In this document: piece by piece, positions 1 through 64,000 of the stretch
Layout of the letters: each line of letters opens with the position of its first letter
Numbering within the stretch: the stretch's first letter is position 1
Sequence record: OR352953.1
Length of the DNA: 64,000 bases
Reading direction: 5' to 3' (one strand)
Source: Escherichia phage AV123
Program-made: the position numbers and the translations under genes
The notes under the pieces: generated by a model
The model's database searches: none
Told to the model about the DNA's origin: nothing
What the model saw: the letters and a program-made list of their open reading frames with translations, nothing else

Positions 1-582
1 ATAATACTCCTCAAACAGTTTAGTAAATGTTTTTACATCAACTACAAACCGATCTTTCCTATATGGAGAATTCTTATGTGCACCATTAATACCACTATTT
101 TCATCGAAGAAAGTAATGTTTTCTTCAGTTGAATACATTAGATAATGATCTGCATTTTTCCAATGTGGTTGTGGACAATGAGGATTACAAACGGAAAGCA
201 AGTAATTAATATTTTCCTCCGTGGCCTCAGTATCCAGGAAACACGTATTATGCACAGTCAGTTGTACTTTTTCAGCCATATCTTTTTCTTTATCCTCTTT
301 AGCAAGATATTCAGTACGAATAATCTCCAGAAAACCTTCAGGTGTTACTTCCATAAATGTATATTCAGGATGAAGCTCCATATATTCAAATCCACAACCA
401 TCTAATTGCTGTAGAAAGTTAGGGTAGAAGAACAAGTCATTAACACTGTGAATCAGATCATTGATTTCTGCTTCGGTTGTGTAACCAAAACTCTTGTGAA
501 TTGCTTCGTTAAGAATATGCAGGATACCCATCTCTTCTGCTGCTTTTTTAACTTCCAGTTTATTAGCGTAAAATGCAATCAT
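1..582 (-). CDS. hypothetical protein, partial (C-terminus beyond window start)
   Basis: ATG at 580-582 with AAGGAG RBS; minus-strand frame open for 194 codons to position 1. Confidence 0.55.
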   Translation of the reverse strand, partial: MIAFYANKLEVKKAAEEMGILHILNEAIHKSFGYTTEAEINDLIHSVNDLFFYPNFLQQLDGCGFEYMELHPEYTFMEVTPEGFLEIIRTEYLAKEDKEKDMAEKVQLTVHNTCFLDTEATEENINYLLSVCNPHCPQPHWKNADHYLMYSTEENITFFDENSGINGAHKNSPYRKDRFVVDVKTFTKLFEEYY

Positions 583-599
583 TATGTTCTCCTTCTAAA

Positions 600-1034
600 T
601 TAGTTTAAAATTTCTTTTGCAATGGTAGAAGCAAGTTTTCCATCATATTGATTCGGATACTCTGCTTTAAGGTGTTTCATCATATCTGGCATTTTCTTGC
701 CTGTCAAGGCAAATTCTTCAGCAATAGCTCGAAGATCATCTTCAGATAGCATTTCTGGCAAATATTTTTCCAGAGTGGTGATATCACGCATAGCTCGCTC
801 ACACTTGCTAATGGAGGCATTAACTTTCTTAAGTGAGTCTAGTTCCTCTTTAGCATGTGCAATACCAATCTTAACAATGTTAATCATAATATCGTCTTCT
901 GATTTATTCAGATTTGCCTTTTGAGTACGAGCAAGGTCAAACTCACCAATAATATTAGTTAACAAAGCAAAAGCACCCTTATCGGTTGTACGTGCTAAGA
1001 TACGATCTGCTTTCATTTGTGTCACAATAGACAT
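600..1034 (-). CDS. GatB/YqeY-domain protein
   Basis: 144 aa ORF; YLP..LSE and DGK..S motifs recalled from YqeY/GatB C-terminal domain proteins. Confidence 0.5.
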   Translation of the reverse strand: MSIVTQMKADRILARTTDKGAFALLTNIIGEFDLARTQKANLNKSEDDIMINIVKIGIAHAKEELDSLKKVNASISKCERAMRDITTLEKYLPEMLSEDDLRAIAEEFALTGKKMPDMMKHLKAEYPNQYDGKLASTIAKEILN

Positions 1035-1046
1035 TCTATTCTCCTC

Positions 1047-1619
1047 TTATTTGCTAATGCTTTGAATCTTATTTACAACACGGTTTATTGCCAGTGAAGC
1101 CCTAGGCTCCGCAATACCTGTTGCATAGATATAAGGATGACCTTTTGGAGACTCCCTCATACCGAATGAACCTAATTCTAAACCATATTCATCCTCTACG
1201 TCAACCCCAATATTAGTGGGTACTAAATATGTTTTAACTCCATAATAAGTAGAGAAGAAACAGCGCATAGAGTTAGCATACTCTTCAATTGTAGCATCAG
1301 GGTAGAACTCAATCAACTCCAATTTCAAGAAAATATTAAAATGGGTATCATCTAAATTTTCTTCTGTGCGGTAACATGGTGTTAGTGCCATATAAGGATT
1401 ACCTGCTGCAAATTCAAAACCATCCTTCTCCATTTGCAGGAAAGATTGTTCTGCACTAGCTACATAGTATTTACCGTTAGGATGCCCTAATGGGCGATCC
1501 TCTTTATTTTCTGGTAGTGTGTACGCCAGTATATCAGCATCCACGAGATATGGAACTTCCAACATTTGTGCAAACCGACCATAGTAATCAATAGCTTGAG
1601 CTATTACTGCAACATTCAT
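1047..1619 (-). CDS. class II aminoacyl-tRNA synthetase-like catalytic core protein (truncated paralog)
   Basis: 190 aa; CYRTEE...HFNIFLKLELIEFY resembles class IIb aaRS motif 2 (FRNE..H..EFT.lEfY); no anticodon-binding domain. Confidence 0.4.
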   Translation of the reverse strand: MNVAVIAQAIDYYGRFAQMLEVPYLVDADILAYTLPENKEDRPLGHPNGKYYVASAEQSFLQMEKDGFEFAAGNPYMALTPCYRTEENLDDTHFNIFLKLELIEFYPDATIEEYANSMRCFFSTYYGVKTYLVPTNIGVDVEDEYGLELGSFGMRESPKGHPYIYATGIAEPRASLAINRVVNKIQSISK

Positions 1620-1867
1620 GATCGACCTCCATTGCGGAATGCACGTTTAGTAATGTTCGACATAGTGATCAAATCTTGAAGCGTCATATCAGGAAAATGC
1701 TGTTCAAGAACACCTTCAACAGCGCCTACAATATCTGATAACTCAATAAGTTGCATCAGCTTGCAATCTTGATCAATAGCATCCTGAAGTTCATAAAGCT
1801 CTTCTTGAATTTTAGCAATAGAACCATATTCCTCTTTGCTAATCTCCTTCAAATGATACCCTGCCAC
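1616..1867 (-). CDS. small acidic helical protein, possibly MazG-like NTP pyrophosphohydrolase
   Basis: 83 aa; EE..E..D helical motif; stop/start overlap with neighbour. Confidence 0.35.
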   Translation of the reverse strand: MAGYHLKEISKEEYGSIAKIQEELYELQDAIDQDCKLMQLIELSDIVGAVEGVLEQHFPDMTLQDLITMSNITKRAFRNGGRS

Positions 1868-1877
1868 TTTAACCCCC

Positions 1878-3614
1878 TTAGTTTACCAGTTTATTTATGT
1901 CTGGTAAAAGATTTATTTCACCTAAAAAATCACCTTCACCTTCCTCTAGCCAACTCTCATATGCTTGTGCATGATTATAGTTACCATCAAAAGAATCTGC
2001 AACAAATTTTTCTACAGTTTTTCGAGATGTGCCAGCGCCAAATACACCAAGTTTAATACCATTGATCGGTAAAGTGGTACTTGTGGGTACTTTCTCTGTT
2101 GCAACACGGTTGATATCTATAATCTCCTGTACGGTTGTGTTCCATTGTAAGCATTTAACACAACGGGTATGCGCTACATACAGTAGGTTTCGCTCTGCCT
2201 CTTCCAGTCCTACCCATTCACCAGTCTTTTTATCATAGTTGGAAGGAAAATCATTAGCAACAATAACCTGATCCCACTCCAAACCTTTAGACTTGTGTGC
2301 TGTAGTCAGTGTGACTTTTGCTGTAGGAGAATTTCTATGCGTTCTAAGTGTATGTGCTATAGTGTTTGCCTTACCAGAAACTACGATGTTTAACAAGCGT
2401 TTAGCATCTGGATCAGCCTCTGCACACTCAACAAATTCATCCCAGTCTGCGTAAGGTAATACAGTTTCATGTTTTACTTTCTCAATATCTCCTCTACGAA
2501 GAGCATTAACACTATCTACCATAGAGATAAAATCCCTGGTATCTACGTTAATAATAATTTCTTCCCCATCTGCAATACGATCCATTGCCTCCATAAGCAA
2601 GGTTAAATTCTTGCGAAAGATGATAGTGTAAGGTTTTGTATAGTCTACAACATCTGATTTGTAGCTACCTACTACAGTATCAAAGCCTTTACCAACCAAA
2701 GGATGACGCAAAGGTTCTTTATCGCTTAAAATCATATTGGCAATGTTTGCCACTTTGGGGCCAAAACGGAAGCAAGCAGTTAATGGAAGCTCTGCCCCAT
2801 ATGTAGAGGTTTCCTTCATCATATTTTGGCTTCCACGGAACTGGTAGATGCTCTGATATTCGTCACCCACCACTACTACTTGTTTTGCAGATTTAGCATT
2901 TCGCAGAATAGACAAGAATGCAGGGTTAACATCCTGGAATTCATCCCCAAAAATAATGTCATAACCAAGATCAGCACCAGACAATTCAAACAATTTTACA
3001 TAGGTGTCATGCGTCATCAAAGTATCTGTATTAGGATCAATGCGCTCTCGCCACAATTGTTTTGCATACTTAACTACTTCTGTAATTAGTTTGTGTTCGT
3101 TAATACCTTTTCTTTTAATATCTGCAAGATGTACACCAGGAAAATGTTTACGGCTGATAAAAGGATCATCCGAAAATTCAAACTTACCTACGGTTTGCTT
3201 GATCATTAAACCAATCATAGCACGAGTTAAAAGTGTTTTCCCTCGCTTATCAATAAGATTATTAATCTTAAATTTCTTTGCTATTTCACTACCTGTACCT
3301 GCAACGTTAACATACTGTCCTTCTGGTCGTGACAGTTTTGCACGTAAACGATGATCCAGGAATTGATAGCAAATAGAATGCAATGTACGGCATTCTACAT
3401 TTAGTGGCATCTTACGTCGTGCTTCTTCTGCCATGCTTTTATTGAAAGCTAAGTAAAGAATGCGATCTTCTGTACTGTTAGCCAGCAAATAAAGTGTTGA
3501 CGTTTTGCCTGATCCAGATTTAGCTTGGATAGTTAAAAAGCGATGGTCTGGAAAAGCCTCCTTAATAGCTGTTTGCTCTTCTGTTGGAGTGAAGCTCAAC
3601 TCTTTCTTAGCCAT
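1878..3614 (-). CDS. UvrD/Rep-like SF1 DNA helicase
   Basis: Walker A AKSGSGKTST, DEFQD, VVVVGDEYQSIYQFRG; start reset to ATG 3612-3614 with GAGAGG RBS. Confidence 0.8.
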   Translation of the reverse strand: MAKKELSFTPTEEQTAIKEAFPDHRFLTIQAKSGSGKTSTLYLLANSTEDRILYLAFNKSMAEEARRKMPLNVECRTLHSICYQFLDHRLRAKLSRPEGQYVNVAGTGSEIAKKFKINNLIDKRGKTLLTRAMIGLMIKQTVGKFEFSDDPFISRKHFPGVHLADIKRKGINEHKLITEVVKYAKQLWRERIDPNTDTLMTHDTYVKLFELSGADLGYDIIFGDEFQDVNPAFLSILRNAKSAKQVVVVGDEYQSIYQFRGSQNMMKETSTYGAELPLTACFRFGPKVANIANMILSDKEPLRHPLVGKGFDTVVGSYKSDVVDYTKPYTIIFRKNLTLLMEAMDRIADGEEIIINVDTRDFISMVDSVNALRRGDIEKVKHETVLPYADWDEFVECAEADPDAKRLLNIVVSGKANTIAHTLRTHRNSPTAKVTLTTAHKSKGLEWDQVIVANDFPSNYDKKTGEWVGLEEAERNLLYVAHTRCVKCLQWNTTVQEIIDINRVATEKVPTSTTLPINGIKLGVFGAGTSRKTVEKFVADSFDGNYNHAQAYESWLEEGEGDFLGEINLLPDINKLVN

Positions 3615-3615
3615 T

Positions 3616-4092
3616 TCAACCTCTCTTAATTTGTTTAACAAGCATAGGAACAAAATCTCGTTTTAAAATTTGTTCAATAATATGATCAGGTAGCTGTTGG
3701 AAATTATAATTAAAAGCTACTGTCTCACCTTTAGGTGTTTCTACCCGCACATATAACATGTTACGAAGTTTATCCACTTGTGCTGTATATTCTAAACCAT
3801 GTAATTGATGCATTGCAAACATCAAATCATCAGTTTCAGTTTGTAATCTATCATTTGCTTGCATCAAGGACAAGGTAAAAGGTAGATTTTCCCTAAGAGC
3901 CACCTTCTTAGGAACTAGTGAAGGAAAATACTCACCAATAACTTCCTGTGTAAGCTGGATACACTCTTTTTCAAGTTGGTTTTGTTCCTTAAGTTCACAA
4001 ACACTTTTTTGTAAAGTGTTAACCTCTTTTTGCAAAGCTGCTAGTTGAGCACTTAACTTTCTTTTTTGATTACGACCAAAACGTTTAGACAT
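3616..4092 (-). CDS. hypothetical protein (coiled-coil N-terminus)
   Basis: 158 aa ORF tightly packed between neighbours. Confidence 0.55.
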   Translation of the reverse strand: MSKRFGRNQKRKLSAQLAALQKEVNTLQKSVCELKEQNQLEKECIQLTQEVIGEYFPSLVPKKVALRENLPFTLSLMQANDRLQTETDDLMFAMHQLHGLEYTAQVDKLRNMLYVRVETPKGETVAFNYNFQQLPDHIIEQILKRDFVPMLVKQIKRG

Positions 4093-4100
4093 ATTTCCCC

Positions 4101-4616
4101 CTAGTAAAACCCTTTAACAATCTGTATTAACTCGGCACAACGGTTGACCAACTTTTCCTCATACAATACACGTTGTGGCATATGTTGTATAATATACTCC
4201 ATTTGCTCATGCCATGTCCACTTTTCTTTTTTGTCTGGGATAACATCACTAGCACGAGAATTATCTTTTAATGTTTGTATAATCCAATTGCTTGGAAAGT
4301 GCTCTCCACCTTTCTTAAATGGTTTATAGTGGCCTAGAGTAAATTGAGAATCCCCTGTTAGAGCACCCAATTTATTTAGATGGATAATCAAACTACGAAA
4401 CACATAGTATTCATAGATGTTATCCACCGTATAGCAAGCATAATATTTCAAGATGCCCTTATCTCGCGGATACTTACCAACATCCAGATTGCACCAGTTG
4501 ACATTTTCTGGATCATAGTGGTGTTCCTTAAGCCATATTTCTCTTTCATCAAAGTCTGGATATATTACCGCTCTGCTTACAGAGTCAACAAGTGGAGATT
4601 GAGCATCAAAAAACAT
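4101..4616 (-). CDS. hypothetical protein
   Basis: 171 aa ORF. Confidence 0.55.
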   Translation of the reverse strand: MFFDAQSPLVDSVSRAVIYPDFDEREIWLKEHHYDPENVNWCNLDVGKYPRDKGILKYYACYTVDNIYEYYVFRSLIIHLNKLGALTGDSQFTLGHYKPFKKGGEHFPSNWIIQTLKDNSRASDVIPDKKEKWTWHEQMEYIIQHMPQRVLYEEKLVNRCAELIQIVKGFY

Positions 4617-4637
4617 TATATTTTCCTTATTGGTTTG

Positions 4638-5003
4638 TTAAACGTTTTCTAAATCTTTTAAGGCATTACCCAACGTTAGAACAATAACATCATTTGCTGC
4701 CTCTTCCCCATTGATATTGGTGAAATTTGGTGTTACAAAAGTAACCATATAAAACTCGTCCACCTGGAAGATAGCAATAACACCATCCATCTTAACATCT
4801 TGACGAAAGGAAAAACCAATCATCTTCTCTTGCAAAGGCATATCCCCTTCCTTCATTACTGCCAGGGAGTCTTCAGGAATGTTATATTTATCTGCTCCGA
4901 TGTAGATGTATGTAATGTTATCTTTATCGTGATGATACAGGGTTGCTTTTTCCATATCTAAACCTGACAGATCAAATACGTTAATTTCTTGTGTAGTCTT
5001 CAT
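4638..5003 (-). CDS. hypothetical protein
   Basis: start reset to ATG 5001-5003 (GGGAGGA RBS); track N-extension overlaps upstream gene. Confidence 0.55.
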   Translation of the reverse strand: MKTTQEINVFDLSGLDMEKATLYHHDKDNITYIYIGADKYNIPEDSLAVMKEGDMPLQEKMIGFSFRQDVKMDGVIAIFQVDEFYMVTFVTPNFTNINGEEAANDVIVLTLGNALKDLENV

Positions 5004-5367
5004 AAATATCCTCCCAAATCCAATAATCATCTGTGTAAGTAGGATGCCTTTTATCCCACTCTGTTCTAGCCCAAGCAACCGCTGCTACCAACACATCACC
5101 ATGACAAGGTTGAGGTGCGCAGAAGCAAACTAAGTCTTTCCCTTCTAATTCTAACAAATCCTCAAGAGTGATTTTACCACAACGAATTTGTTCCCACAAC
5201 CACTCTTTATATCTTTGTATAGTTGACCCTCGTGGTTCATCATCCTTTAACTTAAAAGGATTTGCAAACTTTGAGGCTTTTAACCCCATATGAGGCATAG
5301 CTCTGCCAATGTAAACTGCACCTTCAGGTATTACTTTACCTAAGTGGTAAAAATTTAATACTTTCAT
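4981..5367 (-). CDS. DUF4326-family protein
   Basis: YIGR...NPF...C.C.P.PCHGDVL motifs; start reset to ATG 5365-5367. Confidence 0.5.
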   Translation of the reverse strand: MKVLNFYHLGKVIPEGAVYIGRAMPHMGLKASKFANPFKLKDDEPRGSTIQRYKEWLWEQIRCGKITLEDLLELEGKDLVCFCAPQPCHGDVLVAAVAWARTEWDKRHPTYTDDYWIWEDIYEDYTRN

Positions 5368-5368
5368 A

Positions 5369-5719
5369 TTAACCCAAACACATCTGTGCAATCAAGCCCT
5401 GTATAAATTTATTAGCTTCTTTACTGTCGTAGTCAGTCTCTTCTGGATATCCATCTTCATCGTACACAACTGTACCTTCAATATACCCTGCCTCAATTAA
5501 GGCGCGGATCATATCAAATTGCCAGCATGAGTTACCAAATGGACGTTTACCATTAAAACACTCTTCTTCTCTCCATAACGTAGAGAGTAGTTGTCGGAAA
5601 TATTCCCGTACAGTGACAGTACCAAGATCTGAATCCTCAAACATAACATCCAAGGCATCAGGATTGCTTTTCTCTACATAAGGAATATATTTAACACCAT
5701 TAATAGTTACATCAAGCAT
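5369..5719 (-). CDS. hypothetical protein
   Basis: 116 aa ORF. Confidence 0.5.
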   Translation of the reverse strand: MLDVTINGVKYIPYVEKSNPDALDVMFEDSDLGTVTVREYFRQLLSTLWREEECFNGKRPFGNSCWQFDMIRALIEAGYIEGTVVYDEDGYPEETDYDSKEANKFIQGLIAQMCLG

Positions 5720-6082
5720 TTATTTCTCCTTATCATCATATTCTAGGAACATATCTGCACGATATGCTTTACGCTCTTCAAACTTAGCAGGATCTACAAC
5801 AATAAGCAATACAAGGTTAACATCTAAATACTTCTTAACAAATAGAAATAAATCTTTTCCACAGTTAAAACCTACACCAGTATAGGCATCCCCATATTGA
5901 TCTACTGATTTAATCTTCTTACTAACCGTACACTCTATGCTATTCTTTTCTTCTTGGTATAAGGCTTTCCCACCCCAATATGTAAAGAATTTAGTACCGT
6001 CAGCACCAAGTTTAAAACCCTCTGTTGCATGTCCCGCAAATGAAAGTAAACATAACCAAGTGATCATCAGGTACTTTAGCAT
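5720..6082 (-). CDS. secreted protein with N-terminal signal peptide
   Basis: MLKYLMITWLCLLSFAGHA signal-like N-terminus; ATG 6080-6082 with GGGTGG RBS. Confidence 0.55.
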   Translation of the reverse strand: MLKYLMITWLCLLSFAGHATEGFKLGADGTKFFTYWGGKALYQEEKNSIECTVSKKIKSVDQYGDAYTGVGFNCGKDLFLFVKKYLDVNLVLLIVVDPAKFEERKAYRADMFLEYDDKEK

Positions 6083-6083
6083 T

Positions 6084-6566
6084 TTAACCACCCAATTGTA
6101 AATGTTTAGAAAGAACAATATCCCATTGATCACCACAGCCGTTATCTATGCGGAACATAATGTACGTATCATCTTCTTCTACGACATATAATACCTCATA
6201 GGAATTACAACAACCTTCCCAATTTTTAACAGCCTCTGGTGTATCATGTGTAAGAATTTCATTACCATCGTATGACCAAAACAAAGGGGTAAGGTTTTCG
6301 AAGGTCAGTGAAGTAGGGTTTACTTCATCTTTAACTGCTTCCTCATATTCTTTATGCGTTTGTACTGCTTTAGTTAGTGTACTCATGTCTATCTCCTTTT
6401 CTCCTTCTTGACTATGGAGGATAGCGAACTCTCTAAACTCCACTTCACGCCATGTTTTTAGGTAGTGCTTTATAATTTTATCAACATCTGCCTGTTCAAC
6501 ATTACTTTTCAAGCAATAGTAATCATGGTCTTCGCCCATTCTACCCCATATGCTATACCTTGTCAT
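6084..6566 (-). CDS. hypothetical protein
   Basis: 160 aa ORF. Confidence 0.5.
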   Translation of the reverse strand: MTRYSIWGRMGEDHDYYCLKSNVEQADVDKIIKHYLKTWREVEFREFAILHSQEGEKEIDMSTLTKAVQTHKEYEEAVKDEVNPTSLTFENLTPLFWSYDGNEILTHDTPEAVKNWEGCCNSYEVLYVVEEDDTYIMFRIDNGCGDQWDIVLSKHLQLGG

Positions 6567-6834
6567 CTGATTGATCCTTTACATTGCTCTTGGTATACAC
6601 AGGAATAACATCGTGTTGATCTTTATTACTTTCATCTGTTAAAGCCCAAAACAACTTACCTGCTGGATGTTTAAAGATGTAGGCAATAGGTTCCTCTTCC
6701 TGTGCTTCTTTGCTACGGATACCATCCCGCCAGGCAAGCCAAGTGTAGATCATCACTTCTTGACGTTCTTCTTCGTTAGGCCACATATGTGGTGGGAAGG
6801 TTTTATCAAACCATTGCTTAAATTCTTCGGTCAT
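6553..6834 (-). CDS. hypothetical protein
   Basis: 93 aa ORF. Confidence 0.5.
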   Translation of the reverse strand: MTEEFKQWFDKTFPPHMWPNEEERQEVMIYTWLAWRDGIRSKEAQEEEPIAYIFKHPAGKLFWALTDESNKDQHDVIPVYTKSNVKDQSDDKV

Positions 6835-6844
6835 AATCTACTCC

Positions 6845-7009
6845 TTAACGTACAAAGTTAACCTCTGCTTCTTTCAGCTTTGACACTTCTACATAACCAC
6901 CATGATCATCTTTAATCCATTCTTTTCCTTTACGGATGATAACAGGGTAGGTAGAGTGAGTAAGTTTAGGTACAGATCTTTTTGTTTTAGTGATAGAAAT
7001 GTTTTGCAT
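6845..7009 (-). CDS. small hypothetical protein (54 aa)
   Basis: hand-translated ORF below track threshold; AGGAG RBS 6 nt upstream of ATG 7007-7009. Confidence 0.45.
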   Translation of the reverse strand: MQNISITKTKRSVPKLTHSTYPVIIRKGKEWIKDDHGGYVEVSKLKEAEVNFVR

Positions 7010-7069
7010 AATAATCTCCTTAGTAAACTTTACATAGAGTCTAGATTATTTAGTAGATAGAGTCAATAA

Positions 7070-7336
7070 CTAATTACTGTTAGATCTGTATTCTGTCTTC
7101 CATTCACAATGGTAAACTTCAACAGGTTCTAACTTCCAGTGTTCAGGAACTAGTTCAGGACAATATCTACAAAAGAGAAATAGATAGATAACTAAGACAG
7201 GTATTAAATAGTAAAATGGTATACGATCATAACCATACTTACGAGATAACATGTAGACATATAGATATGGTATAACAATTAAACCTATAACTATAAGTAA
7301 GAAGAGAAGTATAAACCTTAGTGTAGTAACATCCAT
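7070..7336 (-). CDS. small membrane protein
   Basis: 88 aa, two hydrophobic segments. Confidence 0.5.
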   Translation of the reverse strand: MDVTTLRFILLFLLIVIGLIVIPYLYVYMLSRKYGYDRIPFYYLIPVLVIYLFLFCRYCPELVPEHWKLEPVEVYHCEWKTEYRSNSN

Positions 7337-7414
7337 AGTATTCTCCTATACAGTAATATACTCTGTTCCTGCCCCTCCATGAGTGACAGGAACAATATCT
7401 ATAGAGAATACTAA

Positions 7415-7468
7415 CTCGCTTCGCTCGTCACCTTTCAGGTTTAGGGTAGCATGTTTTTCTGAAAAAGT
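7415..7468 (+). other. conserved intergenic element, copy 1 (CTCGCT-CGCTCG...TTAGGGTAGCATGTTTTT..GAAAAAGT)
   Basis: second copy at 34586-34638 with an 18-nt identical core; hairpin immediately upstream in both copies. Confidence 0.5.
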
Positions 7469-7500
7469 CAATACTCTCCACAAAACTTTACAAAATACTT

Positions 7501-7773
7501 TTACATAGGTACAACAGAATCTGTTTTGAAGTCGTACATATGATTTACACCTGTGATTTTTGACATAGAGATTGCACGTTTAGCACCTGCAATTACCTGG
7601 TCTGTCTTCTTAATCTCTTCACGGAACTTACGTACAGTTAAAGAGAAGAAACGATGATCCATCCATTGACGATTCACACGATCACGCTTGAAGTGACGGA
7701 AATCTTCAATCTGCTTATTGCGCAATCGGCGCAGTACATGCAATAGTTGATAGTAAGGGTGTTTATTTTTCAT
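7501..7773 (-). CDS. hypothetical basic protein
   Basis: 90 aa ORF. Confidence 0.5.
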   Translation of the reverse strand: MKNKHPYYQLLHVLRRLRNKQIEDFRHFKRDRVNRQWMDHRFFSLTVRKFREEIKKTDQVIAGAKRAISMSKITGVNHMYDFKTDSVVPM

Positions 7774-7776
7774 AAA

Positions 7777-8205
7777 TTATTCTCCAAATCGAAAATCGTC
7801 AATATCATCAAACCATACACAATGGCGAGTCCTTTCTTTTTCTGTTGCAGACATTGTTTCAACAGCTTTAGGACTAAGCACAACAGGAGTGTAACGAATA
7901 GGTCGTTCATAATAGTAGCCATACTTTTCTGTATTAGCTGCCTCAAAGACTTTACGGCGTTCTTCAAGATCTTCTATGGTGAATCCTACCATATAACCAT
8001 CATGTTTGCTACCCCATCCTTCCTCACTTTCAACAATCGGGATATAAAAGCCGTTACGCGTCCCTGACACTGGTTTTTCTTGAGCCTGAAGGCAAGCCTC
8101 CCATCCTGCTTTAAAGACGTTATAGAGCGATTTACGCACGTTATGAGTGCCGCTTTCGCTTGCTGGATAGAGTTCATTAAATTTGTCTTGAATTTGTTGT
8201 GTCAT
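7777..8205 (-). CDS. hypothetical protein
   Basis: 142 aa ORF. Confidence 0.5.
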   Translation of the reverse strand: MTQQIQDKFNELYPASESGTHNVRKSLYNVFKAGWEACLQAQEKPVSGTRNGFYIPIVESEEGWGSKHDGYMVGFTIEDLEERRKVFEAANTEKYGYYYERPIRYTPVVLSPKAVETMSATEKERTRHCVWFDDIDDFRFGE

Positions 8206-8348
8206 ACTCGCCCCTTAGTGATTATTTGACCAGCTAAACAAATAGCTTGTAGTACAATAAAGAAGTAGCCTAATTTTACACTACCTAATACCCAGAATGC
8301 AATGTTTGCAAACAAACAGAAAGCAATATTAAGTTTAAAGAATAACAT

Positions 8349-8549
8349 TTAATCCCCTTCATATTTAGGTAAAGGCATATATGCCACAATAGGAGGGTAA
8401 TCAAAGTGAAAATGATGGTTCACCACAATAATCTTACCAGACATACTTTTATGCACTTCACAATACCCTTTTTCACCATCTTCCATTACCACCACATACT
8501 CACCTAGTGGGATATCGTATGGATCTTCTACTTTTACCCATCCTGTCAT
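8349..8549 (-). CDS. hypothetical protein
   Basis: 66 aa ORF; ATG overlaps stop of upstream small ORF. Confidence 0.45.
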   Translation of the reverse strand: MTGWVKVEDPYDIPLGEYVVVMEDGEKGYCEVHKSMSGKIIVVNHHFHFDYPPIVAYMPLPKYEGD

Positions 8550-8698
8550 TTTGTAAACTCCTCATAGTAAGGTAAAGCCTTGATCAGTTGTTCTGAAGTG
8601 CCATTTTGCACCCACGTAACACCATTGTCAACAGAAACATACCCTTTTTTGTCAATAAATTTACGCAGACAACCAGTGAACTTATTTTTGTAGATCAT
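8546..8698 (-). CDS. small hypothetical protein (50 aa)
   Basis: hand-translated; stop/start overlap with neighbours on both sides. Confidence 0.4.
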   Translation of the reverse strand: MIYKNKFTGCLRKFIDKKGYVSVDNGVTWVQNGTSEQLIKALPYYEEFTK

Positions 8699-8862
8699 TT
8701 CTTCTTTCCTTTTTTGATTACAGCCCCATCACTTCCTTGCCAAACTTCCGCTCTAAATTCCATCTCAAACCACTCACCACCGCAAAAACGGCTGTGTTCA
8801 ACACGTCTATCTTCCTTCATTGCTTCTTTAGCTTCGATAGAAGTTAGTTCGATGTTTTGCAT
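8695..8862 (-). CDS. small hypothetical protein
   Basis: start reset to ATG 8860-8862 with AAAGGAG RBS; first gene of minus block. Confidence 0.45.
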   Translation of the reverse strand: MQNIELTSIEAKEAMKEDRRVEHSRFCGGEWFEMEFRAEVWQGSDGAVIKKGKKK

Positions 8863-8893
8863 TTGCTTTTCTCCTTTCATTTGGTATGCGCTA

Positions 8894-8921
8894 ATCTTAA
8901 CAAAATAAAAATGTATGTCAA
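8894..8921 (-). promoter_or_regulatory. sigma70-like promoter for the minus-strand block
   Basis: minus strand TTGACA-16-TAAGAT upstream of 8862 gene in the divergent region. Confidence 0.45.
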
Positions 8922-8980
8922 TACTTGATTTGAAATTAGTTTCTGGTACTCTGTGTGTATCGTAACAAAAGAGGTTAGAT

Positions 8981-9271
8981 ATGAACATCACACTAGCAAC
9001 TAAGAATATTACAGAAACTTTCGATGGTTTTGGCATTATTATTGCTGTTCATGGGCATAACGAAAAATGGTTAGCCTCTTTTGAAGAGGACAAAGAACGC
9101 AATGTACGTTTGAATGCACCAATCAAAGTTTTACACCAGGTAGGTGAGAATAAGAAACAATGGAGATCATACAAAGAGTGGAACATTACAAACGAATTAA
9201 TACACAAACTTGACAAAGTGCTAAACATGTTCGACAATGCACCAAGCAGTGCAAAACGTGTTTTACTATAA
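8981..9271 (+). CDS. hypothetical protein
   Basis: 96 aa; AGAGG RBS. Confidence 0.55.
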   Translation: MNITLATKNITETFDGFGIIIAVHGHNEKWLASFEEDKERNVRLNAPIKVLHQVGENKKQWRSYKEWNITNELIHKLDKVLNMFDNAPSSAKRVLL

Positions 9272-9282
9272 AGGAGAGTGAT

Positions 9283-9636
9283 ATGAAAATTGTACACGAT
9301 GAAATTCAATTTGAAGAGAGTGATCTTCTTGATCTGGATGTGACACTAAGTAAACTGATCTACAACGCACTTTCTGCATATCGTGCAAAAGTGATAGCCA
9401 CAAACAATGTTAAAATTCCTAGCGGGTTACTTCGTCGGATGTACCCACACGCTAAAGGTGACTATCTACCTTATATGGAAGAACGAGCAGCAGAACACTG
9501 GTTAGAAATTCTTGAAAAAATGGAGTCCTCTTTTAAGGATTCAACTCCACCTGAAGAAGTTAATGAAAAACAACGGCAAGAGCGTTTAGAAGGTCGTATT
9601 TTGTTTGCTAAGTATTTCCATAATTTGTGGAGCTAA
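9283..9636 (+). CDS. hypothetical protein
   Basis: 117 aa; AAGGAG RBS. Confidence 0.55.
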   Translation: MKIVHDEIQFEESDLLDLDVTLSKLIYNALSAYRAKVIATNNVKIPSGLLRRMYPHAKGDYLPYMEERAAEHWLEILEKMESSFKDSTPPEEVNEKQRQERLEGRILFAKYFHNLWS

Positions 9637-9716
9637 ACATATCTGGTAAAATCACTTATATGTTCTTAGTATACTTGTGTAAAGAAGTTATCGGTCTAAT
9701 TAATTAAGGGGAAGAT

Positions 9717-9968
9717 ATGATTCAGTTTCAAAAAGGTCAAAAGATGACAGTTCACGATGCAGAGGAAATGGAGTTTGCACTTAAACTTCTCGAAAATGCT
9801 GGGTTTGTGTGGATCAACGGTGGAGAGAAGCCTACAGCTTGGCTTCCGCATGAGAAAATAGCCAACCACACCTTCCCTGATAGTATCAATTGGCATTCTG
9901 ATGGTAAGATTTGCCGTGGAAGTTACCCAACAGGTGTTGAGTGGACTATTAAATTAGGAGGGCTTTAA
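9717..9968 (+). CDS. hypothetical protein
   Basis: 83 aa; AAGGGG RBS. Confidence 0.5.
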   Translation: MIQFQKGQKMTVHDAEEMEFALKLLENAGFVWINGGEKPTAWLPHEKIANHTFPDSINWHSDGKICRGSYPTGVEWTIKLGGL

Positions 9969-9969
9969 T

Positions 9970-10308
9970 ATGTTTAGTAAAGAAATGAGAGAAGTAATTG
10001 CCACTTTGGTAGTTGATCATGGTGTTGAAGTTGAGCGTCACGTTTGGAACGATGAACCTCCTTTCTTCGATTTGGCATCACGAGCTAAAAGTCATATGCA
10101 CCTGCTGGAAGACGGTAATGAGTTTGTTCTCCGTATGCGTTATGATCGAGAGTTTCGAATTCCGCTTGACACTGAACCAGATGGTGTAGTAATGTGGTTG
10201 GCAGAACATTTCGCATACGATGCACTACATGGAAGAAGTTTTGGTAATGAGCGTTGGGATGCCATTTGTCGTAAGCATAATATTGAACCAGAGTACGGAG
10301 TTTTATAA
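9970..10308 (+). CDS. hypothetical protein
   Basis: 112 aa. Confidence 0.5.
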   Translation: MFSKEMREVIATLVVDHGVEVERHVWNDEPPFFDLASRAKSHMHLLEDGNEFVLRMRYDREFRIPLDTEPDGVVMWLAEHFAYDALHGRSFGNERWDAICRKHNIEPEYGVL

Positions 10309-10559
10309 TGTTAAGTATCAAACCTAAAATGATAACAGCAGATGAAGCAGACTTTATTTTCAAATGTGGACGTGTATGGAGAGAATTCACAAAAGGGAAT
10401 GAAGTGGTGGTTGTTGTCGAACACAAGATATCTATCCAGGATCTGTTTGGACAATATGTTGATGTTATTAAATTAGGTATTGACAAGGGTTTAGTTGAGG
10501 TGTTAACATTAGATCAAGTTGAAGCAGAGCACCTCGACAAAGTAGTGGTTGAATTTTAA
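10308..10559 (+). CDS. hypothetical protein
   Basis: 83 aa; ATG overlaps upstream stop. Confidence 0.5.
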   Translation: MLSIKPKMITADEADFIFKCGRVWREFTKGNEVVVVVEHKISIQDLFGQYVDVIKLGIDKGLVEVLTLDQVEAEHLDKVVVEF

Positions 10560-10579
10560 AATACAGATGGGAGAAAGGT

Positions 10580-10753
10580 ATGAGTTTCTTTGTTACAGTA
10601 TTTATGGCTATCTGGATTGTAGTCTCACTCGTTCTTTTCCTGGTGGGTTGTCTGGAAGAGATTAAGAAAGCGGTTATTTGCGGTTTCTTTGGCTTTATTA
10701 TCTCTCCTGCCTGGATGTGGTTCTTCATTATGATTGGTTTCCTTAAAAGGTAA
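10580..10753 (+). CDS. small membrane protein (57 aa)
   Basis: hand-translated; GGGAGAAAGG RBS; two hydrophobic helices. Confidence 0.45.
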   Translation: MSFFVTVFMAIWIVVSLVLFLVGCLEEIKKAVICGFFGFIISPAWMWFFIMIGFLKR

Positions 10754-10767
10754 GTGAGGAATAAAGA

Positions 10768-11205
10768 ATGAGTAAAACAAACGCAATCGCAGATAAAGCA
10801 ACTGATGTACTTCTGAACATGGTTAACGTCACTATTCAAACAATGAGTGATGTTGTAGAGTTTGGAAAACAACAAATTCCAGAAGTAATTCATCAATTAT
10901 TAATGTGGAAAGCAGTATCCGCAGGTTTATGGCAACTTTTTAGTATTTGCTTTATGTTTATTACTTTTATTGTTGTGCGGAACCTCATAAAAGCAATTAA
11001 AGATAAAGAATGTCTGTGGTCACGAGATCGCTATGGTGAGGTATCTGCTTTGCCTATTGTTGGTCTTGTTGTCTGTGCTTTCTTTTTCTTTTTAGGATTT
11101 GTTATTTTCTTTTCGAATTTCGATTGGCTAAAAATTATTATTGCACCAAAAGTGTATCTGATTGAATTTGCTGCTGATTTAATTCGTTCATCTCAACAAA
11201 GATAA
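10768..11205 (+). CDS. membrane protein
   Basis: 145 aa, three hydrophobic segments. Confidence 0.55.
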   Translation: MSKTNAIADKATDVLLNMVNVTIQTMSDVVEFGKQQIPEVIHQLLMWKAVSAGLWQLFSICFMFITFIVVRNLIKAIKDKECLWSRDRYGEVSALPIVGLVVCAFFFFLGFVIFFSNFDWLKIIIAPKVYLIEFAADLIRSSQQR

Positions 11206-11217
11206 AAGGGGTTTAAA

Positions 11218-12345
11218 ATGAAATACACGATTTATGGTGATATTGTAAGTGTAAATAAAGATATGGGCGTGGAATCTAACTATCTTCCACCTGGATTCTA
11301 TACTGTTAGTCGTGATCCCCTTGGCAATTACTTTTTAAGCCGTGGTAATCTAACAGGTGTACCGGATGTTCTGTATGGTGAAACAGAAAAACGAGCAAAT
11401 CACGTTATTCGTACATTCCATCGCCGGAGTGCACAAGGTAAAAATACAGGTTTGCTCCTGACAGGCACTAAGGGCAGTGGTAAAACTATGTTAGCCAAAC
11501 TCATTAGTCGTGACCTTGTAGAAGAAGGTATTCCAACTATTATGGTTACTCAAGCCTACAGCGATGCTAATTTCATTGAACTTATTAGCAAGATCACCGA
11601 CAAAGCAGTGATTATTTTTGACGAGTTTGATAAAGTATATGAGAAGAAACAAGATCAAGAAGCACTTCTCACTTTGTTAGATGGTACTGGCAGTGGTAAT
11701 AAACTGTTTATTCTAACTAAAAACAGTGGCTTTATCTCTGAATTCTTTCTAAATCGTCCTAGTCGTGTGTTTTATAATTTTAATTATGATAAAATCTCAC
11801 TAGAAACTATGATTGACTATTTAGATAAAAACCTGGATAACAAAGCACACTTTGATAATTTCCAAAGGCTTTGGGATGTAAGTTTAGAGTTGTCCTTTGA
11901 TGTGATCCAAGGTATAGTAGAAGAACTTAATTTCTACCCTGATTTATCCTTTAAAGAATGCATCTCTATGATGGGCGTTTCTTTGGGTGGTGGTAATAAG
12001 TGGGATATCAGCAGCGTTGTTATTAATGGGAAACTTCAGAAAGTTAGCTGGGTATCTAGTTGGCATAACTTCACACCTGCAATCTTTTTAGGTGGCTCGT
12101 GCACACTAGACGTGTACTTGTCATCTCCAAGTGATGCAGACTCTAAAGAAGCCCTTGCTAATAGCTCTTACGTGGTTTTTGATGATGAAGGAGATGCTCG
12201 AATTCCATTGAATGCGACAAAAATGAAAGCAGATCTTATTACAGGCGGTAAAATCGTTGTGTTTAGTGATGATCCAGAAGATTCTTTCCGTATTGTTCTG
12301 GAACCAACTATCACCAATGGTGCAACTTTGGCAAGCGTGTTTTAA
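11218..12345 (+). CDS. AAA-type ATPase domain protein
   Basis: Walker A GTKGSGKT, Walker B IIFDEFD; 375 aa. Confidence 0.65.
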   Translation: MKYTIYGDIVSVNKDMGVESNYLPPGFYTVSRDPLGNYFLSRGNLTGVPDVLYGETEKRANHVIRTFHRRSAQGKNTGLLLTGTKGSGKTMLAKLISRDLVEEGIPTIMVTQAYSDANFIELISKITDKAVIIFDEFDKVYEKKQDQEALLTLLDGTGSGNKLFILTKNSGFISEFFLNRPSRVFYNFNYDKISLETMIDYLDKNLDNKAHFDNFQRLWDVSLELSFDVIQGIVEELNFYPDLSFKECISMMGVSLGGGNKWDISSVVINGKLQKVSWVSSWHNFTPAIFLGGSCTLDVYLSSPSDADSKEALANSSYVVFDDEGDARIPLNATKMKADLITGGKIVVFSDDPEDSFRIVLEPTITNGATLASVF

Positions 12346-12361
12346 GTAAGCCAGCAAATAA

Positions 12362-12390
12362 AAACCCGCTCCGGCGGGTTTTCTTGTATT
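12362..12390 (+). terminator. rho-independent terminator
   Basis: CCCGCTCCGGCGGG hairpin followed by TTTTCTTG. Confidence 0.6.
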
Positions 12391-12419
12391 GATGCCAGAT
12401 TTAATAAGAGGAGTAATAG

Positions 12420-13409
12420 ATGACAGCACCAAAATCATGGGAACAATATAAAGAAGAGTGTATACCAATAGCAGAGAGTAAGCAAATCCAAATCTTAGGA
12501 TGGACGGGACAATGGAAAGGGGTCCACACAAAACTTGATTTGTTGTGCCATTGTGGTTATAAATGGGATACTACAAGTATTAACAGTTTTAAATGTGGTA
12601 GCGGTTGTCCACAATGTAGGAGGAAGAATATAAGGAAGTCACAAACAATGTCCGACGATCAACATATTGCAGATTTCTTTTCTACAGGGGAATTTAAGGA
12701 AGGCACTATCTTCACTAACACAGGAACACGGGGTAAAGGATGTAGGAATATTATCTGGATGGTTGAATGTCCTGTTTGCTCTCATGATGAATATGTTCAA
12801 GCAGGTGTTTGTGATGGTAAATTTTACTCTGAAGGAGATAACCTTAAACGAGGGTATATTCCGTGTCGTTGTGGGAACTATCGGTATACAGAAGACCAGA
12901 TCACCTATAGGGTAAAAAAGGAAGTAGAAGGGAAAGGGTATGTCTGGGTAGATTGGATTACCAAACCCTCTTCTATAGGTAAGTTTAAATATCTTTGTCT
13001 TGTGCATGGTGAGCAGATAGGGAGTGCTAATAATTTATTAAGCCTCGGTCGAGGTTGTCCTATGTGTGCTGGTCATAGTCAGCAGCAGTTATATATTAAT
13101 ATTGTTAAGGATGATAATATTATAGTTGCTCTTAAGTTTGGTATAGCTAAAGATAGTGATAGGCGATTAAACATTCAAAATAGCCGTAATCTGTTTTTTA
13201 TGGAACGTATTTGTTTATATGATTTTAGCACAGTGAAACAGTGTAAGGCTGCTGAAAGAGCTATAAAGAAAAAATTAAAAACTGGTATTTTAACAGCAAG
13301 AGAGTTGAAAGACGGTCATACAGAAACAGTAAGTGTTTCTGATTTGGAAAATCTTCAAAAAATTATTACACAATATGGTGGCAAGTTAGTATACAATAAG
13401 GAGGTGTAA
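12420..13409 (+). CDS. zinc-ribbon repeat protein with C-terminal T5orf172/GIY-YIG-like domain
   Basis: four C..C pairs; C-terminal YINIV..ALKFGIAKDSDRRL fits T5orf172 pattern. Confidence 0.45.
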   Translation: MTAPKSWEQYKEECIPIAESKQIQILGWTGQWKGVHTKLDLLCHCGYKWDTTSINSFKCGSGCPQCRRKNIRKSQTMSDDQHIADFFSTGEFKEGTIFTNTGTRGKGCRNIIWMVECPVCSHDEYVQAGVCDGKFYSEGDNLKRGYIPCRCGNYRYTEDQITYRVKKEVEGKGYVWVDWITKPSSIGKFKYLCLVHGEQIGSANNLLSLGRGCPMCAGHSQQQLYINIVKDDNIIVALKFGIAKDSDRRLNIQNSRNLFFMERICLYDFSTVKQCKAAERAIKKKLKTGILTARELKDGHTETVSVSDLENLQKIITQYGGKLVYNKEV

Positions 13410-13961
13410 ATGCGGATTACTGATAAGTATGTGTTCTTCTTTTCAGCAAAAGATGAATTTAGCAACTGGTATCTATCATCTTTTATTGAACCTTTAGCAC
13501 CCAAGTATAATAATTCTATTACAAGTTCTGTTGAATTTACTTGTGTGGAACAATATATGATGTGGAGAAAAGCATGTTTGTTTTATGATTACAGTATTGC
13601 ATCTTCTATTTTAACCGGAGATCTAAGATATACAGGAGAAAAAGAACAAGCATATTATAAGCGACTAGGCAGATTAGTTAAAGATTATGATGAAGATACC
13701 TGGACTTCTTTACGGGAGAAGATTGTCAAACGTGGTTTGTATCTTAAATACACACAAAATGAAGATCTCAAAAATAAACTTATAACCTACGCAGATAAGG
13801 AGTTCGTAGAGGCAAGCCCTTATGATTCTATTTATGGTATCAAAATGGGGATGTGGGATCGTGACGTGGAAAATAAGGACTGTTGGAAAGGACAAAATCT
13901 TTTAGGAAAATGGCATACAGACCTTGCTGTTTATCTAAAAGCACAATCTGATATTTCCTGA
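13410..13961 (+). CDS. NADAR (YbiA-like) domain protein
   Basis: 183 aa; FF.S..EFSNW, VEQYMMW.KA, SPYDSIYGIKMG, NLLGK motifs recalled from NADAR/DUF1768. Confidence 0.6.
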   Translation: MRITDKYVFFFSAKDEFSNWYLSSFIEPLAPKYNNSITSSVEFTCVEQYMMWRKACLFYDYSIASSILTGDLRYTGEKEQAYYKRLGRLVKDYDEDTWTSLREKIVKRGLYLKYTQNEDLKNKLITYADKEFVEASPYDSIYGIKMGMWDRDVENKDCWKGQNLLGKWHTDLAVYLKAQSDIS

Positions 13962-14175
13962 TATTTTGAAAATTTTTATTTTTATAAAAAGGGGTGTGGG
14001 TTTCATGTACGGAAATTCACCCTCTGAATAATATATTCAGAGTAAATATTATTTTGTACTCTGTTAATAAATTATTTAATTTGTTTGTTGGATTATGATA
14101 TCTGGTTTTTAAAAGGCATACTATCTCTTAACTACTATTTATAACAGAACAGTAAAATCATTTTTATAAAAAGGA

Positions 14176-14382
14176 CAAAATTATTTAAAGTTTTTACAGA
14201 TTTTTGGATACAAATTTTGAAAATGAAAAGTTCAAGTTTGGTCAAAATTATTTAAAGTTTTTGTATGTATTTCTATCCAGATTTTGAAAATGAAAACTTC
14301 AATTTTTTAAAAATTCCCCAGTTTATTTAAAGTTTTTTTGCCTTTTTCCGTAGAAAAATCAAAAATGAAAAGTTCAATTTCG
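14176..14382. repeat. three tandem ~65 bp AT-rich direct repeats
   Basis: units at 14176, 14243, 14320 sharing ATTTAAAGTTTTT...ATTTTGAAAATGAAAAGTTCAA. Confidence 0.7.
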
Positions 14383-14400
14383 TGTTTTTATAGGTGTGTT

Positions 14401-14513
14401 AATGAGAATCATTTTCGTTTGTAAATGAGAATCATTATCATTTAACTATGTAAGTGATAATCATTCTCACTAAGAGAATGAGAATCATTAGCAAATGAGA
14501 ATTTTTCTCATTT
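14401..14513. promoter_or_regulatory. cluster of five Fur-box-like palindromes (ATGAGAAT-C-ATTCTCAT family)
   Basis: copies at 14401, 14424, 14454, 14474, 14493; one symmetric substitution from E. coli Fur core TGATAATCATTATCA. Confidence 0.5.
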
Positions 14514-14774
14514 AGAGAATAACGCGCAGGGGTGGTGTTTGTCTCGCGCTCCCGTGTCCCCTCGCCATACAATAAGAATAGCATAACCAACAACAAAAGC
14601 AAGCGATTATTTTTATCTTTACATTTCTTTACAAATTTATTTTAGACGAGCTACCAGCGATCAACCTTCCAACCAGTGCCCCCTGGTATGTTAGCCCCGC
14701 CTTTACGCCGTGGGGATGGCGCTTCCTCTTCTGTATGTAAAACAGTATAAGCCCGATCCCTGGGCTTGTCAAGA

Positions 14775-15041
14775 TTATTTTTTGTTTTCTTGCCAGGATA
14801 GGACACCTAACCAAAAATACATGTCGCCCCGCGCCCCTGGCGGGATCTTGCTTTCCCCGCCGCCACTGCAAGCCCATAGATAACCATTTGCGAACGTATC
14901 AAAATGATCTATTTCTTCCACCTTATGATCGCCCAGGTTGAGAACGGTTTCAACCTTTAAGCCCGTTGCGCTTGCTACCTGGTGCACCGTGCCGCCTTGC
15001 CAGCCTAATGAGTGCATGAGGTGTGAAGTAGTATTTGTCAT
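14775..15041 (-). CDS. hypothetical protein in GC-rich island
   Basis: 88 aa; ATG 15039-15041 with AAAGGG RBS; GC-rich unlike surroundings; overlaps a second ORF (14629-14877) in another frame. Confidence 0.35.
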   Translation of the reverse strand: MTNTTSHLMHSLGWQGGTVHQVASATGLKVETVLNLGDHKVEEIDHFDTFANGYLWACSGGGESKIPPGARGDMYFWLGVLSWQENKK

Positions 15042-15152
15042 GGTATCGCCCTTTCTTTGATGTGCGCCCTGGTTGGCGCGGTAGAAAGATAATAGCCCTT
15101 TCCTTTATAGATAGCAAGCAAAAAAGAAATGAAAAAAAGATTAAAAAAGGGG

Positions 15153-15181
15153 TTGACGGTTGGAACGATTAACGCTATTTT
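15153..15181 (+). promoter_or_regulatory. candidate sigma70 promoter
   Basis: TTGACG-17-TATTTT upstream of 15247 ORF. Confidence 0.3.
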
Positions 15182-15246
15182 GTTAGCCGTTCCAGTGTGG
15201 ATCACTGTAGCAATTGTTGTTTCAATCATTCTATAAGGCGCACACT

Positions 15247-15387
15247 ATGAGCAAGGTAATTAATCATAAAGAGTTAAACCCTACCCTTTCAATGAGTGAA
15301 TGTACCGATGGTTTTTGGCTGTATGATGATACGCGCGGTATGAATTTAGCCATGCGTGAAAAAAACAGAAGAGGCGGCGTATATTAA
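15247..15387 (+). CDS. small ORF (46 aa), possibly 5' part of a frameshifted gene
   Basis: ATG 15247; ends shortly after an A7 tract (15359-15365). Confidence 0.35.
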   Translation: MSKVINHKELNPTLSMSECTDGFWLYDDTRGMNLAMREKNRRGGVY

Positions 15388-15529
15388 AGCCCTGGGCTAC
15401 TATCAGGAGCGATTAAAGGAAGTAGAAAACAATTATAATAACCTAAAAGCAAAAGTAGATCACTTTATCAGCCAGGTAGCTCATGACGACGATGATCACT
15501 ACTGCGAACAATGTGGATCATATAGTTAA
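15356..15529 (+). CDS. small ORF in +1 frame, possibly 3' part of a frameshifted gene
   Basis: open from 15350; GTG at 15356; coiled-coil-like sequence; overlaps upstream ORF at the A7 tract. Confidence 0.35.
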   Translation: MKKTEEAAYIKALGYYQERLKEVENNYNNLKAKVDHFISQVAHDDDDHYCEQCGSYS

Positions 15530-15547
15530 AATTATCTAAAAATATTC

Positions 15548-15607
15548 TTGACAACGTTTTTTAATCTGATAAGATGTAACAAATAAGGCGGGAAGTGGTT
15601 TCCCACC
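15548..15607 (+). promoter_or_regulatory. promoter plus leader stem-loop cassette 1
   Basis: TTGACA-16-TAAGAT then GGCGGGAAGTGGTTTCCCACC hairpin, RBS, ATG 15633. Confidence 0.6.
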
Positions 15608-15632
15608 AGGCAATCAAAGAAAGGGTAACACA

Positions 15633-15995
15633 ATGAGCAAGCAAATCAATACTATCATGTTAAACCTGGTATCTTTCCGCGATGACGTGAAAAACCTTCC
15701 GCGTGATGCAGTGGATGCACGGATCGAAAGCTATCGCACACAGATCGCAACATTACCGTTAAAACGTGATCAACATGCCGCTAATATGATGCTTGATGCT
15801 ATGATTAAAAAGATGATTCAGTGTGATATTACCCTGGCTTATGAATATGCTGGCGATCTATTTGTAACATACAATAAACCCGTTCCAGGTATGAGCACAA
15901 CCGAAGAATTGCATGCCTTAAATCTGAGACAAGATGCATGGGATAACATGCGCCGTGTTATGGTATGGGTAGAAAGCGGCAAAATTTACGCGTAA
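15633..15995 (+). CDS. hypothetical early protein
   Basis: 120 aa; AAAGGG RBS. Confidence 0.6.
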   Translation: MSKQINTIMLNLVSFRDDVKNLPRDAVDARIESYRTQIATLPLKRDQHAANMMLDAMIKKMIQCDITLAYEYAGDLFVTYNKPVPGMSTTEELHALNLRQDAWDNMRRVMVWVESGKIYA

Positions 15996-15998
15996 AGA

Positions 15999-16052
15999 TT
16001 GACATTGCACTAAAACCTGATAAGCTATCTTAAAGCGGGAACTATTCCCGCT
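15999..16052 (+). promoter_or_regulatory. promoter plus leader stem-loop cassette 2
   Basis: TTGACA-16-TAAGCT then AGCGGGAACTATTCCCGCT hairpin. Confidence 0.55.
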
Positions 16053-16070
16053 TACATAGGATAAAACTTT

Positions 16071-16217
16071 ATGAAACAATATGTAATGAGTATTCACACC
16101 AAAAACGGCGCTACTGTTACGACTCCGGCACGGTTTGCACTTGTAAACCGTTGCAAAAGACTAAAACGAGAGCTAAAAAACAACCGTGCAACGGGCTTTA
16201 AACGCTGGGGAGGATAA
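16071..16217 (+). CDS. small basic protein (48 aa)
   Basis: hand-translated; AGGA RBS. Confidence 0.4.
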   Translation: MKQYVMSIHTKNGATVTTPARFALVNRCKRLKRELKNNRATGFKRWGG

Positions 16218-16219
16218 TC

Positions 16220-16480
16220 TTGTTTTTTCTAAAAGTTTTTGATAATGTGATCGCTTTTGAACATGCTACAACGTTCGACCTGGCGAGATACGCTATCAGG
16301 TTTAAAGATAATGTTTATCCCCGTGCTGGCGGCGGTTACACTATTTTTAATCATCGCAACGCGCAACTAACTGATATAACTAATCCAGATCCTGGAGTGT
16401 ATCGGATAGGCTGGCTACCGTCAAAAGATGCGGCAAGCATGTTTAAGGTATGTAAACTACTAACAGAAGAGGCGAACTAA
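16220..16480 (+). CDS. hypothetical protein (TTG start)
   Basis: 86 aa; GGAGGA RBS 5 nt before TTG; no in-frame ATG near N-terminus. Confidence 0.4.
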   Translation: MFFLKVFDNVIAFEHATTFDLARYAIRFKDNVYPRAGGGYTIFNHRNAQLTDITNPDPGVYRIGWLPSKDAASMFKVCKLLTEEAN

Positions 16481-16481
16481 C

Positions 16482-17036
16482 ATGGGGCGTGAATATGTGA
16501 TCCAGTCCTGGGTAAAGCATGATGCTAATGATCCGCGCATAATACCAGATGACATGATCGATCACATGGTAGGGTATAGCGGGGAGCAGATAGGAAATCG
16601 AGCGGCAAAGAGCAACGGCAACACCAGGACGCGATCCGTTCGCCCTGGATGGCTGGCAAATGGTAACGCTGACATTGCAAGCGCCGCAGATCCAAGCGAT
16701 GACGCTAAAAATAATCCCTTATACAGTATTGATCCGGCTTTTAAGGTGTTGGAAGAGTATCCCGCTAAATTAGCCGCACTAGATAAAGCATACGAAGAAA
16801 AACGGGTGGCATGGACTGTATACAACACCGCTAAAATGGTGCTAGATGCAAAATTGATTAAAGCCCAGGAGAAGATCAATAAACTTGTTACCATAGCGCG
16901 AGAGGAAGACCAGGACGACCAGGAGGAAGAGGAAGAAATCATGCCTAACCTGGAAGAGGAAGAGATCCAGCCATACACGCCGACAGAAGAGGAAAAAATA
17001 CAAGCCTTAAAAAATTATAAAAATTGTATTGTGTAA
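16482..17036 (+). CDS. hypothetical protein with strongly acidic C-terminus
   Basis: 184 aa; EEDQDDQEEEEEIMPNLEEEEIQ tail. Confidence 0.55.
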   Translation: MGREYVIQSWVKHDANDPRIIPDDMIDHMVGYSGEQIGNRAAKSNGNTRTRSVRPGWLANGNADIASAADPSDDAKNNPLYSIDPAFKVLEEYPAKLAALDKAYEEKRVAWTVYNTAKMVLDAKLIKAQEKINKLVTIAREEDQDDQEEEEEIMPNLEEEEIQPYTPTEEEKIQALKNYKNCIV

Positions 17037-17117
17037 GGCTTGACATATGCAAACAAGCCCCGTAATATGTACCACATAAAGCGGGGCAACGCCCCATAAG
17101 GTGAAATAAAAAATCAC

Positions 17118-17145
17118 TTGACACCTGAAATCAGTAAGCTATAAT
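17118..17145 (+). promoter_or_regulatory. sigma70 consensus promoter
   Basis: TTGACA-16-TATAAT. Confidence 0.6.
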
Positions 17146-17182
17146 GCTTATATAGATTGAAACATTACTAAGGAATAAAAGC

Positions 17183-17362
17183 ATGGCTATTATTGCAAAG
17201 ACTGAGATCGTAGGTTTAGATTCTATCATCCTGGCATATGAGGAAGCTATAGAAATGTATGTGGTTTCCTATGGTGATTATATCCGTGAATATAAATCTA
17301 TTGATCTAGCTTTTGAATGCTATATTCGCCAGGTCAATAAAGCATATGATGATTATCGTTAA
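17183..17362 (+). CDS. small hypothetical protein (59 aa)
   Basis: hand-translated; AAGGAA RBS. Confidence 0.45.
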   Translation: MAIIAKTEIVGLDSIILAYEEAIEMYVVSYGDYIREYKSIDLAFECYIRQVNKAYDDYR

Positions 17363-17457
17363 AAGTTTTAGTCTTGTGCTATTGACAACGAACGATAGTA
17401 CAAGCATAATAACTTTTATCGGGAATACTCCTAACTAATCAAAAGAGATTAAAGACT

Positions 17458-17823
17458 ATGGCTAAAAATATCAATGTTTCTGCTTATGCTACCCTGGCTA
17501 ACACTGCTAAAATTGAACTATCCAGCATTGAAGCGGTACATATTAGCGCCCGTCGCTGGTTTCAAAAGTCTTATGGTAATACTTATTTCTCTTTGATGGT
17601 TGACGTTGAGATCGGCGGTAAACTGATTGAAGTCGTTAACGTTCCGTTTCAATATGGTTATGGTGATCATTTTGATACCGTTGCCCTAGAAGAGTTTAGC
17701 AAGGTTATCAACCTGGAAGGTAAAGAGTTTTCAAATTATGCATACCTTTCCCGTTTTTGCCGTGATAATGGGATCGCTGTATACAGTCATGCAAGCGATG
17801 TTAAACGTAAAAAAGATTTATAA
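17458..17823 (+). CDS. hypothetical early protein
   Basis: 121 aa; own promoter TTGACA-18-CATAAT at 17382. Confidence 0.55.
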   Translation: MAKNINVSAYATLANTAKIELSSIEAVHISARRWFQKSYGNTYFSLMVDVEIGGKLIEVVNVPFQYGYGDHFDTVALEEFSKVINLEGKEFSNYAYLSRFCRDNGIAVYSHASDVKRKKDL

Positions 17824-17829
17824 AAAGCA

Positions 17830-17887
17830 TTGACAGCACGAATAAAAAGCATATAATACTTATATCGAGAGCGGGAATAGTTCCCGC
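17830..17887 (+). promoter_or_regulatory. promoter plus leader stem-loop cassette 3
   Basis: TTGACA-16-TATAAT then GCGGGAATAGTTCCCGC. Confidence 0.6.
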
Positions 17888-17911
17888 CTCACTGAAAAAG
17901 AGATTAACATC

Positions 17912-18151
17912 ATGGCTAAATCTAAAATGTTCTTAGGTCACAAAAACAAAACTCATTGGAATGTAAGCCTTTGGATCAACAACGATGAAGGTTTTTATAA
18001 TCTTGCGCGTGAATTTATCGCAGCTAACACCAATAAGAATGACGCAGCGCGGGATATGATGTTATTTCTTGAAAGTATGGATCAAGATAAAACGCCAGAC
18101 GGATTCAAGTTCAGTAAAACCGCGATCCGTGCCGCTATGGTTGGAATGTAA
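17912..18151 (+). CDS. hypothetical early protein
   Basis: 79 aa. Confidence 0.55.
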   Translation: MAKSKMFLGHKNKTHWNVSLWINNDEGFYNLAREFIAANTNKNDAARDMMLFLESMDQDKTPDGFKFSKTAIRAAMVGM

Positions 18152-18246
18152 AGGAGGTATAAAAATGAAACATCGTTCGACCTATCTCACAAAACGTTTT
18201 AGCTTAGATCATAAGTTAGGCTATTACGGAAGAAATAGAAAATAAT

Positions 18247-18306
18247 TTGACACTGTTTAAAATTCTGGTATAGTTTATCACATAGGGCGGGAAATGGTTT
18301 CCCGCC
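18247..18306 (+). promoter_or_regulatory. promoter plus leader stem-loop cassette 4
   Basis: TTGACA-16-TATAGT then GGCGGGAAATGGTTTCCCGCC. Confidence 0.6.
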
Positions 18307-18328
18307 AAATCAAAGAAAGGTTATCATT

Positions 18329-18556
18329 ATGGCTATCGTTATTGTTCGCGTATCCGGTACGGTTGGAAGCTCCCAGGTAGTAGCAGTTATCACAGAGAAG
18401 AAAGGGGATGATCTTCACTCCTCCTTGAATAGCTGGGCGGTCGCTAACTTTGGGCAATGGTCGAGCGTTGAGTACATCGAATCCTACCAGGTGCCAACGA
18501 TTAGCCTAACCGATCTAAATGTTGATCGCTTGTTGTGCCTGGATCAATTAAACTAA
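18329..18556 (+). CDS. hypothetical early protein
   Basis: 75 aa. Confidence 0.55.
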   Translation: MAIVIVRVSGTVGSSQVVAVITEKKGDDLHSSLNSWAVANFGQWSSVEYIESYQVPTISLTDLNVDRLLCLDQLN

Positions 18557-18564
18557 AAATAATA

Positions 18565-18620
18565 TTGACAAGATAACTAAAATCAGTAAAATGTAATGCA
18601 TAGGGCGGCAATAGTGCCGC
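18565..18620 (+). promoter_or_regulatory. promoter plus leader stem-loop cassette 5
   Basis: TTGACA-16-TAAAAT then GCGGCAATAGTGCCGC. Confidence 0.55.
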
Positions 18621-18643
18621 TCCTAGTGAGAGAGATTATCAAG

Positions 18644-18859
18644 ATGGCTAATATCCGCACACTGTTAAAAAATGCAAGTCAAGTTTTATTTTCAGATGAC
18701 GAGTATTTCAACAAAGACATTACAGGCGTGAAAAATTTAAAAGACGTGAAGGATGTTATCGGTATCCGTGGATCTTTACGTAAAGGTGACATATACGGTA
18801 ACAAGGTGCAATATAAACTGTCAAAAGATTATGATTTTACTTTGACATTTATTTCATAA
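18644..18859 (+). CDS. hypothetical early protein
   Basis: start reset to ATG 18644 downstream of the hairpin. Confidence 0.5.
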   Translation: MANIRTLLKNASQVLFSDDEYFNKDITGVKNLKDVKDVIGIRGSLRKGDIYGNKVQYKLSKDYDFTLTFIS

Positions 18860-18864
18860 AACCG

Positions 18865-18926
18865 CTTGCAATACTGCAAAAATAAAGTAAACTGTATTCA
18901 TCAAGGCGGTGGAATAGCCCACCGCC
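18865..18926 (+). promoter_or_regulatory. promoter plus leader stem-loop cassette 6
   Basis: TTGCAA -35-like, weak -10, GGCGGTGGAATAGCCCACCGCC hairpin. Confidence 0.4.
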
Positions 18927-18949
18927 TAACAAAGAGAAGAGGAAACATC

Positions 18950-19120
18950 ATGATCACTTTCGCTACCCGTGAAGCCGCTCGCAACGTTGCACGTAAAGTT
19001 AACGCCGCCAACCTGGGCGCTACGCTTAAAGCCCCGGTAAAAGATGAATCAGGTAAATGGATCTTCCCTGGTCTGCGTCACGCTGATAAGCTGGGAACGT
19101 TAACGCTAAAAAATAAATAA
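18950..19120 (+). CDS. small hypothetical protein
   Basis: start reset to ATG 18950 after hairpin; AGAGGA RBS. Confidence 0.5.
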   Translation: MITFATREAARNVARKVNAANLGATLKAPVKDESGKWIFPGLRHADKLGTLTLKNK

Positions 19121-19127
19121 AATCCGC

Positions 19128-19186
19128 TTGACAGTAGCATCATTTATAAGTAAAGTAACAACAACGGCGGGAAATGGTTTCCCGCC
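19128..19186 (+). promoter_or_regulatory. promoter plus leader stem-loop cassette 7
   Basis: TTGACA-17-TAAAGT then GGCGGGAAATGGTTTCCCGCC. Confidence 0.6.
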
Positions 19187-19206
19187 ATCAATAAAGAGAT
19201 AAGATC

Positions 19207-19566
19207 ATGAAATCAGTAAAAGCAATTAAAACTTACATTGTGTCGGCTATTTCTTTTGATGGTACTACAACCGAAAAAGAAAAGATCACCGAACTGATGC
19301 GCCGTTTTAACTCTGAATACTGGTATCCCGATAATCAAAAACGTTACAATTATAACGTGATCAAGGCGATAGCCTCATGGTTACAAGGTTTACCGTCAGA
19401 CATTAACATCGCCTTTGATTATAACGAGATTGATCATTTATTAATTGAATGGAAGTACATAAAAGAAACAAGCAAAGAAACAACCGTTACCCGTGAGCGG
19501 GAAAATTATTGGTTATATATTGCAAGCATGATCGTAATCCTGGCAAAACAGCATAACGTGGCGTAA
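19207..19566 (+). CDS. hypothetical early protein
   Basis: 119 aa. Confidence 0.55.
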   Translation: MKSVKAIKTYIVSAISFDGTTTEKEKITELMRRFNSEYWYPDNQKRYNYNVIKAIASWLQGLPSDINIAFDYNEIDHLLIEWKYIKETSKETTVTRERENYWLYIASMIVILAKQHNVA

Positions 19567-19581
19567 TTAAGAGGAAGAAAC

Positions 19582-19719
19582 ATGAACGCATCACAGCAGA
19601 TCGAAAAATTCAACCGCAGCAAGGCGCGTAAAGATTGGAACGAAGAGATCACCAAAAAAGGCGACAAGCGGAACAAAACAAAGAGAGATCGCAGCACAAA
19701 AAGATACTGGAACGAATAA
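19582..19719 (+). CDS. small lysine/arginine-rich protein (45 aa)
   Basis: hand-translated; AAGAGGAAG RBS. Confidence 0.45.
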   Translation: MNASQQIEKFNRSKARKDWNEEITKKGDKRNKTKRDRSTKRYWNE

Positions 19720-19723
19720 CAAA

Positions 19724-19747
19724 AAAGGGCGCAATAAGCGCCCTTTT
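19724..19747 (+). terminator. rho-independent terminator
   Basis: GGGCGCAATAAGCGCCC then TTTTAGC. Confidence 0.55.
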
Positions 19748-19838
19748 AGCTTATATAGAGGCTTGTTACCCATAGGCAATGGTAACGCCAGGATAAGCCT
19801 ATAAATCAACGTTAGACGGCTTTACAGGAGCTTTAAAA

Positions 19839-20021
19839 ATGAAATTAGACGAAATAAGCAAGGCACTAGCCCAGGGGCAAAGGTTATGCGCCCGATATCG
19901 TGATCAATATGGCTTCATAACTAGCGGCGTGATCCTGGGGATTGAAGGCAATAAGATTTTTATTGACACGTTGAAAAACGTTGTATATAGTGACAATATA
20001 ATCTCAATAAAACATATATGA
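19839..20021 (+). CDS. hypothetical protein
   Basis: 60 aa; AGGAG RBS. Confidence 0.45.
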   Translation: MKLDEISKALAQGQRLCARYRDQYGFITSGVILGIEGNKIFIDTLKNVVYSDNIISIKHI

Positions 20022-20029
20022 GGCAAGAA

Positions 20030-20431
20030 ATGAAAAAATTATTGATCGCTGGTTTAATCTCTTTTGGCATGGTTGGAACATCTAGCGCGGCGATATCCTC
20101 CACAGTAGCAGAATTAAGCGCCGTTGATGCAATGGAAAACGTCATGCTTATTAATAATGCGATCCCCGATGAAATCATGGAGGATTCACACATGATCGCT
20201 TATGGTGCTGTTACACAACTAACGGCAAAAATAGATAAATCTATTGTTAACGGCTTAAATGAAGATGTGCCATGTGAAATTATTACCAGTGTGCTGACTA
20301 CTCAAAATTTTACGCCGTGGTTAAAAAGTATTCAAAAAGTACACAGTACAGCCGCAGATCGTAGCAATGAAAAACTAGTGTCAGCACTTGCAACGTATAC
20401 CCTAGCAAAATGCACCGAGATAAAAGATTGA
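20030..20431 (+). CDS. secreted protein with signal peptide
   Basis: MKKLLIAGLISFGMVGTSSAA; start reset to ATG 20030. Confidence 0.55.
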   Translation: MKKLLIAGLISFGMVGTSSAAISSTVAELSAVDAMENVMLINNAIPDEIMEDSHMIAYGAVTQLTAKIDKSIVNGLNEDVPCEIITSVLTTQNFTPWLKSIQKVHSTAADRSNEKLVSALATYTLAKCTEIKD

Positions 20432-20478
20432 CAACATAGAAAGCACGTTATAAGATACACACAACAAAGGAGAACTAC

Positions 20479-20781
20479 ATGAACGGCATAGCTAAAACGT
20501 TTTTTCTTTTTTCTGGTGTAAATGATCCATCAATAAAAGTCGATAGTGTAAAAGAAAACAATACTATCACCGCTAAATTGTTTCAAGATGAAACAAATAA
20601 CGTGCTAATCATTAATCTTAAAGAAATAACGAAAGGTTATTATACTATTGCTTACCATGCAATCTATCGTGCTGGTACTAGTGAGGAAGTGCAAACAAGC
20701 AACAACGAAAGCGCGGCACTACCTGGTGATCTGGTGCTGGGCGTTATCAGTTTAATTGTCAATGATTTTTTTAAGGAGTAA
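20479..20781 (+). CDS. hypothetical protein
   Basis: 100 aa; promoter TTGACA-17-TAAGAT at 20428. Confidence 0.55.
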   Translation: MNGIAKTFFLFSGVNDPSIKVDSVKENNTITAKLFQDETNNVLIINLKEITKGYYTIAYHAIYRAGTSEEVQTSNNESAALPGDLVLGVISLIVNDFFKE

Positions 20782-20785
20782 AACC

Positions 20786-20881
20786 ATGCCCTATTTACAT
20801 TTATTTTTCGGTATCTTATTGACAGGATCTTTTTTCTTCTGTATGCTTGTTTCTATTGTAAACCACGTTTTAAGACATTAA
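20786..20881 (+). CDS. hydrophobic micro-protein (31 aa)
   Basis: hand-translated; strong TAAGGAG RBS. Confidence 0.4.
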   Translation: MPYLHLFFGILLTGSFFFCMLVSIVNHVLRH

Positions 20882-20890
20882 GGAAACAGC

Positions 20891-21010
20891 ATGAAAATTA
20901 TTCCCGTACAATATAGCGTAATAAATCCAGCATACGAGGAAGGAAGGAAAACAAGCATGGCTTTATGTTGTATTGCTACTATAGCCATGTTGTTATACAT
21001 TGTGTTTTAA
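20891..21010 (+). CDS. hydrophobic micro-protein (39 aa)
   Basis: hand-translated; AAGGAAA RBS. Confidence 0.35.
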   Translation: MKIIPVQYSVINPAYEEGRKTSMALCCIATIAMLLYIVF

Positions 21011-21110
21011 TAGGTTTTATAGTTGTACGCTTTAAAGGCTTGACAATTTTTTGTTATGCTTTAAACTATATCTTGAAAACGGCAAAGGCCGCAAACAAAA
21101 GGGTAAAATT

Positions 21111-21434
21111 ATGAAATCTGTGATCGGTGTTTATTTGGATAACTCTGATTTTTTCTATCATCGCGCGCGTTTACTTGATGCTATTGAAATGATAGAATCA
21201 GGCTTTAAAGAGTATCGCCTTGCACATGATGACCTGGAAGCATTACAGGGCAATAGTGTTTTTACATTGCAAGCGAAAGCACTATGCAAAAGCCGGATCG
21301 AGATTGCAAGTAAAAAGATACAACGCGGCATGTCCTGGTTGCGCACCGCAGAAATCAACATGGGGCAATGGTACGGCGAAAACTTAGAAAATAAACGCAC
21401 TTTTGTAAATGTAGAAAATCTTAAAGATTATTGA
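21111..21434 (+). CDS. hypothetical protein
   Basis: start reset to ATG 21111. Confidence 0.5.
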   Translation: MKSVIGVYLDNSDFFYHRARLLDAIEMIESGFKEYRLAHDDLEALQGNSVFTLQAKALCKSRIEIASKKIQRGMSWLRTAEINMGQWYGENLENKRTFVNVENLKDY

Positions 21435-21496
21435 TTGACAGCACACCTAACAGATAGTATATTGTATCTCATAGAGCGGGGAAATGGTTTCCCCGC
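21435..21496 (+). promoter_or_regulatory. promoter plus leader stem-loop cassette 8
   Basis: TTGACA-17-TATATT then GCGGGGAAATGGTTTCCCCGC. Confidence 0.6.
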
Positions 21497-21516
21497 CTTA
21501 ACAGAAGAGATAAGCT

Positions 21517-21801
21517 ATGAAGATCACAAAAGCACTTTCCAACTATGCAGCACGTCGCGGATTATGTTTAACCGTTGAAAATTTAGGGAAAGAAGATTTT
21601 TTGTGCTTTTGGGAGCTTGAGAATGATAATGAGTGGATCTTCTCTTATTCTATCTGCGAAGATCAAAACGGTTGTTTATTAACCTGGCGCGGTAATATCT
21701 ATCTACCGGAAGAAATCAAAGAAGAATTACCAGGCACGATCATGACTGAGAAACAGCTTAAGGAAGTGATCAATTTTGTAGGGCAAAACATTAAAAAATA
21801 A
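21517..21801 (+). CDS. hypothetical early protein
   Basis: 94 aa. Confidence 0.55.
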   Translation: MKITKALSNYAARRGLCLTVENLGKEDFLCFWELENDNEWIFSYSICEDQNGCLLTWRGNIYLPEEIKEELPGTIMTEKQLKEVINFVGQNIKK

Positions 21802-21802
21802 T

Positions 21803-21862
21803 TTGACACTAGGCAAACAACGTAGTAAAGTTTATCACATAGGGCGGGAAATGGTTTCCCGC
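21803..21862 (+). promoter_or_regulatory. promoter plus leader stem-loop cassette 9
   Basis: TTGACA-17-TAAAGT then GGGCGGGAAATGGTTTCCCGC. Confidence 0.6.
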
Positions 21863-21885
21863 TCACAACAGAAGAGAAACAAATC

Positions 21886-22056
21886 ATGATCCCAACTATG
21901 TTTTATGTATCGCGCAAAGGTCACAATATTTTTTGGTCTGAAGATTTAAATGAAGCCATGACGTTTGCCCGTGATCGTGTTGCTATCGGTGGCGTTAACA
22001 TTACTGTAACCGATGAAAACGGCATTGAATACTATAACGGCGACGATGAAGAGTAA
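21886..22056 (+). CDS. small hypothetical protein (56 aa)
   Basis: hand-translated; follows cassette 9. Confidence 0.45.
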   Translation: MIPTMFYVSRKGHNIFWSEDLNEAMTFARDRVAIGGVNITVTDENGIEYYNGDDEE

Positions 22057-22063
22057 TTAATAA

Positions 22064-22084
22064 GGCGGGGGAGTATTCCCCGCC
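22064..22084 (+). promoter_or_regulatory. leader stem-loop 10 (no obvious promoter)
   Basis: GGCGGGGGAGTATTCCCCGCC just upstream of RBS of 22104 gene. Confidence 0.5.
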
Positions 22085-22103
22085 GTCAATAAAGAGGTAA
22101 ATC

Positions 22104-22373
22104 ATGAAAATATCTTTGGACGTTGCAATCAAGGCCATTGAATCCGGTTACACCCTGGTAAAAGATGATAAGGCTAAAACCGTGCACCACGTTAACAAGG
22201 AAACAGGCGAAAGCATGATCACATATAAAACCGCCTATTTTCTCCAATCAGTAGCAGATCCGCGCGTACAACGCCAGGTTACGGCGGCTATTGCTAAAAA
22301 ATTATGTGCTTTACAGGGTACAAGTTTTAACGAGATCGCCCCGTGTTTTGACTGGTCGAGCTTGAAAAAATAG
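22104..22373 (+). CDS. hypothetical early protein
   Basis: 89 aa. Confidence 0.55.
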   Translation: MKISLDVAIKAIESGYTLVKDDKAKTVHHVNKETGESMITYKTAYFLQSVADPRVQRQVTAAIAKKLCALQGTSFNEIAPCFDWSSLKK

Positions 22374-22374
22374 T

Positions 22375-22430
22375 TTGACAACAATTATAAATCGGGTAGA
22401 ATGTATTTCGTAGGGCGGCAATAGTGCCGC
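22375..22430 (+). promoter_or_regulatory. promoter plus leader stem-loop cassette 11
   Basis: TTGACA-17-TAGAAT then GGCGGCAATAGTGCCGC. Confidence 0.6.
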
Positions 22431-22453
22431 TCACAACTAAAAGAGAAATCAGC

Positions 22454-22648
22454 ATGGCGCTTAAAAAACTAACAAGCAATACTCGTTGGGATGAAATCGA
22501 CGGAGAAGTTTACATTTTCGCCCGTAAACCAGGTGATCAAAAATGGTCTAAGGCTTTTACTTGCCACCCTGCAACAATAGACCTGATAAAAAGGGAAGGT
22601 TTACGTGAAGCGGTAGCAAGAAGTTTACTGATCCCTTATAAAAAATAG
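22454..22648 (+). CDS. hypothetical early protein
   Basis: start reset to ATG 22454 after hairpin. Confidence 0.5.
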   Translation: MALKKLTSNTRWDEIDGEVYIFARKPGDQKWSKAFTCHPATIDLIKREGLREAVARSLLIPYKK

Positions 22649-22649
22649 T

Positions 22650-22711
22650 TTGACAATACGCGGTTATCTGGTAAAGTGTACGACATAGGGCGGGGCAATA
22701 AGGCAACGCCC
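22650..22711 (+). promoter_or_regulatory. promoter plus leader stem-loop cassette 12
   Basis: TTGACA-16-TAAAGT then GGGCG...CGCCC hairpin. Confidence 0.55.
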
Positions 22712-22729
22712 ATTAATGAGGGTAGAATC

Positions 22730-22834
22730 ATGTTAGAGAAAATTTTCACGGTTGTAATAGTTGGCCTGGCGTTATCGGTTGGATTGGTTGCAACTATGGC
22801 TAACATGATCCTATCTTCCCACGGTATTGGATAA
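22730..22834 (+). CDS. hydrophobic micro-protein (34 aa)
   Basis: hand-translated; GAGGG RBS. Confidence 0.4.
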   Translation: MLEKIFTVVIVGLALSVGLVATMANMILSSHGIG

Positions 22835-22844
22835 GGTGAATCAA

Positions 22845-23060
22845 ATGATCACGAATAAGACAGGTAAAACAGAATTTTTACGCGGCTTGCAAATAGGTAA
22901 ACCTGAGATCTGGCATTGCACTAAATCCGCGCATAATGAAATGAAAGATTTTACCGCTACTTTACAACGTGTTAAAATATCTATCACGCAGAAAAAAGCC
23001 TTGTTAGTAGTAGAAAACGAGATACCGCAAACCATTATTATTGTCGAGCGTACAGCATGA
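22845..23060 (+). CDS. hypothetical protein
   Basis: start reset from TTG 22827 to ATG 22845. Confidence 0.45.
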   Translation: MITNKTGKTEFLRGLQIGKPEIWHCTKSAHNEMKDFTATLQRVKISITQKKALLVVENEIPQTIIIVERTA

Positions 23061-23443
23061 AAACTGAAATCATTATTGAAATCATCAACGGTTATAAAGA
23101 AGCCTTTATTTTTGCTGAATCAGCCAGGGATCATGAAGGCTATTTTATTGATAACTTAGACGATTATGATTTTTCAGATCAAGCCCATCAGCGGATCATT
23201 CATGACGTAGCGGCTTATTGTGATGCCAATGATGCTGCTATCTCTGAGGCAATGAGCGACGGCGCTACAGCAAACCAGATCGGGAATGATTTACATTTTA
23301 CCCGTAACGGTCACGGCGTAGGCTTTTGGGATCGCCCTGAAATATACACTACTAACACCGCCAACCGCCTAACAAATGCAGCTAAATTAATGCCATCGGT
23401 GCATGCTTACATTGGTGAAGATAATTTGATTTATATTGAATAA
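23057..23443 (+). CDS. hypothetical protein
   Basis: 128 aa; ATG overlaps upstream stop. Confidence 0.55.
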   Translation: MKTEIIIEIINGYKEAFIFAESARDHEGYFIDNLDDYDFSDQAHQRIIHDVAAYCDANDAAISEAMSDGATANQIGNDLHFTRNGHGVGFWDRPEIYTTNTANRLTNAAKLMPSVHAYIGEDNLIYIE

Positions 23444-23449
23444 AAAGTA

Positions 23450-23508
23450 TTGACACCGATCCCCAATATGTTATTATTTACCACGTAGGCGGGAAATGGT
23501 TTCCCGCC
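23450..23508 (+). promoter_or_regulatory. promoter plus leader stem-loop cassette 13
   Basis: TTGACA-16-TATTAT then GGCGGGAAATGGTTTCCCGCC. Confidence 0.6.
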
Positions 23509-23531
23509 AGGTAATCAAAAAGGTAAATACT

Positions 23532-23921
23532 ATGCGCAACCTGGTTTCTGTTTCTAACGTTGAAAAATTCCAATCTTTACAGGGTATCGTTAACAACGTA
23601 GCGCCTTTTTTAGTCAATGGCTTGATTGCAAAGATGAAAAATAAACATCATGCGGCATGGTCTGCTTACTGCTTTGATAATGATGAAAAAGCGGCTGAAA
23701 TGATGTTAAATATGCTGTTAGACAGTGTAGAATCATCTTTACCGGAAAACATCGCAGAAGAGATCACCTATCGTTATAATATGGCGATCACTTACCAGGA
23801 GGTTGCGCAATTTAATATGATGGATGATGACGAACAACAGGATCAGGAAATGTTCTGGGAGTATGCAGATCGTCAATCGGCTTTTGATGAAAAGTTAGCG
23901 ATGTATTATAACGAATATTAA
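23532..23921 (+). CDS. hypothetical acidic protein
   Basis: start reset to ATG 23532; track start lay inside the hairpin. Confidence 0.55.
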   Translation: MRNLVSVSNVEKFQSLQGIVNNVAPFLVNGLIAKMKNKHHAAWSAYCFDNDEKAAEMMLNMLLDSVESSLPENIAEEITYRYNMAITYQEVAQFNMMDDDEQQDQEMFWEYADRQSAFDEKLAMYYNEY

Positions 23922-23933
23922 TACACGGTAAAA

Positions 23934-23961
23934 GAAAGGGGCGCACTAAGCGCCCTTTTTT
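23934..23961 (+). terminator. rho-independent terminator
   Basis: GGGCGCACTAAGCGCCC then TTTTTTG. Confidence 0.65.
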
Positions 23962-24305
23962 GTATTCTTTTTCACAATGGAAGCGACACGTAAAGAATAG
24001 GCGTAAAGGTGGCGTAAAACCATCTAAAACCGACTGTAACCGCTTAAACAAGGTAGGAATGATTAATCACCTTACCAGGATGAAAAAGCTGTTATAAAGC
24101 TATCTAGAGCGTTTAAAGCACATAGGAAATAATTTGCTTTTTATCTTGCCTTTTATCCTGCTTTTGATTATTATTATGGAACGGGCGGCACCTGGGGACA
24201 GGGGAAGATAATCACCGGAAGATCCCGCTATATATTAATAGCTAATACCTATCAAACAACAAAACATCAAAGGAATAAACTATCAAATCTTTACAATCCT
24301 ACCTA

Positions 24306-24365
24306 TTGACACCGGATCGCCCTTATACTAAGATGTATCACGTAAGGCGGGAAGTGGTTTCCCGC
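24306..24365 (+). promoter_or_regulatory. promoter plus leader stem-loop cassette 14
   Basis: TTGACA-17-TAAGAT then GGCGGGAAGTGGTTTCCCGC. Confidence 0.6.
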
Positions 24366-24384
24366 TCAATATAGGAATCATATC

Positions 24385-24615
24385 ATGATCGAACAAATTA
24401 AACGCGCTGAAGCTATTAACGGCAATGTGATCTATTCTGTCAGCAATAACGAAAAAGGCGTACCCTATGCAGCGGTGATAGTACAGCCTGACGGTGATTA
24501 TTGGTTTACTGTATACGGATCTTATTCTTTTGGGCGTCCAGTACATGATAAAATTTTGAAAGTAGCTAATCCCACTGGGAAGAATATCACAGTAGAAAAA
24601 TTTTTTGAAAAATAA
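24385..24615 (+). CDS. hypothetical early protein
   Basis: 76 aa. Confidence 0.55.
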   Translation: MIEQIKRAEAINGNVIYSVSNNEKGVPYAAVIVQPDGDYWFTVYGSYSFGRPVHDKILKVANPTGKNITVEKFFEK

Positions 24616-24690
24616 CTTGCTTTATAGCCTCTGTTAACTTATAGTTATCGTGTAGGGCAAACAATTTTAAACGGTAAACGAGGAATCACC

Positions 24691-25074
24691 ATGAGCAATA
24701 TCATCAACCTGGCGGCTACTGTAAACGGTAAAGACTTTAACGGCGCTGTAGACCGTGATCCTATGTGGTGCTTGTCAGTGTTTAAAGGTGACTTGGTTGA
24801 AGTTAGAACAACCGAAGGGTATAGCGATGATTATAAATGCGAGATCCATTTACACAACTGGTACACGGGTAAAACTTATGCACTGAATCATGCGTTTATC
24901 GGCAAGGTTGAATATAGAGAAATGATCGACGAAGAAACGGGGCAAGATTTTAGCGAGCATGTTTATATTCGTTCAGAAACATTAGCCGAACGTTTGATCG
25001 AGAAAATGAAAGCAAAAAATAAAATTAATTTATCTCATTGGATTGATATAACAAACGATCCAGCTTATCAGTAA
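24691..25074 (+). CDS. hypothetical protein
   Basis: 127 aa; promoter TTGCTT-17-TATAGT at 24617; GAGGAA RBS. Confidence 0.55.
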   Translation: MSNIINLAATVNGKDFNGAVDRDPMWCLSVFKGDLVEVRTTEGYSDDYKCEIHLHNWYTGKTYALNHAFIGKVEYREMIDEETGQDFSEHVYIRSETLAERLIEKMKAKNKINLSHWIDITNDPAYQ

Positions 25075-25087
25075 ATAACATTTCAAA

Positions 25088-25116
25088 CAAGGGCGCTTAT
25101 TGCGCCCTTTCTTTTT
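25088..25116 (+). terminator. rho-independent terminator
   Basis: GGGCGCTTATTGCGCCC then TTTCTTTTT. Confidence 0.65.
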
Positions 25117-25321
25117 ACCTAAATAAAGATGATAGCTTTTACCTATCAAAAACGTTCACCGAAAAAAGTGAATAGATCGCGGTATCGAGCTAATCAAGGA
25201 GCAGATGAACAACCATACCATGAAGATCATAAGGCGCTTACAACGTGTTTTAGACCGCTTATTTTTAATTTCTTCATGTAATTACCTGGCAAAAACAGCC
25301 TTTTTCTTGTCTTTCCTCTTA

Positions 25322-25392
25322 AATGATAATCATTCTTATTTATAGCTGATTATTTATGCAATAAATTGCATAATGCAATAATGAGAATCATT
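25322..25392. promoter_or_regulatory. two Fur-box-like palindromes
   Basis: AATGATAATCATTCTTAT at 25322 and AATGAGAATCATT at 25380. Confidence 0.45.
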
Positions 25393-25801
25393 CTTAACTT
25401 AAGACCATCTAACCTATAAAATAATAAGTTATCTAACTAAATTAAAACTAATTATCTCACCTTTATTTATAACTTACTGTTACTATCTCATTGATAACAT
25501 TGTATTAAACAATAATAACTAATATAAATCATTACTAAGCTAAATATAATCTATCTAACCCTTAAAACTACAATTATAATCTATCGAATTGTTGCACAAA
25601 GTAACTATTAAATTGTTAGTAACATTACTAAATAATTCACATCCTATCTATTTATGATCTAATCTTTACCTTCCTATCTATTACTTAGATAATCATTTCA
25701 TACAGTAACCATTTCATGTAGTAATCATTCCATACAATAACTATAACAAGAAATATAATTCGCAAGCGTATCATTAGCAGCCTATGCCGGACACATAGGC
25801 G

Positions 25802-25948
25802 GCTAATAATAACGCAACTACACACCCCACATAATAACCATCACCGATAGTTATTATTTGTGCTTATGTAGCTTGCAACAATTGCAAGCGCAACAATATA
25901 CTAGGGTATATTGTATCCCTTACATTGTTGCGGTGCGTTATTATTAGC
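25802..25948. repeat. long-range inverted repeat with internal palindromes
   Basis: GCTAATAATAACGCAAC at 25802 versus GTTGCG(GTG)CGTTATTATTAGC at 25927; inner ACAATATAC..GTATATTGT. Confidence 0.6.
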
Positions 25949-26241
25949 TAATGTTTAGAACATTGGCTATAATATAAGCTATCCAATAATAAACATGGTG
26001 AATAATGACACTGATGATCATAATGCGCCACCCTCCAGGGGGCGCTATGTGAACACAAAGAAATCTTTCTTGTCAAGAAAAATATCACCATTATTGCGCA
26101 AAATTATTTATATCTGAATAGATGATTTTTCATACTATTGCCCCCTTGATTATTACCATTTGTTGAGCCTACTTTCTTAAAAGCGCAATAAAATAGAATT
26201 ATATTGATTTTTAGTCGGTTTTATAGTACAGAAAGTATGCA

Positions 26242-26456
26242 AATGATAATCATTATCAGCTATCTTCCACGGGTGGCACTATTTCACACCAGATCATTTC
26301 ATTTGGCAAGGTGTATATAGATGTTTAGACTTGCCAAGCCATTGATTTCCTTAGAATTTATCTGTTTTGTTGTGAGTAGTACCTTTCTTGCTTAGAAAAT
26401 AATCAAAAGTCTTATAAGTCATTGAATGATAATACAAATGATAATTATTCTCATTG
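26242..26456. promoter_or_regulatory. Fur-box-like sites
   Basis: AATGATAATCATTATC at 26242 (15/15 to Fur core) and GAATGATAAT..ATGATAATTATTCTCATTG at 26424. Confidence 0.5.
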
Positions 26457-26814
26457 ATATTTGAGGGGGACGGTCGGCAGAAATCGGGGGGTGCTGAAAA
26501 TCGCGTTAAGCACCTCTCGCAAGCGAGCAGTATTTTGCGGCAAGTTATTGATATTATTGACTTTACGCTTATGAAAAGGGGGTGTGTCGAAATAAATCGG
26601 GTATACCGGAAAATTTTTGTGGCATAGATATTTATTTGTCTATATTATGTACAAAGGGGTGTGTTAAAAATAATAGGTATATATAGAATAATTGATAGGG
26701 AATATCTATACTAATTCCTCCATTAATGATATTCCTATGCTACTGCTCTTGTAATAGATGAAAAGACGCTGTATGATGTGTGGCATGAAACGTAAACTTA
26801 TAAAGGAGTCTGAT

Positions 26815-27180
26815 ATGTGTGTTCCTCTTAGCAGTCCACTGCTGTTAGAATTTTACAAAGCATGGATGCAAGATCATTCCTCAATGCATCGTGAGAATGT
26901 TGGTTTGTGTATTTGCCTTATGGATTATCTGGCAACCACTATGTCAAAGAAAAAACCTACGCGAGAAGATATAGAACATTTCAAAATGGTTCGCAGTAAA
27001 ACGCTGGAAGAGATGAAATTGCAATTCACGTGTGCTGGGCTATCCTCCTTCCTGCCCTTTAATGATGATCTTCTGTGTTATGAAGATGAAGGTAAGAAAC
27101 ATTCTTGCCATACTAACCCAGGGAGATTGCAGTGGGTGAAAGACAGACTCGAAGATGCAAATAATGCTTGCATTGAATAG
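26815..27180 (+). CDS. paralog family A protein (copy 1)
   Basis: LLEFY, GLCICL, PFN, RLQWVKDR motifs shared with 28961 and 29953; start reset to ATG 26815 (AAAGGAG RBS). Confidence 0.6.
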   Translation: MCVPLSSPLLLEFYKAWMQDHSSMHRENVGLCICLMDYLATTMSKKKPTREDIEHFKMVRSKTLEEMKLQFTCAGLSSFLPFNDDLLCYEDEGKKHSCHTNPGRLQWVKDRLEDANNACIE

Positions 27181-27250
27181 AAATGCCTGTACACTGTGTT
27201 CCATAAGATATGCAATATCGCGCATAACAAACTACTAATGAGAGGTGTAA

Positions 27251-27568
27251 ATGAGAACCTTAGCTTTGTATATTGATCCTCACTCCATTCGAGAAATGCG
27301 AGATGTACAACAGGATTATGAATTCTACCCAGAAATTTGTGAACGCTATGAAACTATTCTTAGTTCTGTAGAAGATCCAGATACTAGTGAAACAGGTGTT
27401 TCCCACTTACTGTGGATGTTGAATGAAATTCAGGATGGGTGTAATGATATGTCTGAAACCAAACGCCATCGTTGGCTAGGCTATATTCAGGGTGTTATGG
27501 TTATGAAAAACCTTATTACAGTGAATGATGAACGTAATGCTACACGCCCCGTCTTTAATGGAGCATAA
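27251..27568 (+). CDS. hypothetical protein
   Basis: 105 aa; GAGAGG RBS. Confidence 0.55.
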   Translation: MRTLALYIDPHSIREMRDVQQDYEFYPEICERYETILSSVEDPDTSETGVSHLLWMLNEIQDGCNDMSETKRHRWLGYIQGVMVMKNLITVNDERNATRPVFNGA

Positions 27569-27569
27569 C

Positions 27570-27785
27570 ATGAAAAGCATTCAGGTGTGTATTGAAAATA
27601 ATTGTGGTTATCTGGGATTGACACATGTTGCTTTCCCTCTTATGTTAGATGCCGATATCGCTTACAGCGGAGTTGCTTATGTGTCATTCAAGACAATGAG
27701 CCAAGTACCTGGCTGGAAGTGGGAAGTAGTTGATGTTGTTGAAGGAGAAGACTATGTTTTCCTTCCACACGAATATACTGTTTAA
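27570..27785 (+). CDS. hypothetical protein
   Basis: start reset to ATG 27570. Confidence 0.5.
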   Translation: MKSIQVCIENNCGYLGLTHVAFPLMLDADIAYSGVAYVSFKTMSQVPGWKWEVVDVVEGEDYVFLPHEYTV

Positions 27786-27799
27786 AAGAGGAAAAGAAG

Positions 27800-27976
27800 A
27801 TGGATAAAGAGACTACTGTGTACTTAGTAACAAAGAATACCCCAGGCTGGAGCCAATGCAGCACTGTACCTTACAAAATCTGTGCAACACTAGAACTAGC
27901 ACAACGTGCAGAAGCAGAAGTGAATGCCATGCAATACAGCTATGGTGAAATCATTCCTTTTACTCTTGAACAATAA
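27800..27976 (+). CDS. small hypothetical protein (58 aa)
   Basis: hand-translated; AAGAGGAAAAG RBS. Confidence 0.45.
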   Translation: MDKETTVYLVTKNTPGWSQCSTVPYKICATLELAQRAEAEVNAMQYSYGEIIPFTLEQ

Positions 27977-27987
27977 GGAGTTGTGTA

Positions 27988-28440
27988 ATGTTTGAAATTG
28001 GTAAAGTGTATCGTTTTAAAAACCCATCTTATATCCGTAAGTTTGCTAACGTGTCTGAGTGCAATAGCAGGATTGCTTCTTTTTTAGGTGATTCCTATTT
28101 TCGTGTATTAGATGTGGATGATTGGTATGGTGTCACTGCTTTGCAATCCTTAGCAGGAGAACAAGAAATTATCGCTCAAAATGAAGGAGACTTTCTTCAG
28201 TGTTACACGTTGCTTGCAAAAAGTGAGTTTGAGTATTTTGTAGAAGTTTTAGAGGAAGCACCAAAAAGTAAACACGAAGAGAAATACCTGCTTGTAGTGG
28301 ATGGAGTTCCGATCATGGAAACCATCTCCCGTGAGGAAGTTGAAAAAGAGGCGAAACGTTACAAGCTGAATCGTACACAGAGTGTAGTTGAAGTCTATTC
28401 TCTTGTTGGTGTTGCAGATATTAGTGTGAACATTGTATAA
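27988..28440 (+). CDS. hypothetical protein
   Basis: 150 aa; AAGGAG RBS. Confidence 0.6.
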   Translation: MFEIGKVYRFKNPSYIRKFANVSECNSRIASFLGDSYFRVLDVDDWYGVTALQSLAGEQEIIAQNEGDFLQCYTLLAKSEFEYFVEVLEEAPKSKHEEKYLLVVDGVPIMETISREEVEKEAKRYKLNRTQSVVEVYSLVGVADISVNIV

Positions 28441-28651
28441 TATATGTGTAATGACAGATACATTCTTCGTGTATCTGATAAGTCCCCTATGTTTGACTGG
28501 CGGGCTGGTGGCTACTAGCTCCGATGCAAGGTCTGACAGACGTGGAAAAGGAGGCTTATGTGTATACAAAAGAAGAGATAGAAAGTAGCCTTTATTTGAC
28601 AGATAACATTAAGAATGGTATCTTTGAGTGTAAATTGAAAGGAGAGGAAGA

Positions 28652-28951
28652 ATGACTATTACAGAAAAACTGCGCTGTATTGCAAAGCAAAGTGGAGAAG
28701 GCTTATGGTTTCCTATTGAGGAAATTATTCAGGACTGTTATGATCAGGCTAAGACTGGCAAATACTCCAAAGCATTTAAACCATCTGTTTTCGGTTTGGA
28801 TGATTATCCAAAAAATGAACAAGCAAAGAAACGACAAGTTGATTTGATTGATCTGGCTATGGAAGCACTACGAGAGCATGGACTTAGTAAGGTGTATGCT
28901 TTAAACACCAAAGAGGGCTTTGTAGATTCAGTGATCGTAGACTGGTATTAA
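28652..28951 (+). CDS. hypothetical protein
   Basis: 99 aa; AGGAGAGGAAG RBS. Confidence 0.55.
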
Positions 28952-28960
28952 GGAGAAGTC

Positions 28961-29329
28961 ATGCAAGAGAATAGTAAAGTGTGTAGCATGAAAAGCAGCC
29001 CCTATTTGCTACAATTTTATGAGTGGTGGTTAGAACAAGAAGATACAAACTTTAGCAAAAAGCATTATGGTCTTTGCACGTGTCTTGTAGACTTCTTATA
29101 CAATATTGCTTGGATAAAAGATGTTGAGAATGTAGCAAACCTCCAGTCCTCTGTACGAGAGGAAATGAAGGAACAGTTTAAGAAAGCGGGTTTGAACCAT
29201 TTACACCCATTTAATACAGATTTCTCACATTACTTTACGGAAACAGAGTTAGGCATTGCACACCTTAACAAAGAACGTGTACAATGGGTGATTGATCGTA
29301 TTCGTGATATGGAGGAATACAATGGTTAA
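28961..29329 (+). CDS. paralog family A protein (copy 2)
   Basis: YLLQFY, GLCTCL, HPFN, RVQWVIDR. Confidence 0.6.
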   Translation: MQENSKVCSMKSSPYLLQFYEWWLEQEDTNFSKKHYGLCTCLVDFLYNIAWIKDVENVANLQSSVREEMKEQFKKAGLNHLHPFNTDFSHYFTETELGIAHLNKERVQWVIDRIRDMEEYNG

Positions 29330-29540
29330 GTTTAAAACTTTCTGTGCGATTACTGTTTGCCTTATTCTTGCATACGTGTTATTCTCTGGTATCGTTCGTT
29401 TAGGCGAGTATATGGCAAGAGAAGCTCGTGAAAGTGCAGCTAAAAAAGAACAGTGTATTGTGTTCAAGCATCAAAGAGATGCTGAAAAGTTTCTCGCACT
29501 TGATTGTAATCGCTATGTATCTTATCAAATGTATGAGTAA
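29322..29540 (+). CDS. paralog family B small membrane-anchored protein (copy 1)
   Basis: TM helix then KEQCIVFKHQRDAEKFL; start reset to ATG 29322 (GGAGG RBS). Confidence 0.5.
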   Translation: MVKFKTFCAITVCLILAYVLFSGIVRLGEYMAREARESAAKKEQCIVFKHQRDAEKFLALDCNRYVSYQMYE

Positions 29541-29549
29541 GGAGGATTT

Positions 29550-29774
29550 ATGGTAAAACGTCTGGAATGGGATGCGTGTACTGCTCACGCTTGTCACTGT
29601 GATATTGTTGAAGACCCTAATGGAGAAATGGTGTATTATGAGGATTACGAAGCATTGCATAATGCTGTGATCGCTTTACTGGATGATATTAGCTCACGCT
29701 ATCCAGGACAACAGTTTACGTGTCCACATATCCAACTGTTAGCCAAACTTACGGAGTATCCAAGTGTTCCATAG
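29550..29774 (+). CDS. paralog family C protein (copy 1)
   Basis: CDIVEDPNGEMVYYEDYEAL shared with 34910 ORF. Confidence 0.5.
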   Translation: MVKRLEWDACTAHACHCDIVEDPNGEMVYYEDYEALHNAVIALLDDISSRYPGQQFTCPHIQLLAKLTEYPSVP

Positions 29775-29775
29775 T

Positions 29776-29943
29776 ATGGGTATCCCTGAACAACTGCTAT
29801 TTATTGTAGGATTAGTAGGTTTATTGGCGGCTGGCGCTAAAGCCGCTTCTCACACGCATCACATAATGTTAAGATTTCTATTCCTACTCCCTTCTATCCT
29901 TGTATTATTAGTCATACTGATTGATAACATTTTTCACAATTAA
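29776..29943 (+). CDS. small membrane protein (55 aa)
   Basis: hand-translated; two hydrophobic helices. Confidence 0.4.
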   Translation: MGIPEQLLFIVGLVGLLAAGAKAASHTHHIMLRFLFLLPSILVLLVILIDNIFHN

Positions 29944-29952
29944 GGAGAGGCT

Positions 29953-30537
29953 ATGAGTAAAGTTATACCAAGCAGTTATGAATTATTACAGTTTTATGTG
30001 TATTATATAGACTGGGTTAGTAGATCGAATGTTAAAGACAATGCGATGTTTAGTAAAAACATCTGTTTAACAGAAAGTATCTTCCGTTACTGGCACACAG
30101 GTAGAAAGTGTACACACAGTGAAGCTATGCGCATTGTAGGAGAATATCTGGAGCAATTGCAAAAAGCAGAGCTACCTGTCCTTCACCCATTCAATGAATC
30201 TAAAGAAGAATTAGAACAAGAATGTAGGGAAGGTAAGTGCCATTTGAATGAAAAACGTATCGAATGGGTGAGGCAACGTTTAGCCGATGCAGGGAATCCT
30301 CCTAGTGACTCTGACTATACGTGGTATGATGTAGAGGGTTTAGTTCAAGGTTTTGAGGCTTGTGCTATAGGTAATACCAACTTTGCCAAAGTTTTATGCG
30401 AGGTTTATGATCTGGCAGATAAAATCCGAAATCACGGATGGAAACAAGAGCATAAAGAATCATATGAACGCCTTGACAAGATTTTCAAACAGATCTATTC
30501 TAACCACAAAGAGATGTTCCAAATGGAGGATGTGTAA
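29953..30537 (+). CDS. paralog family A protein (copy 3, extended C-terminus)
   Basis: LLQFY, HPFN, RIEWVRQR; 194 aa. Confidence 0.6.
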   Translation: MSKVIPSSYELLQFYVYYIDWVSRSNVKDNAMFSKNICLTESIFRYWHTGRKCTHSEAMRIVGEYLEQLQKAELPVLHPFNESKEELEQECREGKCHLNEKRIEWVRQRLADAGNPPSDSDYTWYDVEGLVQGFEACAIGNTNFAKVLCEVYDLADKIRNHGWKQEHKESYERLDKIFKQIYSNHKEMFQMEDV

Positions 30538-31223
30538 TGAAAGAGATTATGTTTGAAGGGCATCGTTACGAAGTTCCAGACAATGCAAATTTCATGGCTC
30601 GTGATATCACTGGAGATGTGTTCTGGTTTGAAGATGAACCTGTGTTTTCTTCGAACAAACACTGGTTTTCACAACAATCTTCTTCGGAAAATATGACTTT
30701 TGGCTACGTAGAGCCTAAAGTGCGCTGCAAAGCAGCTTCTTCTTTGGTAAAAATTTCCCAAGATGATCAAGAAAATACTCCAGATGTTGTTAGTGCACTA
30801 CTGAAATACATTGCAGAACTTGAGAATAAAATTAAAGAAGCAGAAACTAAGGTGAAAGCACGATCAGCCATCATTGAAGCTATGTCTGAACGTATCTTAG
30901 AGCTAGAAGATTTGTGTGGAGAGGCTTATCAAGTGGTCGGTGCACTGGCTTATGAAGCACAAATGTTTGAAACTTCAGAACAAGTTTCACATATGTTAGA
31001 TAATTTAAGTGAATGTAAAATGATTCATGATGATGTATTGCCATTTTGTTGCAATGTTAACAAAACAGAGCAAACAGAAGATTCAGAAACAGTTTATGTT
31101 CCGCTGATGTGTGTTCCAGATCATTTAAAAGGTGTATTCTCTTGTAAATGGTCACTGTTGAGCGTTACTAATTGTGGTGAAAACTATTCTGCCAACATTG
31201 AATTGCTAAAACACGTTAAATAA
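30537..31223 (+). CDS. hypothetical protein with central coiled coil
   Basis: 228 aa. Confidence 0.6.
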   Translation: MKEIMFEGHRYEVPDNANFMARDITGDVFWFEDEPVFSSNKHWFSQQSSSENMTFGYVEPKVRCKAASSLVKISQDDQENTPDVVSALLKYIAELENKIKEAETKVKARSAIIEAMSERILELEDLCGEAYQVVGALAYEAQMFETSEQVSHMLDNLSECKMIHDDVLPFCCNVNKTEQTEDSETVYVPLMCVPDHLKGVFSCKWSLLSVTNCGENYSANIELLKHVK

Positions 31224-31233
31224 GGAGAGTAAT

Positions 31234-31638
31234 ATGTGGTCTGTTAAAATCAAATATAATGCGCAGTATTATGGTGGAAAGCCTTACGAAGTTGTTATTT
31301 GTGACTGTATCTCTAAAGAAGTTGCACAGCTTTGTGGCACTGGTGTTAGTGAAGCTATGAACAAAATGCATAACTCGACTGTGCGTTACCTGGATCAAGA
31401 TATTCCAGAAGATGTAAATGACTATGCTTACGAAGTTATTTACAGTGAAGGTAAGAAGCTCTCTATTGAAGATGCACTTAAAGCACTACCTGCTATGTGC
31501 AGCCCAACACCAGAAGCAGTTAAAGAGATTTTACCAGAATCCAACCCCGATGAATATGCCTCTATGGTTGCTTCAGACATGTGGAATCTCTGTCGAGAAA
31601 CTATGATTAAAAATCTTGTGGAAATGGCGCATGAGTAA
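31234..31638 (+). CDS. hypothetical protein
   Basis: 134 aa; AAGGAGAG RBS. Confidence 0.6.
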   Translation: MWSVKIKYNAQYYGGKPYEVVICDCISKEVAQLCGTGVSEAMNKMHNSTVRYLDQDIPEDVNDYAYEVIYSEGKKLSIEDALKALPAMCSPTPEAVKEILPESNPDEYASMVASDMWNLCRETMIKNLVEMAHE

Positions 31639-31849
31639 AACACACTTTATACATCCGTTTGATCCAAAGAACAAGGCGGTTATACACCGCCGTTGGACTG
31701 AAACGCGCATTACAAAATGTCCTGTGCCAGCAGCACAGGAATATAACAAAACATATAAAGCAGAATTTGTGGAGTACACCTTTGTAAATAACAAAGGGAA
31801 GGAGGTTTATGTTCCAGAATACTGCCTTTGGATAAAATGGGAGGAATAA
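31631..31849 (+). CDS. hypothetical protein
   Basis: start reset from TTG 31616 to ATG 31631. Confidence 0.45.
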   Translation: MSKTHFIHPFDPKNKAVIHRRWTETRITKCPVPAAQEYNKTYKAEFVEYTFVNNKGKEVYVPEYCLWIKWEE

Positions 31850-32016
31850 TGCAAACATTTTTTATCGACAAGTTCAATAAAAGTATGAATACGTGGATGG
31901 CAACATTCACTATGCAATTTGCGTCATTTAAAGAAGCTCAAGAATGGTGCGATCAACACAAGGATTTTGATTTTTACTATCAAGTTAATGCAAACCTTTC
32001 TCCAGAGGAGAAATAA
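31849..32016 (+). CDS. small hypothetical protein
   Basis: start reset to ATG 31849 (GGGAGGAATA RBS). Confidence 0.45.
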   Translation: MQTFFIDKFNKSMNTWMATFTMQFASFKEAQEWCDQHKDFDFYYQVNANLSPEEK

Positions 32017-32017
32017 T

Positions 32018-32362
32018 ATGTTGGCTGATATTGAAATCCTTATGTACCGACAAGGTATGATCAAAATGTGGCTAGATTCTTTTAGCAACATATACTGCAC
32101 AGTACGATCAGCAGACGAGCGTAAAACGCTTATTTTATCTGCTATTGTTGACAAACAACGTTTCTTCAAAGAAGTTTTGCAAACAGGCTTCTCCGATGCA
32201 GGAGTAGAGATTGCAACGCTTAGTCTTGGAGTGCTGTCTTACTTGGAATCCGTTGTTTTATATGTCTTCTCTTTAGAAGAACACTTGCAATTCAAAGCAT
32301 TAAAACTTATCTTAGATGCTGCAATTGACATAGAACAAAATCGAATTGATTCTTTTGAATAA
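32018..32362 (+). CDS. hypothetical protein
   Basis: start reset to ATG 32018 (GAGGAG RBS). Confidence 0.5.
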   Translation: MLADIEILMYRQGMIKMWLDSFSNIYCTVRSADERKTLILSAIVDKQRFFKEVLQTGFSDAGVEIATLSLGVLSYLESVVLYVFSLEEHLQFKALKLILDAAIDIEQNRIDSFE

Positions 32363-32378
32363 AAATAAGGAGGAAACT

Positions 32379-32837
32379 ATGCAAGAGGTTAAACATTATC
32401 CACATGGTCGTAGTTTTGTAGCTGTATGGCATGTTCCTGCTCGTAATGAACTATTTTGTGCATCTTTTCATTACAAAGATGGACAATATTTCACCTATGA
32501 CGAAACGATGGATGATTTTATCCCAGAGTGCGATCATGGGTATACACCAATGTTCTTTAAACGTATGAAAGCTCGTTTCTTCGTTACAGATGTTGATGGT
32601 GAACCTACTTGGCACATCGAAGAAGATTGGCAAGATTCTGTAGATATTAAAGAAGCCCCAGAATGGGCTACATTACTGGTACACGTCAAAACCCCTACTC
32701 TTGACGTTATGGCGTGGGTTAATCATGATGATACCCATTACCAATACATAAATGGTAGCACAGAGATTTCTGGTGAGATTATTGGTCGTTGGAAGCCTAC
32801 GAATCAGGTTGCTATTGTCGGGTATAAGACAGTATAA
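32379..32837 (+). CDS. hypothetical protein
   Basis: start reset to ATG 32379 (AAGGAGG RBS). Confidence 0.55.
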   Translation: MQEVKHYPHGRSFVAVWHVPARNELFCASFHYKDGQYFTYDETMDDFIPECDHGYTPMFFKRMKARFFVTDVDGEPTWHIEEDWQDSVDIKEAPEWATLLVHVKTPTLDVMAWVNHDDTHYQYINGSTEISGEIIGRWKPTNQVAIVGYKTV

Positions 32838-32838
32838 T

Positions 32839-33033
32839 ATGAAAAATAGTGTAGATTGGGATGATTTATCCGATTTTGAAAAATGGTTCTTAGGTAGTGG
32901 TTGTTATGCAGATGGGGATCTCGAAAGAGATCCTTCTGGAAATTACATTATGCCATTAACCCAAGGTTTTTATGAGTGCTGGTGCGCAGCACAAAACAAC
33001 GTACTGAATAAGGAGACAACACAATGCAATTAA
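32839..33033 (+). CDS. small hypothetical protein
   Basis: start reset to ATG 32839. Confidence 0.45.
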   Translation: MKNSVDWDDLSDFEKWFLGSGCYADGDLERDPSGNYIMPLTQGFYECWCAAQNNVLNKETTQCN

Positions 33034-33263
33034 ACATCGGACAACCAATTTTTGATGCAGATACTGGTCAATATGCAGTGATTGTTGCTCGTATGAGCGG
33101 TGATGACCTTATTGTTTCAGAACTACTCGGATCAGATCCGCAACTGCGCGTAGTATGTGATCTATATCTTCGAGACGAAAGTGATCGCATTGCACTGAAA
33201 GAAGATGGTATGCTCTACTATACCTGGACTAGAGATCCTGGGGTAACGGAGGTAGAGGTATAA
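33024..33263 (+). CDS. hypothetical protein
   Basis: 79 aa; AAGGAG RBS. Confidence 0.55.
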   Translation: MQLNIGQPIFDADTGQYAVIVARMSGDDLIVSELLGSDPQLRVVCDLYLRDESDRIALKEDGMLYYTWTRDPGVTEVEV

Positions 33264-33562
33264 TGGTAAGGAATAGGGGTTTACATAAAAGAAGACACCT
33301 TACTTACTGGCATCGTAAAGTACATGAACCTGTATCAAAGAAAGAATGGCAATATCTGCCTTATGGGAAGGAGCGAAGAAAGTATCTGTTAGCTCACTTA
33401 AGGGTACATGGTTCTCTTCCTGTTAACAGTAAGTGGCAATTGCAAACAGCTTATGACGAAGATATGAAATATCTGTTAAAGAGAGGCATTATTTGCCTTG
33501 TTAAGATCGGACGATGGAAATCTCGTCAATCTTATATCGTACTTAAACAGGAGAAACGATGA
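33263..33562 (+). CDS. highly basic small protein
   Basis: 99 aa, K/R-rich. Confidence 0.5.
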   Translation: MVRNRGLHKRRHLTYWHRKVHEPVSKKEWQYLPYGKERRKYLLAHLRVHGSLPVNSKWQLQTAYDEDMKYLLKRGIICLVKIGRWKSRQSYIVLKQEKR

Positions 33563-33810
33563 ATATCAAAGATGTTGTAGCATACGTAGAAGATGAAGTT
33601 AAAAACCATACAAGTTTACTGAAAGTAATGGTTGTGGTTAAAGATGGTATTGGACAAGTAAACGTACAACATGTCTTATCTGACACTGTATACAATGTGT
33701 TTGAATGTAAAGAAACACCTCATGGAGTACGTGTGGTTTATATTGATAACAATTTCAAAGAATGTGTGAGACATACCTTAGAAAATGAACTAAGGATCAC
33801 AATCTTATGA
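33559..33810 (+). CDS. hypothetical protein
   Basis: 83 aa. Confidence 0.5.
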   Translation: MNIKDVVAYVEDEVKNHTSLLKVMVVVKDGIGQVNVQHVLSDTVYNVFECKETPHGVRVVYIDNNFKECVRHTLENELRITIL

Positions 33811-33980
33811 GTTATTATGTTGTACCTTATGCCAATAAGTGGAGAGTAAGAGAAACTTGTTTTCTATTCTCCTGGTGGGCTACGTTCGGAGATGGTTGTG
33901 GAAATGATACAGGAAAGCCTGTAGAGTACGACACAAAAGAAGAATGTGAACAATGGATAAAATTAACACAAAGATGTTGA
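33807..33980 (+). CDS. small cysteine-containing protein (57 aa)
   Basis: hand-translated; overlapping stop/start. Confidence 0.4.
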   Translation: MSYYVVPYANKWRVRETCFLFSWWATFGDGCGNDTGKPVEYDTKEECEQWIKLTQRC

Positions 33981-34033
33981 CACGATCTTAACTTCTTGTT
34001 AGTATCAATGTGTACTAACGATAAGGAGGGTTT

Positions 34034-34258
34034 ATGAAGTCTGTAAACAAGTTGCAACAATTTTTGTTATCAACAGCAATCTTTTTGCTTTTGTTAATTG
34101 GTATTCTGTATGGTGCATCTAACTTATACAATCTACATAGTGATGTAGAACAGAATAAAGAGAAGTGCATCATTCTAAAACACAAGAAACAAGCAGAAGA
34201 TTTCTTAAAGAATAAGTGTTACAACTACATTGATTATGAGGAGACAAACAATGATTAA
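34034..34258 (+). CDS. paralog family B small membrane-anchored protein (copy 2)
   Basis: TM helix then KEKCIILKHKKQAEDFL. Confidence 0.5.
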   Translation: MKSVNKLQQFLLSTAIFLLLLIGILYGASNLYNLHSDVEQNKEKCIILKHKKQAEDFLKNKCYNYIDYEETNND

Positions 34259-34493
34259 AGAATTAGGTATGCGAGTATACAGTGAGTGGACTCCAAGCAA
34301 TGGCCCAGGAGTTGTTGCAGCTAAATGTATCAATGGTCGTATTGAGTACCTGGAAGGGTATGAAGATAATGAAGAGTTAGTAGATTATGCTAAATCTTTT
34401 ATTGAAGATGATACAGACTTTATTGTATTATATGATACAGGAGAGTTAGAGTATGGATATGATGGAGATGGGGATATCTTTGAACTTCAATAA
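34251..34493 (+). CDS. acidic hypothetical protein
   Basis: start reset to ATG 34251 (GAGGAG RBS). Confidence 0.5.
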   Translation: MIKELGMRVYSEWTPSNGPGVVAAKCINGRIEYLEGYEDNEELVDYAKSFIEDDTDFIVLYDTGELEYGYDGDGDIFELQ

Positions 34494-34585
34494 GAGTAGT
34501 AAGTAAGGTATAAAGAGTATATAGTTAGTTATAGAGTTAGTAACATTACATATACTCTTTCCATGTATAACATGGAATATTCTCT

Positions 34586-34638
34586 ACCTCGCTATCGCTC
34601 GGTATATAAGATTAGGGTAGCATGTTTTTTACGAAAAG
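34586..34638 (+). other. conserved intergenic element, copy 2
   Basis: matches 7415-7468 including identical TTAGGGTAGCATGTTTTT. Confidence 0.5.
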
Positions 34639-34700
34639 TAAAACTGTTTATACCGATTGATAGCAGGTTTTTAATAGATTCTATCTATGAGGAGTAGAAA

Positions 34701-34919
34701 GTGTACAAATTATATAAAGGAAAAGATAAGTTTACGGGTAATACATCTGGTTTCTATGTAACACCACGTGGCGTTGCCGTATTTGATTGGATTCCTGGTA
34801 CTCCAGATCGTGAAATGATCTCTCTTGTAAAACTGTCGGAACAAGAGTACACTTACGGTGACATTACAACATTCTATTCTCGTGCAGAAAATCCAAAACT
34901 GATTGCGGAGTGGGAATAA
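34701..34919 (+). CDS. hypothetical protein (GTG start)
   Basis: 72 aa; GAGGAG RBS 7 nt upstream of GTG. Confidence 0.45.
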   Translation: MYKLYKGKDKFTGNTSGFYVTPRGVAVFDWIPGTPDREMISLVKLSEQEYTYGDITTFYSRAENPKLIAEWE

Positions 34920-35182
34920 TGGTTACACGATATGATTTAGAGGTGTACAGCCAAGGTGCTGCTGGTCAATGTGATATTGTACCAGATCCAGAAGGAGACT
35001 ATGTTCTTCTTGCTGATTACAACAAGCTAGAAGAAAGACTTCTGGCTGTGTATGCTAAAGAGAACAAAACAATCTGTCCTTATTGCAATGGAATGGGTTG
35101 GGTTGTTGCAGATGTTGGACAAATGTATGAATGTGTGCCTTGTAAAACCACAGGATTTATTGAAAAGGATACTGACAAATGA
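34910..35182 (+). CDS. paralog family C protein (copy 2) with C-terminal Cys cluster
   Basis: CDIVPDPEGDYVLLADYNKL; CPYCNG..CVPC. Confidence 0.5.
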   Translation: MGIMVTRYDLEVYSQGAAGQCDIVPDPEGDYVLLADYNKLEERLLAVYAKENKTICPYCNGMGWVVADVGQMYECVPCKTTGFIEKDTDK

Positions 35183-35427
35183 CTGTAGCAGATAAAATGA
35201 GAGAACTGGCAGAAAACGCAGAACTTAACAAAGCAAAGGAGAGTTTACAAAATATCTACGCGTATATTGAGAGAGCAGCTAAAGATGGAGACAGAGAAGT
35301 TGCTATATACACGCTTTATCCAACTTTCGCAAAAGTTAGCTTGGATGCTGAAGGTTTTTCAACTTTTATTGATACAGAAACATCTCATTACGATGAAAAC
35401 TTTACTCGAATAGTTATTCGATGGTAA
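35179..35427 (+). CDS. hypothetical protein
   Basis: 82 aa. Confidence 0.5.
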   Translation: MTVADKMRELAENAELNKAKESLQNIYAYIERAAKDGDREVAIYTLYPTFAKVSLDAEGFSTFIDTETSHYDENFTRIVIRW

Positions 35428-35532
35428 ATTTCTGATATTTATGCGCCCTGGCTACCTGGGCGTAATAAATTCAGCTTATATTTGATCCGCGCCTTCGGCG
35501 CTTAGGCAAAGCCACGCCACACAGGAGAGTTT

Positions 35533-35943
35533 ATGTTCAAATGGTTAAAAGAGTTTCTAACATCTTTGGCAGAACCTAAGCAAGATGTTATTAAAAGCTC
35601 TATCACAGGAAAACCGCTTGTTATAGTTACAGGCGGTTTTGGTCATGGGTTTTCTCTTAAACAAACAGATATAGGTTTACAGGGATCTTTGATTAGTTTT
35701 AGAATCACCCAACTAGGAGATAATAGACAAACAATCTTAGACCTTTTCAATGGGGAATTTGATGACTATTTATCCAAGAGTGGTAAAGAACGTCTGATCG
35801 AGCATATAAAACACCGCTATGAGCATGGTGGTTACTACTTAGATACAAAACGTAATGCACAAGGTGATCTTGACATAGTTCGTATAGCGTGGGATAATGA
35901 ATTTAAAACTAAACTTGGTAAACTTCTGGAGGAGTTATGGTAA
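35533..35943 (+). CDS. hypothetical protein
   Basis: 136 aa; AGGAGAG RBS; preceded by two GC hairpins. Confidence 0.55.
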   Translation: MFKWLKEFLTSLAEPKQDVIKSSITGKPLVIVTGGFGHGFSLKQTDIGLQGSLISFRITQLGDNRQTILDLFNGEFDDYLSKSGKERLIEHIKHRYEHGGYYLDTKRNAQGDLDIVRIAWDNEFKTKLGKLLEELW

Positions 35944-36119
35944 ATATTAAAACAGGTGATATTGTACGTCTTGCCAGTGAAGAAATGTTAATGACTGTAA
36001 TGGTATCTACCTATGATACTTGCGAAGTGGTATGGTTTGATGTTAATGAACAACTACAGAAAGCTACATTTGATAAACGTATGCTTCGTAAAGTTGAAGA
36101 AGTGAAGGAGGAAGAATAA
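35937..36119 (+). CDS. small hypothetical protein
   Basis: 60 aa; GGAGGAG RBS. Confidence 0.45.
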   Translation: MVNIKTGDIVRLASEEMLMTVMVSTYDTCEVVWFDVNEQLQKATFDKRMLRKVEEVKEEE

Positions 36120-36120
36120 T

Positions 36121-36333
36121 ATGACAATGTTGCTTCGTATGTTTGTGTTTCTTATGTTCTGGATTATCGTTGGTAACGGTATTGTGTTTTTGATTTTTCC
36201 TGAAGTAATGACAGGTAATGAAAATAAGGCAGTGCCTTACATTATGCTTATCGGTTACGGTATTGGTACACTTGGATTACTGTTTGCTGACTGGTTAGTC
36301 AATACTTTGTTCTCTAAGTACAGGAACAACTAA
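36121..36333 (+). CDS. small membrane protein
   Basis: 70 aa, two hydrophobic helices. Confidence 0.5.
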   Translation: MTMLLRMFVFLMFWIIVGNGIVFLIFPEVMTGNENKAVPYIMLIGYGIGTLGLLFADWLVNTLFSKYRNN

Positions 36334-36334
36334 T

Positions 36335-36607
36335 ATGTCGGAAAAATTACCTAATGTTTTCTTTTGTTTTGTAGATTGTGTTACACAAGAAATTATAGTT
36401 GACGAAGAAGGTATGTTTACTTATTTTGCATCTGAAGAAGAGGCAAAACTATCAGCTATGAAATGTATAAGCCAATTGTCAGTACCTGCTGTCAACAGGT
36501 TCGGTATTGCACAGGTGTATAAAACAGTAACAGAGTTTACACCAGATCGAAAACTAACTTTTCTTAACGTTCACTTTGTTTGTAAGTTTAGTGAACTACG
36601 ACATTAA
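36335..36607 (+). CDS. hypothetical protein
   Basis: 90 aa. Confidence 0.5.
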   Translation: MSEKLPNVFFCFVDCVTQEIIVDEEGMFTYFASEEEAKLSAMKCISQLSVPAVNRFGIAQVYKTVTEFTPDRKLTFLNVHFVCKFSELRH

Positions 36608-36620
36608 ATCAGGAGTAAAA

Positions 36621-37220
36621 ATGAAAGAATATTGGAGTGGTGAGAAGGGCTTACTAAAGCCAGGAATGCTTTTGCGAGTGAAGAACATGTTGATCACACA
36701 AGATTACATAATGCCTAATCCTGGAGCATTAGTAGAATTCCTTACTGCGCGAGATCAACCTGGGGTTGGTGAAATGTGGATAGTAACGTGGATATCTCTC
36801 GATGGTAAATTGCGCGTTGCTCCTATTGACCCAAAACACCTAGAATCTCCTTACGCCAGTATTGATCCTCGGATCATAGATTTGGCTAGAGTTTATAAAG
36901 CTCGTACTGGTGTAGAATTAAATGTGGAAATTTTAAATCAATGTATTGACTTCTTACCGGAAAAAGTGCATAATGCACAACAAGAAGGTAACGGTTTAGA
37001 AGTTGTTCTTCTTAATGATGGGATGTTCTCTGGTTTGGCATCCGTAGATTTTCCAATAACATTAAGATTGTTACCTGGAGAATATGTACTGGATGAAGAT
37101 ACTATTGCTATATCCTCTAAAATTTTAGAACTCATTCCAGGTGCAAGGTGTGTTGGTGATACATCTTCCTTGCTGTTTACTCTGAATGAAGAAGCCATTA
37201 TAGTTAAAAAGGAGAAGTAA
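36621..37220 (+). CDS. hypothetical protein
   Basis: start reset to ATG 36621 (AGGAG RBS). Confidence 0.55.
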   Translation: MKEYWSGEKGLLKPGMLLRVKNMLITQDYIMPNPGALVEFLTARDQPGVGEMWIVTWISLDGKLRVAPIDPKHLESPYASIDPRIIDLARVYKARTGVELNVEILNQCIDFLPEKVHNAQQEGNGLEVVLLNDGMFSGLASVDFPITLRLLPGEYVLDEDTIAISSKILELIPGARCVGDTSSLLFTLNEEAIIVKKEK

Positions 37221-37325
37221 ATGATGACGTTTATTGTTGGTGTTGTTGTTGGTTATTTTGGTCACAAGTACCAGGATGTTATCATCGCTAAAGTTGACGA
37301 AGTAATCGAAAAATTTAAACACTAA
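37221..37325 (+). CDS. hydrophobic micro-protein (34 aa)
   Basis: hand-translated; AAAGGAGAAG RBS. Confidence 0.35.
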   Translation: MMTFIVGVVVGYFGHKYQDVIIAKVDEVIEKFKH

Positions 37326-37333
37326 TTTTTTAA

Positions 37334-37362
37334 AAGGCTGTACTGCTGTGCAGCCTATCTTT
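37334..37362 (+). terminator. candidate terminator or RNA hairpin
   Basis: GGCTGTACTGCTGTGCAGCC then TATCTTTC. Confidence 0.35.
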
Positions 37363-37376
37363 CAAAGGAGAGTAAA

Positions 37377-37550
37377 ATGTTCAAAGATACCAATTATAAA
37401 TGTGTACATTGTGGTAAATCTTTTGGTGATCACAAAGCTAAAACATTCAATTGTCCACGAAAAGGGCGGGGTAGCTTTAAAGGTTTTAATCCATCCCACG
37501 TTTATTCTCCCAACTACGAGAAACCAGAAGAAGAAAAATTTGTAATCTGA
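37377..37550 (+). CDS. small zinc-ribbon protein (57 aa)
   Basis: hand-translated; CVHCG...NCPRKG; AAAGGAGAG RBS; track ORF 37348-37545 is the wrong frame. Confidence 0.45.
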   Translation: MFKDTNYKCVHCGKSFGDHKAKTFNCPRKGRGSFKGFNPSHVYSPNYEKPEEEKFVI

Positions 37551-37559
37551 GGAGGCAAT

Positions 37560-37847
37560 ATGGAACTAGTGCAAGAAGTTTATGAAAAACTGAAAGAAGA
37601 GAATCTTGATTGGCCTGAACATGCTCTTATTGTCGTCAAAGATACTAATGGTGAAATAAAATTCTCAAGTGTAAGTGAAGATGATGTTGTTTTAAGTCCT
37701 ACAGGATATTATATGAGAGGTGTTACGTGTCTATTCAACACCAAAGTGTATCCTGAAATTAAACTTAGTTACGGTGAACCTGATCATCCAGAAATCGTTA
37801 CACGTAATGAATATGAAAATTATTATTTTGCTCGTGAAAGCAAATAA
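37560..37847 (+). CDS. hypothetical protein
   Basis: 95 aa; GAGGAGG RBS. Confidence 0.55.
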   Translation: MELVQEVYEKLKEENLDWPEHALIVVKDTNGEIKFSSVSEDDVVLSPTGYYMRGVTCLFNTKVYPEIKLSYGEPDHPEIVTRNEYENYYFARESK

Positions 37848-37855
37848 GGAAAACT

Positions 37856-38179
37856 ATGCAAAAAATAAACACTGGTTCTCGTCATAAACAGAAGCAAACA
37901 AAAGCAAGGGTATCTTATGTTGACAACTCTTGTTATAATTTCAAAAATGTTAAAGAAGTTATCATTGATGAAAAAGAAGGTTTGATTCACATTTCATCTG
38001 AACGTTTGAAAGGTAGTGTTACTCTTCGTGAGAATGTATCTATACCTATGAAAGTTGTGGCTACACTCTGTGTTGATAAACCAGATGTTGTTAACTACTA
38101 TGTGTTCCGTGATAGTTGTATTTCATTACATAATAAGATTTTTAAATCTTCGCACGTTAAAACAAAACACATTGTATAA
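37856..38179 (+). CDS. hypothetical protein
   Basis: 107 aa. Confidence 0.55.
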   Translation: MQKINTGSRHKQKQTKARVSYVDNSCYNFKNVKEVIIDEKEGLIHISSERLKGSVTLRENVSIPMKVVATLCVDKPDVVNYYVFRDSCISLHNKIFKSSHVKTKHIV

Positions 38180-38185
38180 CACATA

Positions 38186-38208
38186 AACCCGCTTCGGCGG
38201 GTTTTCTT
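38186..38208 (+). terminator. rho-independent terminator
   Basis: CCCGCTTCGGCGGG then TTTTCTT. Confidence 0.65.
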
Positions 38209-38253
38209 GTATGTGTGTTTTTATTTGTCTTAGCATAAACAATAGGAGGTATT

Positions 38254-38475
38254 ATGTCTGTAGTTGTAGAAGGTAGTATTGGTTTCTTAGTAGATAACCC
38301 TCACCCTTTCGTGGTTAAGGTTCATATTCAAGAAAAGGTAAGCAACAATACGTGGTTGTGCTTGTTAGATAGTAAGATACACTCTTATACAGAGGTTTAT
38401 CTTCATACTTGGCAAATTGGTACGATAACAGCAGAGGATGAATTGATAATTGAATTATATGAACGAGATCTATAG
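38254..38475 (+). CDS. hypothetical protein
   Basis: 73 aa; AGGAGG RBS. Confidence 0.55.
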   Translation: MSVVVEGSIGFLVDNPHPFVVKVHIQEKVSNNTWLCLLDSKIHSYTEVYLHTWQIGTITAEDELIIELYERDL

Positions 38476-38549
38476 ATGACTTTACTAGAGAGTATCGTAG
38501 TGTTAATCATCTTTATCATTGTTGTCATAGGATATTTTACAGAGGACTA

Positions 38550-38588
38550 AAATAAAGCCCCTAGAATCACTTCTAGGGGCTTTTGTTT
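38550..38588. terminator. bidirectional terminator between convergent blocks
   Basis: AGCCCCTAGAATCACTTCTAGGGGCT flanked by A-run and T-run. Confidence 0.6.
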
Positions 38589-38650
38589 GCATTAGATAGG
38601 GAAACGTATTACTAAAATAAAAAGTGCGTTAGAATGCGTTACAGGAGGTT

Positions 38651-38908
38651 TTAGGAATGCATAAAATCTTCTTCAGGGCAGGTTGAGAGATAAGAGATGC
38701 ACGTTGGGACAACAACAACATTATCTTTAAGGTTTGCAACCAAGCCTTTTGTAATTCCAGCCACTGCTCCGTTAATATCTGCTTGACGGATACCAAAACC
38801 TTGTTGTGCGGATAGATAACAAAATCCCTCACCTTTCTGTTGATTATTATTGAAGTAATAAACGTAGTGCATCATAAAATGGTCTTTAACGATTTGTTCT
38901 GTGGTCAT
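38651..38908 (-). CDS. hypothetical protein
   Basis: 85 aa; AGGAG RBS. Confidence 0.5.
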   Translation of the reverse strand: MTTEQIVKDHFMMHYVYYFNNNQQKGEGFCYLSAQQGFGIRQADINGAVAGITKGLVANLKDNVVVVPTCISYLSTCPEEDFMHS

Positions 38909-38917
38909 AATATTCTC

Positions 38918-38945
38918 CTATAAGAAAAGGGGCTTTCGCCCCTTG
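38918..38945 (-). terminator. rho-independent terminator (minus strand)
   Basis: GGGGCGAAAGCCCC then T-run on minus strand. Confidence 0.5.
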
Positions 38946-38951
38946 GTCAAG

Positions 38952-39764
38952 TTACTTAGTCAAATGATCTTCTATCATTTTTATGAAAGCAGGATTGCTA
39001 AAAGCATCTGCTGCCTTTTCTCTATAAACAAAGACTCCTCTATCTTCGTAAAGAAGAGTTTCTTCGTAATTAATTCCTGGGTTAACAACAATCATTTTTG
39101 TACCCATAGTAAGTGCAGGGAATAATTCCCAATTAAAATTGATAACTTGGTTTGAACATCCTACTACAACAACCAAATCTTGCATGGTCAAAGTATCAAA
39201 CAAGTGAGCCATATCTGCATACAAAGGTGCAGCCTCACCAAAAAATACAACATTAGGCTTCACCCAGTTATAATCATCTATGTTTATACTATTGTAACCA
39301 ATGTCTACCAGTGTTTTGTAATCTCCAGGATGCATACGGTAAACTACTTCAGGGAGATACCCGTGCACGTGAATAACAGAATCCCTGTCCACACCTGCTC
39401 GCTCTAGTAGATCATCGACGTTTGTTGTCAAGTTTACTACTTGGTTAGGATATTCCTTAAACCACTTTGCTATTTGAATATGTGCAGCATTAGGTTGTAC
39501 ATCTTTAAGCTCAACACGTCTTTTGTTATAAAATTCGTGTGTTTTGGCATATAAGTCCATACCGTTCTCGTCTACACCACCGACCACTGGAAGATCTGGA
39601 GATGTTCTCACACGATAACCTGCTTGGAAAGCTCCAATATCGCAGACCTCTTCTAAGTCATATTCTTCCCATAAGGCACGACCACTATCTGTGTCTGTTC
39701 GGAACGTTCGAATCCCACTGTCTGCACTTAAACCTGCGCCACTAACAAAAATTACTCTTCGCAT
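38952..39764 (-). CDS. Sir2-family NAD-dependent deacylase/ADP-ribosyltransferase-like protein
   Basis: GAGLSADSGIRTFR, TTNVDDL, HVHG, VVVVGCS sirtuin motifs; 270 aa. Confidence 0.7.
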   Translation of the reverse strand: MRRVIFVSGAGLSADSGIRTFRTDTDSGRALWEEYDLEEVCDIGAFQAGYRVRTSPDLPVVGGVDENGMDLYAKTHEFYNKRRVELKDVQPNAAHIQIAKWFKEYPNQVVNLTTNVDDLLERAGVDRDSVIHVHGYLPEVVYRMHPGDYKTLVDIGYNSINIDDYNWVKPNVVFFGEAAPLYADMAHLFDTLTMQDLVVVVGCSNQVINFNWELFPALTMGTKMIVVNPGINYEETLLYEDRGVFVYREKAADAFSNPAFIKMIEDHLTK

Positions 39765-39775
39765 TCAATATCCTC

Positions 39776-40306
39776 TTAGTAATCATCATCCCAAGAAGAT
39801 GCGTCGTAACGCTCTTCCTCTTCGAAATCCCAATTAATTTCTACTCCAAAATCTAAAAACAATTTAACAATGTTTTCTGTAGAGTAGTATTTATCATAAG
39901 CATTAGCTAGTTCCCAATACTTGTCACTCAATTTTTTATATTTAGGATCATTATAGTCATAATCTACTTTATAACCATAATCATACATCTCTTGTTCAGC
40001 TTTAAGCATAGCTTCTGGTGTAAGAAGATTAGGGAACGGACGATTTCTTTCTTTTAACTTAGAAGCAATCCAGTTTGCAACATTCGCCACTTCACCATCT
40101 CGATTATCACCTAAACAACTTGCATAATCTCCATCTTCGTAAGTGCCTAAATCCCCACTAACTTCATGTACAATAGACGAATACGATCCACACGTTTCAC
40201 AATCTGAAAAAGTGTCTACTGTTGTAATATCAATAGATAAAACTGGTAAAGCCATAGCTTCTTTCACACAAGCCTCCTCATATAATAACATGTCATCAAA
40301 ACCCAT
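39776..40306 (-). CDS. acidic hypothetical protein
   Basis: start reset from TTG 40321 to ATG 40304-40306 (GGAGGA RBS). Confidence 0.5.
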   Translation of the reverse strand: MGFDDMLLYEEACVKEAMALPVLSIDITTVDTFSDCETCGSYSSIVHEVSGDLGTYEDGDYASCLGDNRDGEVANVANWIASKLKERNRPFPNLLTPEAMLKAEQEMYDYGYKVDYDYNDPKYKKLSDKYWELANAYDKYYSTENIVKLFLDFGVEINWDFEEEERYDASSWDDDY

Positions 40307-40320
40307 ATATCCTCCAGACA

Positions 40321-40345
40321 AATAAAGCCCCTGCTTGGGGCTTTG
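40321..40345 (-). terminator. rho-independent terminator (minus strand)
   Basis: AGCCCCAAGCAGGGGCT then TTATTT on minus strand. Confidence 0.5.
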
Positions 40346-40360
40346 GTTAAGTTTTACGGA

Positions 40361-40972
40361 TTATACCAGACTTTTAAGGTACTTGTCAAGGGCTTCTTGA
40401 TCACCTTGACAAACATAGCAACGGAAGTCTTGAGCAGAAGGTTCTTTGTCCTCGTCCCAATCCCAATAGACAGTACCTTTATAGCGTGAGCCTGGGAACT
40501 CGAAGTATGCCACATGAGTAATATGGTGTGGGCCACCCCAAAATTCTGTAAAAGTAAATTGAGGATACGCTGCTTTAACTGTATTCTCAAACCAAGTTTT
40601 ACGATCTAATGCTTCGTTTATAAAATAAGCATGGCGTTCCATTTCATCCCAATCTTTCCAAACGCATTTTTCATCCAGAGAAAAAACAAAATCTTCACTG
40701 TTAAAATCGTCTGTATCTGATTCCAAAATATCATAATCATGTGCACTAGGTATCCACCATCCAGCTTCTAATAGTGCTTTTGCAGGTACAAAACCTTTTT
40801 CAGCATATTGATCAAATTCTTTTACTCTACGTACAGTGCAGTATTCATCTTCACCACCAATGTCCAGTAGACAAGCACCTTTGCGTCTTGCTGCAAGACC
40901 ATGTGTATCAAAAACTACAACACTACCTTCACCGTCTTCACGATCTACTTGATATGCAACTTTTTGAGTCAT
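40361..40972 (-). CDS. hypothetical protein
   Basis: 203 aa; GGGGG RBS. Confidence 0.6.
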   Translation of the reverse strand: MTQKVAYQVDREDGEGSVVVFDTHGLAARRKGACLLDIGGEDEYCTVRRVKEFDQYAEKGFVPAKALLEAGWWIPSAHDYDILESDTDDFNSEDFVFSLDEKCVWKDWDEMERHAYFINEALDRKTWFENTVKAAYPQFTFTEFWGGPHHITHVAYFEFPGSRYKGTVYWDWDEDKEPSAQDFRCYVCQGDQEALDKYLKSLV

Positions 40973-40973
40973 A

Positions 40974-41111
40974 TTACCCCCAATGTATATGGGAAATTAA
41001 CCAAAAGATAAATTCCCAAAAACACCAACCAAGAAAAGTTAATGGAATTATAAAGGCTATCAGAGCAGTCTTCCAGCCTTTCCACAATGTTTCCACTATT
41101 CCTCCATACAT
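40974..41111 (-). CDS. small membrane protein (45 aa), tentative
   Basis: hand-translated; overlaps 3' end of methyltransferase gene by 16 nt; weak RBS. Confidence 0.3.
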   Translation of the reverse strand: MYGGIVETLWKGWKTALIAFIIPLTFLGWCFWEFIFWLISHIHWG

Positions 41112-42085
41112 TTAAGAATATGTGCAATGACAGGTATAGTCCAACCGTTACCTAACATCTTATATGCTTGTGTGTTACTACTCACTTTAAAGTAGTCATC
41201 TGGCACACCTTGCAAACGGCAACACTCTTTAACGGTTAACTTTCTATAATGTACGCCTTCACTCAATTTTTCAAAAGCATCTAAATATCTTCCAGGTGGA
41301 ATGTAAGCTAATAGTACGTCTTTCGGCACAGTCGTGAGGCAACGAGTTTTTTCACTGTCCTGAACTTCCAAACAATGTACCAAACGATCAGTTTTAGATG
41401 TACTACGTTTGCCATTTTCATTAATTCTACGCCCATATATTGCTGCTGGATAAAAAACCAGTTGTCTGCGACTCTTTTCAAAATACTGTTCTATATTGCC
41501 ACCTTTGGCATAATTTGCATCTATGCAATAAGCCTTATCTCTGTCTACAATACTATCATCTTCAATGATATCTTGCAATACTTCATTGGTAATCTCCCAG
41601 GGTTTTATTTCCCAGTTGCACCAGTATAAACGTTGTCTATTCTGTGCCGTGAAATCTGCGGAGTTAATGAATACGGGATCAACACCTAAGTAACTTGTGA
41701 TCACGTTTTCCCACTCCACTTTCATCTTAACGTTTTCAAGCATGAACTTAACATTAGGGTTAAACTTTTTAATATGTTCAAGAATTTCAACATATTCGAA
41801 GAATAGCTTAGATCGCGGATCTTGAAAGTTCAAACCCTTACCAGAAGAAGAGAAGCCTTGACACGGACTACCACCTAACAAAAGATCAATTTCTCCCCAC
41901 GGGATATCCCATTCTCTCCATTTTGTAACATCACCTAACTGAATAATATCTGGAAAATTTGCTTGGCTTTCAGCTATGGCAAATTTGTCTAATTCTGAAG
42001 CATAATATGTATCTACTTCAATACCTGCACTTTTTAGCGCAAGCATTCCTCCTGACATACCATCAAAAAGACTTAAAACTTTCAT
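41096..42085 (-). CDS. DNA cytosine-5 methyltransferase
   Basis: motif I LFDGMSGG, motif IV GGSPCQGFS, motif VI ENV; 329 aa. Confidence 0.85.
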   Translation of the reverse strand: MKVLSLFDGMSGGMLALKSAGIEVDTYYASELDKFAIAESQANFPDIIQLGDVTKWREWDIPWGEIDLLLGGSPCQGFSSSGKGLNFQDPRSKLFFEYVEILEHIKKFNPNVKFMLENVKMKVEWENVITSYLGVDPVFINSADFTAQNRQRLYWCNWEIKPWEITNEVLQDIIEDDSIVDRDKAYCIDANYAKGGNIEQYFEKSRRQLVFYPAAIYGRRINENGKRSTSKTDRLVHCLEVQDSEKTRCLTTVPKDVLLAYIPPGRYLDAFEKLSEGVHYRKLTVKECCRLQGVPDDYFKVSSNTQAYKMLGNGWTIPVIAHILKCMEE

Positions 42086-42087
42086 TA

Positions 42088-42498
42088 TTACTTCTTCTCC
42101 TTAACACTAGCTGGTAATTCTGCCTTGAGGCAGAAGTTTAAACGGTAAGCCTCATTCTCATTTAAAAGTACAGATTCACACGATAACCAGAACAAGAGAT
42201 CCTCAATACTAGGACTGTTAAGCCAACAGTGCAGAAGAGAATGTTGTTCTATATCAATGTAATTTAGTAACAAGGCTTGTAAGGCGTAACTAGTTCCTGT
42301 CGTTTTTGCTTTTTCAAGGATGATATTGTGTTTATTAACAACTTTCTTCCTAAGACCAAACCATTTATTAACAACAACAGTCTCTTCTTGTAGTTGTTTT
42401 CTTATTTTCTCACATTCTTTAACTACAATCTGCATCTTATCCACTGCTGATTGAAGTTGTTCTTTTGTTGGGTTTACAAAATAATCACTATAATACAT
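42088..42498 (-). CDS. hypothetical protein
   Basis: 136 aa; GAGGAG RBS. Confidence 0.55.
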   Translation of the reverse strand: MYYSDYFVNPTKEQLQSAVDKMQIVVKECEKIRKQLQEETVVVNKWFGLRKKVVNKHNIILEKAKTTGTSYALQALLLNYIDIEQHSLLHCWLNSPSIEDLLFWLSCESVLLNENEAYRLNFCLKAELPASVKEKK

Positions 42499-42551
42499 GC
42501 TAATCTCCTCTTCTGTTTTTCTGTAGTTTATTCGAAAAAACTGGTGTTGTC

Positions 42552-42578
42552 AACAAAAAACCCGCCGAAGCGGGTTTA
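42552..42578 (-). terminator. rho-independent terminator (minus strand)
   Basis: AACCCGCTTCGGCGGGTT then TTTTTT on minus strand. Confidence 0.65.
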
Positions 42579-42580
42579 TA

Positions 42581-42838
42581 TTATTCTACAGGAACTTCTT
42601 CACCAAAAGAAACTTCTAAACGGAATGCTTTACTTTCAATACACTCACTACCTTTTAGAAAATCAAATTGCACTATAGACTGACTTAATAGGATAGATAG
42701 AATCACATCGCAATCTTCACTAGGAGCTAGATGTTTGTATTCTTCCTTCAAGGTAACATCATAAAAACATAAATCCCCTACTCCTAGTTCATCCCATCCT
42801 TCCCACGCATCTACAAAGTTAAACTCTAAACCTTTCAT
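42581..42838 (-). CDS. hypothetical protein
   Basis: 85 aa; GAGGAGG RBS. Confidence 0.55.
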   Translation of the reverse strand: MKGLEFNFVDAWEGWDELGVGDLCFYDVTLKEEYKHLAPSEDCDVILSILLSQSIVQFDFLKGSECIESKAFRLEVSFGEEVPVE

Positions 42839-43359
42839 ACAACCTCCTCGTAGTTGTTATTGTGTTTTACTGTCTCAACATACAATAAAGATTCCATCTG
42901 TAATACATTACCAGAAATAATAAACCCATAAGCCATTTCAGATGTGTCTATATCATATGCCCCGTCTTCCGGTTTAGCAAAGTGTAAAACTATTTCATCC
43001 GGGTTTTCTTCATCCCATAGTTTAGAAATTTTCCGAACCAGAATGTTAGCTAAAATAGTTGACATTCGGGATAAAGCTGTATCCTCATATCTTTTAAAAC
43101 CTAGCCAATAGAGGTTAAGAATTTCTACTTCTTCTTGTGTTAAGTTTTTGTCTAAAGTAATCAGATCTGTAGAGCACGGCGTTTTTGTTGAACCTACTGT
43201 TACAAAACCTGGAGTGTTATGAAAAACAATCTTAACTTTATCACGTATAAAGTTTAAACCTTGTGCCTCAACTATATATTGTATTGTAGGTACAATATCG
43301 TTTGTTACATCAATAAAACTATCTTTAATGACGCTTATATTATTTCTGGACAAGACCAT
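42835..43359 (-). CDS. hypothetical protein
   Basis: 174 aa; AGAGGAGA RBS. Confidence 0.55.
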   Translation of the reverse strand: MVLSRNNISVIKDSFIDVTNDIVPTIQYIVEAQGLNFIRDKVKIVFHNTPGFVTVGSTKTPCSTDLITLDKNLTQEEVEILNLYWLGFKRYEDTALSRMSTILANILVRKISKLWDEENPDEIVLHFAKPEDGAYDIDTSEMAYGFIISGNVLQMESLLYVETVKHNNNYEEVV

Positions 43360-43918
43360 TCTCCTCTAAAATAGGCTTAATAAACTCGAAAATTTGTTTT
43401 TTACTTTTACCTCTAATATTAAAACAAGGAACATTAAACTTTTTAGCCAACATCCAAGCTGTTCTTGTACCACCTAAAGGATCTCCATTTTTATCTGTAT
43501 TTGCACAAGCTAAAAGAAAACAAGATGGTTTTGGATTCTCAAGATCTCTGCCAAGAACTTGGTGGATATTCCTTTGATGTAATTTTTTAGCACCTTGAGA
43601 TAATCTGTCCCAAGCCGGATGCAATTCTTTTGCATATTGTAAGGTTAAAGCATAGTTTACACTATCTGGTCTGTCAAGAACAATAACCTCTCCCTCTATT
43701 TCATTACCTTTAAACGAGAGCCAAGGGATGTATATTTCTTTCTTTGTATTGTTCCCACTATCATATACCCCGCATTCAAATGCGGAATCTGCACCTTCTG
43801 CTTTACCAGATCGCAAAATGAACCATGTAGATAACCATTTTGCAACAGATACCATAGTATCCCATTCTTCGTCTGTAATATCTCTGCTACCAACACCTGT
43901 GTAGAATAAATCGCTCAT
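43340..43918 (-). CDS. DprA/Smf-like Rossmann-fold (SLOG-type) protein
   Basis: GVGSRD...SGKAEGADSAFECG resembles DprA SGgA.G.D motif; start reset to ATG 43916-43918 (AAGGAG RBS). Confidence 0.4.
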   Translation of the reverse strand: MSDLFYTGVGSRDITDEEWDTMVSVAKWLSTWFILRSGKAEGADSAFECGVYDSGNNTKKEIYIPWLSFKGNEIEGEVIVLDRPDSVNYALTLQYAKELHPAWDRLSQGAKKLHQRNIHQVLGRDLENPKPSCFLLACANTDKNGDPLGGTRTAWMLAKKFNVPCFNIRGKSKKQIFEFIKPILEENGLVQK

Positions 43919-43928
43919 GGTTTTCTCC

Positions 43929-44249
43929 TTAACAAGTAATATTGGGAGTAACAATTGGATTAACAATTGGAGTAATAGGGTACGTAAACCAAGGGCTTCC
44001 AATTTCCCAAGGATTATAAGGTCTACGAGGATCAAATGGGGGAGTTACTTCAGGCTTTTTCCAAATCTCCGCTAGTTGTTTCTTCCATTTATCCCTTGCT
44101 GTCTCATTATCTTCATCCAACTGTTCATCATTATCTTTTATTTCTGGTTTTGGAAATAAAAGCTCTTTGACTAACTCAACATCTTCCGTCTCAATAGTAG
44201 TTTCTTTCGTAAGTTCTCCTACTGTTTCTTTAATTGTGATTTTATACAT
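43929..44249 (-). CDS. hypothetical protein
   Basis: 106 aa; GAGGAGG RBS. Confidence 0.55.
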   Translation of the reverse strand: MYKITIKETVGELTKETTIETEDVELVKELLFPKPEIKDNDEQLDEDNETARDKWKKQLAEIWKKPEVTPPFDPRRPYNPWEIGSPWFTYPITPIVNPIVTPNITC

Positions 44250-44992
44250 TAGTCCTCCTCTAAAGTAGAATAAAATTGTAACGTATTTGAATCATCAAAA
44301 TATGCAAAGGTTAAATTACCATTGAAGCAAGATCCTGTGTCCATATATACCCTATTACTGCTAATCACAGGTTTAGGAACATAAGAATGCCCGTGAAATA
44401 CATAATCTACTCCTGAAACCCTAGGAAGAAGAATTCCTTCAAGTGCGCAATCTATCATATCACGATCCCACATTAAAGATTCTGTGAATCGAGAAACTTG
44501 CTCTTTATTCATATTCAAACAAAATGGCAAAACTTCTGTCACTGGTAAATGTTCCAAAACTGAAGGATACCCACCGTGAATAAAGCCTAGTTTCATATTA
44601 CGATAATTGACAACAAGTACAACAGGTAAATCTTCTAGCATCAAAGCAAGAGCAGTTGCACCCTCTTCTCCACACTCGTCTAGAACTGTATGGCCTCCGT
44701 TCTGAAACCAACATTCGTAATATCGTCTATCACCTTCTAGCAACCCTTTAATCATCATATCTTCATGATTTCCACGAATACCATAACGATTTAGCTTTCT
44801 GGTGAATTCAACAACACAACGAAAATTCTGCTTGCCGCGATCTGTAAGATCTCCTAAAGATACAACAACATCTTGATCTCGGATACCTAAAGTATTAACA
44901 CCTTTCTGGTACAAATCAAAGCAACCATGTAAATCACCAATAATAAACAGGTCTTGATCATCTTTTACACTAATTTCTTGATATACTAGCAT
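44249..44992 (-). CDS. lambda-type Ser/Thr metallophosphatase
   Basis: GDLHG, GDLTDRG, GNHE motifs; start reset from TTG to ATG 44990-44992. Confidence 0.8.
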   Translation of the reverse strand: MLVYQEISVKDDQDLFIIGDLHGCFDLYQKGVNTLGIRDQDVVVSLGDLTDRGKQNFRCVVEFTRKLNRYGIRGNHEDMMIKGLLEGDRRYYECWFQNGGHTVLDECGEEGATALALMLEDLPVVLVVNYRNMKLGFIHGGYPSVLEHLPVTEVLPFCLNMNKEQVSRFTESLMWDRDMIDCALEGILLPRVSGVDYVFHGHSYVPKPVISSNRVYMDTGSCFNGNLTFAYFDDSNTLQFYSTLEED

Positions 44993-45318
44993 CAACTCTC
45001 CTCAAAATCCATAAGTATAAAGATATTAACTTTACCTTCTATATTATGTTCTACAACAAGATCTGCAAATTCTTTGTAGGCTTTTTCTTCTATTTGTTCA
45101 ATGTGAGACGCTACATCTTTGTATATAGCGTCACCATCTACTTTAACAAGGAGGAATAGAGATCTTACTTCAATCTCTTTATTTTTGCGGGGTAGAAAAT
45201 CGACGGCTTCTTGTATACGCCAGCCGAGATACCCTGGAGTCCTTTGAATATCCTCCAAATGACTTTCTAAGATTTCCCTTCCTTTGTCTATTAAAGCCTG
45301 TTCTGTCGTTATTTTCAT
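44992..45318 (-). CDS. hypothetical protein
   Basis: 108 aa. Confidence 0.5.
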   Translation of the reverse strand: MKITTEQALIDKGREILESHLEDIQRTPGYLGWRIQEAVDFLPRKNKEIEVRSLFLLVKVDGDAIYKDVASHIEQIEEKAYKEFADLVVEHNIEGKVNIFILMDFEES

Positions 45319-45328
45319 CCCCTTCTCC

Positions 45329-45901
45329 TTAATGTGTTAATGAAACTGCGTAGCTAAACACAGGTTCAGATATTACATCGGCTACAGTAATAAAAACGTC
45401 TTCGTCTTGAGTTGTTTCTACACGACATACAGTTACACCATTCACCACAAATTCAACGCAATGTGGAATATCTTCACAAACGAAGGTAGTGTAAGTAACA
45501 CCCAAAGCATCATACAAAGATTTAACAGTGTTTGCAAGTGCCGCAGTTTCTTCTTTTTCTGAGACAATGAATGCTGTAACAATAAGATTGTTTGCATAGT
45601 TTAAACTGTCCTCTATAGCCAATGATTTACAAGGTAGTAATGCAAAATATTTACCTGGTTTAATCAGACCTGCTTCCCATTGATTCAAAATTGCCTGGGA
45701 TGGTTTAGTAATATAAAACAGATTTTCACTTGGGTTATCAATATTACTTCTGGCGATACAACGTGAAGGATTATTAATATCAAATACATGATCAAAATCT
45801 ACACAAACAGGTAAACTGAAAGGTGTGAATTTTTTACCTAATAATCCTATGGCTGATAATATGTTTGCTGTGCTTATCTTCCCGTTAAAAGCTAAACGCA
45901 T
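45329..45901 (-). CDS. hypothetical protein
   Basis: 190 aa. Confidence 0.55.
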   Translation of the reverse strand: MRLAFNGKISTANILSAIGLLGKKFTPFSLPVCVDFDHVFDINNPSRCIARSNIDNPSENLFYITKPSQAILNQWEAGLIKPGKYFALLPCKSLAIEDSLNYANNLIVTAFIVSEKEETAALANTVKSLYDALGVTYTTFVCEDIPHCVEFVVNGVTVCRVETTQDEDVFITVADVISEPVFSYAVSLTH

Positions 45902-45912
45902 ACTTAACTCCT

Positions 45913-46116
45913 TTAACTAGCAACCGTAACTTCCGAACTTTCTTCTTTCGTACTGTCTACGATATGCCTGGTGGCAATATACGAGACTTGCCAGTTACCA
46001 TCTGGTGTAGTCTCAATAAGTACCCTATCTACTTCGAGAAAATGCAAAAATTCAACCATCGCTCGCTTCGATAGGAATTGTTTTTTAACAGTCTCCTCAA
46101 AAGATTGAACTGCCAT
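45913..46116 (-). CDS. small hypothetical protein
   Basis: 67 aa. Confidence 0.45.
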   Translation of the reverse strand: MAVQSFEETVKKQFLSKRAMVEFLHFLEVDRVLIETTPDGNWQVSYIATRHIVDSTKEESSEVTVAS

Positions 46117-46125
46117 GTTTCCTCC

Positions 46126-46788
46126 TTATTTAATATTCAATTTTGCACAAAGACGTTGTACCGCTTTGGCATCGAACAAACTCCCACGAATAGTTCTCTT
46201 TCCTGATTCATTCAGATGCTTTGCAATCGTCATATATGGCGTTTTACAAGCTCTGTATGCAACTAAAGAATCTTTTAAAGAAAGCGCAAACTCTCTTGAG
46301 CGTTTTGCTTCTTCCGTTTTCGTATAATCTGTTCTTTTGTATTTAGGGTTTGCTGCACCAAGAAGCGTTCCCTTCGCTTTTGCTACCTTAAGGCTCTTCT
46401 TAACACGATCAGATATTGCACGAGCCTCTTCTTCTGCCAGAACTGCTAAAATATTTATTATCATATTTTCAGCGGAGGGCATAGTTGCTATTCGTACATT
46501 AATCATCTCTAATAAGGTTGCAACAGAGGCTGTGTTACGTCCAAGACGGTCAACCTTAGCAACAACAAGTGTAGCACCTGTTTCTTTGCAAAGATTAACA
46601 GCTTTTACAAGCTCTCTACGTTGCTTCCAATCGCCTTTACCCGAATAAAACTCTGCAAAGCTACCTACAATAGTATAATTTTCTTGTGAATCCAGGAAGC
46701 GTTGAATATCTGCTTCCTGTGATTCTATACCATACTGGTTGCCTTGTTGTTTCTTCTTAGAAAGTCGATGATATAGTACAAACTTCAT
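46126..46788 (-). CDS. serine recombinase (resolvase/invertase family)
   Basis: N-terminal YHRLSKKKQ catalytic-Ser context, resolvase-like core; GGAGGG RBS; 220 aa. Confidence 0.7.
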   Translation of the reverse strand: MKFVLYHRLSKKKQQGNQYGIESQEADIQRFLDSQENYTIVGSFAEFYSGKGDWKQRRELVKAVNLCKETGATLVVAKVDRLGRNTASVATLLEMINVRIATMPSAENMIINILAVLAEEEARAISDRVKKSLKVAKAKGTLLGAANPKYKRTDYTKTEEAKRSREFALSLKDSLVAYRACKTPYMTIAKHLNESGKRTIRGSLFDAKAVQRLCAKLNIK

Positions 46789-46845
46789 AATACCCTCCTG
46801 TTCTGTTACAGGAAGTATGCACTACCTTAATGTTAAAGTCAACAG

Positions 46846-47049
46846 TTAAGTAGTGGTAATATCATCCTCTTGAATACTAGGGTCAACTTCTGCAAAGATA
46901 GCCTCTACAGGAATTTCTTCACCTGCTATTCTAGAAAGAAGCACTGAACCAATAGCTTTTGCGTGTTCTTCGGATTCCGCATAAACATTAGTTCCTGTGT
47001 CTTTTTTCTTAGTTTCGTTAAAATATACCAGATAGTAATTGTATGCCAT
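46846..47049 (-). CDS. small hypothetical protein
   Basis: 67 aa. Confidence 0.45.
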   Translation of the reverse strand: MAYNYYLVYFNETKKKDTGTNVYAESEEHAKAIGSVLLSRIAGEEIPVEAIFAEVDPSIQEDDITTT

Positions 47050-47300
47050 TATTCATCCCAATCGCCGTTACGAGCACTTTCAAGAACCTTGACAACTTCT
47101 GCATACTCTACAGCTAAACCAGCACATACTTCAGCTTGTTTTGCAATTGCTTGTTTAAAGAACATAGCGATTGCAACACTCTGTGTTGTGTGAATGTTAT
47201 CTGCTTTAGTTGATACATGAAGATCAAAATCTTCTTCATCAAAGGTGAGTTCCATAGTAACAATAAATTTCTCGGTCATAAAAATGCTCCTCTTAAACAA
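47049..47300 (-). CDS. small acidic protein
   Basis: 83 aa. Confidence 0.45.
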   Translation of the reverse strand: MFKRSIFMTEKFIVTMELTFDEEDFDLHVSTKADNIHTTQSVAIAMFFKQAIAKQAEVCAGLAVEYAEVVKVLESARNGDWDE

Positions 47301-47802
47301 AATAGAAAGGTTGAGTTAAACCCAGCCTGTTTTTTGGGTCGTAGACGTACCAAGCATATGCTGTCTTATCAGTACCACCTGCAACAAAAGATGGTCGTTC
47401 AGAAAGAACAATTAAATTTGTTGGTGGATTCTGTTTATGGAATTCCCTTCGTTTAATAGACTCTAGGAACCCAAGACGCAACAAGTATATGCAAACGTCT
47501 GCTTCTTTTAAGCTCTTTTGCAAGAACTCAAGTGCAAGTTTGAATGGGGGATTTGTGATTATAATATCCGGCTTAGTATGCCATTCGTGGTTAAAATAAT
47601 CTTTCCCTTCTTCTAACTCACAATATTCTGATCCTTCTGGAAAATGTTGATAAATTGCAGCAGCAGCGCCTTTACACGGTTCTGCAAAAATAAAACCTTC
47701 TTCTTTAAGGTTATTAAAATCTATTACACTAAATAATGCATTTATACATTTTTGTGGAGTAGGATAGTAATCAGTTGGTGGACGATCATACTTATTTGCC
47801 AC
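47293..47802 (-). CDS. DNA N6-adenine (or N4-cytosine) methyltransferase
   Basis: DYYPTP near N-terminus and NPPF motif IV; GTG start per track. Confidence 0.6.
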   Translation of the reverse strand: MANKYDRPPTDYYPTPQKCINALFSVIDFNNLKEEGFIFAEPCKGAAAAIYQHFPEGSEYCELEEGKDYFNHEWHTKPDIIITNPPFKLALEFLQKSLKEADVCIYLLRLGFLESIKRREFHKQNPPTNLIVLSERPSFVAGGTDKTAYAWYVYDPKNRLGLTQPFYFV

Positions 47803-48220
47803 TACTTAAAATCTCCTCTTTTGTGATTTCAGGGTCTTCTTCAAAAACCATAATATCTCTTAAGAACGTTAATTCTTCCATAGATACTGGTATTGTATCT
47901 TCTTCTGTTTTTCGTTTACATAAATCGTCAAGAAAGTTTTTAAAGTTTTCTGACAAATCGTAAAATTTTAACAGTTGATAATCACAGGAGGAGATCCTAT
48001 CTAGTTCTAACATTCTTTCTAAGATATTTTCTGTGTTGCCGTACAACACACGAACTTCTCCGAAAGGGTTAACTGAATATTGTGAAGTTCTGAACCATCC
48101 CTTTTTAGATACAGTGTAACGCTGTTCTGCTAAACTTTCAATAAAATTTTTAGCTCTTTTACAGTTTTGTTCTAAAGAGTAGTAGGCTTTTTCTACAAAG
48201 GTTACAGGTACTGGTAACAT
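47792..48220 (-). CDS. hypothetical protein
   Basis: 142 aa; AGGAGG RBS. Confidence 0.55.
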   Translation of the reverse strand: MLPVPVTFVEKAYYSLEQNCKRAKNFIESLAEQRYTVSKKGWFRTSQYSVNPFGEVRVLYGNTENILERMLELDRISSCDYQLLKFYDLSENFKNFLDDLCKRKTEEDTIPVSMEELTFLRDIMVFEEDPEITKEEILSSGK

Positions 48221-48231
48221 ATCTCCTCCTA

Positions 48232-48252
48232 ATAACCCCCTTGCGGGGGTTT
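48232..48252 (-). terminator. candidate terminator (minus strand)
   Basis: AACCCCCGCAAGGGGGTT hairpin; weak T-run. Confidence 0.4.
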
Positions 48253-48260
48253 ATACTAGA

Positions 48261-48914
48261 TTAATTATCAGAGGACACTTTATCAAGTTTTTCAGAGACT
48301 GTCAATACTTTTTCTTGTGATTCTTTCATTTCTGCTAAAATACTTTCAGCTTCATCACTATCAGGATCACCAGTCAACAGCATACTAATTAGTTGCTCCT
48401 TGCTGAAGTTCAGAATATCTTCCGCTGTTAACTCCAGTTGTTCTTCGATCTCTTCGATAAAAGTTTCACCGCCTGAAAAAGCATCTCGCAGTTTTGCAAC
48501 TTCCATCGCTTCTTCTGGGGTTGCCCCAGCGTCTAAAGCTGCTAAAGCAAAATCTGCCCCACTACCAACAGCATAATAATCTTCAGTTAAAGGATATGCT
48601 CGCGTTGGATTGTTACCCTCGTGCATATAAATTTTACCGTCTGGGTGAACAACTAATGCCACAAACTCTTCATCTTCTTTATCAGGATCTGACTGGATCA
48701 CCAAACCTGGGATTGTCTCTTGTGCTGCTTGGCATTGTAAGTTTTGTTCGAACCAAGAAAAGAAAGTCAGGATAGAAGACAGACGTCCTGCACCACCAAC
48801 AAGGTAATCCCCAATTTTACGCACTTTCTTGAAATTTAAAGTGTCTACACGACTACCTACTGTTACTTTACCATCAGATAGAATTTTGTTATGTGTTGCA
48901 ATAATTGTTGTCAT
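48261..48914 (-). CDS. hslV: HslV-like N-terminal-Thr peptidase with acidic C-terminal extension
   Basis: MTTII N-terminus, KKVRKI, LVGGAG, GSGADFALAA align to HslV/ClpQ pattern; about 45 aa acidic tail. Confidence 0.6.
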   Translation of the reverse strand: MTTIIATHNKILSDGKVTVGSRVDTLNFKKVRKIGDYLVGGAGRLSSILTFFSWFEQNLQCQAAQETIPGLVIQSDPDKEDEEFVALVVHPDGKIYMHEGNNPTRAYPLTEDYYAVGSGADFALAALDAGATPEEAMEVAKLRDAFSGGETFIEEIEEQLELTAEDILNFSKEQLISMLLTGDPDSDEAESILAEMKESQEKVLTVSEKLDKVSSDN

Positions 48915-49405
48915 TGTACTTCCTCCTGTAGTGTTTTAAGGACTGCTTTACCACCGCTTACATATTTACGGAGGTAATCAATAGCTCTTAGTGTTTCTTT
49001 ATCCACAAGAATTTTATTAGTTCTTGTCAATGGATGATTCAGTAAGTCACTGCAATTTCTTACTAACATAGATTTCTTGTGAAAGATACTGCTAAGAAAA
49101 AGAAGTTTAGAATCTTCTTCATCAATCAGGAGTAATTCTGAATTAGACCCAGCTACATTTATTATACACTCAAACAAGCCTTCTTGACTATCAGATAATT
49201 CCTGGTAATATTTAGTTAGCCAATCCTCTCCTTTTAACCAACTAAAAAACATCTGAACTTTTTGCAAAGTTGTCATGTTCTCTAAACGAAGAGATATTTC
49301 TTTTTCAATCTTGTCAATATAAATCTGTCTAAACTCATTCGGCTTAACTAAGCCAGCTTGATAGCATTCATCAATACCATTGCGATCAATCTCAATTAGC
49401 GTCAT
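48911..49405 (-). CDS. hypothetical protein
   Basis: 164 aa. Confidence 0.55.
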   Translation of the reverse strand: MTLIEIDRNGIDECYQAGLVKPNEFRQIYIDKIEKEISLRLENMTTLQKVQMFFSWLKGEDWLTKYYQELSDSQEGLFECIINVAGSNSELLLIDEEDSKLLFLSSIFHKKSMLVRNCSDLLNHPLTRTNKILVDKETLRAIDYLRKYVSGGKAVLKTLQEEVQ

Positions 49406-49441
49406 TTAACCTCCATAATAGGCATCCTTGCCTTGTAATTA

Positions 49442-50194
49442 TTAATATACTTCCGTGATGAACTGAGACAAACGGGAACGTTGGTTATCAGCAGTTGTCA
49501 TTTCAACATAACCAATAAAATCTACAATAGCTTCCCTTTCTCCTTCTTCGTTAATAGGAACAACACGATCTAACAAATCACCTAACCCGTTAGCTCTTCG
49601 TTTAATTGCATATGTTTGATTAACATCGCCCATAATGACAATACGTGTATTAAGACCTGCTCGCTCAAGGAGAAGTTTTACTGTGTTTGGTGACATAAGT
49701 TGAACTTCATCAATAAGAATAATGCTGTTATCCCACGTAGCACCTAGTGCATAGTTCGGAATATTAAGTTCAATTTTGCCACTTGCAATATCGTTTTCCA
49801 ATTTATTTGCAGTCATAAACTGTTGGAAAATTCTTTTAGTTGACTCGTAGTGTGCTGCTAGTTTATCAGTCTTATCTCCAGATAAGAAACCGATTTGGTC
49901 ATCACCTACTTCTGTCGGGTTTTTAAGGAAAATCAACTTTCTGAAGTCACCAGCTTTAAGCATTTGCAATGCTTTCCATAGTGCTGTTGTCGTTTTTCCT
50001 GTTCCTGCTGGGGCATTAACAATGGTTAAATCATTCCAAACCATGCTTCTTACAATAGCTTCTTGATTCCCAACAGGGGTAAATTCATCAAGACGGTAAT
50101 CATCATTTCCTACTGCTTTAGCCGCATAACGACTGGCACGTTTGTCATCATTGGCTGTTGATTGACGACGAGCCTTTGCGGTTTTATTTCCCAT
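49442..50194 (-). CDS. phoH: PhoH-like ATPase
   Basis: Walker A APAGTGKTT, Walker B ILIDEVQ; 250 aa. Confidence 0.8.
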   Translation of the reverse strand: MGNKTAKARRQSTANDDKRASRYAAKAVGNDDYRLDEFTPVGNQEAIVRSMVWNDLTIVNAPAGTGKTTTALWKALQMLKAGDFRKLIFLKNPTEVGDDQIGFLSGDKTDKLAAHYESTKRIFQQFMTANKLENDIASGKIELNIPNYALGATWDNSIILIDEVQLMSPNTVKLLLERAGLNTRIVIMGDVNQTYAIKRRANGLGDLLDRVVPINEEGEREAIVDFIGYVEMTTADNQRSRLSQFITEVY

Positions 50195-50207
50195 GTTTGC
50201 ACTCCTT

Positions 50208-50231
50208 ATAAAAGGGGCTTTCGCCCCTTTG
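50208..50231 (-). terminator. rho-independent terminator (minus strand)
   Basis: AAAGGGGCGAAAGCCCCTTTT. Confidence 0.6.
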
Positions 50232-50232
50232 T

Positions 50233-50733
50233 TTAGTTATAAGCGTCTAATGTTCCAGTTTTAAGCACCTGAATTACACGCTCTGCGCGATTAGGCGTTT
50301 GGCGATACCATTTACTTTTACGTAAATTTATAGAGGCTTGAGTATAATATGAATTACTCACTAAAGTCAAGCTATTTTTGAAAGATTCTGCACCTTTCAA
50401 TCCCATTTGAAATACCATATTAATAATAGCCATTTTACGATTAGGACTTACTTTATCGTAAATAGGAGATAATATGGTGCTTGAATGGATTTGTTGTATC
50501 GCTTTCTTTACGTCACTCTCAAAGATTCTTCTAGCTTCCGCTTCAGTAATAACTCCATTGGTTTTTCTACCTACTAAGTTATCAAGAATGCGTATAGCTT
50601 CTGCTTTATCTTTGAGTTTTGTCAGAAGGTGTCCAATACCAACTGTCCAATACCCTTCGGTATCAGGATATACAGTTAGCTTTAGTCCTTCATCAAAACG
50701 TAACATATCAAACACATCAACTACTTTAGCCAT
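50233..50733 (-). CDS. T4-type lysozyme (GH24 endolysin)
   Basis: FDMLRFDEGLKLTVYPDTEGYWTVGIGHLL matches T4 lysozyme catalytic region. Confidence 0.85.
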   Translation of the reverse strand: MAKVVDVFDMLRFDEGLKLTVYPDTEGYWTVGIGHLLTKLKDKAEAIRILDNLVGRKTNGVITEAEARRIFESDVKKAIQQIHSSTILSPIYDKVSPNRKMAIINMVFQMGLKGAESFKNSLTLVSNSYYTQASINLRKSKWYRQTPNRAERVIQVLKTGTLDAYN

Positions 50734-50745
50734 GTTTTCCTTATA

Positions 50746-50889
50746 TTAGTCGCCCTCCCCATGATCTAGCTCTTGAAACAGTAGGTGTTCAGGAGACATT
50801 TCACGTTTAGGCTTCGTCTTTTTAGTTTGGGACTTAAGCTCTGTTGCCAAAGCACGAGAAAAGATCTTACGTTTCTGTTTACCTTTCAT
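50746..50889 (-). CDS. small basic protein (47 aa)
   Basis: hand-translated; GGAG RBS. Confidence 0.4.
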   Translation of the reverse strand: MKGKQKRKIFSRALATELKSQTKKTKPKREMSPEHLLFQELDHGEGD

Positions 50890-50893
50890 ATTG

Positions 50894-51154
50894 TTACTCC
50901 GCAATCTGAGCCATGAATTCACGTAGTTCAGAAAAACCTCCTACGTGGGTTAGCTGTTCACCATCTTCCACAAAAATCTGAGGAAATGTGCGTGGTAGAA
51001 CACCTGTTTTCTCTACAACCAGATTCTGAATCTGATCTAAAGAATAGTCTTCATCTAAGGTAAGATATTTAAAATCCTGTTCACGCTGTTCTAGTAGAAT
51101 CTTAGCGTTAGTGCAGAAAGGACAATTTGGTTTACCGTAGATAATAAAATTCAT
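50894..51154 (-). CDS. glutaredoxin/thioredoxin-like redoxin
   Basis: CPFC active site; start reset from GTG to ATG 51152-51154 (AAGGAG RBS). Confidence 0.75.
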   Translation of the reverse strand: MNFIIYGKPNCPFCTNAKILLEQREQDFKYLTLDEDYSLDQIQNLVVEKTGVLPRTFPQIFVEDGEQLTHVGGFSELREFMAQIAE

Positions 51155-51156
51155 TT

Positions 51157-51987
51157 TCACTCCTTGTTTAAAAGTATAGTTAAAGTTCTTACAATACCGC
51201 TATCAACACTTCGCGGATTTAAAGTAGGATCTGTTTTTAAATAAGATGTTGCTGGTCTGACTGCTTTGGAATTATAGGTTGAAGCAGATACAGGATTAAC
51301 TGTAACAGACAAATCTACAACAAGAAATATCTTTCGTGCAAAATCATACCAAGAAATATAATCTGCACCTGCATAGTGTACAATTTTACTATTTACACCA
51401 TCTTTTACAAGTTTAAAAATTGTTTCTGCAAGATCAGGTGCATAAGTAGGACATGATAAATGATCACATACTACATTAAATTCTTTTTGACCACCGTTGT
51501 AGCGTTCCAACATAGTTTTCAAAAAGTTATGTCCAAATTCACTATAAACAGAAGCTGTTCTGATAATAAGTGCTGTAGGACAAACTGTTTGTACTAAAGT
51601 TTCACCTAATTGTTTACTGTAACCGTAGGTGTTCAAGGGGTTTGTTTTACTATCTTCTGTGCCAGCAACATGCCCATCAAAAACATAGTCTGTTGAAATA
51701 TGTACAAACTGTATCAGTAAATCATTACATGCTTTGGCAATGTTTGTTGCACCGTATGCATTAACATTTATACAGGTGTTAACATCTTCTTCAGCTTTAT
51801 CTACTGCCGTGTAAGCCGCACAATTCACAACAACATCAGGCACATGCTGTACAAGACTATTCATAACATCTTTAAAGTTGGTAATGTCTACATCACTTGC
51901 TTCAATCAAAATAACATCTTCGGGCGCAACTTTTGCCAAAGACTGTCCTAATTGACCTTTTGAACCAAAGATTAAAAATTTTGTCAA
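51157..51987 (-). CDS. rmlD: dTDP-4-dehydrorhamnose reductase
   Basis: FGSKGQLG Rossmann motif, RmlD-like length; TTG start overlapping rmlC stop. Confidence 0.75.
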   Translation of the reverse strand: MTKFLIFGSKGQLGQSLAKVAPEDVILIEASDVDITNFKDVMNSLVQHVPDVVVNCAAYTAVDKAEEDVNTCINVNAYGATNIAKACNDLLIQFVHISTDYVFDGHVAGTEDSKTNPLNTYGYSKQLGETLVQTVCPTALIIRTASVYSEFGHNFLKTMLERYNGGQKEFNVVCDHLSCPTYAPDLAETIFKLVKDGVNSKIVHYAGADYISWYDFARKIFLVVDLSVTVNPVSASTYNSKAVRPATSYLKTDPTLNPRSVDSGIVRTLTILLNKE

Positions 51988-52538
51988 AATATGATCTCCT
52001 TTAGTGTTTTGGCTTGCTGATCTTTTTGTGACAAGATAGGTTTAAAATTAATATCATTAAAGATTAAATCAAAACCCCAATCAATATTGATATCTGGATC
52101 ATTCCACGCAAGACTACACTCTGAAGTCGGATCGTAATACTCTGTACATTTATATTCAAAATCAGCAATGTCACTAATCACAACAAAGCCATGAGCGAAA
52201 CCAGGAGGAATCCAAAATTGTGTTTTATTCTTTTCAGATAAGAGAACACCTACCCATTCTCCAAATGTTGGACTACCAACCCTAATATCTACAGCAACAT
52301 CATAAACTTCACCACGAACACAACGTACTAACTTCCCTTGTGGGTTTTTCTTTTGAAAATGAAGCCCACGTAGAACTCCTCGAATAGAACGTGAATGGTT
52401 GTCTTGGACAAAGTTTTGTTTACCTATGTATTGATCATATAAAGCCTGATTAAAACTTTCTAAGAAAAAACCACGTTCATCTCCGTAAACGTCAGGTTGA
52501 ATGATCAACAAATCTTCGATTTTTGTTGCTTGAATCAT
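51984..52538 (-). CDS. rmlC: dTDP-4-dehydrorhamnose 3,5-epimerase
   Basis: GDERGFF..F and RGLHFQ cupin motifs; 184 aa. Confidence 0.8.
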   Translation of the reverse strand: MIQATKIEDLLIIQPDVYGDERGFFLESFNQALYDQYIGKQNFVQDNHSRSIRGVLRGLHFQKKNPQGKLVRCVRGEVYDVAVDIRVGSPTFGEWVGVLLSEKNKTQFWIPPGFAHGFVVISDIADFEYKCTEYYDPTSECSLAWNDPDINIDWGFDLIFNDINFKPILSQKDQQAKTLKEIIF

Positions 52539-52550
52539 TTAATTCCCCCT

Positions 52551-53420
52551 TTATTTTAATTTAAGTAAATACTTACCGTAGTCTGTTTTACTTAAAACCT
52601 CTCCAGAACTTTTTACAGAGTCTAAAGTAATCCATTCATTTTTAAAAGCAATCTCTTCCAGGCATGCAACCTTCATACCTTGTTGCTTTTCTATTGCATG
52701 AACAAATTGAGATGCTTCCATAAGACTTTCATGTGTTCCTGTATCCAGCCAAGTGAAACCTCTTCCTAGTTTACAGACACGTAAAGCCTTTTCTTTCCAG
52801 TACATATCATTTATATCTGTAATCTCTAACTCCCCTCTAGCAGAAGGTTTAACGCTTTTAGCTTTCTGTATAACAGAATTATCGTAAAAGTACAAGCCTG
52901 TGATTGCATAGTTGCTTTTTGGTGCTTTTGGTTTTTCTTCAATACTCACCACTGTACCTTCAGAATCAAACTCAACAACACCAAATCTTTCAGGATCATT
53001 TACGTGATACCCAAAAATATTAGCTCCACCATTCTTCTCAATATGTTCTTTAGCAGAATCTAAAATGCTACCAAAACTCTGACCAAAGAATAAATTATCA
53101 CCTAGCACAAGTGCTACAGAATCTTCACCAATAAAGTTCTCACCAATAATAAACGCTTCTGCTAAACCTCTTGGGCTATCCTGTATTGCATACTGTAGGG
53201 AAATACCAAAAGAGGAACCATCACCTAGAAGATTTACAAAATTAATTTGATCTTCTGGTGTTGTAATTATTAGTATTTCCCTAATTCCAGAAAGCATTAG
53301 GACAGAGAGTGGATAATAAATCATAGGCTTATCATAAATTGGTAATAGTTGTTTACTAACCCCTTTAGTAACTGGGTAAAGTCTTGTTCCACTACCACCT
53401 GCTAAGATAATACCTTTCAT
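52551..53420 (-). CDS. rmlA: glucose-1-phosphate thymidylyltransferase
   Basis: [19 protein letters not shown]-terminus; 289 aa. Confidence 0.85.
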
Positions 53421-53428
53421 ACTCCTCC

Positions 53429-54418
53429 TTAAACTTTATTTTCCCACCACTCTTTGTTATCTACATACCAATCAATGGTTGAATAAAGTTTTTCTTCAAA
53501 TGTGCCTTTAGCTTTCCACCCTAATTCCTTTTCAATCTTATAAGGATTCACTTCATATCTTAGATCATGTCCAGGTCTATCTGTAACCATCTCAATTAGG
53601 CTACAAGCATCTGTTTCAGATGGATACACCGCATCCATATAATCACAAATCATATAGATTACATCAATATTAGTTCTAGGGTTTCTGCTCCCAATATTAT
53701 ATGTTTCTCCAGATTTGCCTTTAGTTACTACTAGGTGTAATGCTTCTGCGTGATCGTCAACGTATAACCAGTCTCTTACTTGAAGACCATTGCCATAAAC
53801 AGGGATTGGTTTATTCATCAAGATATTTGTTATCGTTTTAGGTATTAGTTTTTCTGGATGATGATATGCTCCAAAATTATTTGAACAATTTGTTATAACT
53901 GTCGGAATACCATAAGTACGATGCCACGCTCTTACCAAATGATCGCTTGCTGCCTTAGATGCAGCATATGGACTACTTGGCTTATAAGGATTCTGTTCTG
54001 TAAACGGATAATCCCCTTCTTCCATATCACCATATACTTCATCTGTTGAAATATGATGGAACATTTTAAGATTTGATTTATCTCCCATTAAACGAACAGC
54101 TTCTAGGAGATTAAATGTCCCAACAATATTTGAATTTATAAAAACACTCGGTGATGCTATTGAATTATCTACGTGACTTTCTGCTGCAAGATGCATTATA
54201 TAATCTGGATTAACATCTGCCACAATCTTAGCAGTTAACTGCGCATTTGTCAAGTCAACACGACAAAACTTTACATTGGGTGTTTCTGATAAATTTCTAG
54301 GGTCTGAAGCGTAACCCCATTTATCTATAACGTAAATATCATTTTTAGTATTTTTAGCCAGGAAACGAACTACCGCACTTCCAATAAAGCCTAAACCACC
54401 TGTTACTAAGTATTTCAT
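53429..54418 (-). CDS. rmlB: dTDP-glucose 4,6-dehydratase
   Basis: TGGLGFIGS Rossmann motif, YAASKAASD catalytic YxxxK; 329 aa. Confidence 0.85.
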
Positions 54419-54612
54419 TTAGTCTCCTTCCAATTATTCCCTTCAGTAAAAATAATACCTTCATAAAACAACCATCTGGAACCTTTTTCAACAGGAACAG
54501 GAAGCTCTTCTTCAGTAAAGTTATAAACCTCTCTAGCATCTTCTAAAAGTGATGCAAATGTTTTTGGACTTACTGTTACGCGAGGAGCATTGATCAGTTG
54601 ATCTAGCATCAT
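54415..54612 (-). CDS. small hypothetical protein
   Basis: start reset to ATG 54610-54612 (AAGGAGG RBS). Confidence 0.45.
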   Translation of the reverse strand: MMLDQLINAPRVTVSPKTFASLLEDAREVYNFTEEELPVPVEKGSRWLFYEGIIFTEGNNWKETK

Positions 54613-54625
54613 TCTACTATCCTCC

Positions 54626-54952
54626 TTACCAAACGTGTTGAGAAATAATAGTTTCCGTTTCAATGTTATATTTTTCAAGAAGTTGTGCATAGGCTTCTTT
54701 TGCATTCTTATTTAGTTGCTCAAGATCTACAGCTACACTTCCTTCGCCACCTTCTAAATAAATGCCATATATGCAATAAGATTCATCAGCGTCATAGAAA
54801 GGAGAGATACGACTTAAATCAAGACCTTCTTGTAAGAACCAGTTAAAATCTCCATCAAATTCTTCTTCAATTCTAGGATCTTCTCCTACAGCCTCTTCCC
54901 ATTTATTAAAAGGCGCACCCTGTAACATACGCCATTCAATATTAGTTCCCAT
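54626..54952 (-). CDS. acidic hypothetical protein
   Basis: start reset to ATG 54950-54952 (AGGAGG RBS). Confidence 0.5.
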   Translation of the reverse strand: MGTNIEWRMLQGAPFNKWEEAVGEDPRIEEEFDGDFNWFLQEGLDLSRISPFYDADESYCIYGIYLEGGEGSVAVDLEQLNKNAKEAYAQLLEKYNIETETIISQHVW

Positions 54953-55088
54953 TATCTTCCTCCTCTTCTTTTTCTTCCGTATGAACGAAACATAAACCGT
55001 TACAATTCCAACAAGGAATAAATTGTTCCATACTAACAATAAAATTCCCAGTGCCACCACAGACAGGACAAATACTTACATCATCCAT
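54942..55088 (-). CDS. small zinc-ribbon protein (48 aa)
   Basis: hand-translated; CPVCGG...CWNC; GAGGAG RBS. Confidence 0.4.
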   Translation of the reverse strand: MDDVSICPVCGGTGNFIVSMEQFIPCWNCNGLCFVHTEEKEEEEDNGN

Positions 55089-55090
55089 TA

Positions 55091-55273
55091 TTAAAGCTCC
55101 TCAATCTTTTCTAACATCTGTTTTAACTCGTTCTCTGTTAACAGAATTTCTGTGATACCATCATAAGTTTCTACCATCAGAGTAAAACATTTTTCCCCAT
55201 CTGAACACACAAAAGCGCCACCTTCATCTTCTGTTAAGTCAGAATTAATATCTACATCAACAAAATCAATCAT
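55091..55273 (-). CDS. small acidic protein
   Basis: start reset to ATG 55271-55273 (AAGGAG RBS). Confidence 0.45.
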   Translation of the reverse strand: MIDFVDVDINSDLTEDEGGAFVCSDGEKCFTLMVETYDGITEILLTENELKQMLEKIEEL

Positions 55274-55484
55274 CTTTTTCTCCTTTGATAATTTCAAACT
55301 TGGCTACACCATTAACTATGATATGACCGCAAGACATAACTCCTAGCCAATGATCACCATTCTTTTTTAAACGTTTGCCGTAAACATCACAGAAACCATT
55401 CTGTAATTCGGAAGCCTCGTAAGAGGCTCCCTTTTCGAAAACGTCTTTGAAGTCAGAAATTAATCCAACACAAAGTAGTTTCAT
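55266..55484 (-). CDS. small hypothetical protein
   Basis: 72 aa. Confidence 0.45.
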   Translation of the reverse strand: MKLLCVGLISDFKDVFEKGASYEASELQNGFCDVYGKRLKKNGDHWLGVMSCGHIIVNGVAKFEIIKGEKDD

Positions 55485-56569
55485 TAAAAGTCTAACTCCT
55501 CGTCATCACTTACATCTTTATTTGCTGAATTCAGTTTGTAAGCTGTAATTTGGATCTCCTGTGCTGCTGCTTGAATTTGATCTGGGTTTAACCAAACATC
55601 CATCCAAGGCAGTGGACTTTTCTTCGGTGCACGGAATTTGTGTTTCATTTTCAGTCTGCGATAGATAGGTGCAGCATTGAAGTAAACCCAAAGTTTGAAC
55701 AACTCTGCGTTACCACCAACGATAACCCTTCCTTCACTAAACAGATAGTCACACCAATCTTCCTCTTGTCCAACTACCGTGTCAAGAATTTCTGTCAGAA
55801 CGTCGATATTATCTTCGTATACTTTTCTCCAAACAGGATCTTTCAGCAGTGCATCAATAATAGCATAATCCATTTTAACGTGCAATAGTTCATCCAACAT
55901 AATTTTTTGAATGAGTTTAGCTGCACCTACAAACAATTGCTGCTCTGCTAAGGCAAATGTTGCAGCAAAAGAGGAGATGAACTGAATACCTTCCAGACCG
56001 ATAAGTGCAATCATTCCTTTCAGGATCAGTAGACGAAGGTTATCATCCTTCTCAATCAGACCTAGAGCATATTTATGTCCTGCCTCTGCCAGATCACTCA
56101 TTATCTCTTCAACTATACCCATCCTCTGGAAGATTCTTTCATTCTCCATGATCTGATCGATAACTTCATTTGGATTAGGGATACACTGACGAATAATTTC
56201 AGAATATGTTAAAGCGTGTAAAACTTCCATTTCTGATTGCTTCATCATCATTGCACATGCTTCGTTGTTGCTTAAAAATGGTGCAAACAAAGTGATGATT
56301 GATTTAGCAAGTGAATCATTTTCCCATTGGAAAGATAGGTTTTTGATCATAACATCATAGTTGCTTTTAGAACAAGCTACGAAATCTTTTCGTGTCTGAT
56401 CTAAGTTTACTTCGTTTTCATCCCAATCTTGCTGTTTTTGTAGTTTGTACAGACGATGCATTTCTGGGTATGTTACGTTAATAGAATCAAAAATACCTAA
56501 CTGTTCGCCCAAAAATACAGGGTAGAAACCTTCTTTGTAAGTGTCGTTGTATAAATTAATTGCTGCCAT
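55484..56569 (-). CDS. nrdB: ribonucleotide reductase class Ia beta subunit
   Basis: 361 aa; di-iron ligand context and C-terminal acidic tail typical of R2. Confidence 0.8.
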   Translation of the reverse strand: MAAINLYNDTYKEGFYPVFLGEQLGIFDSINVTYPEMHRLYKLQKQQDWDENEVNLDQTRKDFVACSKSNYDVMIKNLSFQWENDSLAKSIITLFAPFLSNNEACAMMMKQSEMEVLHALTYSEIIRQCIPNPNEVIDQIMENERIFQRMGIVEEIMSDLAEAGHKYALGLIEKDDNLRLLILKGMIALIGLEGIQFISSFAATFALAEQQLFVGAAKLIQKIMLDELLHVKMDYAIIDALLKDPVWRKVYEDNIDVLTEILDTVVGQEEDWCDYLFSEGRVIVGGNAELFKLWVYFNAAPIYRRLKMKHKFRAPKKSPLPWMDVWLNPDQIQAAAQEIQITAYKLNSANKDVSDDEELDF

Positions 56570-56891
56570 TTAAATCCTCCACAATATCACACATTGCTTT
56601 TATTGTATCAATGTGTTCTCTCTCCATACCATTCTCTATGTAAGCCTTCTCTAATGCGTTCCATACACTCTTTGTGAGTAGTACAGTAACCTCTCCCTCA
56701 TATCTTGCCCTGGTTAAAGCATACCAGGTAGCTTCGGGATCATTGGAAGCCCATATTTCAACACTGGAAAATTGAAAACCTGCAATATGATGACAACACC
56801 AATCGAATGTAAAATCTTTACTATCTACCAGTGTATAATTGCCCCAACGCCTTTGTGGTGTTGCCCCAGGTAATACAACTAATGTAGGCAT
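56556..56891 (-). CDS. hypothetical protein
   Basis: start reset to ATG 56889-56891 (AAGGAGG RBS). Confidence 0.5.
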   Translation of the reverse strand: MPTLVVLPGATPQRRWGNYTLVDSKDFTFDWCCHHIAGFQFSSVEIWASNDPEATWYALTRARYEGEVTVLLTKSVWNALEKAYIENGMEREHIDTIKAMCDIVEDLNGSN

Positions 56892-56904
56892 ATTCCTCCT
56901 TAAG

Positions 56905-56926
56905 AAATGGGGGACAAAGCCCCCTA
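56905..56926 (-). terminator. candidate terminator/attenuator (minus strand)
   Basis: GGGGGCTTTGTCCCCC then ATTTCTT on minus strand. Confidence 0.45.
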
Positions 56927-56932
56927 GCTTCA

Positions 56933-59194
56933 TTACATCTTACAAGCCTCACAACCGGATTCTTCATCCTCTTGAGCGAGTGAGGTTGCTGATTTTGTTC
57001 GACTATTTAGATAGTACAAAGATTTACCACCAAGTTTTGCAAACTGAAGGATATATTGCATTTCTGATTTAATGGATAAACGACCACCTTCCATCTTAGA
57101 ATAGTCAATCCACTTGTCACATGATGCACCTTGATCTAAGAATTTAGTCAACAGTCCATATGCTTCAGCCATATCTTTATCTGGCGTATCCCAAGCCGAT
57201 TGGTAAATATCTTTTAGTTTATCGTAATCTGGCACAATAAACAAGACATTACCTTTTTGGCTTTGTTTATAAACTATAGTATCACGTACAGGATACACAG
57301 AGTTAGTCGTATTACTTACAAGACTACTGGACTCATTCGGAGCAATAGCTGCTAATACACTATTTCGGATACCACCTTGTGCAATTATATCTTGTCGTAA
57401 ACCTTCCCAATCCATTTTAAGTTTAAAATTGCCAATATCGTCTACAGCTTTAGCGTAGGTATCAATAGGCAACCATCCTTCAGGCCATTTGGTTTTATGC
57501 ATCCATTCTGCATTACCTTTCTCTTTTGCCAAACGAAGAGAAGCTCTTGCTAACCAGTAATAATGTCTTTCTGCTAATTCGTGAATTAGTTTTTTGCCGT
57601 AAGGATCTGAATAAGTAACAAAATTACTTGCCAGATAATGTGCCAGGTTTGTAATACCTACACCGATAGACCTACGTGCTTTAGCAGTGATTTCGTTATG
57701 TTTAAACGGATACTGCATTGTTTCAATAACATTATCAATAGTTAGAACGGTATAATATGCAACATCTTCATATTCTTCTGGTGTAACACGACCAGCTACA
57801 ATAGAAGACAGGAAACATAATGCCAATTCTTGATCTTCTGTATTCTCACCTGTGAAAAGATCAGTCATACTGTGAAATGCTTTCGTAGGCAAGAAAATTT
57901 CTTGGCACAAGTTTGACTGATAAATAACATCCTTAAACGGAGTATGCTTATTAGCATTATCCGCAAAGAACATATAAATACGTCCTGTCTCTGCTCTTTG
58001 TGTAATAATTTCTGCCAGAAGATCTCGTGCTTTTACAAACTTCTTCTTAATTCGTTTGCGACTAACTTTTTCATATACTTCTTCAAACTCTTCCTCGCTT
58101 TTATAAAGCGCCTCATAGAGTTCTGGTGCTTCGTCATAACTAACTAGCATCCAATCTTTACCTTTTGCTGCACGGCGCAGGAAAGCATTGTTTACTACGA
58201 TAGAGTAATCAAGTTTATCTACTCGTTTTTCACTAACAGTAGTTGGGTTTTTCAAACGTACCAGATCTTCAAAATCAGGTTCTAATATTGTAAACGTTAC
58301 TGTTGCACTTCCACCACGACTTGCTTGTTTTGATGCTCCAACACTTGTCTCCATCCATTTCAGATATGGTAAAAGACCACCGTGAACAATACGGTTGTTC
58401 TTAACACCTTGTCCTGTAGCACGGGTTTGGAGGTTAACACCAATACCTGCATTATTCAATGTATATTCATGAGCAAGATAGTTAGCAATTGCTAAAGATT
58501 CTGCTGTATCATCTGCTCTAAACAGACAACAAGAAGCACTACCTTTAATCTTAGTACGCAACGTTGTTAAATAAGGTGATGGTAAATTAATCTTAAGATC
58601 ACTTACGTAGGTATATAGACGTTTAATGTCTTCTACTCTGCGATCTTTTGGTTGGATTTCCATTACCTTCATTGCTACACCAATGAATAAAAATTGTGGT
58701 GATTCAAAAACCACATCATTGATCGCATCTTTCACAAGATACTTATCAACCATCTGGCGCAGTACGGAATAACCATAAGTTAGGTTTTTATCATGATTGA
58801 TAATTTTACCAATCTCAATAATTTCTTCTTCTGTATAATTCATTTTCCCCCAATAGCCTTTACTTACAGACATATTGTAGAAATCCAGGAGGGAGGGGAT
58901 ATTGTGATATCCCCCATGAGCCTGTTTATAGATCATACCAAGAAGTAACCGACCTGCCATATCACTATATGCCTGATCTTTCTTATCAATACATGCTGCT
59001 ATCATAGCTTTATGTAAATCACGAGTAGGCACACCGTCGTAACAACGTTTAACAGCTTCGAGTTCGATTTCAGACCAATTTAATTTACCAGCAGCAAACT
59101 CTGACCATTTACGAAGTTTTTCTGGATTAAATTCTTCTTTCTTGCCGTTTGTTTTTGTTACATAACGGATAGATTTGCTTAGATACTGAGTCAC
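56933..59194 (-). CDS. nrdA: ribonucleotide reductase class Ia alpha subunit
   Basis: 753 aa, N-terminal ATP-cone-like region, C-terminal CEACKM tail; GTG start with AGGAGAGG RBS. Confidence 0.85.
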   Translation of the reverse strand: MTQYLSKSIRYVTKTNGKKEEFNPEKLRKWSEFAAGKLNWSEIELEAVKRCYDGVPTRDLHKAMIAACIDKKDQAYSDMAGRLLLGMIYKQAHGGYHNIPSLLDFYNMSVSKGYWGKMNYTEEEIIEIGKIINHDKNLTYGYSVLRQMVDKYLVKDAINDVVFESPQFLFIGVAMKVMEIQPKDRRVEDIKRLYTYVSDLKINLPSPYLTTLRTKIKGSASCCLFRADDTAESLAIANYLAHEYTLNNAGIGVNLQTRATGQGVKNNRIVHGGLLPYLKWMETSVGASKQASRGGSATVTFTILEPDFEDLVRLKNPTTVSEKRVDKLDYSIVVNNAFLRRAAKGKDWMLVSYDEAPELYEALYKSEEEFEEVYEKVSRKRIKKKFVKARDLLAEIITQRAETGRIYMFFADNANKHTPFKDVIYQSNLCQEIFLPTKAFHSMTDLFTGENTEDQELALCFLSSIVAGRVTPEEYEDVAYYTVLTIDNVIETMQYPFKHNEITAKARRSIGVGITNLAHYLASNFVTYSDPYGKKLIHELAERHYYWLARASLRLAKEKGNAEWMHKTKWPEGWLPIDTYAKAVDDIGNFKLKMDWEGLRQDIIAQGGIRNSVLAAIAPNESSSLVSNTTNSVYPVRDTIVYKQSQKGNVLFIVPDYDKLKDIYQSAWDTPDKDMAEAYGLLTKFLDQGASCDKWIDYSKMEGGRLSIKSEMQYILQFAKLGGKSLYYLNSRTKSATSLAQEDEESGCEACKM

Positions 59195-59205
59195 TTCCTC
59201 TCCTA

Positions 59206-59466
59206 TTAATTGTGCATGTTTAGAACATCTACATCATAACCGCCACGCATCTCATTATATAAGCCATTTGCGTATAGAAAACCTTCAAAATGATCTATAC
59301 CTTCAAAACCTTTTGCCTTTGCTTTGCGGTCTGCTTCTTGTCTTTTTGGGGATAATCTTTTAGATGTATCAAGGATAACTGTTACATTGCAACCTAATGT
59401 TTCATCAAAATAGACTTCAATTTCACAGCCTTCATATTTATTACTTTCTGTCATTTGGCCTCTCAA
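59206..59466 (-). CDS. hypothetical protein
   Basis: 86 aa. Confidence 0.5.
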   Translation of the reverse strand: MRGQMTESNKYEGCEIEVYFDETLGCNVTVILDTSKRLSPKRQEADRKAKAKGFEGIDHFEGFLYANGLYNEMRGGYDVDVLNMHN

Positions 59467-59877
59467 TTAGAATTCAGAATCATCATCTCGTGATGGATCA
59501 TGTTCATTTCCGAAGTCTTCCATTTTGATATGAGAGCTACCCCAACCTGTAAAATCTTCTTCTCCAAAGTGCAAAATATCTACACCTTGATAGATTCGCT
59601 TATATTTATAGTCTTGTCGAACTGGGAAAGTATACAATGTAGTATTTGCAAACACCACACGTCGATTGTTGTTACTACGAATATTAACACCACGTTCTAC
59701 TGTATAATGTCCATCGGTAGACATACCAAGCATTACTAATGCTGCTCTCAATGTAGTGTTATGATACTCGTGAGGAATTTTTCCTCCGTGCTTTTTAGCC
59801 ATTTCTTTCCAGATCGGTGTAGCCTTAATGGTAGACATACTTACGGTCGCCCAAATGGTTGTATTAATTAGTGACAT
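59467..59877 (-). CDS. hypothetical protein
   Basis: 136 aa; GAAGGAGAA RBS. Confidence 0.55.
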   Translation of the reverse strand: MSLINTTIWATVSMSTIKATPIWKEMAKKHGGKIPHEYHNTTLRAALVMLGMSTDGHYTVERGVNIRSNNNRRVVFANTTLYTFPVRQDYKYKRIYQGVDILHFGEEDFTGWGSSHIKMEDFGNEHDPSRDDDSEF

Positions 59878-59899
59878 AAATTCTCCTTCTCTCTTTTAA

Positions 59900-59957
59900 G
59901 GAGAGCATAGCTCTCCTAACGTTAGCCTATACTACACGAATCTCAATTAAAAGTCAA
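59900..59957 (-). promoter_or_regulatory. minus-strand promoter with leader stem-loop
   Basis: minus strand TTGACT-17-TAGTAT followed by AGGAGAGCTATGCTCTCCT hairpin upstream of 59877 gene. Confidence 0.4.
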
Positions 59958-59974
59958 CTATAATTTTAAGTTGA

Positions 59975-60946
59975 TCACCATTTTGTATGGTTAGTCAAAA
60001 GTTGACGATGTTGAATCCAACCACAGAAGTTTCCACTCCACAAACGATGTTTACGATCCATATGTGTAATACCTTCTTCCCAAGAAGTAGGGAACGGAGG
60101 AATATTAATACCACCTTTCTGTTGTTTTAATCCTGACAAATCCATTTCTTTCATTGGTGTTGCCTGGTGTTCAAACGGAGATGCATGTACCTTCTGTCCA
60201 GACAGCAAACGAGAATAGATATCCAATGCTTTATCTTTAGTATCATTCAATTTACGATAACTTACCTGAGCGCAACAAGAAGCTGAGATAGCTTTTGCTT
60301 CATCTTCTGTCAACATTTTCTCGTTGGAGAAGGTTTCACCCAAGAAATAACGGATCATACCAGTTTCTGGATCTCGATCACGATTAACGTAAGGTGTATG
60401 CCATTCCCCTGGGAAAAGAAGATATGGTTCAGAAGATTCATACAATTTTTTAATTTCTTTAGCAAGAGCCTCAATAGTAGGATCTGCATCAGCATCTACG
60501 CGCAACCACAAGAAGTTTTCTAGCTCTGTAGTGGTTACTACAGTCTTCATACGCTGGAATGGTTCTAGTAGGCGGTTTGCAACCTGTTTATGATAACCAG
60601 CAAGGGCAAACTCTTCTGCAAAACGTGCAGCACTTAGCGCAGCCAAGTCCCACCATTCTTTTGCAGTGTAACCTGCATCAATCAGGGCATCGTGATCTGT
60701 GCCTTTATCTTGCATACCTGGTTGGTTAGCACCAAAACGATAAGGACGTGCTGGAGATTGCCGTACCATTTCAATTAGAGTTTTAACAGGGATAGCTCGA
60801 CTTGATGCGGCATTACGAGAAAACAAACGATGCGTCATCAATTCAGAGTGAATGATTCGAGGATATTCAAGTTCAAAGGTAACAATATCCTTACCTTCAG
60901 ATGTTTGAGAGTGTGCAATAATTTTTGCTGAAATAGAATTTGTCAT
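59975..60946 (-). CDS. thyX: flavin-dependent thymidylate synthase
   Basis: ThyX motif HRLFSRNAASSRA (RHR...S.R); 323 aa. Confidence 0.8.
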   Translation of the reverse strand: MTNSISAKIIAHSQTSEGKDIVTFELEYPRIIHSELMTHRLFSRNAASSRAIPVKTLIEMVRQSPARPYRFGANQPGMQDKGTDHDALIDAGYTAKEWWDLAALSAARFAEEFALAGYHKQVANRLLEPFQRMKTVVTTTELENFLWLRVDADADPTIEALAKEIKKLYESSEPYLLFPGEWHTPYVNRDRDPETGMIRYFLGETFSNEKMLTEDEAKAISASCCAQVSYRKLNDTKDKALDIYSRLLSGQKVHASPFEHQATPMKEMDLSGLKQQKGGINIPPFPTSWEEGITHMDRKHRLWSGNFCGWIQHRQLLTNHTKW

Positions 60947-60955
60947 TATTTCTCC

Positions 60956-61546
60956 TTAAGGTAGTAAAATACTTTCAATTTCTTCCCACTGATTATCTAA
61001 ACCAGTGATAATTACATTAGGAAGTTTCTTTAACTCTTCCAAGTATGGATCTTCGTAAATAGTGTTGAAATATATTTTCAACGTTTCATCTGGAAATAGG
61101 ACAAGATTTTCAGCCCTATCGTCAATAGTTACGTCGCAAGGTAATAAGTATTTTTCTTTTGTTGCGAAAAAGCCATTACCAGATGTTCTACTAAAGTCCA
61201 CTTTATCTAAAGATCGTGTTACGTGTCTATATTTAGAACTAAGGTGTCCACCCTTAGTGTGGCTTGCTATAGATATATTAGCTCCATTTGCAATTATACG
61301 ATGAACAACATCTGTACTATTAGGTACTACTCCCATAGTATCATATAGATGTTGGTTATCCCAAAAAGAGTAAGGATCTACACCAAATTGCTTTTTAAAA
61401 TCAGGAAAATATTTCGTAATATCATAATGCACAGTCTTTTGTGTCTTATCAAACTTGATATTAGATCTACTTACCGCATTTAACCAACTCAACCATTCTA
61501 CATCGGCAGGGGCTATTACTAAATCCCAATCACATACTAGACGCAT
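60956..61546 (-). CDS. HAD-family 5'(3')-deoxyribonucleotidase-like protein
   Basis: DWDLV (DxDxV) and downstream IDDRAEN motifs; start reset to ATG 61544-61546 (AGGAG RBS). Confidence 0.5.
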   Translation of the reverse strand: MRLVCDWDLVIAPADVEWLSWLNAVSRSNIKFDKTQKTVHYDITKYFPDFKKQFGVDPYSFWDNQHLYDTMGVVPNSTDVVHRIIANGANISIASHTKGGHLSSKYRHVTRSLDKVDFSRTSGNGFFATKEKYLLPCDVTIDDRAENLVLFPDETLKIYFNTIYEDPYLEELKKLPNVIITGLDNQWEEIESILLP

Positions 61547-62093
61547 TATTTCTCCTGTTATAACATTTTCTACACATTGTTTCGTAAATGTCTTCTCCTC
61601 CAATAACAATCTGTTCTTTAGAGTCGATAAGTCTAGCATTGAAAATAGCTTTTCTTCCACATTTACAAATGCTTTTCAATTCTGTAATTGAATCTGCTAT
61701 GGCTAATAACCGTTCAGAACCTTCAAACAATTCTGTAGCAAAATCTGTTTTAAGCCCATAACAGAATACAGGAATATCGTAATTATCTACCACATCTCCA
61801 AGAATGTCAACCATATCTTTAGTTAGGAATTGTGATTCGTCCACAAATACTGCATCTACTGGATTTTCTTTAAGTTGTGTATAAATTTCCAGCATATCTT
61901 CTTTTGTTTTAACTGGTTTTGCTTCCTCTTTAATACCTATCCTAGAAGCAATAGCACAACCAGATCTGGTATCTAAAGCTGAAGTTAAAAGAAGAACTTT
62001 CATATTTCTTTCTTTATAGTTCCAAGCTGTTTGTAGCAGATGTGTGCTTTTACCACTGTTCATCGGACTATATCGGAAATAAAGTTTAGCCAT
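61530..62093 (-). CDS. tdk: thymidine kinase
   Basis: MAKLYFRYSPMNSGKST P-loop, C-terminal CxxC zinc motif; 187 aa. Confidence 0.85.
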   Translation of the reverse strand: MAKLYFRYSPMNSGKSTHLLQTAWNYKERNMKVLLLTSALDTRSGCAIASRIGIKEEAKPVKTKEDMLEIYTQLKENPVDAVFVDESQFLTKDMVDILGDVVDNYDIPVFCYGLKTDFATELFEGSERLLAIADSITELKSICKCGRKAIFNARLIDSKEQIVIGGEDIYETMCRKCYNRRNNASSM

Positions 62094-62138
62094 ATTTTCT
62101 CCTCTAACGCTCCCATTTGTGGGAGCGATAATACTTTA

Positions 62139-62714
62139 TTATTTCTCTTCGTCAAGAAGAATTTTTACTATTTGTTTTCTTCGCTTACTTACTGTACTTT
62201 CTGGTGAAATTCCGCGCTTCGTTAGCCAATTTTTATCCTTTTTAGACTGGCATAAAGCTATCGCTTCCTTCTCCGCTTTTGCTTCCCTGAATGTCATATC
62301 GTGCTTGTCAGCATAAGCCAGGATAGCGTTACACTGCTTACAAACTACACGCAGGTCGTCTTCTGTTACGTACAATAAGCGTAAAACAAAACTTGGAATA
62401 TCTTCATAACAGGTTAATGTACCTGCTGCATTAATATGGTCTACTTGAAAGTCTTTCATACCTCCTGTATGTCCACACAATTCACATTTACAATTCCAAA
62501 CCTGTTTCGGTTTGCCTGTTTTCTTATCTAAGACTATATTTCCATCTTTATCCAACCTATCCGCTTTAAATCGTACAGATTGGATCTTTTTTATCTTATT
62601 CGGGTGTCTCACCCATGCTTTCCTTAAGCAACCCCTTAAATATGTATAAAAGGCTGCTTGAGTTTTCCAAGGTGTTCCATCTCCCCAAATAACTTTAGGT
62701 TCTTTATTTTCCAA
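62139..62714 (-). CDS. HNH endonuclease
   Basis: CELCGH...VDHIN...CKQCN HNH motif; TTG start per track. Confidence 0.65.
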   Translation of the reverse strand: MENKEPKVIWGDGTPWKTQAAFYTYLRGCLRKAWVRHPNKIKKIQSVRFKADRLDKDGNIVLDKKTGKPKQVWNCKCELCGHTGGMKDFQVDHINAAGTLTCYEDIPSFVLRLLYVTEDDLRVVCKQCNAILAYADKHDMTFREAKAEKEAIALCQSKKDKNWLTKRGISPESTVSKRRKQIVKILLDEEK

Positions 62715-62898
62715 TAGTGCTCACCTTTTTAGCTACATAATCTCCTGGTGGAATGTTATATTTAAAGAAAAGCATACGGTCTAAACCAGCCTTACACATG
62801 TTTTCTGGGATTGTGATTGTATATAAGAGTTTATCTCCACGTTTATTGTATATTTTATATACTTCACCCTCTCCGTATTGTTTACCGTGAGAAGCCAT
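62704..62898 (-). CDS. small hypothetical protein
   Basis: 64 aa. Confidence 0.45.
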   Translation of the reverse strand: MASHGKQYGEGEVYKIYNKRGDKLLYTITIPENMCKAGLDRMLFFKYNIPPGDYVAKKVSTIGK

Positions 62899-63283
62899 CT
62901 ACGCTCTCCTTCAATGTTTCAATAGCATCTGCTGCTTCAATATACTTACCTTTGTACATTGCTTTTAAAGCCTTACGAACAAGATCATCGTCTGTGTATA
63001 AATCAATTAGCTGATTAGCTAACTCAATTTTTACAGGATTTTTTAAGTTAGGGTAGGCTTCATACAACATATTGTAATACTTATCACTTAATTCTTTTTC
63101 AATATGAATAACGTGAATCGCTTTGTTTAGGTTGATCACACGATCACCTTTGTTTCGACAAGCATACTTAGCTAACTTAGTGAAACAAGGAGTTGCACCA
63201 ATTAGATATGCAAGTTCCAAAGGTTGCATACGCATACGTTTGTAGTGATCACCATCAATTTGAATATCCAGTGCTGTAGTCAT
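62882..63283 (-). CDS. DUF3310-like phage protein
   Basis: DHYK, KYACRNKG, NLNKAI motifs recalled from DUF3310. Confidence 0.45.
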   Translation of the reverse strand: MTTALDIQIDGDHYKRMRMQPLELAYLIGATPCFTKLAKYACRNKGDRVINLNKAIHVIHIEKELSDKYYNMLYEAYPNLKNPVKIELANQLIDLYTDDDLVRKALKAMYKGKYIEAADAIETLKESVDGFSR

Positions 63284-63294
63284 AAATCCTCCAA

Positions 63295-63322
63295 AAATAA
63301 AGGGGCTTTCGCCCCTTTTTTA
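63295..63322. terminator. bidirectional terminator-like hairpin
   Basis: AAAGGGGCTTTCGCCCCTTTTTT. Confidence 0.55.
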
Positions 63323-64000
63323 TTAAATTCCAATAACAGTGTTTACACGCTTCTCTTTGCTACGCAAATTAACACGTCCACGAGACAGGCTATTACATGA
63401 TGTGCATCTTAGCACTTGGAATGTACTAACCGCTGTTGTGTAAACCTTACCAGGAACAACTTCAAGGTGCTCTTTACCGCAACGAGGACAACGAAGTTTT
63501 TCATCGTCATAGAATGCAGATACGTTAGGATGTTGTGGAATCCATGCACGAAGTTTGATGTAAAGATCTCTAAGAGAAACAACATCACCATCATTGTATG
63601 TTTGCATACGGAAGAAGGCATGTCTATCTCCTTCACAACATGCTTTCCACAAAGGAAAACCTTCATTGTCAAGTTTAAAGTTTTCTGTATCAAAATACAA
63701 ACACATTTCTTTAAGCGCATTAGAAGGTAGTGCAAACTGCTTCTTAGCTGCCTTGAGTGTATCAATTACAACATAATGTGATGGTGGCTCCATACCGTGA
63801 AAAGCAAAACGTTGGTTAATATAAGCCTTATCAAACTTAATACCGTTGTGCGCGATCACAATATCTGCATCGTCAAGCAAGTGCCAGAGATCTTGACATA
63901 ATTCCCAATCATCTGTATGATCTATGTCAAACAAAGGGTAATTGCTAAGGTTCTTACCTTCTACTTCCCCTGTTTCTAAATCAGCAGATGAATAGGAAAG
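63323..64000 (-). CDS. DnaQ-like (DEDD) 3'-5' exonuclease with C-terminal zinc ribbon, partial (N-terminus beyond window end)
   Basis: frame open to window edge; ADLETG (Exo I) near edge, HNGIKFDKAYI (Exo II), C-terminal CPRCG...CTSCN. Confidence 0.6.
   Translation of the reverse strand, partial: LSYSSADLETGEVEGKNLSNYPLFDIDHTDDWELCQDLWHLLDDADIVIAHNGIKFDKAYINQRFAFHGMEPPSHYVVIDTLKAAKKQFALPSNALKEMCLYFDTENFKLDNEGFPLWKACCEGDRHAFFRMQTYNDGDVVSLRDLYIKLRAWIPQHPNVSAFYDDEKLRCPRCGKEHLEVVPGKVYTTAVSTFQVLRCTSCNSLSRGRVNLRSKEKRVNTVIGI

Follow-up and report, generated by a model that had tools for sequence, protein, structure and literature searches.

Escherichia phage AV123 (sequence record OR352953.1) carries, in the 64,000-nt stretch of DNA analyzed here (the window), fourteen units in which a promoter is followed by a GC-rich hairpin, and these cassettes are a genuine and conserved variation on a type known from T4-like phages. 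Our preferred reading, held tentatively and with slightly less than even confidence, is that the hairpin is a transcribed 5'-proximal leader that stabilizes or insulates early mRNAs, the repeats also serving as recombination substrates. The window belongs to a phi92-like coliphage (Justusliebigvirus, Stephanstirmvirinae), a lineage that rules out a T4-type identity for this phage.

The cassette array and its promoters

Sequence inspection and a catalogue of the repeats place the fourteen units on the plus strand between 15548 and 24387, confirming an earlier note that described repeated promoter and hairpin units across about 9 kb. The order within a unit is TTGACA, 16–17 nt, TAnnnT, about 10 nt, the GC hairpin, a purine-rich Shine-Dalgarno sequence and ATG. 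The repeat unit is about 85 nt long and is present 14–18 times, always in the same orientation. The core pattern TTGACA-N16/17-TANNNT-N8-14-GGCGG has nine matches in the window and none in any of 100 dinucleotide-preserving shuffles of it. About 15 small, predicted early genes of unknown function, falling in PHROG families likewise without assigned function, would be driven by the cassettes. In the list below each numbered cassette starts at its −35 hexamer; the orphan at 17040, the half-cassette at 22064, the weak-hairpin units at 17382 and 21040 and the hairpin-less promoters at 17118 and 20428 were absent from the earlier note's listing.

15548..15635, plus strand: cassette 1; −35 15548–15553, −10 TAAGAT 15570–15575, hairpin 15587–15607 with a C:A mismatch, ATG 15633, 120-aa ORF
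15999..16073, plus strand: cassette 2; promoter 15999–16026, hairpin 16033–16053 AAGCGGGAA-CTA-TTCCCGCTT, ATG 16071, 48-aa ORF
17040..17117, plus strand: cassette 3, an orphan without an ORF; promoter 17040–17068, hairpin 17083–17095 GGGGC-AAC-GCCCC, adjoining the hairpin-less promoter at 17118
17118..17185, plus strand: hairpin-less promoter; consensus TTGACA-16-TATAAT, no GC hairpin, ATG 17183, 59-aa ORF
17382..17460, plus strand: promoter with degenerate hairpin; TTGACA-17-CATAAT, hairpin remnant CGGGAATACTCC, ATG 17458, 121-aa ORF
17830..17914, plus strand: cassette 4; promoter 17830–17857 (TATAAT), hairpin 17871–17887, ATG 17912, 79 aa, DUF7249
18247..18331, plus strand: cassette 5; promoter 18247–18274, hairpin 18286–18306 (exact consensus), ATG 18329, 75 aa
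18565..18646, plus strand: cassette 6; promoter 18565–18592, hairpin 18603–18622 GGGCGGCA-ATAG-TGCCGCTC, ATG 18644, 71 aa
18866..18952, plus strand: cassette 7; promoter TTGCAA-16-TAAACT 18866–18893, hairpin 18904–18927, ATG 18950, 56 aa
19128..19209, plus strand: cassette 8; promoter 19128–19156, hairpin 19166–19186 (exact consensus), ATG 19207, 119 aa
19723..19747, plus strand: canonical intrinsic terminator; GC stem and T-run, closing the first cassette run
20428: consensus promoter without a GC hairpin
21040..21113, plus strand: promoter with weak hairpin; TTGACA-16-TAAACT, small hairpin CGGC-AAAG-GCCG 21080–21091, ATG 21111
21435..21519, plus strand: cassette 9; promoter 21435–21463, hairpin 21476–21496, ATG 21517, 94 aa
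21803..21888, plus strand: cassette 10; promoter 21803–21831, hairpin 21842–21864, ATG 21886, 56 aa
22064..22106, plus strand: promoterless half-cassette; hairpin 22064–22084 and Shine-Dalgarno sequence, ATG 22104, 89 aa
22375..22456, plus strand: cassette 11; promoter 22375–22402, hairpin 22413–22432, ATG 22454, 64 aa
22650..22732, plus strand: cassette 12; promoter 22650–22677, interrupted hairpin 22688–22711, ATG 22730
23450..23534, plus strand: cassette 13; promoter 23450–23477, hairpin 23488–23508 (exact consensus), ATG 23532, 129 aa
23933..23961, plus strand: canonical intrinsic terminator; T6 run
24306..24387, plus strand: cassette 14; promoter 24306–24334, hairpin 24346–24366, ATG 24385, 76 aa

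The TTGACA and TATAAT-like elements at 16–17 nt claimed in the earlier note are present in all fourteen units (one −35 being TTGCAA), with −10 hexamers of the form TAnnnT such as TATAAT, TATAGT, TAAAAT and TAAGAT. This supports their assignment as near-consensus sigma-70 promoters that are probably active, and the 20 nt upstream of them are 78% A+T, against 61% for the region. The predicted ribosome sites also hold, with purine-rich AGAG/AAGG Shine-Dalgarno sequences about 21 nt 3' of the hairpins followed by ATG. Outside the cassette block the 64 kb contain no GCGGG-type hairpins, and in the closest complete genome, that of phage Paula, the hairpin family is limited to the early small-ORF block with one outlier.

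Conserved pairing and fixed position of the hairpin

The consensus hairpin GGCGGGAAATGGTTTCCCGCC is found exactly at 18286, 19166 and 23488, and the remaining copies differ from it (GGGCGGCAATAGTGCCGCTC, AGGCGGTGGAATAGCCCACCGCCT, GCGGGAATAGTTCCCGC, GGGGCAACGCCCC and others). Folding of the leaders, a check proposed in the earlier note, covered thirteen promoter-driven leaders and the promoterless leader at 22057–22103, the orphan at 17040, which has no ORF, not being among them. A stable 5'-proximal hairpin is predicted in 13 of the 14 (−12.8 to −18.7 kcal/mol, z-scores −2.6 to −5.8), namely 12 of the 13 promoter-driven leaders and the promoterless one, with the Shine-Dalgarno region unpaired and only 3–5 nt lying 5' of the stem.

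Pairing is conserved through compensatory changes. Among 88 distinct copies taken from eight related phages, 96.5% of alignment cells are paired and six of nine stem pairs show changes on both sides, one position occurring as G-C (37), G-U (30) and A-U (6). The covariation score of 0.256 compares with 0.127 in shuffles, none of 500 of which reaches it, and with 0.011–0.061 in slid registers, in an alignment fitted to the model whose rows mix paralogues and orthologues, so that the shuffle statistics overstate independence. Among sense-strand rows G:T pairs outnumber A:C/C:A (39 versus 15), an excess due mainly to one widely duplicated stem position, and an unbiased scan of internal stem mismatches gave C:A 7 versus G:T 4. 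Because this wobble test is weak, selection may also operate on the DNA or on the antisense strand.

The position of the hairpin is constrained as well. Among 119 distinct cassettes, taken from the window and from eight related phages, it starts 10.3 ± 2.0 nt past the −10 (at 10–11 nt in 81), and a C followed by A or G is conserved at positions 7 and 8 after the −10, which puts hairpin onset near +4 of the predicted transcript in most copies. Of 97 sense-strand copies in the relatives, 83 are directly preceded, at a constant spacing, by a near-consensus promoter with no more than one −35 mismatch; in most of the other 14 the −35 is weaker but the −10 normal. The searched literature yielded no start-site, RNA-end or half-life data for this phage group.

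Comparison with described cassettes and leaders

The earlier note's statement that the architecture matches promoter early stem-loops (PeSLs) is too strong: the cassette logic and gene-block setting agree, but not the anatomy (stem-loop position and terminator role) or the T4-type lineage. PeSLs (RB49/phi1, PST/T4, nt-1/KVP40; Arbiol et al. 2010, PMC2839356; Comeau et al. 2014, PMC4122927) are likewise composite repeats of about 70–100 nt that combine a near-consensus sigma-70 early promoter and the A/T-rich sequence upstream of it with a GC stem-loop, a Shine-Dalgarno sequence and a start codon. They too are concentrated where small genes of unknown function form a block and border the sites at which close relatives differ by an insertion, deletion or replacement, and degraded half-copies occur in both systems. 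The PeSL stem-loop is variable in position, usually between −35 and −10 or over the −10 in RB49/phi1 (PMC2839356 section 14; PMC4122927 figs 3-4) and directly upstream of the promoter in PST and nt-1; its authors take it to terminate or attenuate transcription coming from upstream (PMC2839356; PMC4122927). It lies at most "just before the start", whereas the present hairpin has a fixed place some 10 nt downstream of the −10, at the predicted mRNA 5' end and without terminator features. PeSLs belong to T4-like phages, whereas the present cassettes occur in Stephanstirmvirinae and Vequintavirinae.

A 5'-terminal stabilizing stem-loop is also found in the leader of T7 gene 10. Like the cassettes, the E. 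coli ompA 5' UTR and papA (PMC3997798) have a stable hairpin a few nucleotides from the 5' end and then an open ribosome site. The geometry that blocks RppH and the RNase E 5' sensor in ompA, papA and T7 is shared by the cassettes, but those are single, experimentally mapped leaders, whereas here a multi-copy family has predicted starts and a putative stabilizing role. Among related myoviruses, Certrevirus CB7, CR3, CR8 and CR9 (sigma-70 early promoters with UP elements; Buttimer et al. 2020, PMC7344957) and rV5 (PMC3606486) similarly carry 13–21 consensus promoter copies among short hypothetical ORFs; these papers describe the promoter only and mention no downstream hairpin, which in the present cassettes forms a conserved second half. 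Bacterial promoter-coupled terminators (Fletcher et al. 2026 preprint, 10.64898/2026.08.19.745784) also combine hairpin and promoter in one intergenic segment between tandem genes, but terminate some 10 bp before the next start with a U-tract that doubles as promoter element, whereas the present hairpin lies downstream of the predicted start and has no U-tract. The same promoter-hairpin geometry, with unrelated stems, recurs in Vequintavirus A51.2, a contig related to mycobacteriophage Julie1 and several uncultivated viral contigs.

Possible roles of the hairpin

By analogy with PeSLs, the hairpins could terminate or damp upstream transcription, possibly with the help of a factor, so that each gene's own promoter dominates without early downstream spill. 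This role was proposed for PeSL stem-loops with lacZ reporter support in RB49/phi1 (PMC2839356 section 14), where the RB49 stem-loop lowered expression of a downstream reporter as much as rrnB T1 did, showing that a GC hairpin can attenuate expression in some contexts. The present hairpins are GC-rich, stable and found in every intergenic gap of the same-strand array, and the deposited Paula annotation labels many of them "terminator". We nevertheless consider attenuation unlikely. As the earlier note stated, a U-tract is missing: the 10 nt 3' of the cassette hairpins average 1.5 T and 5.4 A and no T-run follows any of them, whereas the three canonical terminators in this 10-kb block have T4–T6 runs. 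Situated 3' of the −10 and 5' of the ribosome site, the hairpin falls inside the predicted transcript, where a terminator would also halt the cassette's own mRNA, which supports the claim of a leader hairpin over a terminator. The Paula labels are mostly on the strand opposite the genes, because the A-rich upstream sequence is a T-run on that strand, and a terminator does not need the fixed distance from the −10.

It is also rather improbable that the hairpins act chiefly within polycistronic read-through RNA, where, after endonucleolytic cleavage in the A-rich spacer, they would protect the upstream cistron's 3' end from PNPase and RNase II, like REP elements, and form the new 5' end of the cistron downstream. 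Such processing is favored by the promoterless hairpin at 22064, which is conserved in phages muut, outra and SKA64 and is replaced in phage REC by a different hairpin that is still paired; its retention without a promoter indicates that at least part of the function needs no 5'-terminal position. Each hairpin is followed by an A/U-rich single-stranded stretch, and the rarity of canonical terminators leads one to expect read-through. A pure 3' barrier would not need the promoter found at a fixed distance in most copies from the relatives, however, and stems of 6–10 bp are too short for RNase III.

We give little credence to a site, either hairpin RNA or palindromic DNA (+4 to +24), at which a phage or host factor would jointly shut off, antiterminate or translationally control the early genes. 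The element is common to the whole early class and restricted to it, its position just past the start would suit an operator or nut-like site, and the stem base GCGG...CCGC is almost invariant. Yet no fewer than six different stems and many kinds of loop coexist in one genome, and the loops vary and are even inverted among copies (CTA/TAG, ATAG/CTAT), which argues for a structural rather than sequence-specific role. Half-sites that covary for pairing fit a single sequence-specific dimer poorly, other phages share the geometry with unrelated stems, Rfam holds no match for the hairpin, and no candidate binding protein was found, the Srd-like gp11 of rV5 having no homologue in this phage.

Comparison of related genomes, another check named in the earlier note, did reveal cassette-flanked gene swaps. 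Some differences between relatives are exact indels of one cassette and one ORF; cassette 11, for example, is missing with its ORF from phage outra. Cassettes make up 19.5% of the region and contain 31 of 51 homology breakpoints (p about 1e-10), an enrichment inseparable from swaps ending at gene boundaries, as cassettes constitute 72% of intergenic DNA. Since the breakpoints cluster at the hairpin (+36 to +50 from the −35), loop inversions are typical of palindrome-mediated events, an RB49 crossover maps within a PeSL loop (PMC2839356) and A:C stem mismatches are not clearly rarer than G:T, the palindromes might solely promote or mark recombination (by forming cruciforms or by template switching) and travel with the cassettes without any RNA role, but this is a slim prospect given that simple homology needs no palindrome, that pairing is kept by compensatory changes including the G-C, G-U, A-U series, that distances to both the −10 and the ATG are constrained, and that unrelated phages converge on the same geometry.

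Under the preferred leader reading, each unit would be a self-contained early-gene expression cassette. The A/T-rich, UP-like stretch and promoter would be read by host RNA polymerase from the conserved pyrimidine-purine step 7–8 nt past the −10, giving every early transcript a GC hairpin of 6–10 bp from about 3–5 nt into the RNA and, some 21 nt beyond it, an unstructured purine-rich ribosome site. RppH and RNase E both require single-stranded 5' ends (PMC3997798, section 6), hence the stabilization long known to come from 5' secondary structure, and the likeliest job of the hairpin would be to keep RppH and 5'-end-dependent RNase E away from the 5' end. Counting against this are the promoterless hairpin at 22064 and several consensus promoters of the same block (17118, 20428) that lack a hairpin. 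In read-through RNA the hairpin would flank the upstream cistron on its 3' side and could hold back exonucleases. The hairpin may also give each ORF an equally open ribosome-site context, allowing strong, uniform expression of many unrelated small genes right after infection, and the repeats, by their number and common orientation, would supply the homology for adding, deleting or swapping one cassette and one ORF per event.

The promoter–hairpin unit and its genomic setting

Reading of positions 15300–24600, together with a listing of every TTGACA in the window, recovered 14 units on the + strand, in agreement with the number and positions given in an earlier note made from the sequence alone. 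Each unit comprises, in order, a −35 hexamer (TTGACA in 13, TTGCAA in one), a 16- to 17-nt spacer, a TAnnnT −10, ∼10 nt, a GC-rich hairpin, a purine-rich Shine–Dalgarno sequence and ATG. The predicted promoters match the consensus at 10–12 of 12 positions in all 14 units, and the 20 nt 5′ of the units contain A-tracts and are 78% A+T against a background of 61%.

Units and related elements of the early block (units by the start of the −35 hexamer)
15548, 15999, 17040, 17830, 18247, 18565, 18866, 19128, 21435, 21803, 22375, 22650, 23450, 24306, + strand: the 14 units
17040, + strand: cassette without an ORF
22064, + strand: hairpin and Shine–Dalgarno sequence without a promoter
17382 and 21040, + strand: units with decayed hairpins
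17118 and 20428: consensus promoters without a hairpin
19723–47, 23933–61 and 25089–109: textbook terminators with T4–T6 runs

The consensus hairpin of the earlier note, GGCGGGAAATGGTTTCCCGCC, is present as three exact copies (18286, 19166 and 23488), the remaining copies having differing stems and loops. The core pattern matched the window nine times and 100 shuffles not once. MAFFT misregistered stems of unequal length when aligning the units (A1–A3), and a covariance model derived from seven ungapped copies was used instead. Its hits, like hairpins of the GCGG type, are confined to 15.5–24.4 kb of the 64-kb window. In the complete genome of the related phage Paula (146.5 kb) the model matches only at the corresponding 29.6–38.8 kb, with one outlier upstream of a TerC-like gene. 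We conclude that this is a real, conserved regulatory cassette, confirming the earlier observation and partly supporting its interpretation.

The position of the hairpin was analyzed in 119 distinct cassettes. It starts 10.3 ± 2.0 nt past the −10 (at 10–11 nt in 81 of the 119), spans approximately +4 to +24 of the predicted RNA and is followed after 21.1 ± 2.7 nt by the ATG, with the purine-rich Shine–Dalgarno sequence between, in line with the placement of the hairpin between the −10 and the ribosome-binding site in the earlier note. Positions 7 and 8 past the −10 hold a conserved C and then a purine (A or G). This step has the place and sequence expected of a sigma-70 start, and together with the promoter geometry it predicts that the RNA begins with an unpaired tail of 3–5 nt ahead of the stem. 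The 21 nt that separate hairpin and ATG leave no room for a promoter-like sequence, so transcription could begin downstream of the hairpin only if the consensus promoters were nonfunctional.

The region is 96–99% identical to Escherichia phages Eryne, ESCO9, Paula, VEcB and alia (Justusliebigvirus, Stephanstirmvirinae; phi92 group), its closest records, and the phage is therefore not of T4 type. At 85–95% identity to the region there are also records carrying other host names (Campylobacter phage A145, A110a and others; Acinetobacter phage ABPW7; Pseudomonas phage PsgM04F; Enterococcus phage heks), which suggests contaminating coliphages or wrong host labels. The cassette block comprises the 9 kb at the promoter-proximal end of a long series of small genes on the same strand and starts beside a non-coding region. 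Cassette-driven ORFs encode 48–184 aa and have PHROG matches solely to families of unknown function, one with DUF7249; an ATGGCT (Met-Ala) start is common among them (17183, 17458, 17912, 18329 and 18644). The first early gene, a Phi92_gp225 homologue (15247–15529), is split into two ORFs by an A-run at ∼15360 that is one base longer (A7) than in the related phage SKA64 (A6), and is either a frameshifted gene or the product of a homopolymer sequencing error.

The non-coding stretches flanking the block carry repeats of their own. A palindrome very similar to the E. coli Fur box, AATGA(G/T)AATCATT(A/C)TCA, is clustered at 14398–14512 and 25322–26455, with five copies in the stretch to the left of the block and four in that to the right. 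It accounts for 14 strand-hits against 0.13 expected, and the Fur consensus with ≤3 mismatches for five hits against 0.09 expected. These clusters could serve iron- or Fur-responsive control, Fur titration or as an origin-associated repeat. Adjoining the left-hand cluster, at 14160–14380, are three tandem A/T-rich direct repeats of ∼70 nt (71–73% identity to the reference copy), which look iteron-like.

Module exchange and relation to PeSL cassettes

Alignment of 14.5–25.5 kb to nine relatives bore out the suggestion that genes flanked by cassettes have been swapped among related phages. Very close relatives differ by whole modules. Phage outra lacks exactly 22381–22640, comprising one cassette and one ORF and flanked by direct repeats AAAAAATAGTTTGACAA, and muut lacks 18608–18886 and 17189–17458 but has an additional module where the 17830 cassette lies. 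At the left-most module, Paula (L001 856–1479) has its own hairpin cassette and gp226, whereas the window at 15159–15561 differs completely, having a hairpin-less TTGACG promoter and the gp225-like gene; Paula is otherwise 98% identical. In total, 31 of 51 homology breakpoints lie within cassettes, which occupy 19.5% of the block (binomial p ∼1e-10), with a concentration at +36 to +50 relative to the −35, the location of the hairpin; as cassettes account for 72% of intergenic DNA, cassette breakpoints are inseparable from gene-boundary breakpoints. The junction of the 17189/17458 deletion between muut and the window falls exactly at the shared ATGGCT, and the ORF start may thus be part of the recombining homology.

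The earlier note likened the units to the promoter-early stem-loop (PeSL) cassettes of T4-like phages. In these, A/T-rich DNA and a sigma-70 early promoter are combined with a GC stem-loop, a Shine–Dalgarno sequence and a start codon; they are enriched in hyperplastic regions where they flank indels, and their stem-loop acts as terminator or attenuator of upstream transcription (PMC2839356; PMC4122927). PeSLs are further characterized by excision of cassette-bounded mini-circles (Arbiol 2010; Comeau 2014). The likeness holds for the predicted strong, near-consensus sigma-70-like promoter (spacer ∼17 nt in PeSL, 16–17 nt here), the A/T-rich upstream stretch (78% against 61%), the Shine–Dalgarno sequence and start codon at the 3′ end of the unit (ATG 21.1 ± 2.7 nt past the hairpin), the concentration among small ORFs of unknown function in a plastic region (15.5–24.4 kb in the window, 29.6–38.8 kb in Paula), and the flanking of indels and replacements between close relatives, subject to the cassettes' large share of intergenic DNA. 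It fails for the position of the stem-loop and for host lineage. The PeSL stem-loop is variable in position, being just upstream of the promoter in PST and nt-1 (PMC2839356 section 14; PMC4122927 figs 3–4); it occupies sites inside the promoter or 5′ of it, reaching at most the nucleotides immediately ahead of the transcription start. The present hairpin, at approximately +4 to +24, lies further downstream than any of the five positions given for PeSLs in PMC2839356 section 14. The host lineage is Stephanstirmvirinae and not a T4-like myovirus. The unit is therefore PeSL-like as a shuffling cassette yet outside the PeSL family in the strict sense, and its stem-loop probably has a role other than that of a PeSL terminator or attenuator.

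Our search of the literature on phi92-, rV5- and Certrevirus-type phages yielded neither an account of the cassette's hairpin half nor a transcriptome for the group. Repeated sigma-70 promoters with UP elements have been reported in the small-ORF early region of related Certrevirus phages with no mention of a hairpin (PMC7344957), and for rV5 only promoters and terminators are listed (PMC3606486).

Pairing conservation and candidate roles of the hairpin

Searching eight related regions with the covariance model (two further Justusliebigvirus, four Phapecoctavirus, one Vequintavirus and one record labelled Pseudomonas phage) gave 114 hits, 88 of them distinct. Among the distinct copies, standard pairs fill 96.5% of alignment cells and two-sided changes occur at six of nine pairs. 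The covariation score, from copies that share descent and an alignment fitted to the model, was 0.256 compared with 0.127 in shuffles and 0.011–0.061 for slid registers, and was reached by none of 500 shuffles. The case for selected pairing stands independently of these statistics, because stems as varied as GGCGGGAAA, GGGCGGCA, AGGCGGTGG, GGGGCG and GCGGCGGA coexist in a single genome. Pairing rather than sequence is thus conserved, as it is expected to be in a 5′-terminal stabilizing stem-loop. Loops are not conserved and some are inverted, within the window (CTA at 16035–16052 and TAG at 17870–17887, on a shared stem) as well as between phages (ATAG in the window, CTAT in SKA64, L008 4130–4169), which points to a structural rather than sequence-specific role. 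Loop inversion is the outcome expected of template switching or recombination at a palindrome.

Folding of the leader RNAs, a check proposed in the earlier note, gave stable structures for 13 of 14 leaders (−12.8 to −18.7 kcal/mol, z −2.6 to −5.8), namely 12 of the 13 promoter-driven leaders and the promoterless 22057–22103, with the ORF-less 17040 cassette left out. The exception, the 15587 leader, carries a C:A mismatch. The ribosome site is open in the predicted folded RNAs. At a permissive threshold Rfam contained no family for the hairpin, and its three weak hits are attributable to chance.

A stable hairpin a few nucleotides from the predicted 5′ end, followed by an open ribosome site, makes the 5′-terminal stabilizing stem-loop the best-supported analogy. 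Single-stranded 5′ ends are required by RppH as well as by the 5′ sensor of RNase E, and this requirement accounts for the long-recognized protection conferred by 5′ structure (PMC3997798). By this analogy the leader hairpin would shield the 5′ end of early mRNAs, and a standardized leader would free the expression of many unrelated ORFs from coding-sequence and read-through context. We hold the explanation by a 5′-proximal leader hairpin tentatively, at slightly less than even confidence when taken as a whole. Its limits within the block are the consensus promoters that have no hairpin and the conserved hairpin at 22064 that has no promoter. At the latter site the related phage REC has a different but still paired hairpin, suggesting that the structure is also useful inside polycistronic RNA, where it could act, for example, as a barrier to 3′ exonucleases or as a processing landmark. 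A processing barrier as the main role of the hairpin we consider less probable than protection of the 5′ end.

Whether pairing is selected in RNA or in DNA is the weakest link of the case. A purely DNA-level role, in which selection acts on the palindrome, would be consistent with an unbiased strand-asymmetry scan inside the stems, where sense-strand wobbles are not favored (C:A 7, G:T 4). The same scan counted 14 G:T against 7 A:C or C:A at the first pair past the stem, and sense-strand rows of the model alignment contain 39 G:T against 15 A:C or C:A, an excess dominated by one duplicated stem position (G-C 37, G-U 30, A-U 6). These wobble counts give at most modest support to pairing in the sense transcript, and we assign the DNA palindrome a smaller weight than the leader hairpin.

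The description of the hairpins as leader elements and not terminators also agrees with the comparison with terminators in the same block. A T-run is absent 3′ of all 14 hairpins (the 10 nt after the hairpin average 1.5 T and 5.4 A, with a range of 0–3 T), and in a + strand terminator scan, which looks for a stem followed by a U-tract, no cassette hairpin passes, whereas the block's three terminators have runs of T4–T6. Those three form a repeat family, GGGCGC-AATAA-GCGCCC plus a T-run (19717–19747, 23929–23961 and 25081–25119), of which the third copy is inverted, producing a 49-nt inverted repeat around 23.9–25.1 kb. Because a terminator within the leader would abort the cassette's own transcript, efficient termination at these hairpins is unlikely. 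Weak attenuation may occur; as the main role, attenuation is weighted below 5′-end protection, given hairpins that have no T-run beside true terminators that do. The deposited annotation of Paula (LR865361.1, PAULA_TERMINATOR_010 to 020) nevertheless places terminator features at many cassette hairpins, most of them antisense to the genes, and our scan reproduces these opposite-strand calls. There are no convergent genes for such terminators to serve, and their T-run is the complement of the A-rich sequence 5′ of the hairpin; the labels are probably an artifact of automatic prediction.

Binding of a regulator at the hairpin is also less probable than the protective role, and a sequence-specific dimeric repressor is unlikely given the many co-varying stems in one genome. 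RNase III sites were ruled out by stems of only 6–10 bp. A link to an Srd-like RNase E activator was considered, as rV5 gp11 has been termed Srd-like (PMC3606486), and was rejected when tblastn detected no homologue of this protein in the window or the whole Paula genome.

Wider occurrence and significance

The promoter–hairpin geometry recurs with unrelated stems in Vequintavirus A51.2, in a contig that shares 98% identity with mycobacteriophage Julie1 and in several uncultivated viral contigs (L053, L081, L117/L011, L024/L045 and L041). In these uncultivated contigs the stems differ from copy to copy, lie at a constant distance from the −10 and are followed by an A-rich tail. A hairpin at fixed distance is thereby seen in the window, Phapecoctavirus, Vequintavirus, the Julie1-related contig and several uncultivated viral contigs. 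This wider sample comes from a pattern search requiring GGCGG after the −10 and is biased accordingly; a loose pattern scan of IMG/VR gave mostly single chance matches, leaving multi-copy contigs alone as informative. Outside the early block, a few other consensus-like promoters with unrelated hairpins at +11 to +12 are present at 59899–59917 (− strand) in the window and at 61921, 115034 and 139621 in Paula, one example being AGGAGAGCTATGCTCTCCT followed by TAAAAGAGAGAA, so the promoter-then-hairpin layout is not restricted to the GCGG family. Biased as it is, the sample points to a design of wider occurrence than published work implies. Phage early cassettes may generally share such a design, so far little described, with a hairpin at a fixed ∼10 nt past the −10, at the 5′ end of the RNA, a reading that seems to us doubtful on balance. 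If true, it would constitute a portable module of promoter, 5′ cap-like hairpin and ribosome site through which new genes could be expressed, their mRNAs could outlast host- or phage-induced RNA decay, and modular gene exchange could be driven.

In phi92- and rV5-like therapeutic coliphages, nearly all early genes are of unknown function and their expression signals have been listed only as sigma-70 promoters. Recognition of the unit as promoter, transcribed leader hairpin and ribosome site corrects terminator labels in at least one public record (Paula), provides precise predicted 5′ ends for approximately 15 early mRNAs per genome, and supplies phage engineering with a small, naturally occurring expression cassette. 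It also carries the PeSL concept, gene shuffling mediated by cassettes, over to large myoviruses of a second, unrelated group. Should the proposed role at the 5′ end be correct, the hairpin would be a simple means by which a phage protects its first transcripts.

Follow-up and report, generated by a model that had tools for sequence, protein, structure and literature searches.

A probable genome-end region with a direct terminal repeat, a covarying folded element and Fur-like boxes in a phi92-type Escherichia phage

Described genome ends and the corresponding region of this phage

The concatemer junction of the T7 group is characterized by a 160-bp terminal repeat and short flanking repeats, with duplication of the terminal repeat before packaging. 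Duplication of the repeat was described in PMC4281155, as was an intermediate of hairpin DNA formed during T7 infection. Stephanstirmvirinae genomes were reported to terminate in direct terminal repeats (DTRs): phi92 (NC_023693) carries annotated repeats of 343 bp (PHI92_DTR-L and PHI92_DTR-R), and the 342-bp DTR of BME3 (PP239276) was typed with PhageTerm (PMC12210895). Both records annotate the repeat only, without a folded element, Fur or IHF sites, or cut-site motifs. In lambda, a site for IHF, a host DNA-bending protein, adjoins the terminase cut site (cosB), and the replication origin combines iterons, an AT-rich stretch and a palindrome.

The stretch analyzed in this work (64,000 nucleotides of record OR352953.1, hereafter the window) belongs to Escherichia phage AV123, a Justusliebigvirus (phi92-like, Stephanstirmvirinae) and a virulent E. 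coli myophage. Positions 25075-26757 (1683 bp) had been highlighted in a sequence-only reading as the longest ORF-free stretch, and this was correct: they held no ORF of at least 70 amino acids, and no gap of this kind in the window was longer. The non-coding hub that came second in size (13962-15632) was interrupted by two small minus-strand ORFs. The homologous gap in a complete relative was 1837 bp long, the longest across its 148-kb genome, and a gap of 1.5-2.0 kb was retained in all relatives. The region was 92-98% identical to about 47 Justusliebigvirus genomes and was conserved in 139 phage records; lack of conservation in relatives had been one of the three conditions named together in that reading as a refutation. 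It was flanked by a homologue of phi92 gp248 on one side and by the first left-end early genes of phi92 on the other, and so occupied the space where the phi92 map ends with its last gene and starts with its first. Ten small ORFs (30-57 amino acids) gave weak tblastn matches on either strand and in more than one overlapping frame, with stops that shifted in relatives, and their conservation was therefore attributed to DNA and not to coding.

The region probably represents the ends of the genome (the concatemer junction) in this phi92-type virulent myophage. Positions 26166-26508 aligned base for base and end to end with the annotated phi92 DTR-L and DTR-R, with identical boundaries, and the BME3 record began, and its 342-bp DTR ended, at position 26507; the packaging site guessed from the sequence was thus supported. 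The terminal repeat itself is an already known element, the same as in phi92 and BME3 (homologous sequence, shared boundaries and position, no difference in kind) in another isolate. This record contains it only once, its two copies in the virion having been merged during assembly. The ends of this phage itself were placed by homology to phi92 and BME3 and are to be taken as predicted. The predicted DTR length in 18 relatives was 329-420 bp. The repeat itself had been missed in the sequence-only reading.

Both boundaries coincided with conserved islands in a 5-genus alignment in which the surrounding DNA drifted. At the left cut site, the records of PD06 and PHB05 broke at 26165 and those of VEcB and W22 within about 10 nt; TGTTG^AGC was invariant in 18 homologues, and ATTTGTTG was present 1-4 times just upstream of the cut in close relatives, in variable copy number. 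At the right cut site, BME3 agreed to within 1 nt, and of the 17 homologues with sequence extending that far, 16 had CGCGTTA^AGCAC, the exception being PsgM04F (CGCGTTC^AGCAG). A long direct repeat formed by the two sites was considered and rejected, only the core GTTR^AGC being common to both; in this genome they matched at 7 of 15 positions, a value reached by 7% of background windows and not significant alone, and both sites had been located by patterns derived from the same alignment. The cut motifs were absent from the fetched stretches of more distant relatives (L015-L018).

This arrangement resembled the T7 junction in several respects: a direct repeat that is short, is not permuted and has ends fixed by sequence, presumably present once per junction and needing duplication; short variable repeats beside a boundary; and, on the repeat's right-end side, an inverted-repeat-rich element. 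The two differed in sequence, which showed no similarity, in the fold (a simple snap-back in T7, a multi-helix junction here) and in the predicted host Fur and IHF sites, which are not a T7 feature. The T7 class II pause word ATCTGTT was present at 26361-26367 and was not conserved; phages of this type are not known to encode a T7-type RNA polymerase, so that class II pausing would not apply here. The likeness to lambda lay in a predicted IHF site next to the terminase cut and, in gross anatomy only, in an AT-rich stretch beside symmetric elements; lambda has cohesive ends instead of repeats, and neither conserved iterons nor homology to lambda were found here.

Other elements were conserved to varying degrees (Table 1). 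The terminator (an 8-bp stem, 6 of its pairs G-C, ahead of TCTTTTT) had a stem unchanged in 12 homologues and is annotated as such in PATM and phAPEC8. The block at 25120-25310 was conserved at the sequence level and also matched the rV5-like phage Av-05 and Klebsiella FBKp34; the 50- and 46-amino acid ORFs inside it were not kept in relatives, and RNAalifold gave no covarying structure in it besides the terminator. The TATGCAAT...GCATAA portion of the palindrome following Fur-like box 1 was conserved in 5 genera. The spacer at 26005-26078 was conserved within Justusliebigvirus, not across genera; the palindrome TTTCTTGTCAAGAAA reported from the sequence was present in it, though at 26064-26078 and not at 26061. 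The G-rich repeats previously noticed were recovered as three partly conserved copies starting at 26463, 26576 and 26653, with three matches to the word AAAGGGGTGTG (0.75 expected).

Table 1. Features of the gene-free region. Positions are those of the window; a dot indicates that no strand was assigned.
Feature	Position	Strand	Remarks
Intrinsic terminator	25089..25109	+	Ends rightward operon whose last gene is the phi92 gp248 homologue (24691-25074)
Conserved non-coding block	25120..25310	.	Contains TGATAGCTTT..., CACAG..AAAAGTGAATAAATCGCG.TAT and GCGCTTAGAGAGCGTTTTAGACCGCTTA
Fur-like box 1, TTAAATGATAATCATTCTT	25319..25337	.	14/19
Palindrome TTATGCAAT-AA-ATTGCATAA	25354..25373	.	Between Fur-like boxes 1 and 2; read off the sequence
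Fur-like box 2, AATAATGAGAATCATTCTT	25377..25395	.	15/19
AT-rich, G-poor (+ strand) tract	25400..25760	.	78% A+T, G 5%, C 17%
16-bp tandem repeat, 3.2 copies	25690-25741		Within AT-rich tract
Four-helix folded element, ~170 nt	25780..25948	- (tentative)	Covariation
H1	25780-86/25794-800		Helix of folded element
H2, closing stem	25802-16/25934-48		Helix of folded element
H3	25834-42/25846-54		Helix of folded element
H4	25871-78/25882-89		Helix of folded element
Degenerate Fur-like box	26001-26025	.	14/19; genus-specific spacer
Genus-specific spacer	26005..26078	.	Degenerate Fur-like box, hairpin, palindrome TTTCTTGTCAAGAAA
Hairpin GCGCC-N11-GGCGC	26026-26046		Inside genus-specific spacer
Left-terminus cut site, ATTTGTTG^AGCC	26158..26169	+	phi92 first base at 26166
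Direct terminal repeat, 343 bp	26166..26508	+	Homology to phi92 DTR
Fur-like box 3, GCAAATGATAATCATTATC	26239..26257	.	17/19; inside terminal repeat
Best sigma-70-type promoter candidate, TTGGCA-17-TAGACT	26303..26331	+	Inside terminal repeat, rightward
IHF core-consensus site, AATCAATGGCTTG	26335..26347	-	Predicted; middle of terminal repeat
Fur-like box 4	26434..26458	.	Two overlapping 14/19 matches; contains TGATAATTATTCTCA; inside terminal repeat
G-rich repeat, ~25-40 bp, three copies (GGGGG..G.GTCG....AAATCGGG)	26463..26677	+	Straddles right boundary
Right-terminus cut site, GAAAATCGCGTTA^AGCACC	26496..26514	+	phi92 last base at 26508
Conserved block	26650..26718	+	Directly upstream of first left-end gene (26758-27180)
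Promoter candidate GTGTTA-17-TAGAAT	26661-26689	+	Within conserved block 26650..26718

A folded element beside an AT-rich tract

An element with four helices, separated from the left boundary of the terminal repeat by about 220 bp, was maintained by compensatory changes. The sequence-only reading had described here a long-range inverted repeat, with arms at 25802 and 25927, enclosing palindromes. The repeat was real, with arms of 15 nt (25802-25816 and 25934-25948) that were 100% complementary, position 25927 being instead the start of a bulged extension, and the enclosed palindromes corresponded to hairpins at 25834-25854 and 25871-25889. Comparison with related phages, proposed in the same reading as a check, showed that these inverted repeats were kept by compensatory changes: in 21 homologues, 12 of the 39 pairs had compensatory changes and 97.8% of the cells were paired, values reached by none of 500 shuffles, and slid controls paired at only 22-46%. 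An extra hairpin at about 25890-25925 was a Justusliebigvirus addition. Folded as single-stranded DNA, 25780-25948 was very stable on either strand (z = -10.0 for the minus strand and -8.8 for the plus strand). All 7 independent non-Watson-Crick events were A.C on the plus strand and G.T on the minus strand, hence tolerable only on the latter, and a single-strand function was therefore favored over a duplex protein site. We infer a cis-acting role of the element in single-stranded form, with the minus strand the likelier of the two.

The covariance model detected no second copy in the 64-kb window and no such element in the fetched stretches L015-L018, and the element was not found in the papers searched. 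Single-strand initiation signals of the G4 type and the phiX174 type (primosome assembly sites) consist of several hairpins formed by one particular DNA strand over roughly 100-170 nt. The folded element was similar to them in architecture, with a strand bias visible in its tolerated mismatches, and showed no sequence similarity to them.

The tract on the left of the folded element was of low complexity and contained the TATCT/ATCTA words pointed out in the sequence-only reading, together with a 16-bp tandem repeat. Its composition was kept in relatives (G 5-11%) while its sequence, length and repeat number were not, and neither the words, the repeat copy number nor the tract length were conserved in other genera. 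The tract is a candidate DNA-unwinding or R-loop zone.

Two alternatives to a terminus function concern these elements. The core at 25400-25950 might be a replication origin, in which the tract melts or forms R-loops with a leftward transcript and the minus-strand fold loads primase or helicase in the manner of single-strand initiation signals; this is possible, if tentative, and compatible with the terminus reading, so that both could coexist. A candidate AT-rich unwinding element was present, with a strand-asymmetric composition conserved even though the sequence was not; the very stable fold and the strand bias of its mismatches point in the same direction, as do ATTAGCA-type words recurring near the folded element in relatives and the location in a non-coding gap larger than any other in the genome. 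Against an origin, the region contained no DnaA boxes and no conserved iterons (the tract repeats varied in number even among close relatives), the GC skew tracked gene orientation without an origin signal, and no conserved promoter that would prime replication was found. Covariation of the kind expected for a structured RNA, with mismatches compatible with wobble pairing on the minus strand only, would also fit a leftward non-coding RNA including 25780-25948, transcribed for instance from a promoter that the repeat carries at the right end of the genome, and acting as RNA; weak leftward promoter candidates were seen at 26279->26252 (with the -10 inside Fur-like box 3) and near 26286. This is unlikely: H1 and H2 lacked any G-U pair (22 pairs x 21 sequences), as RNA helices seldom do, no Rfam match was obtained even at E <= 1, no convincing conserved promoter or intrinsic terminator flanked the element, and no transcriptome for this phage group was found in the literature search. 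Rfam gave nothing in 24000-28000 (E-value search) or in the whole window (gathering-threshold search), and no tRNA or tmRNA was detected. The second non-coding hub was also considered as a small RNA and discarded, its fold being no better than that of shuffled sequence.

Fur-like boxes, a predicted IHF site and promoter candidates

The region was scanned with the 19-bp consensus of the E. coli Fur operator (GATAATGATAATCATTATC) and with the 7-1-7 motif. Matches of at least 15/19 were found at 8 positions in the 64-kb window (0.58 expected) and at 11 positions genome-wide (1.0 expected), and all four genome-wide matches of at least 16/19 fell in the two non-coding hubs. In the E. coli ent-fep cluster, used as positive control, the four matches of at least 15/19 were all located in the fepD-entS and fepB-entC intergenic regions, which we take to be Fur-regulated; sites of this cluster scored 13-16/19, and the phage boxes 14-17/19. 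Fur-operator-like boxes had not been noticed in the sequence-only reading.

The box positions were kept in Phapecoctavirus, a Klebsiella phage and PsgM04F while the surrounding DNA drifted. The core of box 1 (AATGATAAyCA) was invariant in 5 genera. Box 2, 58 bp past box 1 and with the same spacing as in the Klebsiella phage, scored 16/19 in phi92, arall and PATM. Box 3, conserved in 5 genera, held a perfect 7-1-7 motif (TGATAATCATTATCA, 26244-26258) and was identical at 16 bases to the match between fepB and entC of E. coli; box 4 was preceded by an invariant TAAGTCATTGAAT and followed by CATTGATATTTG. As in the E. coli operators, the consensus match was comparable and the boxes occurred in arrays; in contrast to them, the phage boxes belong to a virulent phage, lie partly inside a terminal repeat and not clearly over promoters, and have no iron-related gene nearby. 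No conserved strong promoter overlapping any of the boxes was found in the region; a leftward candidate (GTGCCA-16-GATAAT) had its -10 element in box 3 and was weak. The second Fur-like array (14398-14510) was far from any gene start. A BLAST search of the array against E. coli genomes was uninformative (few matches, to small plasmids; the database was too large for short matches), and the searchable literature gave no relevant report of Fur boxes in lytic phages. Host Fur may thus bind these predicted boxes, judging from consensus and conservation.

Two further elements were located inside the repeat. The WATCAANNNNTTR pattern of the IHF-type site was kept in all 5 genera (aligned rows of alignment A3, read by eye), and binding of IHF at 26335-26347 is predicted. 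The -35 element of the rightward promoter candidate at 26303-26331 read TTGACA in phi92; in Phapecoctavirus the -35 was kept and the -10 was weak.

The resemblance to Fur operators might be coincidental, the boxes being operators of a phage-encoded regulator or mere AT-rich palindromes. Their conserved core (AATGAnAATCATT) is indeed a short AT-rich palindrome in DNA of 30-37% GC, their position is not clearly over promoters, and phi92 annotates a predicted transcription regulator among its early genes (gp005). We consider this improbable, given that the matches reached 17/19 including the flanks, with a perfect 7-1-7 motif; that 16 bases of box 3 were identical to the fepB-entC match; that such matches almost never arose in first-order Markov simulations, including one that reproduced the base composition of the AT-rich region itself; and that the ent-fep scan placed all matches of at least 15/19 in two Fur-regulated intergenic regions. 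A far broader objection, that the whole region is non-functional spacer or low-complexity DNA with symmetric elements arising by chance, could appeal to the AT-rich words, the 16-bp repeat and the palindrome at 26064, none of them conserved beyond the genus. It is scarcely credible, and already contradicted by islands invariant across 5 genera, by compensatory changes in the folded element and by motifs enriched over simulations; the gap is moreover held at 1.5-2.0 kb in all relatives.

Proposed events at the genome ends and their significance

The interpretation offered in the sequence-only reading (an origin, a packaging site or small non-coding RNA genes) was partly supported, and a genome-end region is the function we favor. 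Under this proposal, terminase would cut replicated concatemers at the two boundary sites during packaging, and the single repeat per junction would be duplicated in the process, as in T7-type phages. The folded element may act in cis in repeat duplication or packaging, or may be a priming site beside the easily melted G-poor tract. Host Fur and IHF would bind the repeat and its left flank, and may couple genome-end transcription to host iron status or help to assemble DNA and protein into a complex at this site. Transcription of the left-end early genes would start from the candidate promoter in the repeat and from the conserved block ahead of 26758.

A bolder version, in which each virion genome of a lytic phage contains around twelve true operators of the host Fur protein (in two hubs and both repeats) that sense iron or titrate Fur, with an adjoining strand-specific element that duplicates the repeat or primes replication, is doubtful. 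Were it true, iron status could be read when the DNA enters the cell, or hundreds of replicated copies could soak up Fur and switch on host iron-uptake genes, and the folded DNA or RNA element would be one conserved across the subfamily. The Fur-operator arrays, if bound, would connect the iron regulation of the host with a phage that is strictly lytic.

Several GenBank records place 7-9 "hypothetical proteins" in this region, whose annotation should read terminal repeat and regulatory DNA. End recognition and repeat duplication in phages with short DTRs are poorly understood outside T7, and were not addressed for the phi92 and phAPEC8 group in the papers searched. This large group is widely used in phage-therapy collections. 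For its genome ends, the present analysis supplies exact conserved targets for mutation: the two cut sites, the four-helix element with its predicted active strand, and the IHF site.

A known direct terminal repeat at the genome end

All the features listed in the sequence-only reading were present in the ORF-free region (25075-26757, 1683 bp), with slightly corrected coordinates (see table), and one of the functions it had proposed, a packaging site, was confirmed. In the GenBank entry of phi92, a direct terminal repeat (DTR) of 343 bp is annotated at each end, and both copies aligned over their full length with window 26166-26508. In this window, the chromosome opens with AGCCTACTTTC... on the left and closes with ...GAAAATCGCGTTA on the right. 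The window holds a single DTR copy because the assembly collapsed both ends. A counterpart of this gene-free stretch, 92-98% identical to the 1683-bp region, was present in about 47 genomes of Justusliebigvirus, the phi92-like E. coli myophages within the subfamily Stephanstirmvirinae, and weaker matches were found in 139 phage records. A non-coding gap of 1.5-2.0 kb lay at the same place in relatives from other genera; in the complete genome of a relative, the homologous gap was the longest ORF-free one (1837 bp). Independent support comes from other records that begin or break at the DTR boundaries: BME3, for which a DTR of 342 bp was typed with PhageTerm (PMC12210895), begins at window 26507, and the break is at 26165 for PD06 and PHB05 and within ~10 nt for VEcB and W22. 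Stephanstirmvirinae genomes have been reported to end in DTRs. Since the DTR of phi92 and BME3 is the same element as in this phage, this part of the finding is already known biology. In the records and papers searched, we found neither the folded element nor the cut-site motifs, nor any virulent phage with arrays of sites for host regulators; with respect to these sources, all three are new. As a genome end, the region is of an ordinary type; its content is unusual and can be tested.

The region's small ORFs were not preserved as reading frames among relatives, and the 7-9 short “hypothetical proteins” annotated in the homologous region of Nernie, cardinal, KMB37, J-01, PsgM04F and Tr1 are therefore probably over-calls (gene-caller artefacts). 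Records labelled “Campylobacter phage” (among MG065639, MG065656, MG065645, MG065689, OR584014, OP562383) were 94% identical to the coliphage region, and “Pseudomonas phage PsgM04F” and “Acinetobacter phage ABPW7” matched part of it at ~74-80%; these host labels look doubtful, as all these records fall in this subfamily of enterobacterial phages.

Features of the region, its flanks and the second non-coding hub (window positions; ^ marks the cut position)
Feature	Position	Content
Second hub	13962-15632	conserved in phi92
Word AAAGGGGTGTG	13988	recurs at 26576 and 26653
Tandem repeat, second hub	14176-14306	67 bp, two copies
Fur-like array, second hub	14398-14510	five tandem boxes, 14-16 of 19
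Promoter, second hub	14772->14744	minus strand, near-consensus TTGACA-17-TATACT
Left flank	24691-25074	homologue of gp248, last phi92 gene, + strand
Island 1	25089-25109	terminator
Island 2	25120-25310	non-coding block
Island 3	25319-25395	Fur-like boxes 1 (25319-25337) and 2 (25377-25395), palindrome between
AT-rich tract	25400-25760	78% A+T; strong strand asymmetry (G 5%, C 17%)
Island 4	25780-25948	folded element
Inverted repeat	25802-25816 / 25934-25948	15-nt arms, perfect
Palindrome	26064-26078	TTTCTTGTCAAGAAA
Island 5		left cut site TGTTG^AGC
Island 6 (inside DTR)		Fur-like box 3, -35-like TTGACA, IHF-type site, invariant TAAGTCATTGAAT, then Fur-like box 4 and CATTGATATTTG
Fur-like box 3	26239-26257
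Best sigma-70-type promoter candidate	26303-26331	inside DTR, rightward, TTGGCA-17-TAGACT
Predicted IHF site	26335-26347	core consensus
Fur-like box 4	26434-26458
G-rich repeats	26463, 26576, 26653
Island 7		right cut site CGCGTTA^AGCAC
Second IHF match	26541-26553 (-)	core consensus, just outside right terminus
Island 8		block directly before first gene
Second promoter candidate		in conserved block before 26758
Right flank	from 26758	homologues of first left-end phi92 genes, + strand

Conserved islands, cut sites and a folded element

The region was aligned over its whole length in five lineages (this phage, phAPEC8, ukendt, PsgM04F and a Klebsiella phage). Most of the DNA had drifted (mean column identity 60%, many indels) and the conservation was concentrated in the islands of the table. 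The AT-rich words, a 16-bp tandem repeat inside the AT-rich tract (variable in copy number even among close relatives) and the palindrome at 26064 showed no conservation outside the genus in the relatives aligned, and were therefore treated as compositional or genus-specific features. No other part of the region was conserved as widely as the block following the terminator, which had matches even in the rV5-like phage Av-05, the 54-kb phage record 24-2-1 and Klebsiella FBKp34; neither a conserved ORF nor a covarying structure was found in it among the relatives compared.

The left cut motif was present in all 18 homologues reaching that site and the right one in 16 of the 17 whose sequence extends to it, at a distance of 329-420 bp from each other. 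The common core was only GTTR^AGC; left and right sites matched at 9-11 of 15 positions in some lineages and at 7 of 15 in this genome. As the latter value is not significant alone, and the sites were located with patterns derived from the same alignment, a common terminase recognition word at both sites is something we only infer. The word ATTTGTTG occurred one to four times directly before the left cut in close relatives. The end of this 8-mer coincides exactly with the left genome terminus (26146-26165; likewise at the corresponding position in phi92, BME3 and a further relative, L021), and insertions of 22-54 bp accompany its variable copies: the left cut site is an indel hot spot.

Twenty-one distinct homologues of the folded element were gathered from GenBank phages, IMG/VR and metagenomes. 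RNAalifold predicted four helices with 39 pairs in total. H1 is a hairpin; H2, 15 bp long, is the closing stem and corresponds to the long-range inverted repeat noticed earlier; H3 and H4 are hairpins enclosed by H2. Justusliebigvirus has an extra hairpin. Comparison with relatives supported this element, with compensatory double changes in 12 of the 39 pairs. Cells were paired in 97.8% of cases vs. 90.0% in shuffles (none of 500 reached the observed value), and in 22-46% when partners were slid by 1-3 columns as a control. The covariation evidence is thus strong. In H1 and H2, all changes were from one Watson-Crick pair to another, and neither broken cells nor G-U pairs occurred; the H3 stem sequence differed in nearly every lineage.

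Folded as single-stranded DNA, each strand was much more stable than its shuffled versions (minus, z = -10.0; plus, z = -8.8). Once two rows misaligned by one column had been set aside, all seven independent non-Watson-Crick events were A.C on the plus strand and G.T (or G.U) on the minus strand, with none in the opposite direction (two-sided probability ~0.016 under strand neutrality). This bias suggests that the element functions as one single strand, probably the minus, and speaks against a double-stranded palindrome serving as the site of a dimeric protein. The covariance model detected no second copy in the window and none in the fetched stretches of more distant relatives.

Fur-like boxes and other predicted sites

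A repeat search found a family at 25321, 25379, 26241 and 26436, which we take to be the E. coli Fur operator (19-bp consensus GATAATGATAATCATTATC; 7-1-7 form TGATAATnATTATCA). Boxes 1 to 4 matched the consensus at 14, 15, 17 and 14 of 19 positions, with a perfect 7-1-7 motif inside box 3. The 64-kb window contained 8 positions at ≥15/19 (0.58 expected from first-order Markov simulations) and the complete genome of a relative 11 (1.0 expected); simulations with the AT-rich region's own composition almost never gave such matches. In the complete genome, 4 of 4 matches at ≥16/19 and 7 of 11 at ≥15/19 fell in two non-coding hubs, this region and the tandem array of five boxes, and 50 kb of replication and structural genes showed no match above 15/19. 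Box positions were kept in other genera, where the flanks were barely alignable. As a positive control, a 26-kb stretch of the E. coli K-12 ent-fep cluster was scanned in the same way: 4 of 4 matches at ≥15/19 lay between fepD and entS or between fepB and entC, both of them intergenic regions under Fur control, and the best score for fepA-fes was 13. The fepB-entC match shared 16 identical bases with box 3. Judged by these scores and the control, the phage boxes are as good as genuine Fur operators in sequence match. They are not clearly placed over strong promoters, so an architectural or Fur-titrating role may fit at least as well as simple repression.

The predicted IHF site inside the DTR was kept in 5 of 5 genera as read from the alignment; the second match was kept in the Klebsiella phage and not in phAPEC8. 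The phi92 counterpart of the -35 TTGGCA in the DTR promoter candidate is TTGACA. In the second hub, the RNA fold of 14505-14740(-) was no better than that of shuffled sequence. Three more distant relatives (L015, L016 and L018; 61-79% identity in the gp248-like protein) had Fur-like boxes (14-16 of 19) and extra genes after the gp248 homologue, and their fetched stretches lacked the folded element and the cut motifs.

Proposed working of the genome end

The region was shown to hold a DTR whose two boundaries are conserved, a folded element with a strand bias, and Fur- and IHF-type sites kept in relatives. Two less probable rival explanations, both compatible with the data, correspond to the other options of the sequence-only reading. 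If the folded element had an RNA function, its minus-strand mismatches would be G.U; the Rfam search gave no match, and its flanks showed no convincing conserved promoter or terminator. For an origin function, the search for DnaA boxes found none in the region.

In the genome-end reading, replicated genomes would form head-to-tail concatemers that carry a single repeat at every junction, and terminase would cut at both boundary sites, the repeat being duplicated. The folded element, on the right-end side, ~220 bp from the repeat and adjoining an easily melted tract, is the leading candidate for an element acting in cis in repeat duplication or cutting, or in replication priming. In T7-type phages, duplication of the repeat has been proposed and a hairpin DNA intermediate seen (PMC4281155). 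The region may work like a T7-type concatemer junction, but it does not belong to that family: the two are not homologous, and relatives do not keep the T7 class II pause word. To our knowledge, these phages have no T7-type RNA polymerase. At the phage ends, both Fur and IHF would bind and, once bound, would either couple end transcription to iron status or shape a DNA-protein complex, a role that IHF has at lambda cosB.

Follow-up and report, generated by a model that had tools for sequence, protein, structure and literature searches.

The second large non-coding region (hub 2) of the window, by which we mean the 64,000-nucleotide stretch of Escherichia phage AV123 analysed here (OR352953.1), carries four boxes that, judged by sequence, appear indistinguishable from strong E. 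coli Fur operators, and two of them lie in the direct terminal repeat (DTR) assigned to this genome by homology. Host Fur probably binds these boxes. Our preferred reading, held tentatively, is that they are selectively maintained docking sites for host Fur that exert a local effect on transcription at the terminal repeat; the transcriptional outcome that we infer is less certain than the binding.

A search with region 24600-27200 of the window found matches in 124 phage records, with identities reaching 96%, including those of the Justusliebigvirus phages vB-Eco-KMB37, Nernie, inny and phi92. Because nearly all of these matches are to Stephanstirmvirinae, the window is part of a phi92-like E. 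coli myovirus (Justusliebigvirus) of ~146-149 kb. A more sensitive search found that the phi92 record ends within its counterpart of hub 2 and is annotated there as 'right end direct terminal repeat'. The 343-bp DTR of phi92 is annotated at 1-343 and 148270-148612; aligned to the window it corresponds to exactly 26166-26508, where it is present as a single copy. By homology to the left and right repeats of phi92, 26166-26508 would be the DTR and hence the physical genome ends. In Schickermooser (Phapecoctavirus), the two ends of the record carry an exact repeat of 329 bp, with boundary motifs as in the phi92-like DTR. These conserved motifs, AGC..TCTTAAA and AAAAT(T)CGCGTTA, also occur internally in phAPEC8, ZCKP1 and ukendt; of the two, KP13-26 showed only the one at the right boundary. 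Since the phi92 and Schickermooser repeats both map to hub 2 with their boundary motifs kept, hub 2 appears to be the junction of the genome ends, the termini of this particular isolate being placed by homology. A scan of IMG/VR with the DTR-end pattern returned 26 loci, two of them related, and a scan with the protein encoded upstream of hub 2 returned five. That hub 2 is probably a genome terminus had escaped the preliminary description of this DNA, whose sites at 26242 and 26424-26456 fall inside the inferred DTR.

Box A (26239-26258), a near-perfect Fur box by sequence, lies 79 nt inside the left DTR boundary. Its 19-mer at 26239-26257, GCAAATGATAATCATTATC, departs from the Fur consensus GATAATGATAATCATTATC at two positions (17/19), and its 15-mer at 26244-26258, TGATAATCATTATCA, is an exact match (15/15) to the 7-1-7 Fur core TGATAATnATTATCA. 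Box B (26422-26456), 55 nt from the inner (right) boundary, is an array of Fur-type hexamers (TTGAAT GATAAT ACAAAT GATAAT TATTCT CATTG) whose core 15-mer, TGATAATTATTCTCA at 26439-26453, has a single mismatch. Because Boxes A and B are inside a direct terminal repeat, they would be present at both ends of the virion DNA. Boxes C and D are situated in the 1.1-kb untranslated right end, after the right-arm terminator, and share a 13-mer core of the form AATGA(T/G)AATCATT. In Box C (25322-25338) the exact core AATGATAATCATT occupies 25322-25334, and the 15-mer TGATAATCATTCTTA at 25324-25338 has two mismatches; in Box D (25380-25396) the exact core AATGAGAATCATT occupies 25380-25392, with three mismatches in the 15-mer at 25382-25396 and four in the 19-mer at 25377-25395. 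Sequence matches place five boxes of the same family in an array in hub 1 (14398-14510). The preliminary description had located Fur-like sites at 25322, 25380, 26242 and 26424-26456, and all of them are present at those positions; the scores it gave for the 26242 site, 17/19 over the 19-mer and 15/15 over the core, are both right by mismatch count.

Across the whole window, the 19-mer at three or fewer mismatches was observed 5 times against 0.09 expected, and the 13-mer at no more than one mismatch 12 times against 0.65 expected, with all 12 in the two hubs. A hub-local control was run with first-order Markov composition and 5000 simulations. Under this control, 15-mers at ≤2 mismatches numbered 3 in hub 2 against 0.077 expected (P = 4e-4) and 2 in the DTR alone against 0.011 expected, the latter count being reached in 0/5000 simulations. 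In the complete close relative A145 (146,364 bp), the two hubs account for 7/11 sites at ≤2 mismatches. The enrichment is retained in simulations of local composition, and AT-richness is therefore not the explanation of the sites. It had been claimed from the sequence that one palindrome family marks both non-coding hubs and that this is not chance AT-richness. Both parts hold, as the 13-mer matches are confined to the two hubs, the enrichment persists against hub-local composition and the boxes are kept across genera. The hubs are certainly AT-rich and laden with repeats, from which palindromes without any function could arise by chance, but this reading is effectively refuted by the composition simulations (P ≤ 4e-4), by conservation across genera and by the host-matrix result given below; the non-random flanking positions of the boxes also speak against it.

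The likeness to host operators was assessed against the classical Fur operators of E. coli K-12 (fepA-fes, fepD-entS, fepB-entC, fhuA, cirA, fecI and exbB), the best matches of which had 3-7 mismatches over 19 positions and 1-4 over 15. The phage boxes equal or better these, with 0, 1, 2 and 3 mismatches over 15 positions in Boxes A, B, C and D, respectively, and 2 over 19 in Box A. In order to avoid circularity, a weight matrix was built from nine window copies that a repeat finder had reported de novo, with no reference to Fur, and was used to scan a 48.5-kb portion of K-12 DNA. All of the top eight hits (fepB-entC twice, fecI, fhuA, cirA, fepD-entS, fepA-fes and fecA) were in intergenic regions known to be under Fur control, a class that covers 4.2% of the 48.5 kb scanned; the ninth hit adjoins the fur promoter and the tenth is exbB. 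Pooling 31 boxes from six phages gave the consensus aAA-TGA(T/G)AAT-N-ATT(A/C)TCA-TTt, the variable positions of which are the T/G position and the central base (C13/G12/T4/A2). The flanking A/A and T/T, which were outside the search pattern and agree with the extended Fur palindrome, are present in 21-24 of the 31 boxes. Just one box is a perfect palindrome, and in 17/31 the bases at dyad positions 4 and 12 do not complement each other. For the latter reason the symmetry points to two protein half-sites rather than a hairpin, and an origin of the palindromes in RNA or DNA structure was rejected.

A phage-encoded Fur was ruled out, as tblastn of E. coli Fur against a complete relative, the window and positions 1-45 kb of T5 gave only noise. 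However, dyad symmetry would fit any dimeric protein, and the boxes may be bound by one that the phage encodes, such as an early regulator or the small terminase subunit, with the resemblance to Fur due to coincidence or mimicry. Other conserved repeats in the hubs indicate that phage factors act there, and several transcription regulators are predicted in the phi92 left arm. On the other hand, divergent subfamilies have all kept the motif at the enterobacterial Fur consensus, with no drift alongside a co-evolving protein, and the matrix derived de novo picks out host Fur operators and hardly anything else. Moreover, the unrelated T5 has the same 13-mer, and a comparison with the first 45 kb of T5 revealed no homologues of its first-step-transfer proteins (A2 included) in a complete phi92-like relative. 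We consider a phage protein of this kind unlikely, and host Fur remains our preferred candidate for the boxes.

Hub 2 runs from a Gp30.8-like gene through a terminator, Boxes C and D, a G-poor repeat stretch and a multi-hairpin element to the DTR with Boxes A and B, and then through a ~300-nt leader to the gene at 26815. The Gp30.8-like protein (24691-25074, plus strand; Pfam PF06019 Phage_30_8, E = 2e-28) is the product of the last right-arm gene, the counterpart of phi92 gp248. An intrinsic terminator at 25089-25109 (plus strand; 8-bp stem, six GC pairs, T-run) would close the right-arm early operons, and terminators are annotated at the equivalent place in phAPEC8 and Schickermooser. A 46-aa ORF overlapping Box C (25205-25345) was treated as non-coding because it had no family hit and its phAPEC8 counterpart is poorly conserved. 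The untranslated stretch at 25400-25760 (plus strand; GC 0.30, GC skew -0.23) is poor in G and rich in TATCTAAC-type repeats (families D3, D9 and D10), with a 16-nt tandem repeat present three times at 25690-25753; its phAPEC8 counterpart is A/C-rich. The multi-hairpin element (25780-25950, plus strand) has a 15-bp closing stem (25802-25816 with 25934-25948) around internal hairpins, and its fold in an alignment of eight phages comprises 49 pairs, five of which show compensatory double changes between two genera. It matched no Rfam family, and Rfam and tRNA scans of the whole window were empty. The first left-arm gene (26815-27180, plus strand) has a ribosome binding site, AAGGAG, at 26803 and belongs to PHROG 2510 (unknown function); no Pfam match was found for its product.

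Promoters were predicted with a sigma-70 weight matrix calibrated on ~25 strong promoters of the right-arm early region (scores 9-14). The only strong promoter predicted in hub 2, P_DTR (26303-26331, plus strand; TTGGCA-17-TAGACT, score 11.6 against 11-14 for the early promoters of the phage), is directed into the left arm, and in phi92 it has TTGACA and scores 13.3. It lies between the DTR boxes, Box A being upstream (about -87) and Box B downstream (about +85 to +119). Strong versions of P_DTR are confined to Justusliebigvirus; Phapecoctavirus, where the boxes persist, does not conserve it. A proximal promoter-like site (26749-26777, plus strand; TTGTAA-17-TATGAT) lies just 5' of the first left-arm gene, ~300 bp downstream of Box B, and has counterparts at the equivalent position in Schickermooser, phAPEC8 and ZCKP1, the scores across the four sequences being 8.0-9.1. 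Scoring of hub 2 with the promoter matrix revealed no overlap of any box with the -35/-10 elements of a conserved predicted promoter; Box D adjoins a weak promoter-like site (25394-25422, TTAACT-17-TAAAAT). Nor was an iron link found among the genes flanking hub 2, which encode the Gp30.8-like protein and small PHROG proteins of unknown function. An operator role for the 26242 and 26424 sites, implied earlier from their position upstream of the 26815 gene block, did not stand: because no box overlaps a conserved promoter and no downstream gene is linked to iron, Fur control of this block, with the boxes as its classical operators, is not supported. The failure of Phapecoctavirus to keep P_DTR likewise led us to reject it.

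Boxes are present at equivalent places in Justusliebigvirus, Phapecoctavirus (phAPEC8, ZCKP1, ukendt and Schickermooser) and Klebsiella phage KP13-26, and the Vequintavirinae phage 4MG and two metagenomic relatives have boxes in a similar paired arrangement; the relatives in this comparison amount to few independent lineages. A box ~250 bp past the Gp30.8-like gene, the place of Box C, was found in phi92, inny, phAPEC8, ZCKP1, ukendt and KP13-26. When the DTRs of eight genomes were aligned, mean column identity was 0.75, compared with 0.89 in Box A and 0.83-0.84 in Box B. Box B is kept in all eight aligned phages, with a 6-nt (one-hexamer) register shift in Phapecoctavirus. The ancestral copy of Box A has degenerated in KP13-26, where a new box is found ~40 nt downstream. 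This move of Box A and the shift of Box B are the turnover expected of a transcription-factor-type site. At the homologous place to hub 1, Schickermooser has four boxes in which the central bases have changed and the half-sites are kept. The best-conserved blocks of the DTR are other motifs, at 26331-26347 and 26411-26428, the foremost of which, TGCCAAGCCATTGAT (26331-26347; column identity 0.96), is one of several CATTGAT-type motifs.

If the boxes are docking sites with a local transcriptional effect, Fe2+-Fur dimers would occupy them in an iron-replete host. Bound Fur could then hinder host RNA polymerase starting at P_DTR, as well as read-through polymerase that leaves the right-arm early operons and enters the repeat and the region of the concatemer junction, and transcription across the genome ends would become dependent on iron. 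Isolation hosts of the relatives include E. coli K-12 MG1655 and DH5alpha, and if the media used were iron-replete, as we assume, Fur occupancy would therefore be no strong block to infection. Some of the observations above weigh against this mechanism, in that no box sits on the -35/-10 of a conserved promoter, the boxes are kept more widely than a strong P_DTR and the neighbouring genes have no iron-related function. Furthermore, since the best-conserved DTR blocks are motifs other than the boxes, other factors act in the DTR as well.

Bound Fur could also act in the opposite sense. At E. coli ftnA, Fe2+-Fur displaces H-NS-type silencing, and the same event upstream of P_DTR would favour terminal early transcription in iron-replete cells. 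Box A is suitably upstream at about -87, no part of the window is richer in AT than the hub (GC 0.30), as is typical of H-NS targets, and activation of this kind would be compatible with phage growth on rich media. However, P_DTR is not kept where the boxes are, Box B is downstream of the start site, and H-NS binding is argued here from AT-richness. We therefore regard positive action by Fur as very improbable, and hindrance of transcription remains the favoured effect.

Turnover without positional precision would equally fit a model in which the number of sites is what matters. Multicopy Fur boxes de-repress the Fur regulon, as in the FURTA assay, and phage boxes multiplied by replication might titrate the Fur pool, thereby de-repressing host iron uptake and the iron-sparing response. 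The phage has nine high-affinity (by sequence) boxes per genome unit and 11 per virion DNA, all confined to its only large non-coding regions, and their consensus match is equal to or above that of the best host operators. A decoy would nonetheless have no need of fixed placement in the DTR at set distances from the ends. To act late it would require ongoing host transcription, whereas T5, which shares the motif, is annotated to degrade host DNA via A1. The window yielded no phage function that depends on iron, and the literature search gave no precedent for such a decoy. Titration is, in our judgement, just as unlikely as binding by a phage-encoded protein, and docking with a local effect at the repeat is preferred to both.

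The motif extends beyond the relatives of phi92. An exact 18-mer scan of viral contigs returned at least 120 loci, one of which is a T5-like Salmonella phage with a cluster of boxes beside DnaA boxes. In T5 itself, the annotated injection-stop signal (iss) is inside the 10.2-kb terminal repeat, annotated 'enters host cell first', and contains 6/8 of the 13-mer matches in the first 45 kb of T5 (0.49 expected); 233 nt from the left end of the T5 genome there is a perfect 15-mer. Like the hubs of the window, the T5 iss is untranslated, repeat-rich and tied to a terminal repeat, and it has 5-6 copies of TTTTTAAATGAGAATCATT, the 13-mer of the window. The hub 1 array is ~12.05 kb from the inferred right end, or 8.1% of the genome (9.3% in Schickermooser), and first-step transfer in T5 covers 7.9%. 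The region between hub 1 and the right end is packed with strong predicted host-type promoters, as is the first-step-transfer DNA of T5. The differences are also clear: the T5 terminal repeat is 10.2 kb and coding, whereas that of the window is 343 bp and non-coding, and the T5 iss has paired DnaA boxes and a nearby nick, whereas no consensus DnaA box was found in either hub of the window. Likeness to a T5-type injection-stop region is thus limited to the Fur-like array and the ~8% distance.

Homologues of the T5 first-step-transfer proteins, including the DNA-binding A2, were not found in a complete phi92-like relative. A DNA-binding protein common to this phage and the first-step-transfer region was accordingly rejected as the link, T5 being compared over its first 45 kb. 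Because the same 13-mer is present in the T5 iss and the phi92-like relative has no such homologues, a common host factor would be the simplest explanation of the shared motif. The comparative iss study of Davison describes the iss palindromes and proposes a DnaA-based stop, with no mention of Fur or iron (bioRxiv 10.1101/866236).

The T5 parallel bears on whether the boxes act on DNA rather than on transcription. Fur, or a host protein of the same specificity, might be an architectural cofactor on terminal DNA that gates or stages entry, protects the ends, or organises the concatemer junction so that terminase can cut it and the repeat be duplicated. IHF at lambda cos provides a precedent for a host architectural factor, and the role envisaged here would resemble it, or the host-factor role proposed at the T5 iss. 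Boxes A and B keep their distances from both DTR boundaries in every lineage examined, their conservation is independent of the promoter, and a short way 5' of the right repeat there is a conserved multi-hairpin element. The clustered 13-mers of the T5 iss within a terminal repeat, the perfect 15-mer near the T5 left end and the position of hub 1 (8.1%, or 9.3% in Schickermooser, versus 7.9% for T5 first-step transfer) are also in keeping with such a role. Yet the hubs are without the DnaA boxes typical of the T5 iss, the turnover of Box A in KP13-26 speaks against base-pair-precise geometry, and Boxes C and D and hub 1 are outside the repeat. Two-step (staged) injection is not known for phi92-like phages, and the literature search found no case of Fur as a packaging or entry cofactor. 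A role at the DNA level is, on balance, unlikely. In our ranking it follows the local effect on transcription; titration of Fur and a phage-encoded binding protein come next on an equal footing, then relief of silencing and, last, chance.

A bolder reading, to which we give little credence, is that Fur-box arrays represent convergent host-factor docking on the terminal or first-entering DNA of unrelated virulent coliphages, taking in phi92-like, Vequintavirinae and T5-like phages. On this reading, iron-loaded Fur would gate entry or first transcription, and hub 1 would be the counterpart of the T5 iss. Were it true, the infection programme or the staged transfer of DNA would depend on host iron status. 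Whatever its merits, the motif in the T5 iss is a testable candidate for how first-step transfer stops, a question that has been open for ~50 years.

The literature search found no link of Fur with Stephanstirmvirinae, first-step transfer, phage terminal repeats or a phage Fur decoy, and no report of Fur boxes in phi92-like phages or the T5 iss; the rV5 genome paper is likewise silent on both Fur and iron. The matter has a practical side, as collections of E. coli phages commonly include phi92-like and Phapecoctavirus members and the infection sites relevant to therapy are iron-limited, precisely the state in which Fur boxes become unoccupied. Should Fur bind the genome ends, results from laboratory media might not carry over to the host environment in respect of infection efficiency, early transcription or packaging.

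Among the closest known systems are the host's own Fur operators. Those at fepB-entC, fhuA, fecI and cirA resemble the phage boxes in motif, in hexamer periodicity and in often forming arrays. They overlap the -35/-10 elements of iron-uptake promoters, whereas the phage boxes overlap no conserved promoter and are found beside genes without assigned function, in a terminal repeat. A Fur box on a phage genome is itself not new, as the stx1 promoter of Shiga-toxin prophages is Fur-regulated. There, however, the phage is temperate and a lone operator sits at a cargo toxin promoter, in contrast to the present array in the terminal and non-coding DNA of a virulent phage. T7-type genomes have short direct terminal repeats and early promoters near the left end. 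The present phage is similar in having a short non-coding repeat at both ends and a rightward host-type promoter near the left end, but differs in that the promoter is inside the repeat; to our knowledge, no Fur boxes have been reported in T7-type terminal repeats.

Sites for other host global regulators have been described in phages, namely CtrA boxes in alphaproteobacterial phages (PMC9437464) and PhoB-dependent genes in cyanophages (PMC10976474). The cases presented in those reports resemble the present one in that a lytic phage carries conserved sites for a global regulator of its host and infection is coupled to host physiology. They differ in placement, as the CtrA and PhoB sites presented there are at the promoters of identifiable genes, whereas the candidate Fur sites are in genome termini and non-coding hubs. 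If our reading is true, Fur would join LexA, CtrA and PhoB among the host global regulators for which phages keep sites, and its sites would lie within terminal repeats rather than at the promoters of cargo genes.

The best-conserved blocks of the 343-bp direct terminal repeat, which was placed by homology to phi92, lie at 26331–26347, 26411–26428 and 26446–26465, with a further one at 26203–26210. A CATTGA(T/A) or TTGAT(T/A)T motif (e.g., TGCCAAGCCATTGAT and AAGTCATTGAAT) is common to these blocks, and the Fur-like boxes are less conserved than they are. The blocks may be recognition sites for the terminase or for another factor.

Two other repeated units were found around the terminal repeat. 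The element AAGGGGGTGTGT..AAATAAT.GG(TATA), located in the leader between the terminal repeat and the first left-arm gene, occurs at 26463–26487, 26576–26600 and 26653–26677; it is also kept in the Phapecoctavirus relative phAPEC8, and a related copy (13988–13998) stands at the start of hub 1, the other large non-coding region with Fur-like palindromes. The second unit consists of a Fur-like box followed, approximately 15 nt on, by a G-rich run. A degenerate third copy of this “box plus G-run” unit, with 70% identity to 26237–26273, lies at 26005–26041, ∼125 bp upstream of the terminal repeat.

The untranslated right end of the genome also contains a conserved multi-hairpin element (25780–25950, plus strand), in which a 15-bp closing stem (25802–25816 with 25934–25948) surrounds several hairpins and is preceded on its 5′ side by an extra one. 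At five of the 49 predicted pairs, Justusliebigvirus and Phapecoctavirus differ by a compensatory GC↔CG exchange, and a search of Rfam returned no match for the element. Possible readings are a structured RNA and a DNA element for processing of the concatemer junction. Further upstream is a G-poor, AT-rich stretch (25400–25760) that carries short repeats of the TATCTAAC type, along with a 16-nt tandem repeat present three times at 25690–25753; the phAPEC8 counterpart of the stretch is rich in A and C. Box D, a Fur-like box, is adjoined by a weak promoter-like site (25394–25422) that is directed into the G-poor stretch.

Within hub 1 (13960–15130), three direct repeats of 67–75 bp (14160–14380) are followed by five Fur-like boxes. 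On the minus strand, a strong promoter (TTGACA-17-TATACT, with the −35 hexamer starting at 14772) is directed toward these boxes through a GC-rich block (∼14520–14737), the left end of which is kept in the Phapecoctavirus relative Schickermooser. Upstream of this promoter is a conserved 88-aa ORF of PHROG 19316 (14775–15041, minus strand). From 15150 to 24340, the plus strand carries ∼25 strong sigma-70-type promoters, mostly TTGACA with a good −10, spaced one per 300–500 bp ahead of small genes. The entire right arm, from hub 1 to the genome end, looks like a host-polymerase early region.

Four UNVERIFIED “Campylobacter phage” records, A150, A145, C3 and A110a (MG065639/45/56/89), list Campylobacter jejuni as host, but share 94.7% identity over the query with this E. 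coli phage and are classified as Justusliebigvirus. The listed host is probably incorrect, or else the samples were contaminated.

The lambdoid temperate phages mEp213, mEp043 and mEp237 have a perfect extended Fur box (AAATGATAATCATTATCATTT) 150–240 bp from the right end of their records. In T5 (NC_005859.1), the annotated injection-stop signal (9548–9715) contains 5–6 copies of TTTTTAAATGAGAATCATT(ATCATT), which adjoin DnaA boxes and the calculated shear point of first-step transfer, and a perfect TGATAATCATTATCA lies within dmp at 233–247, 233 nt from the left end. The published analysis of this signal describes its palindromes, and reads none of these sites as Fur boxes (Davison, bioRxiv 10.1101/866236).
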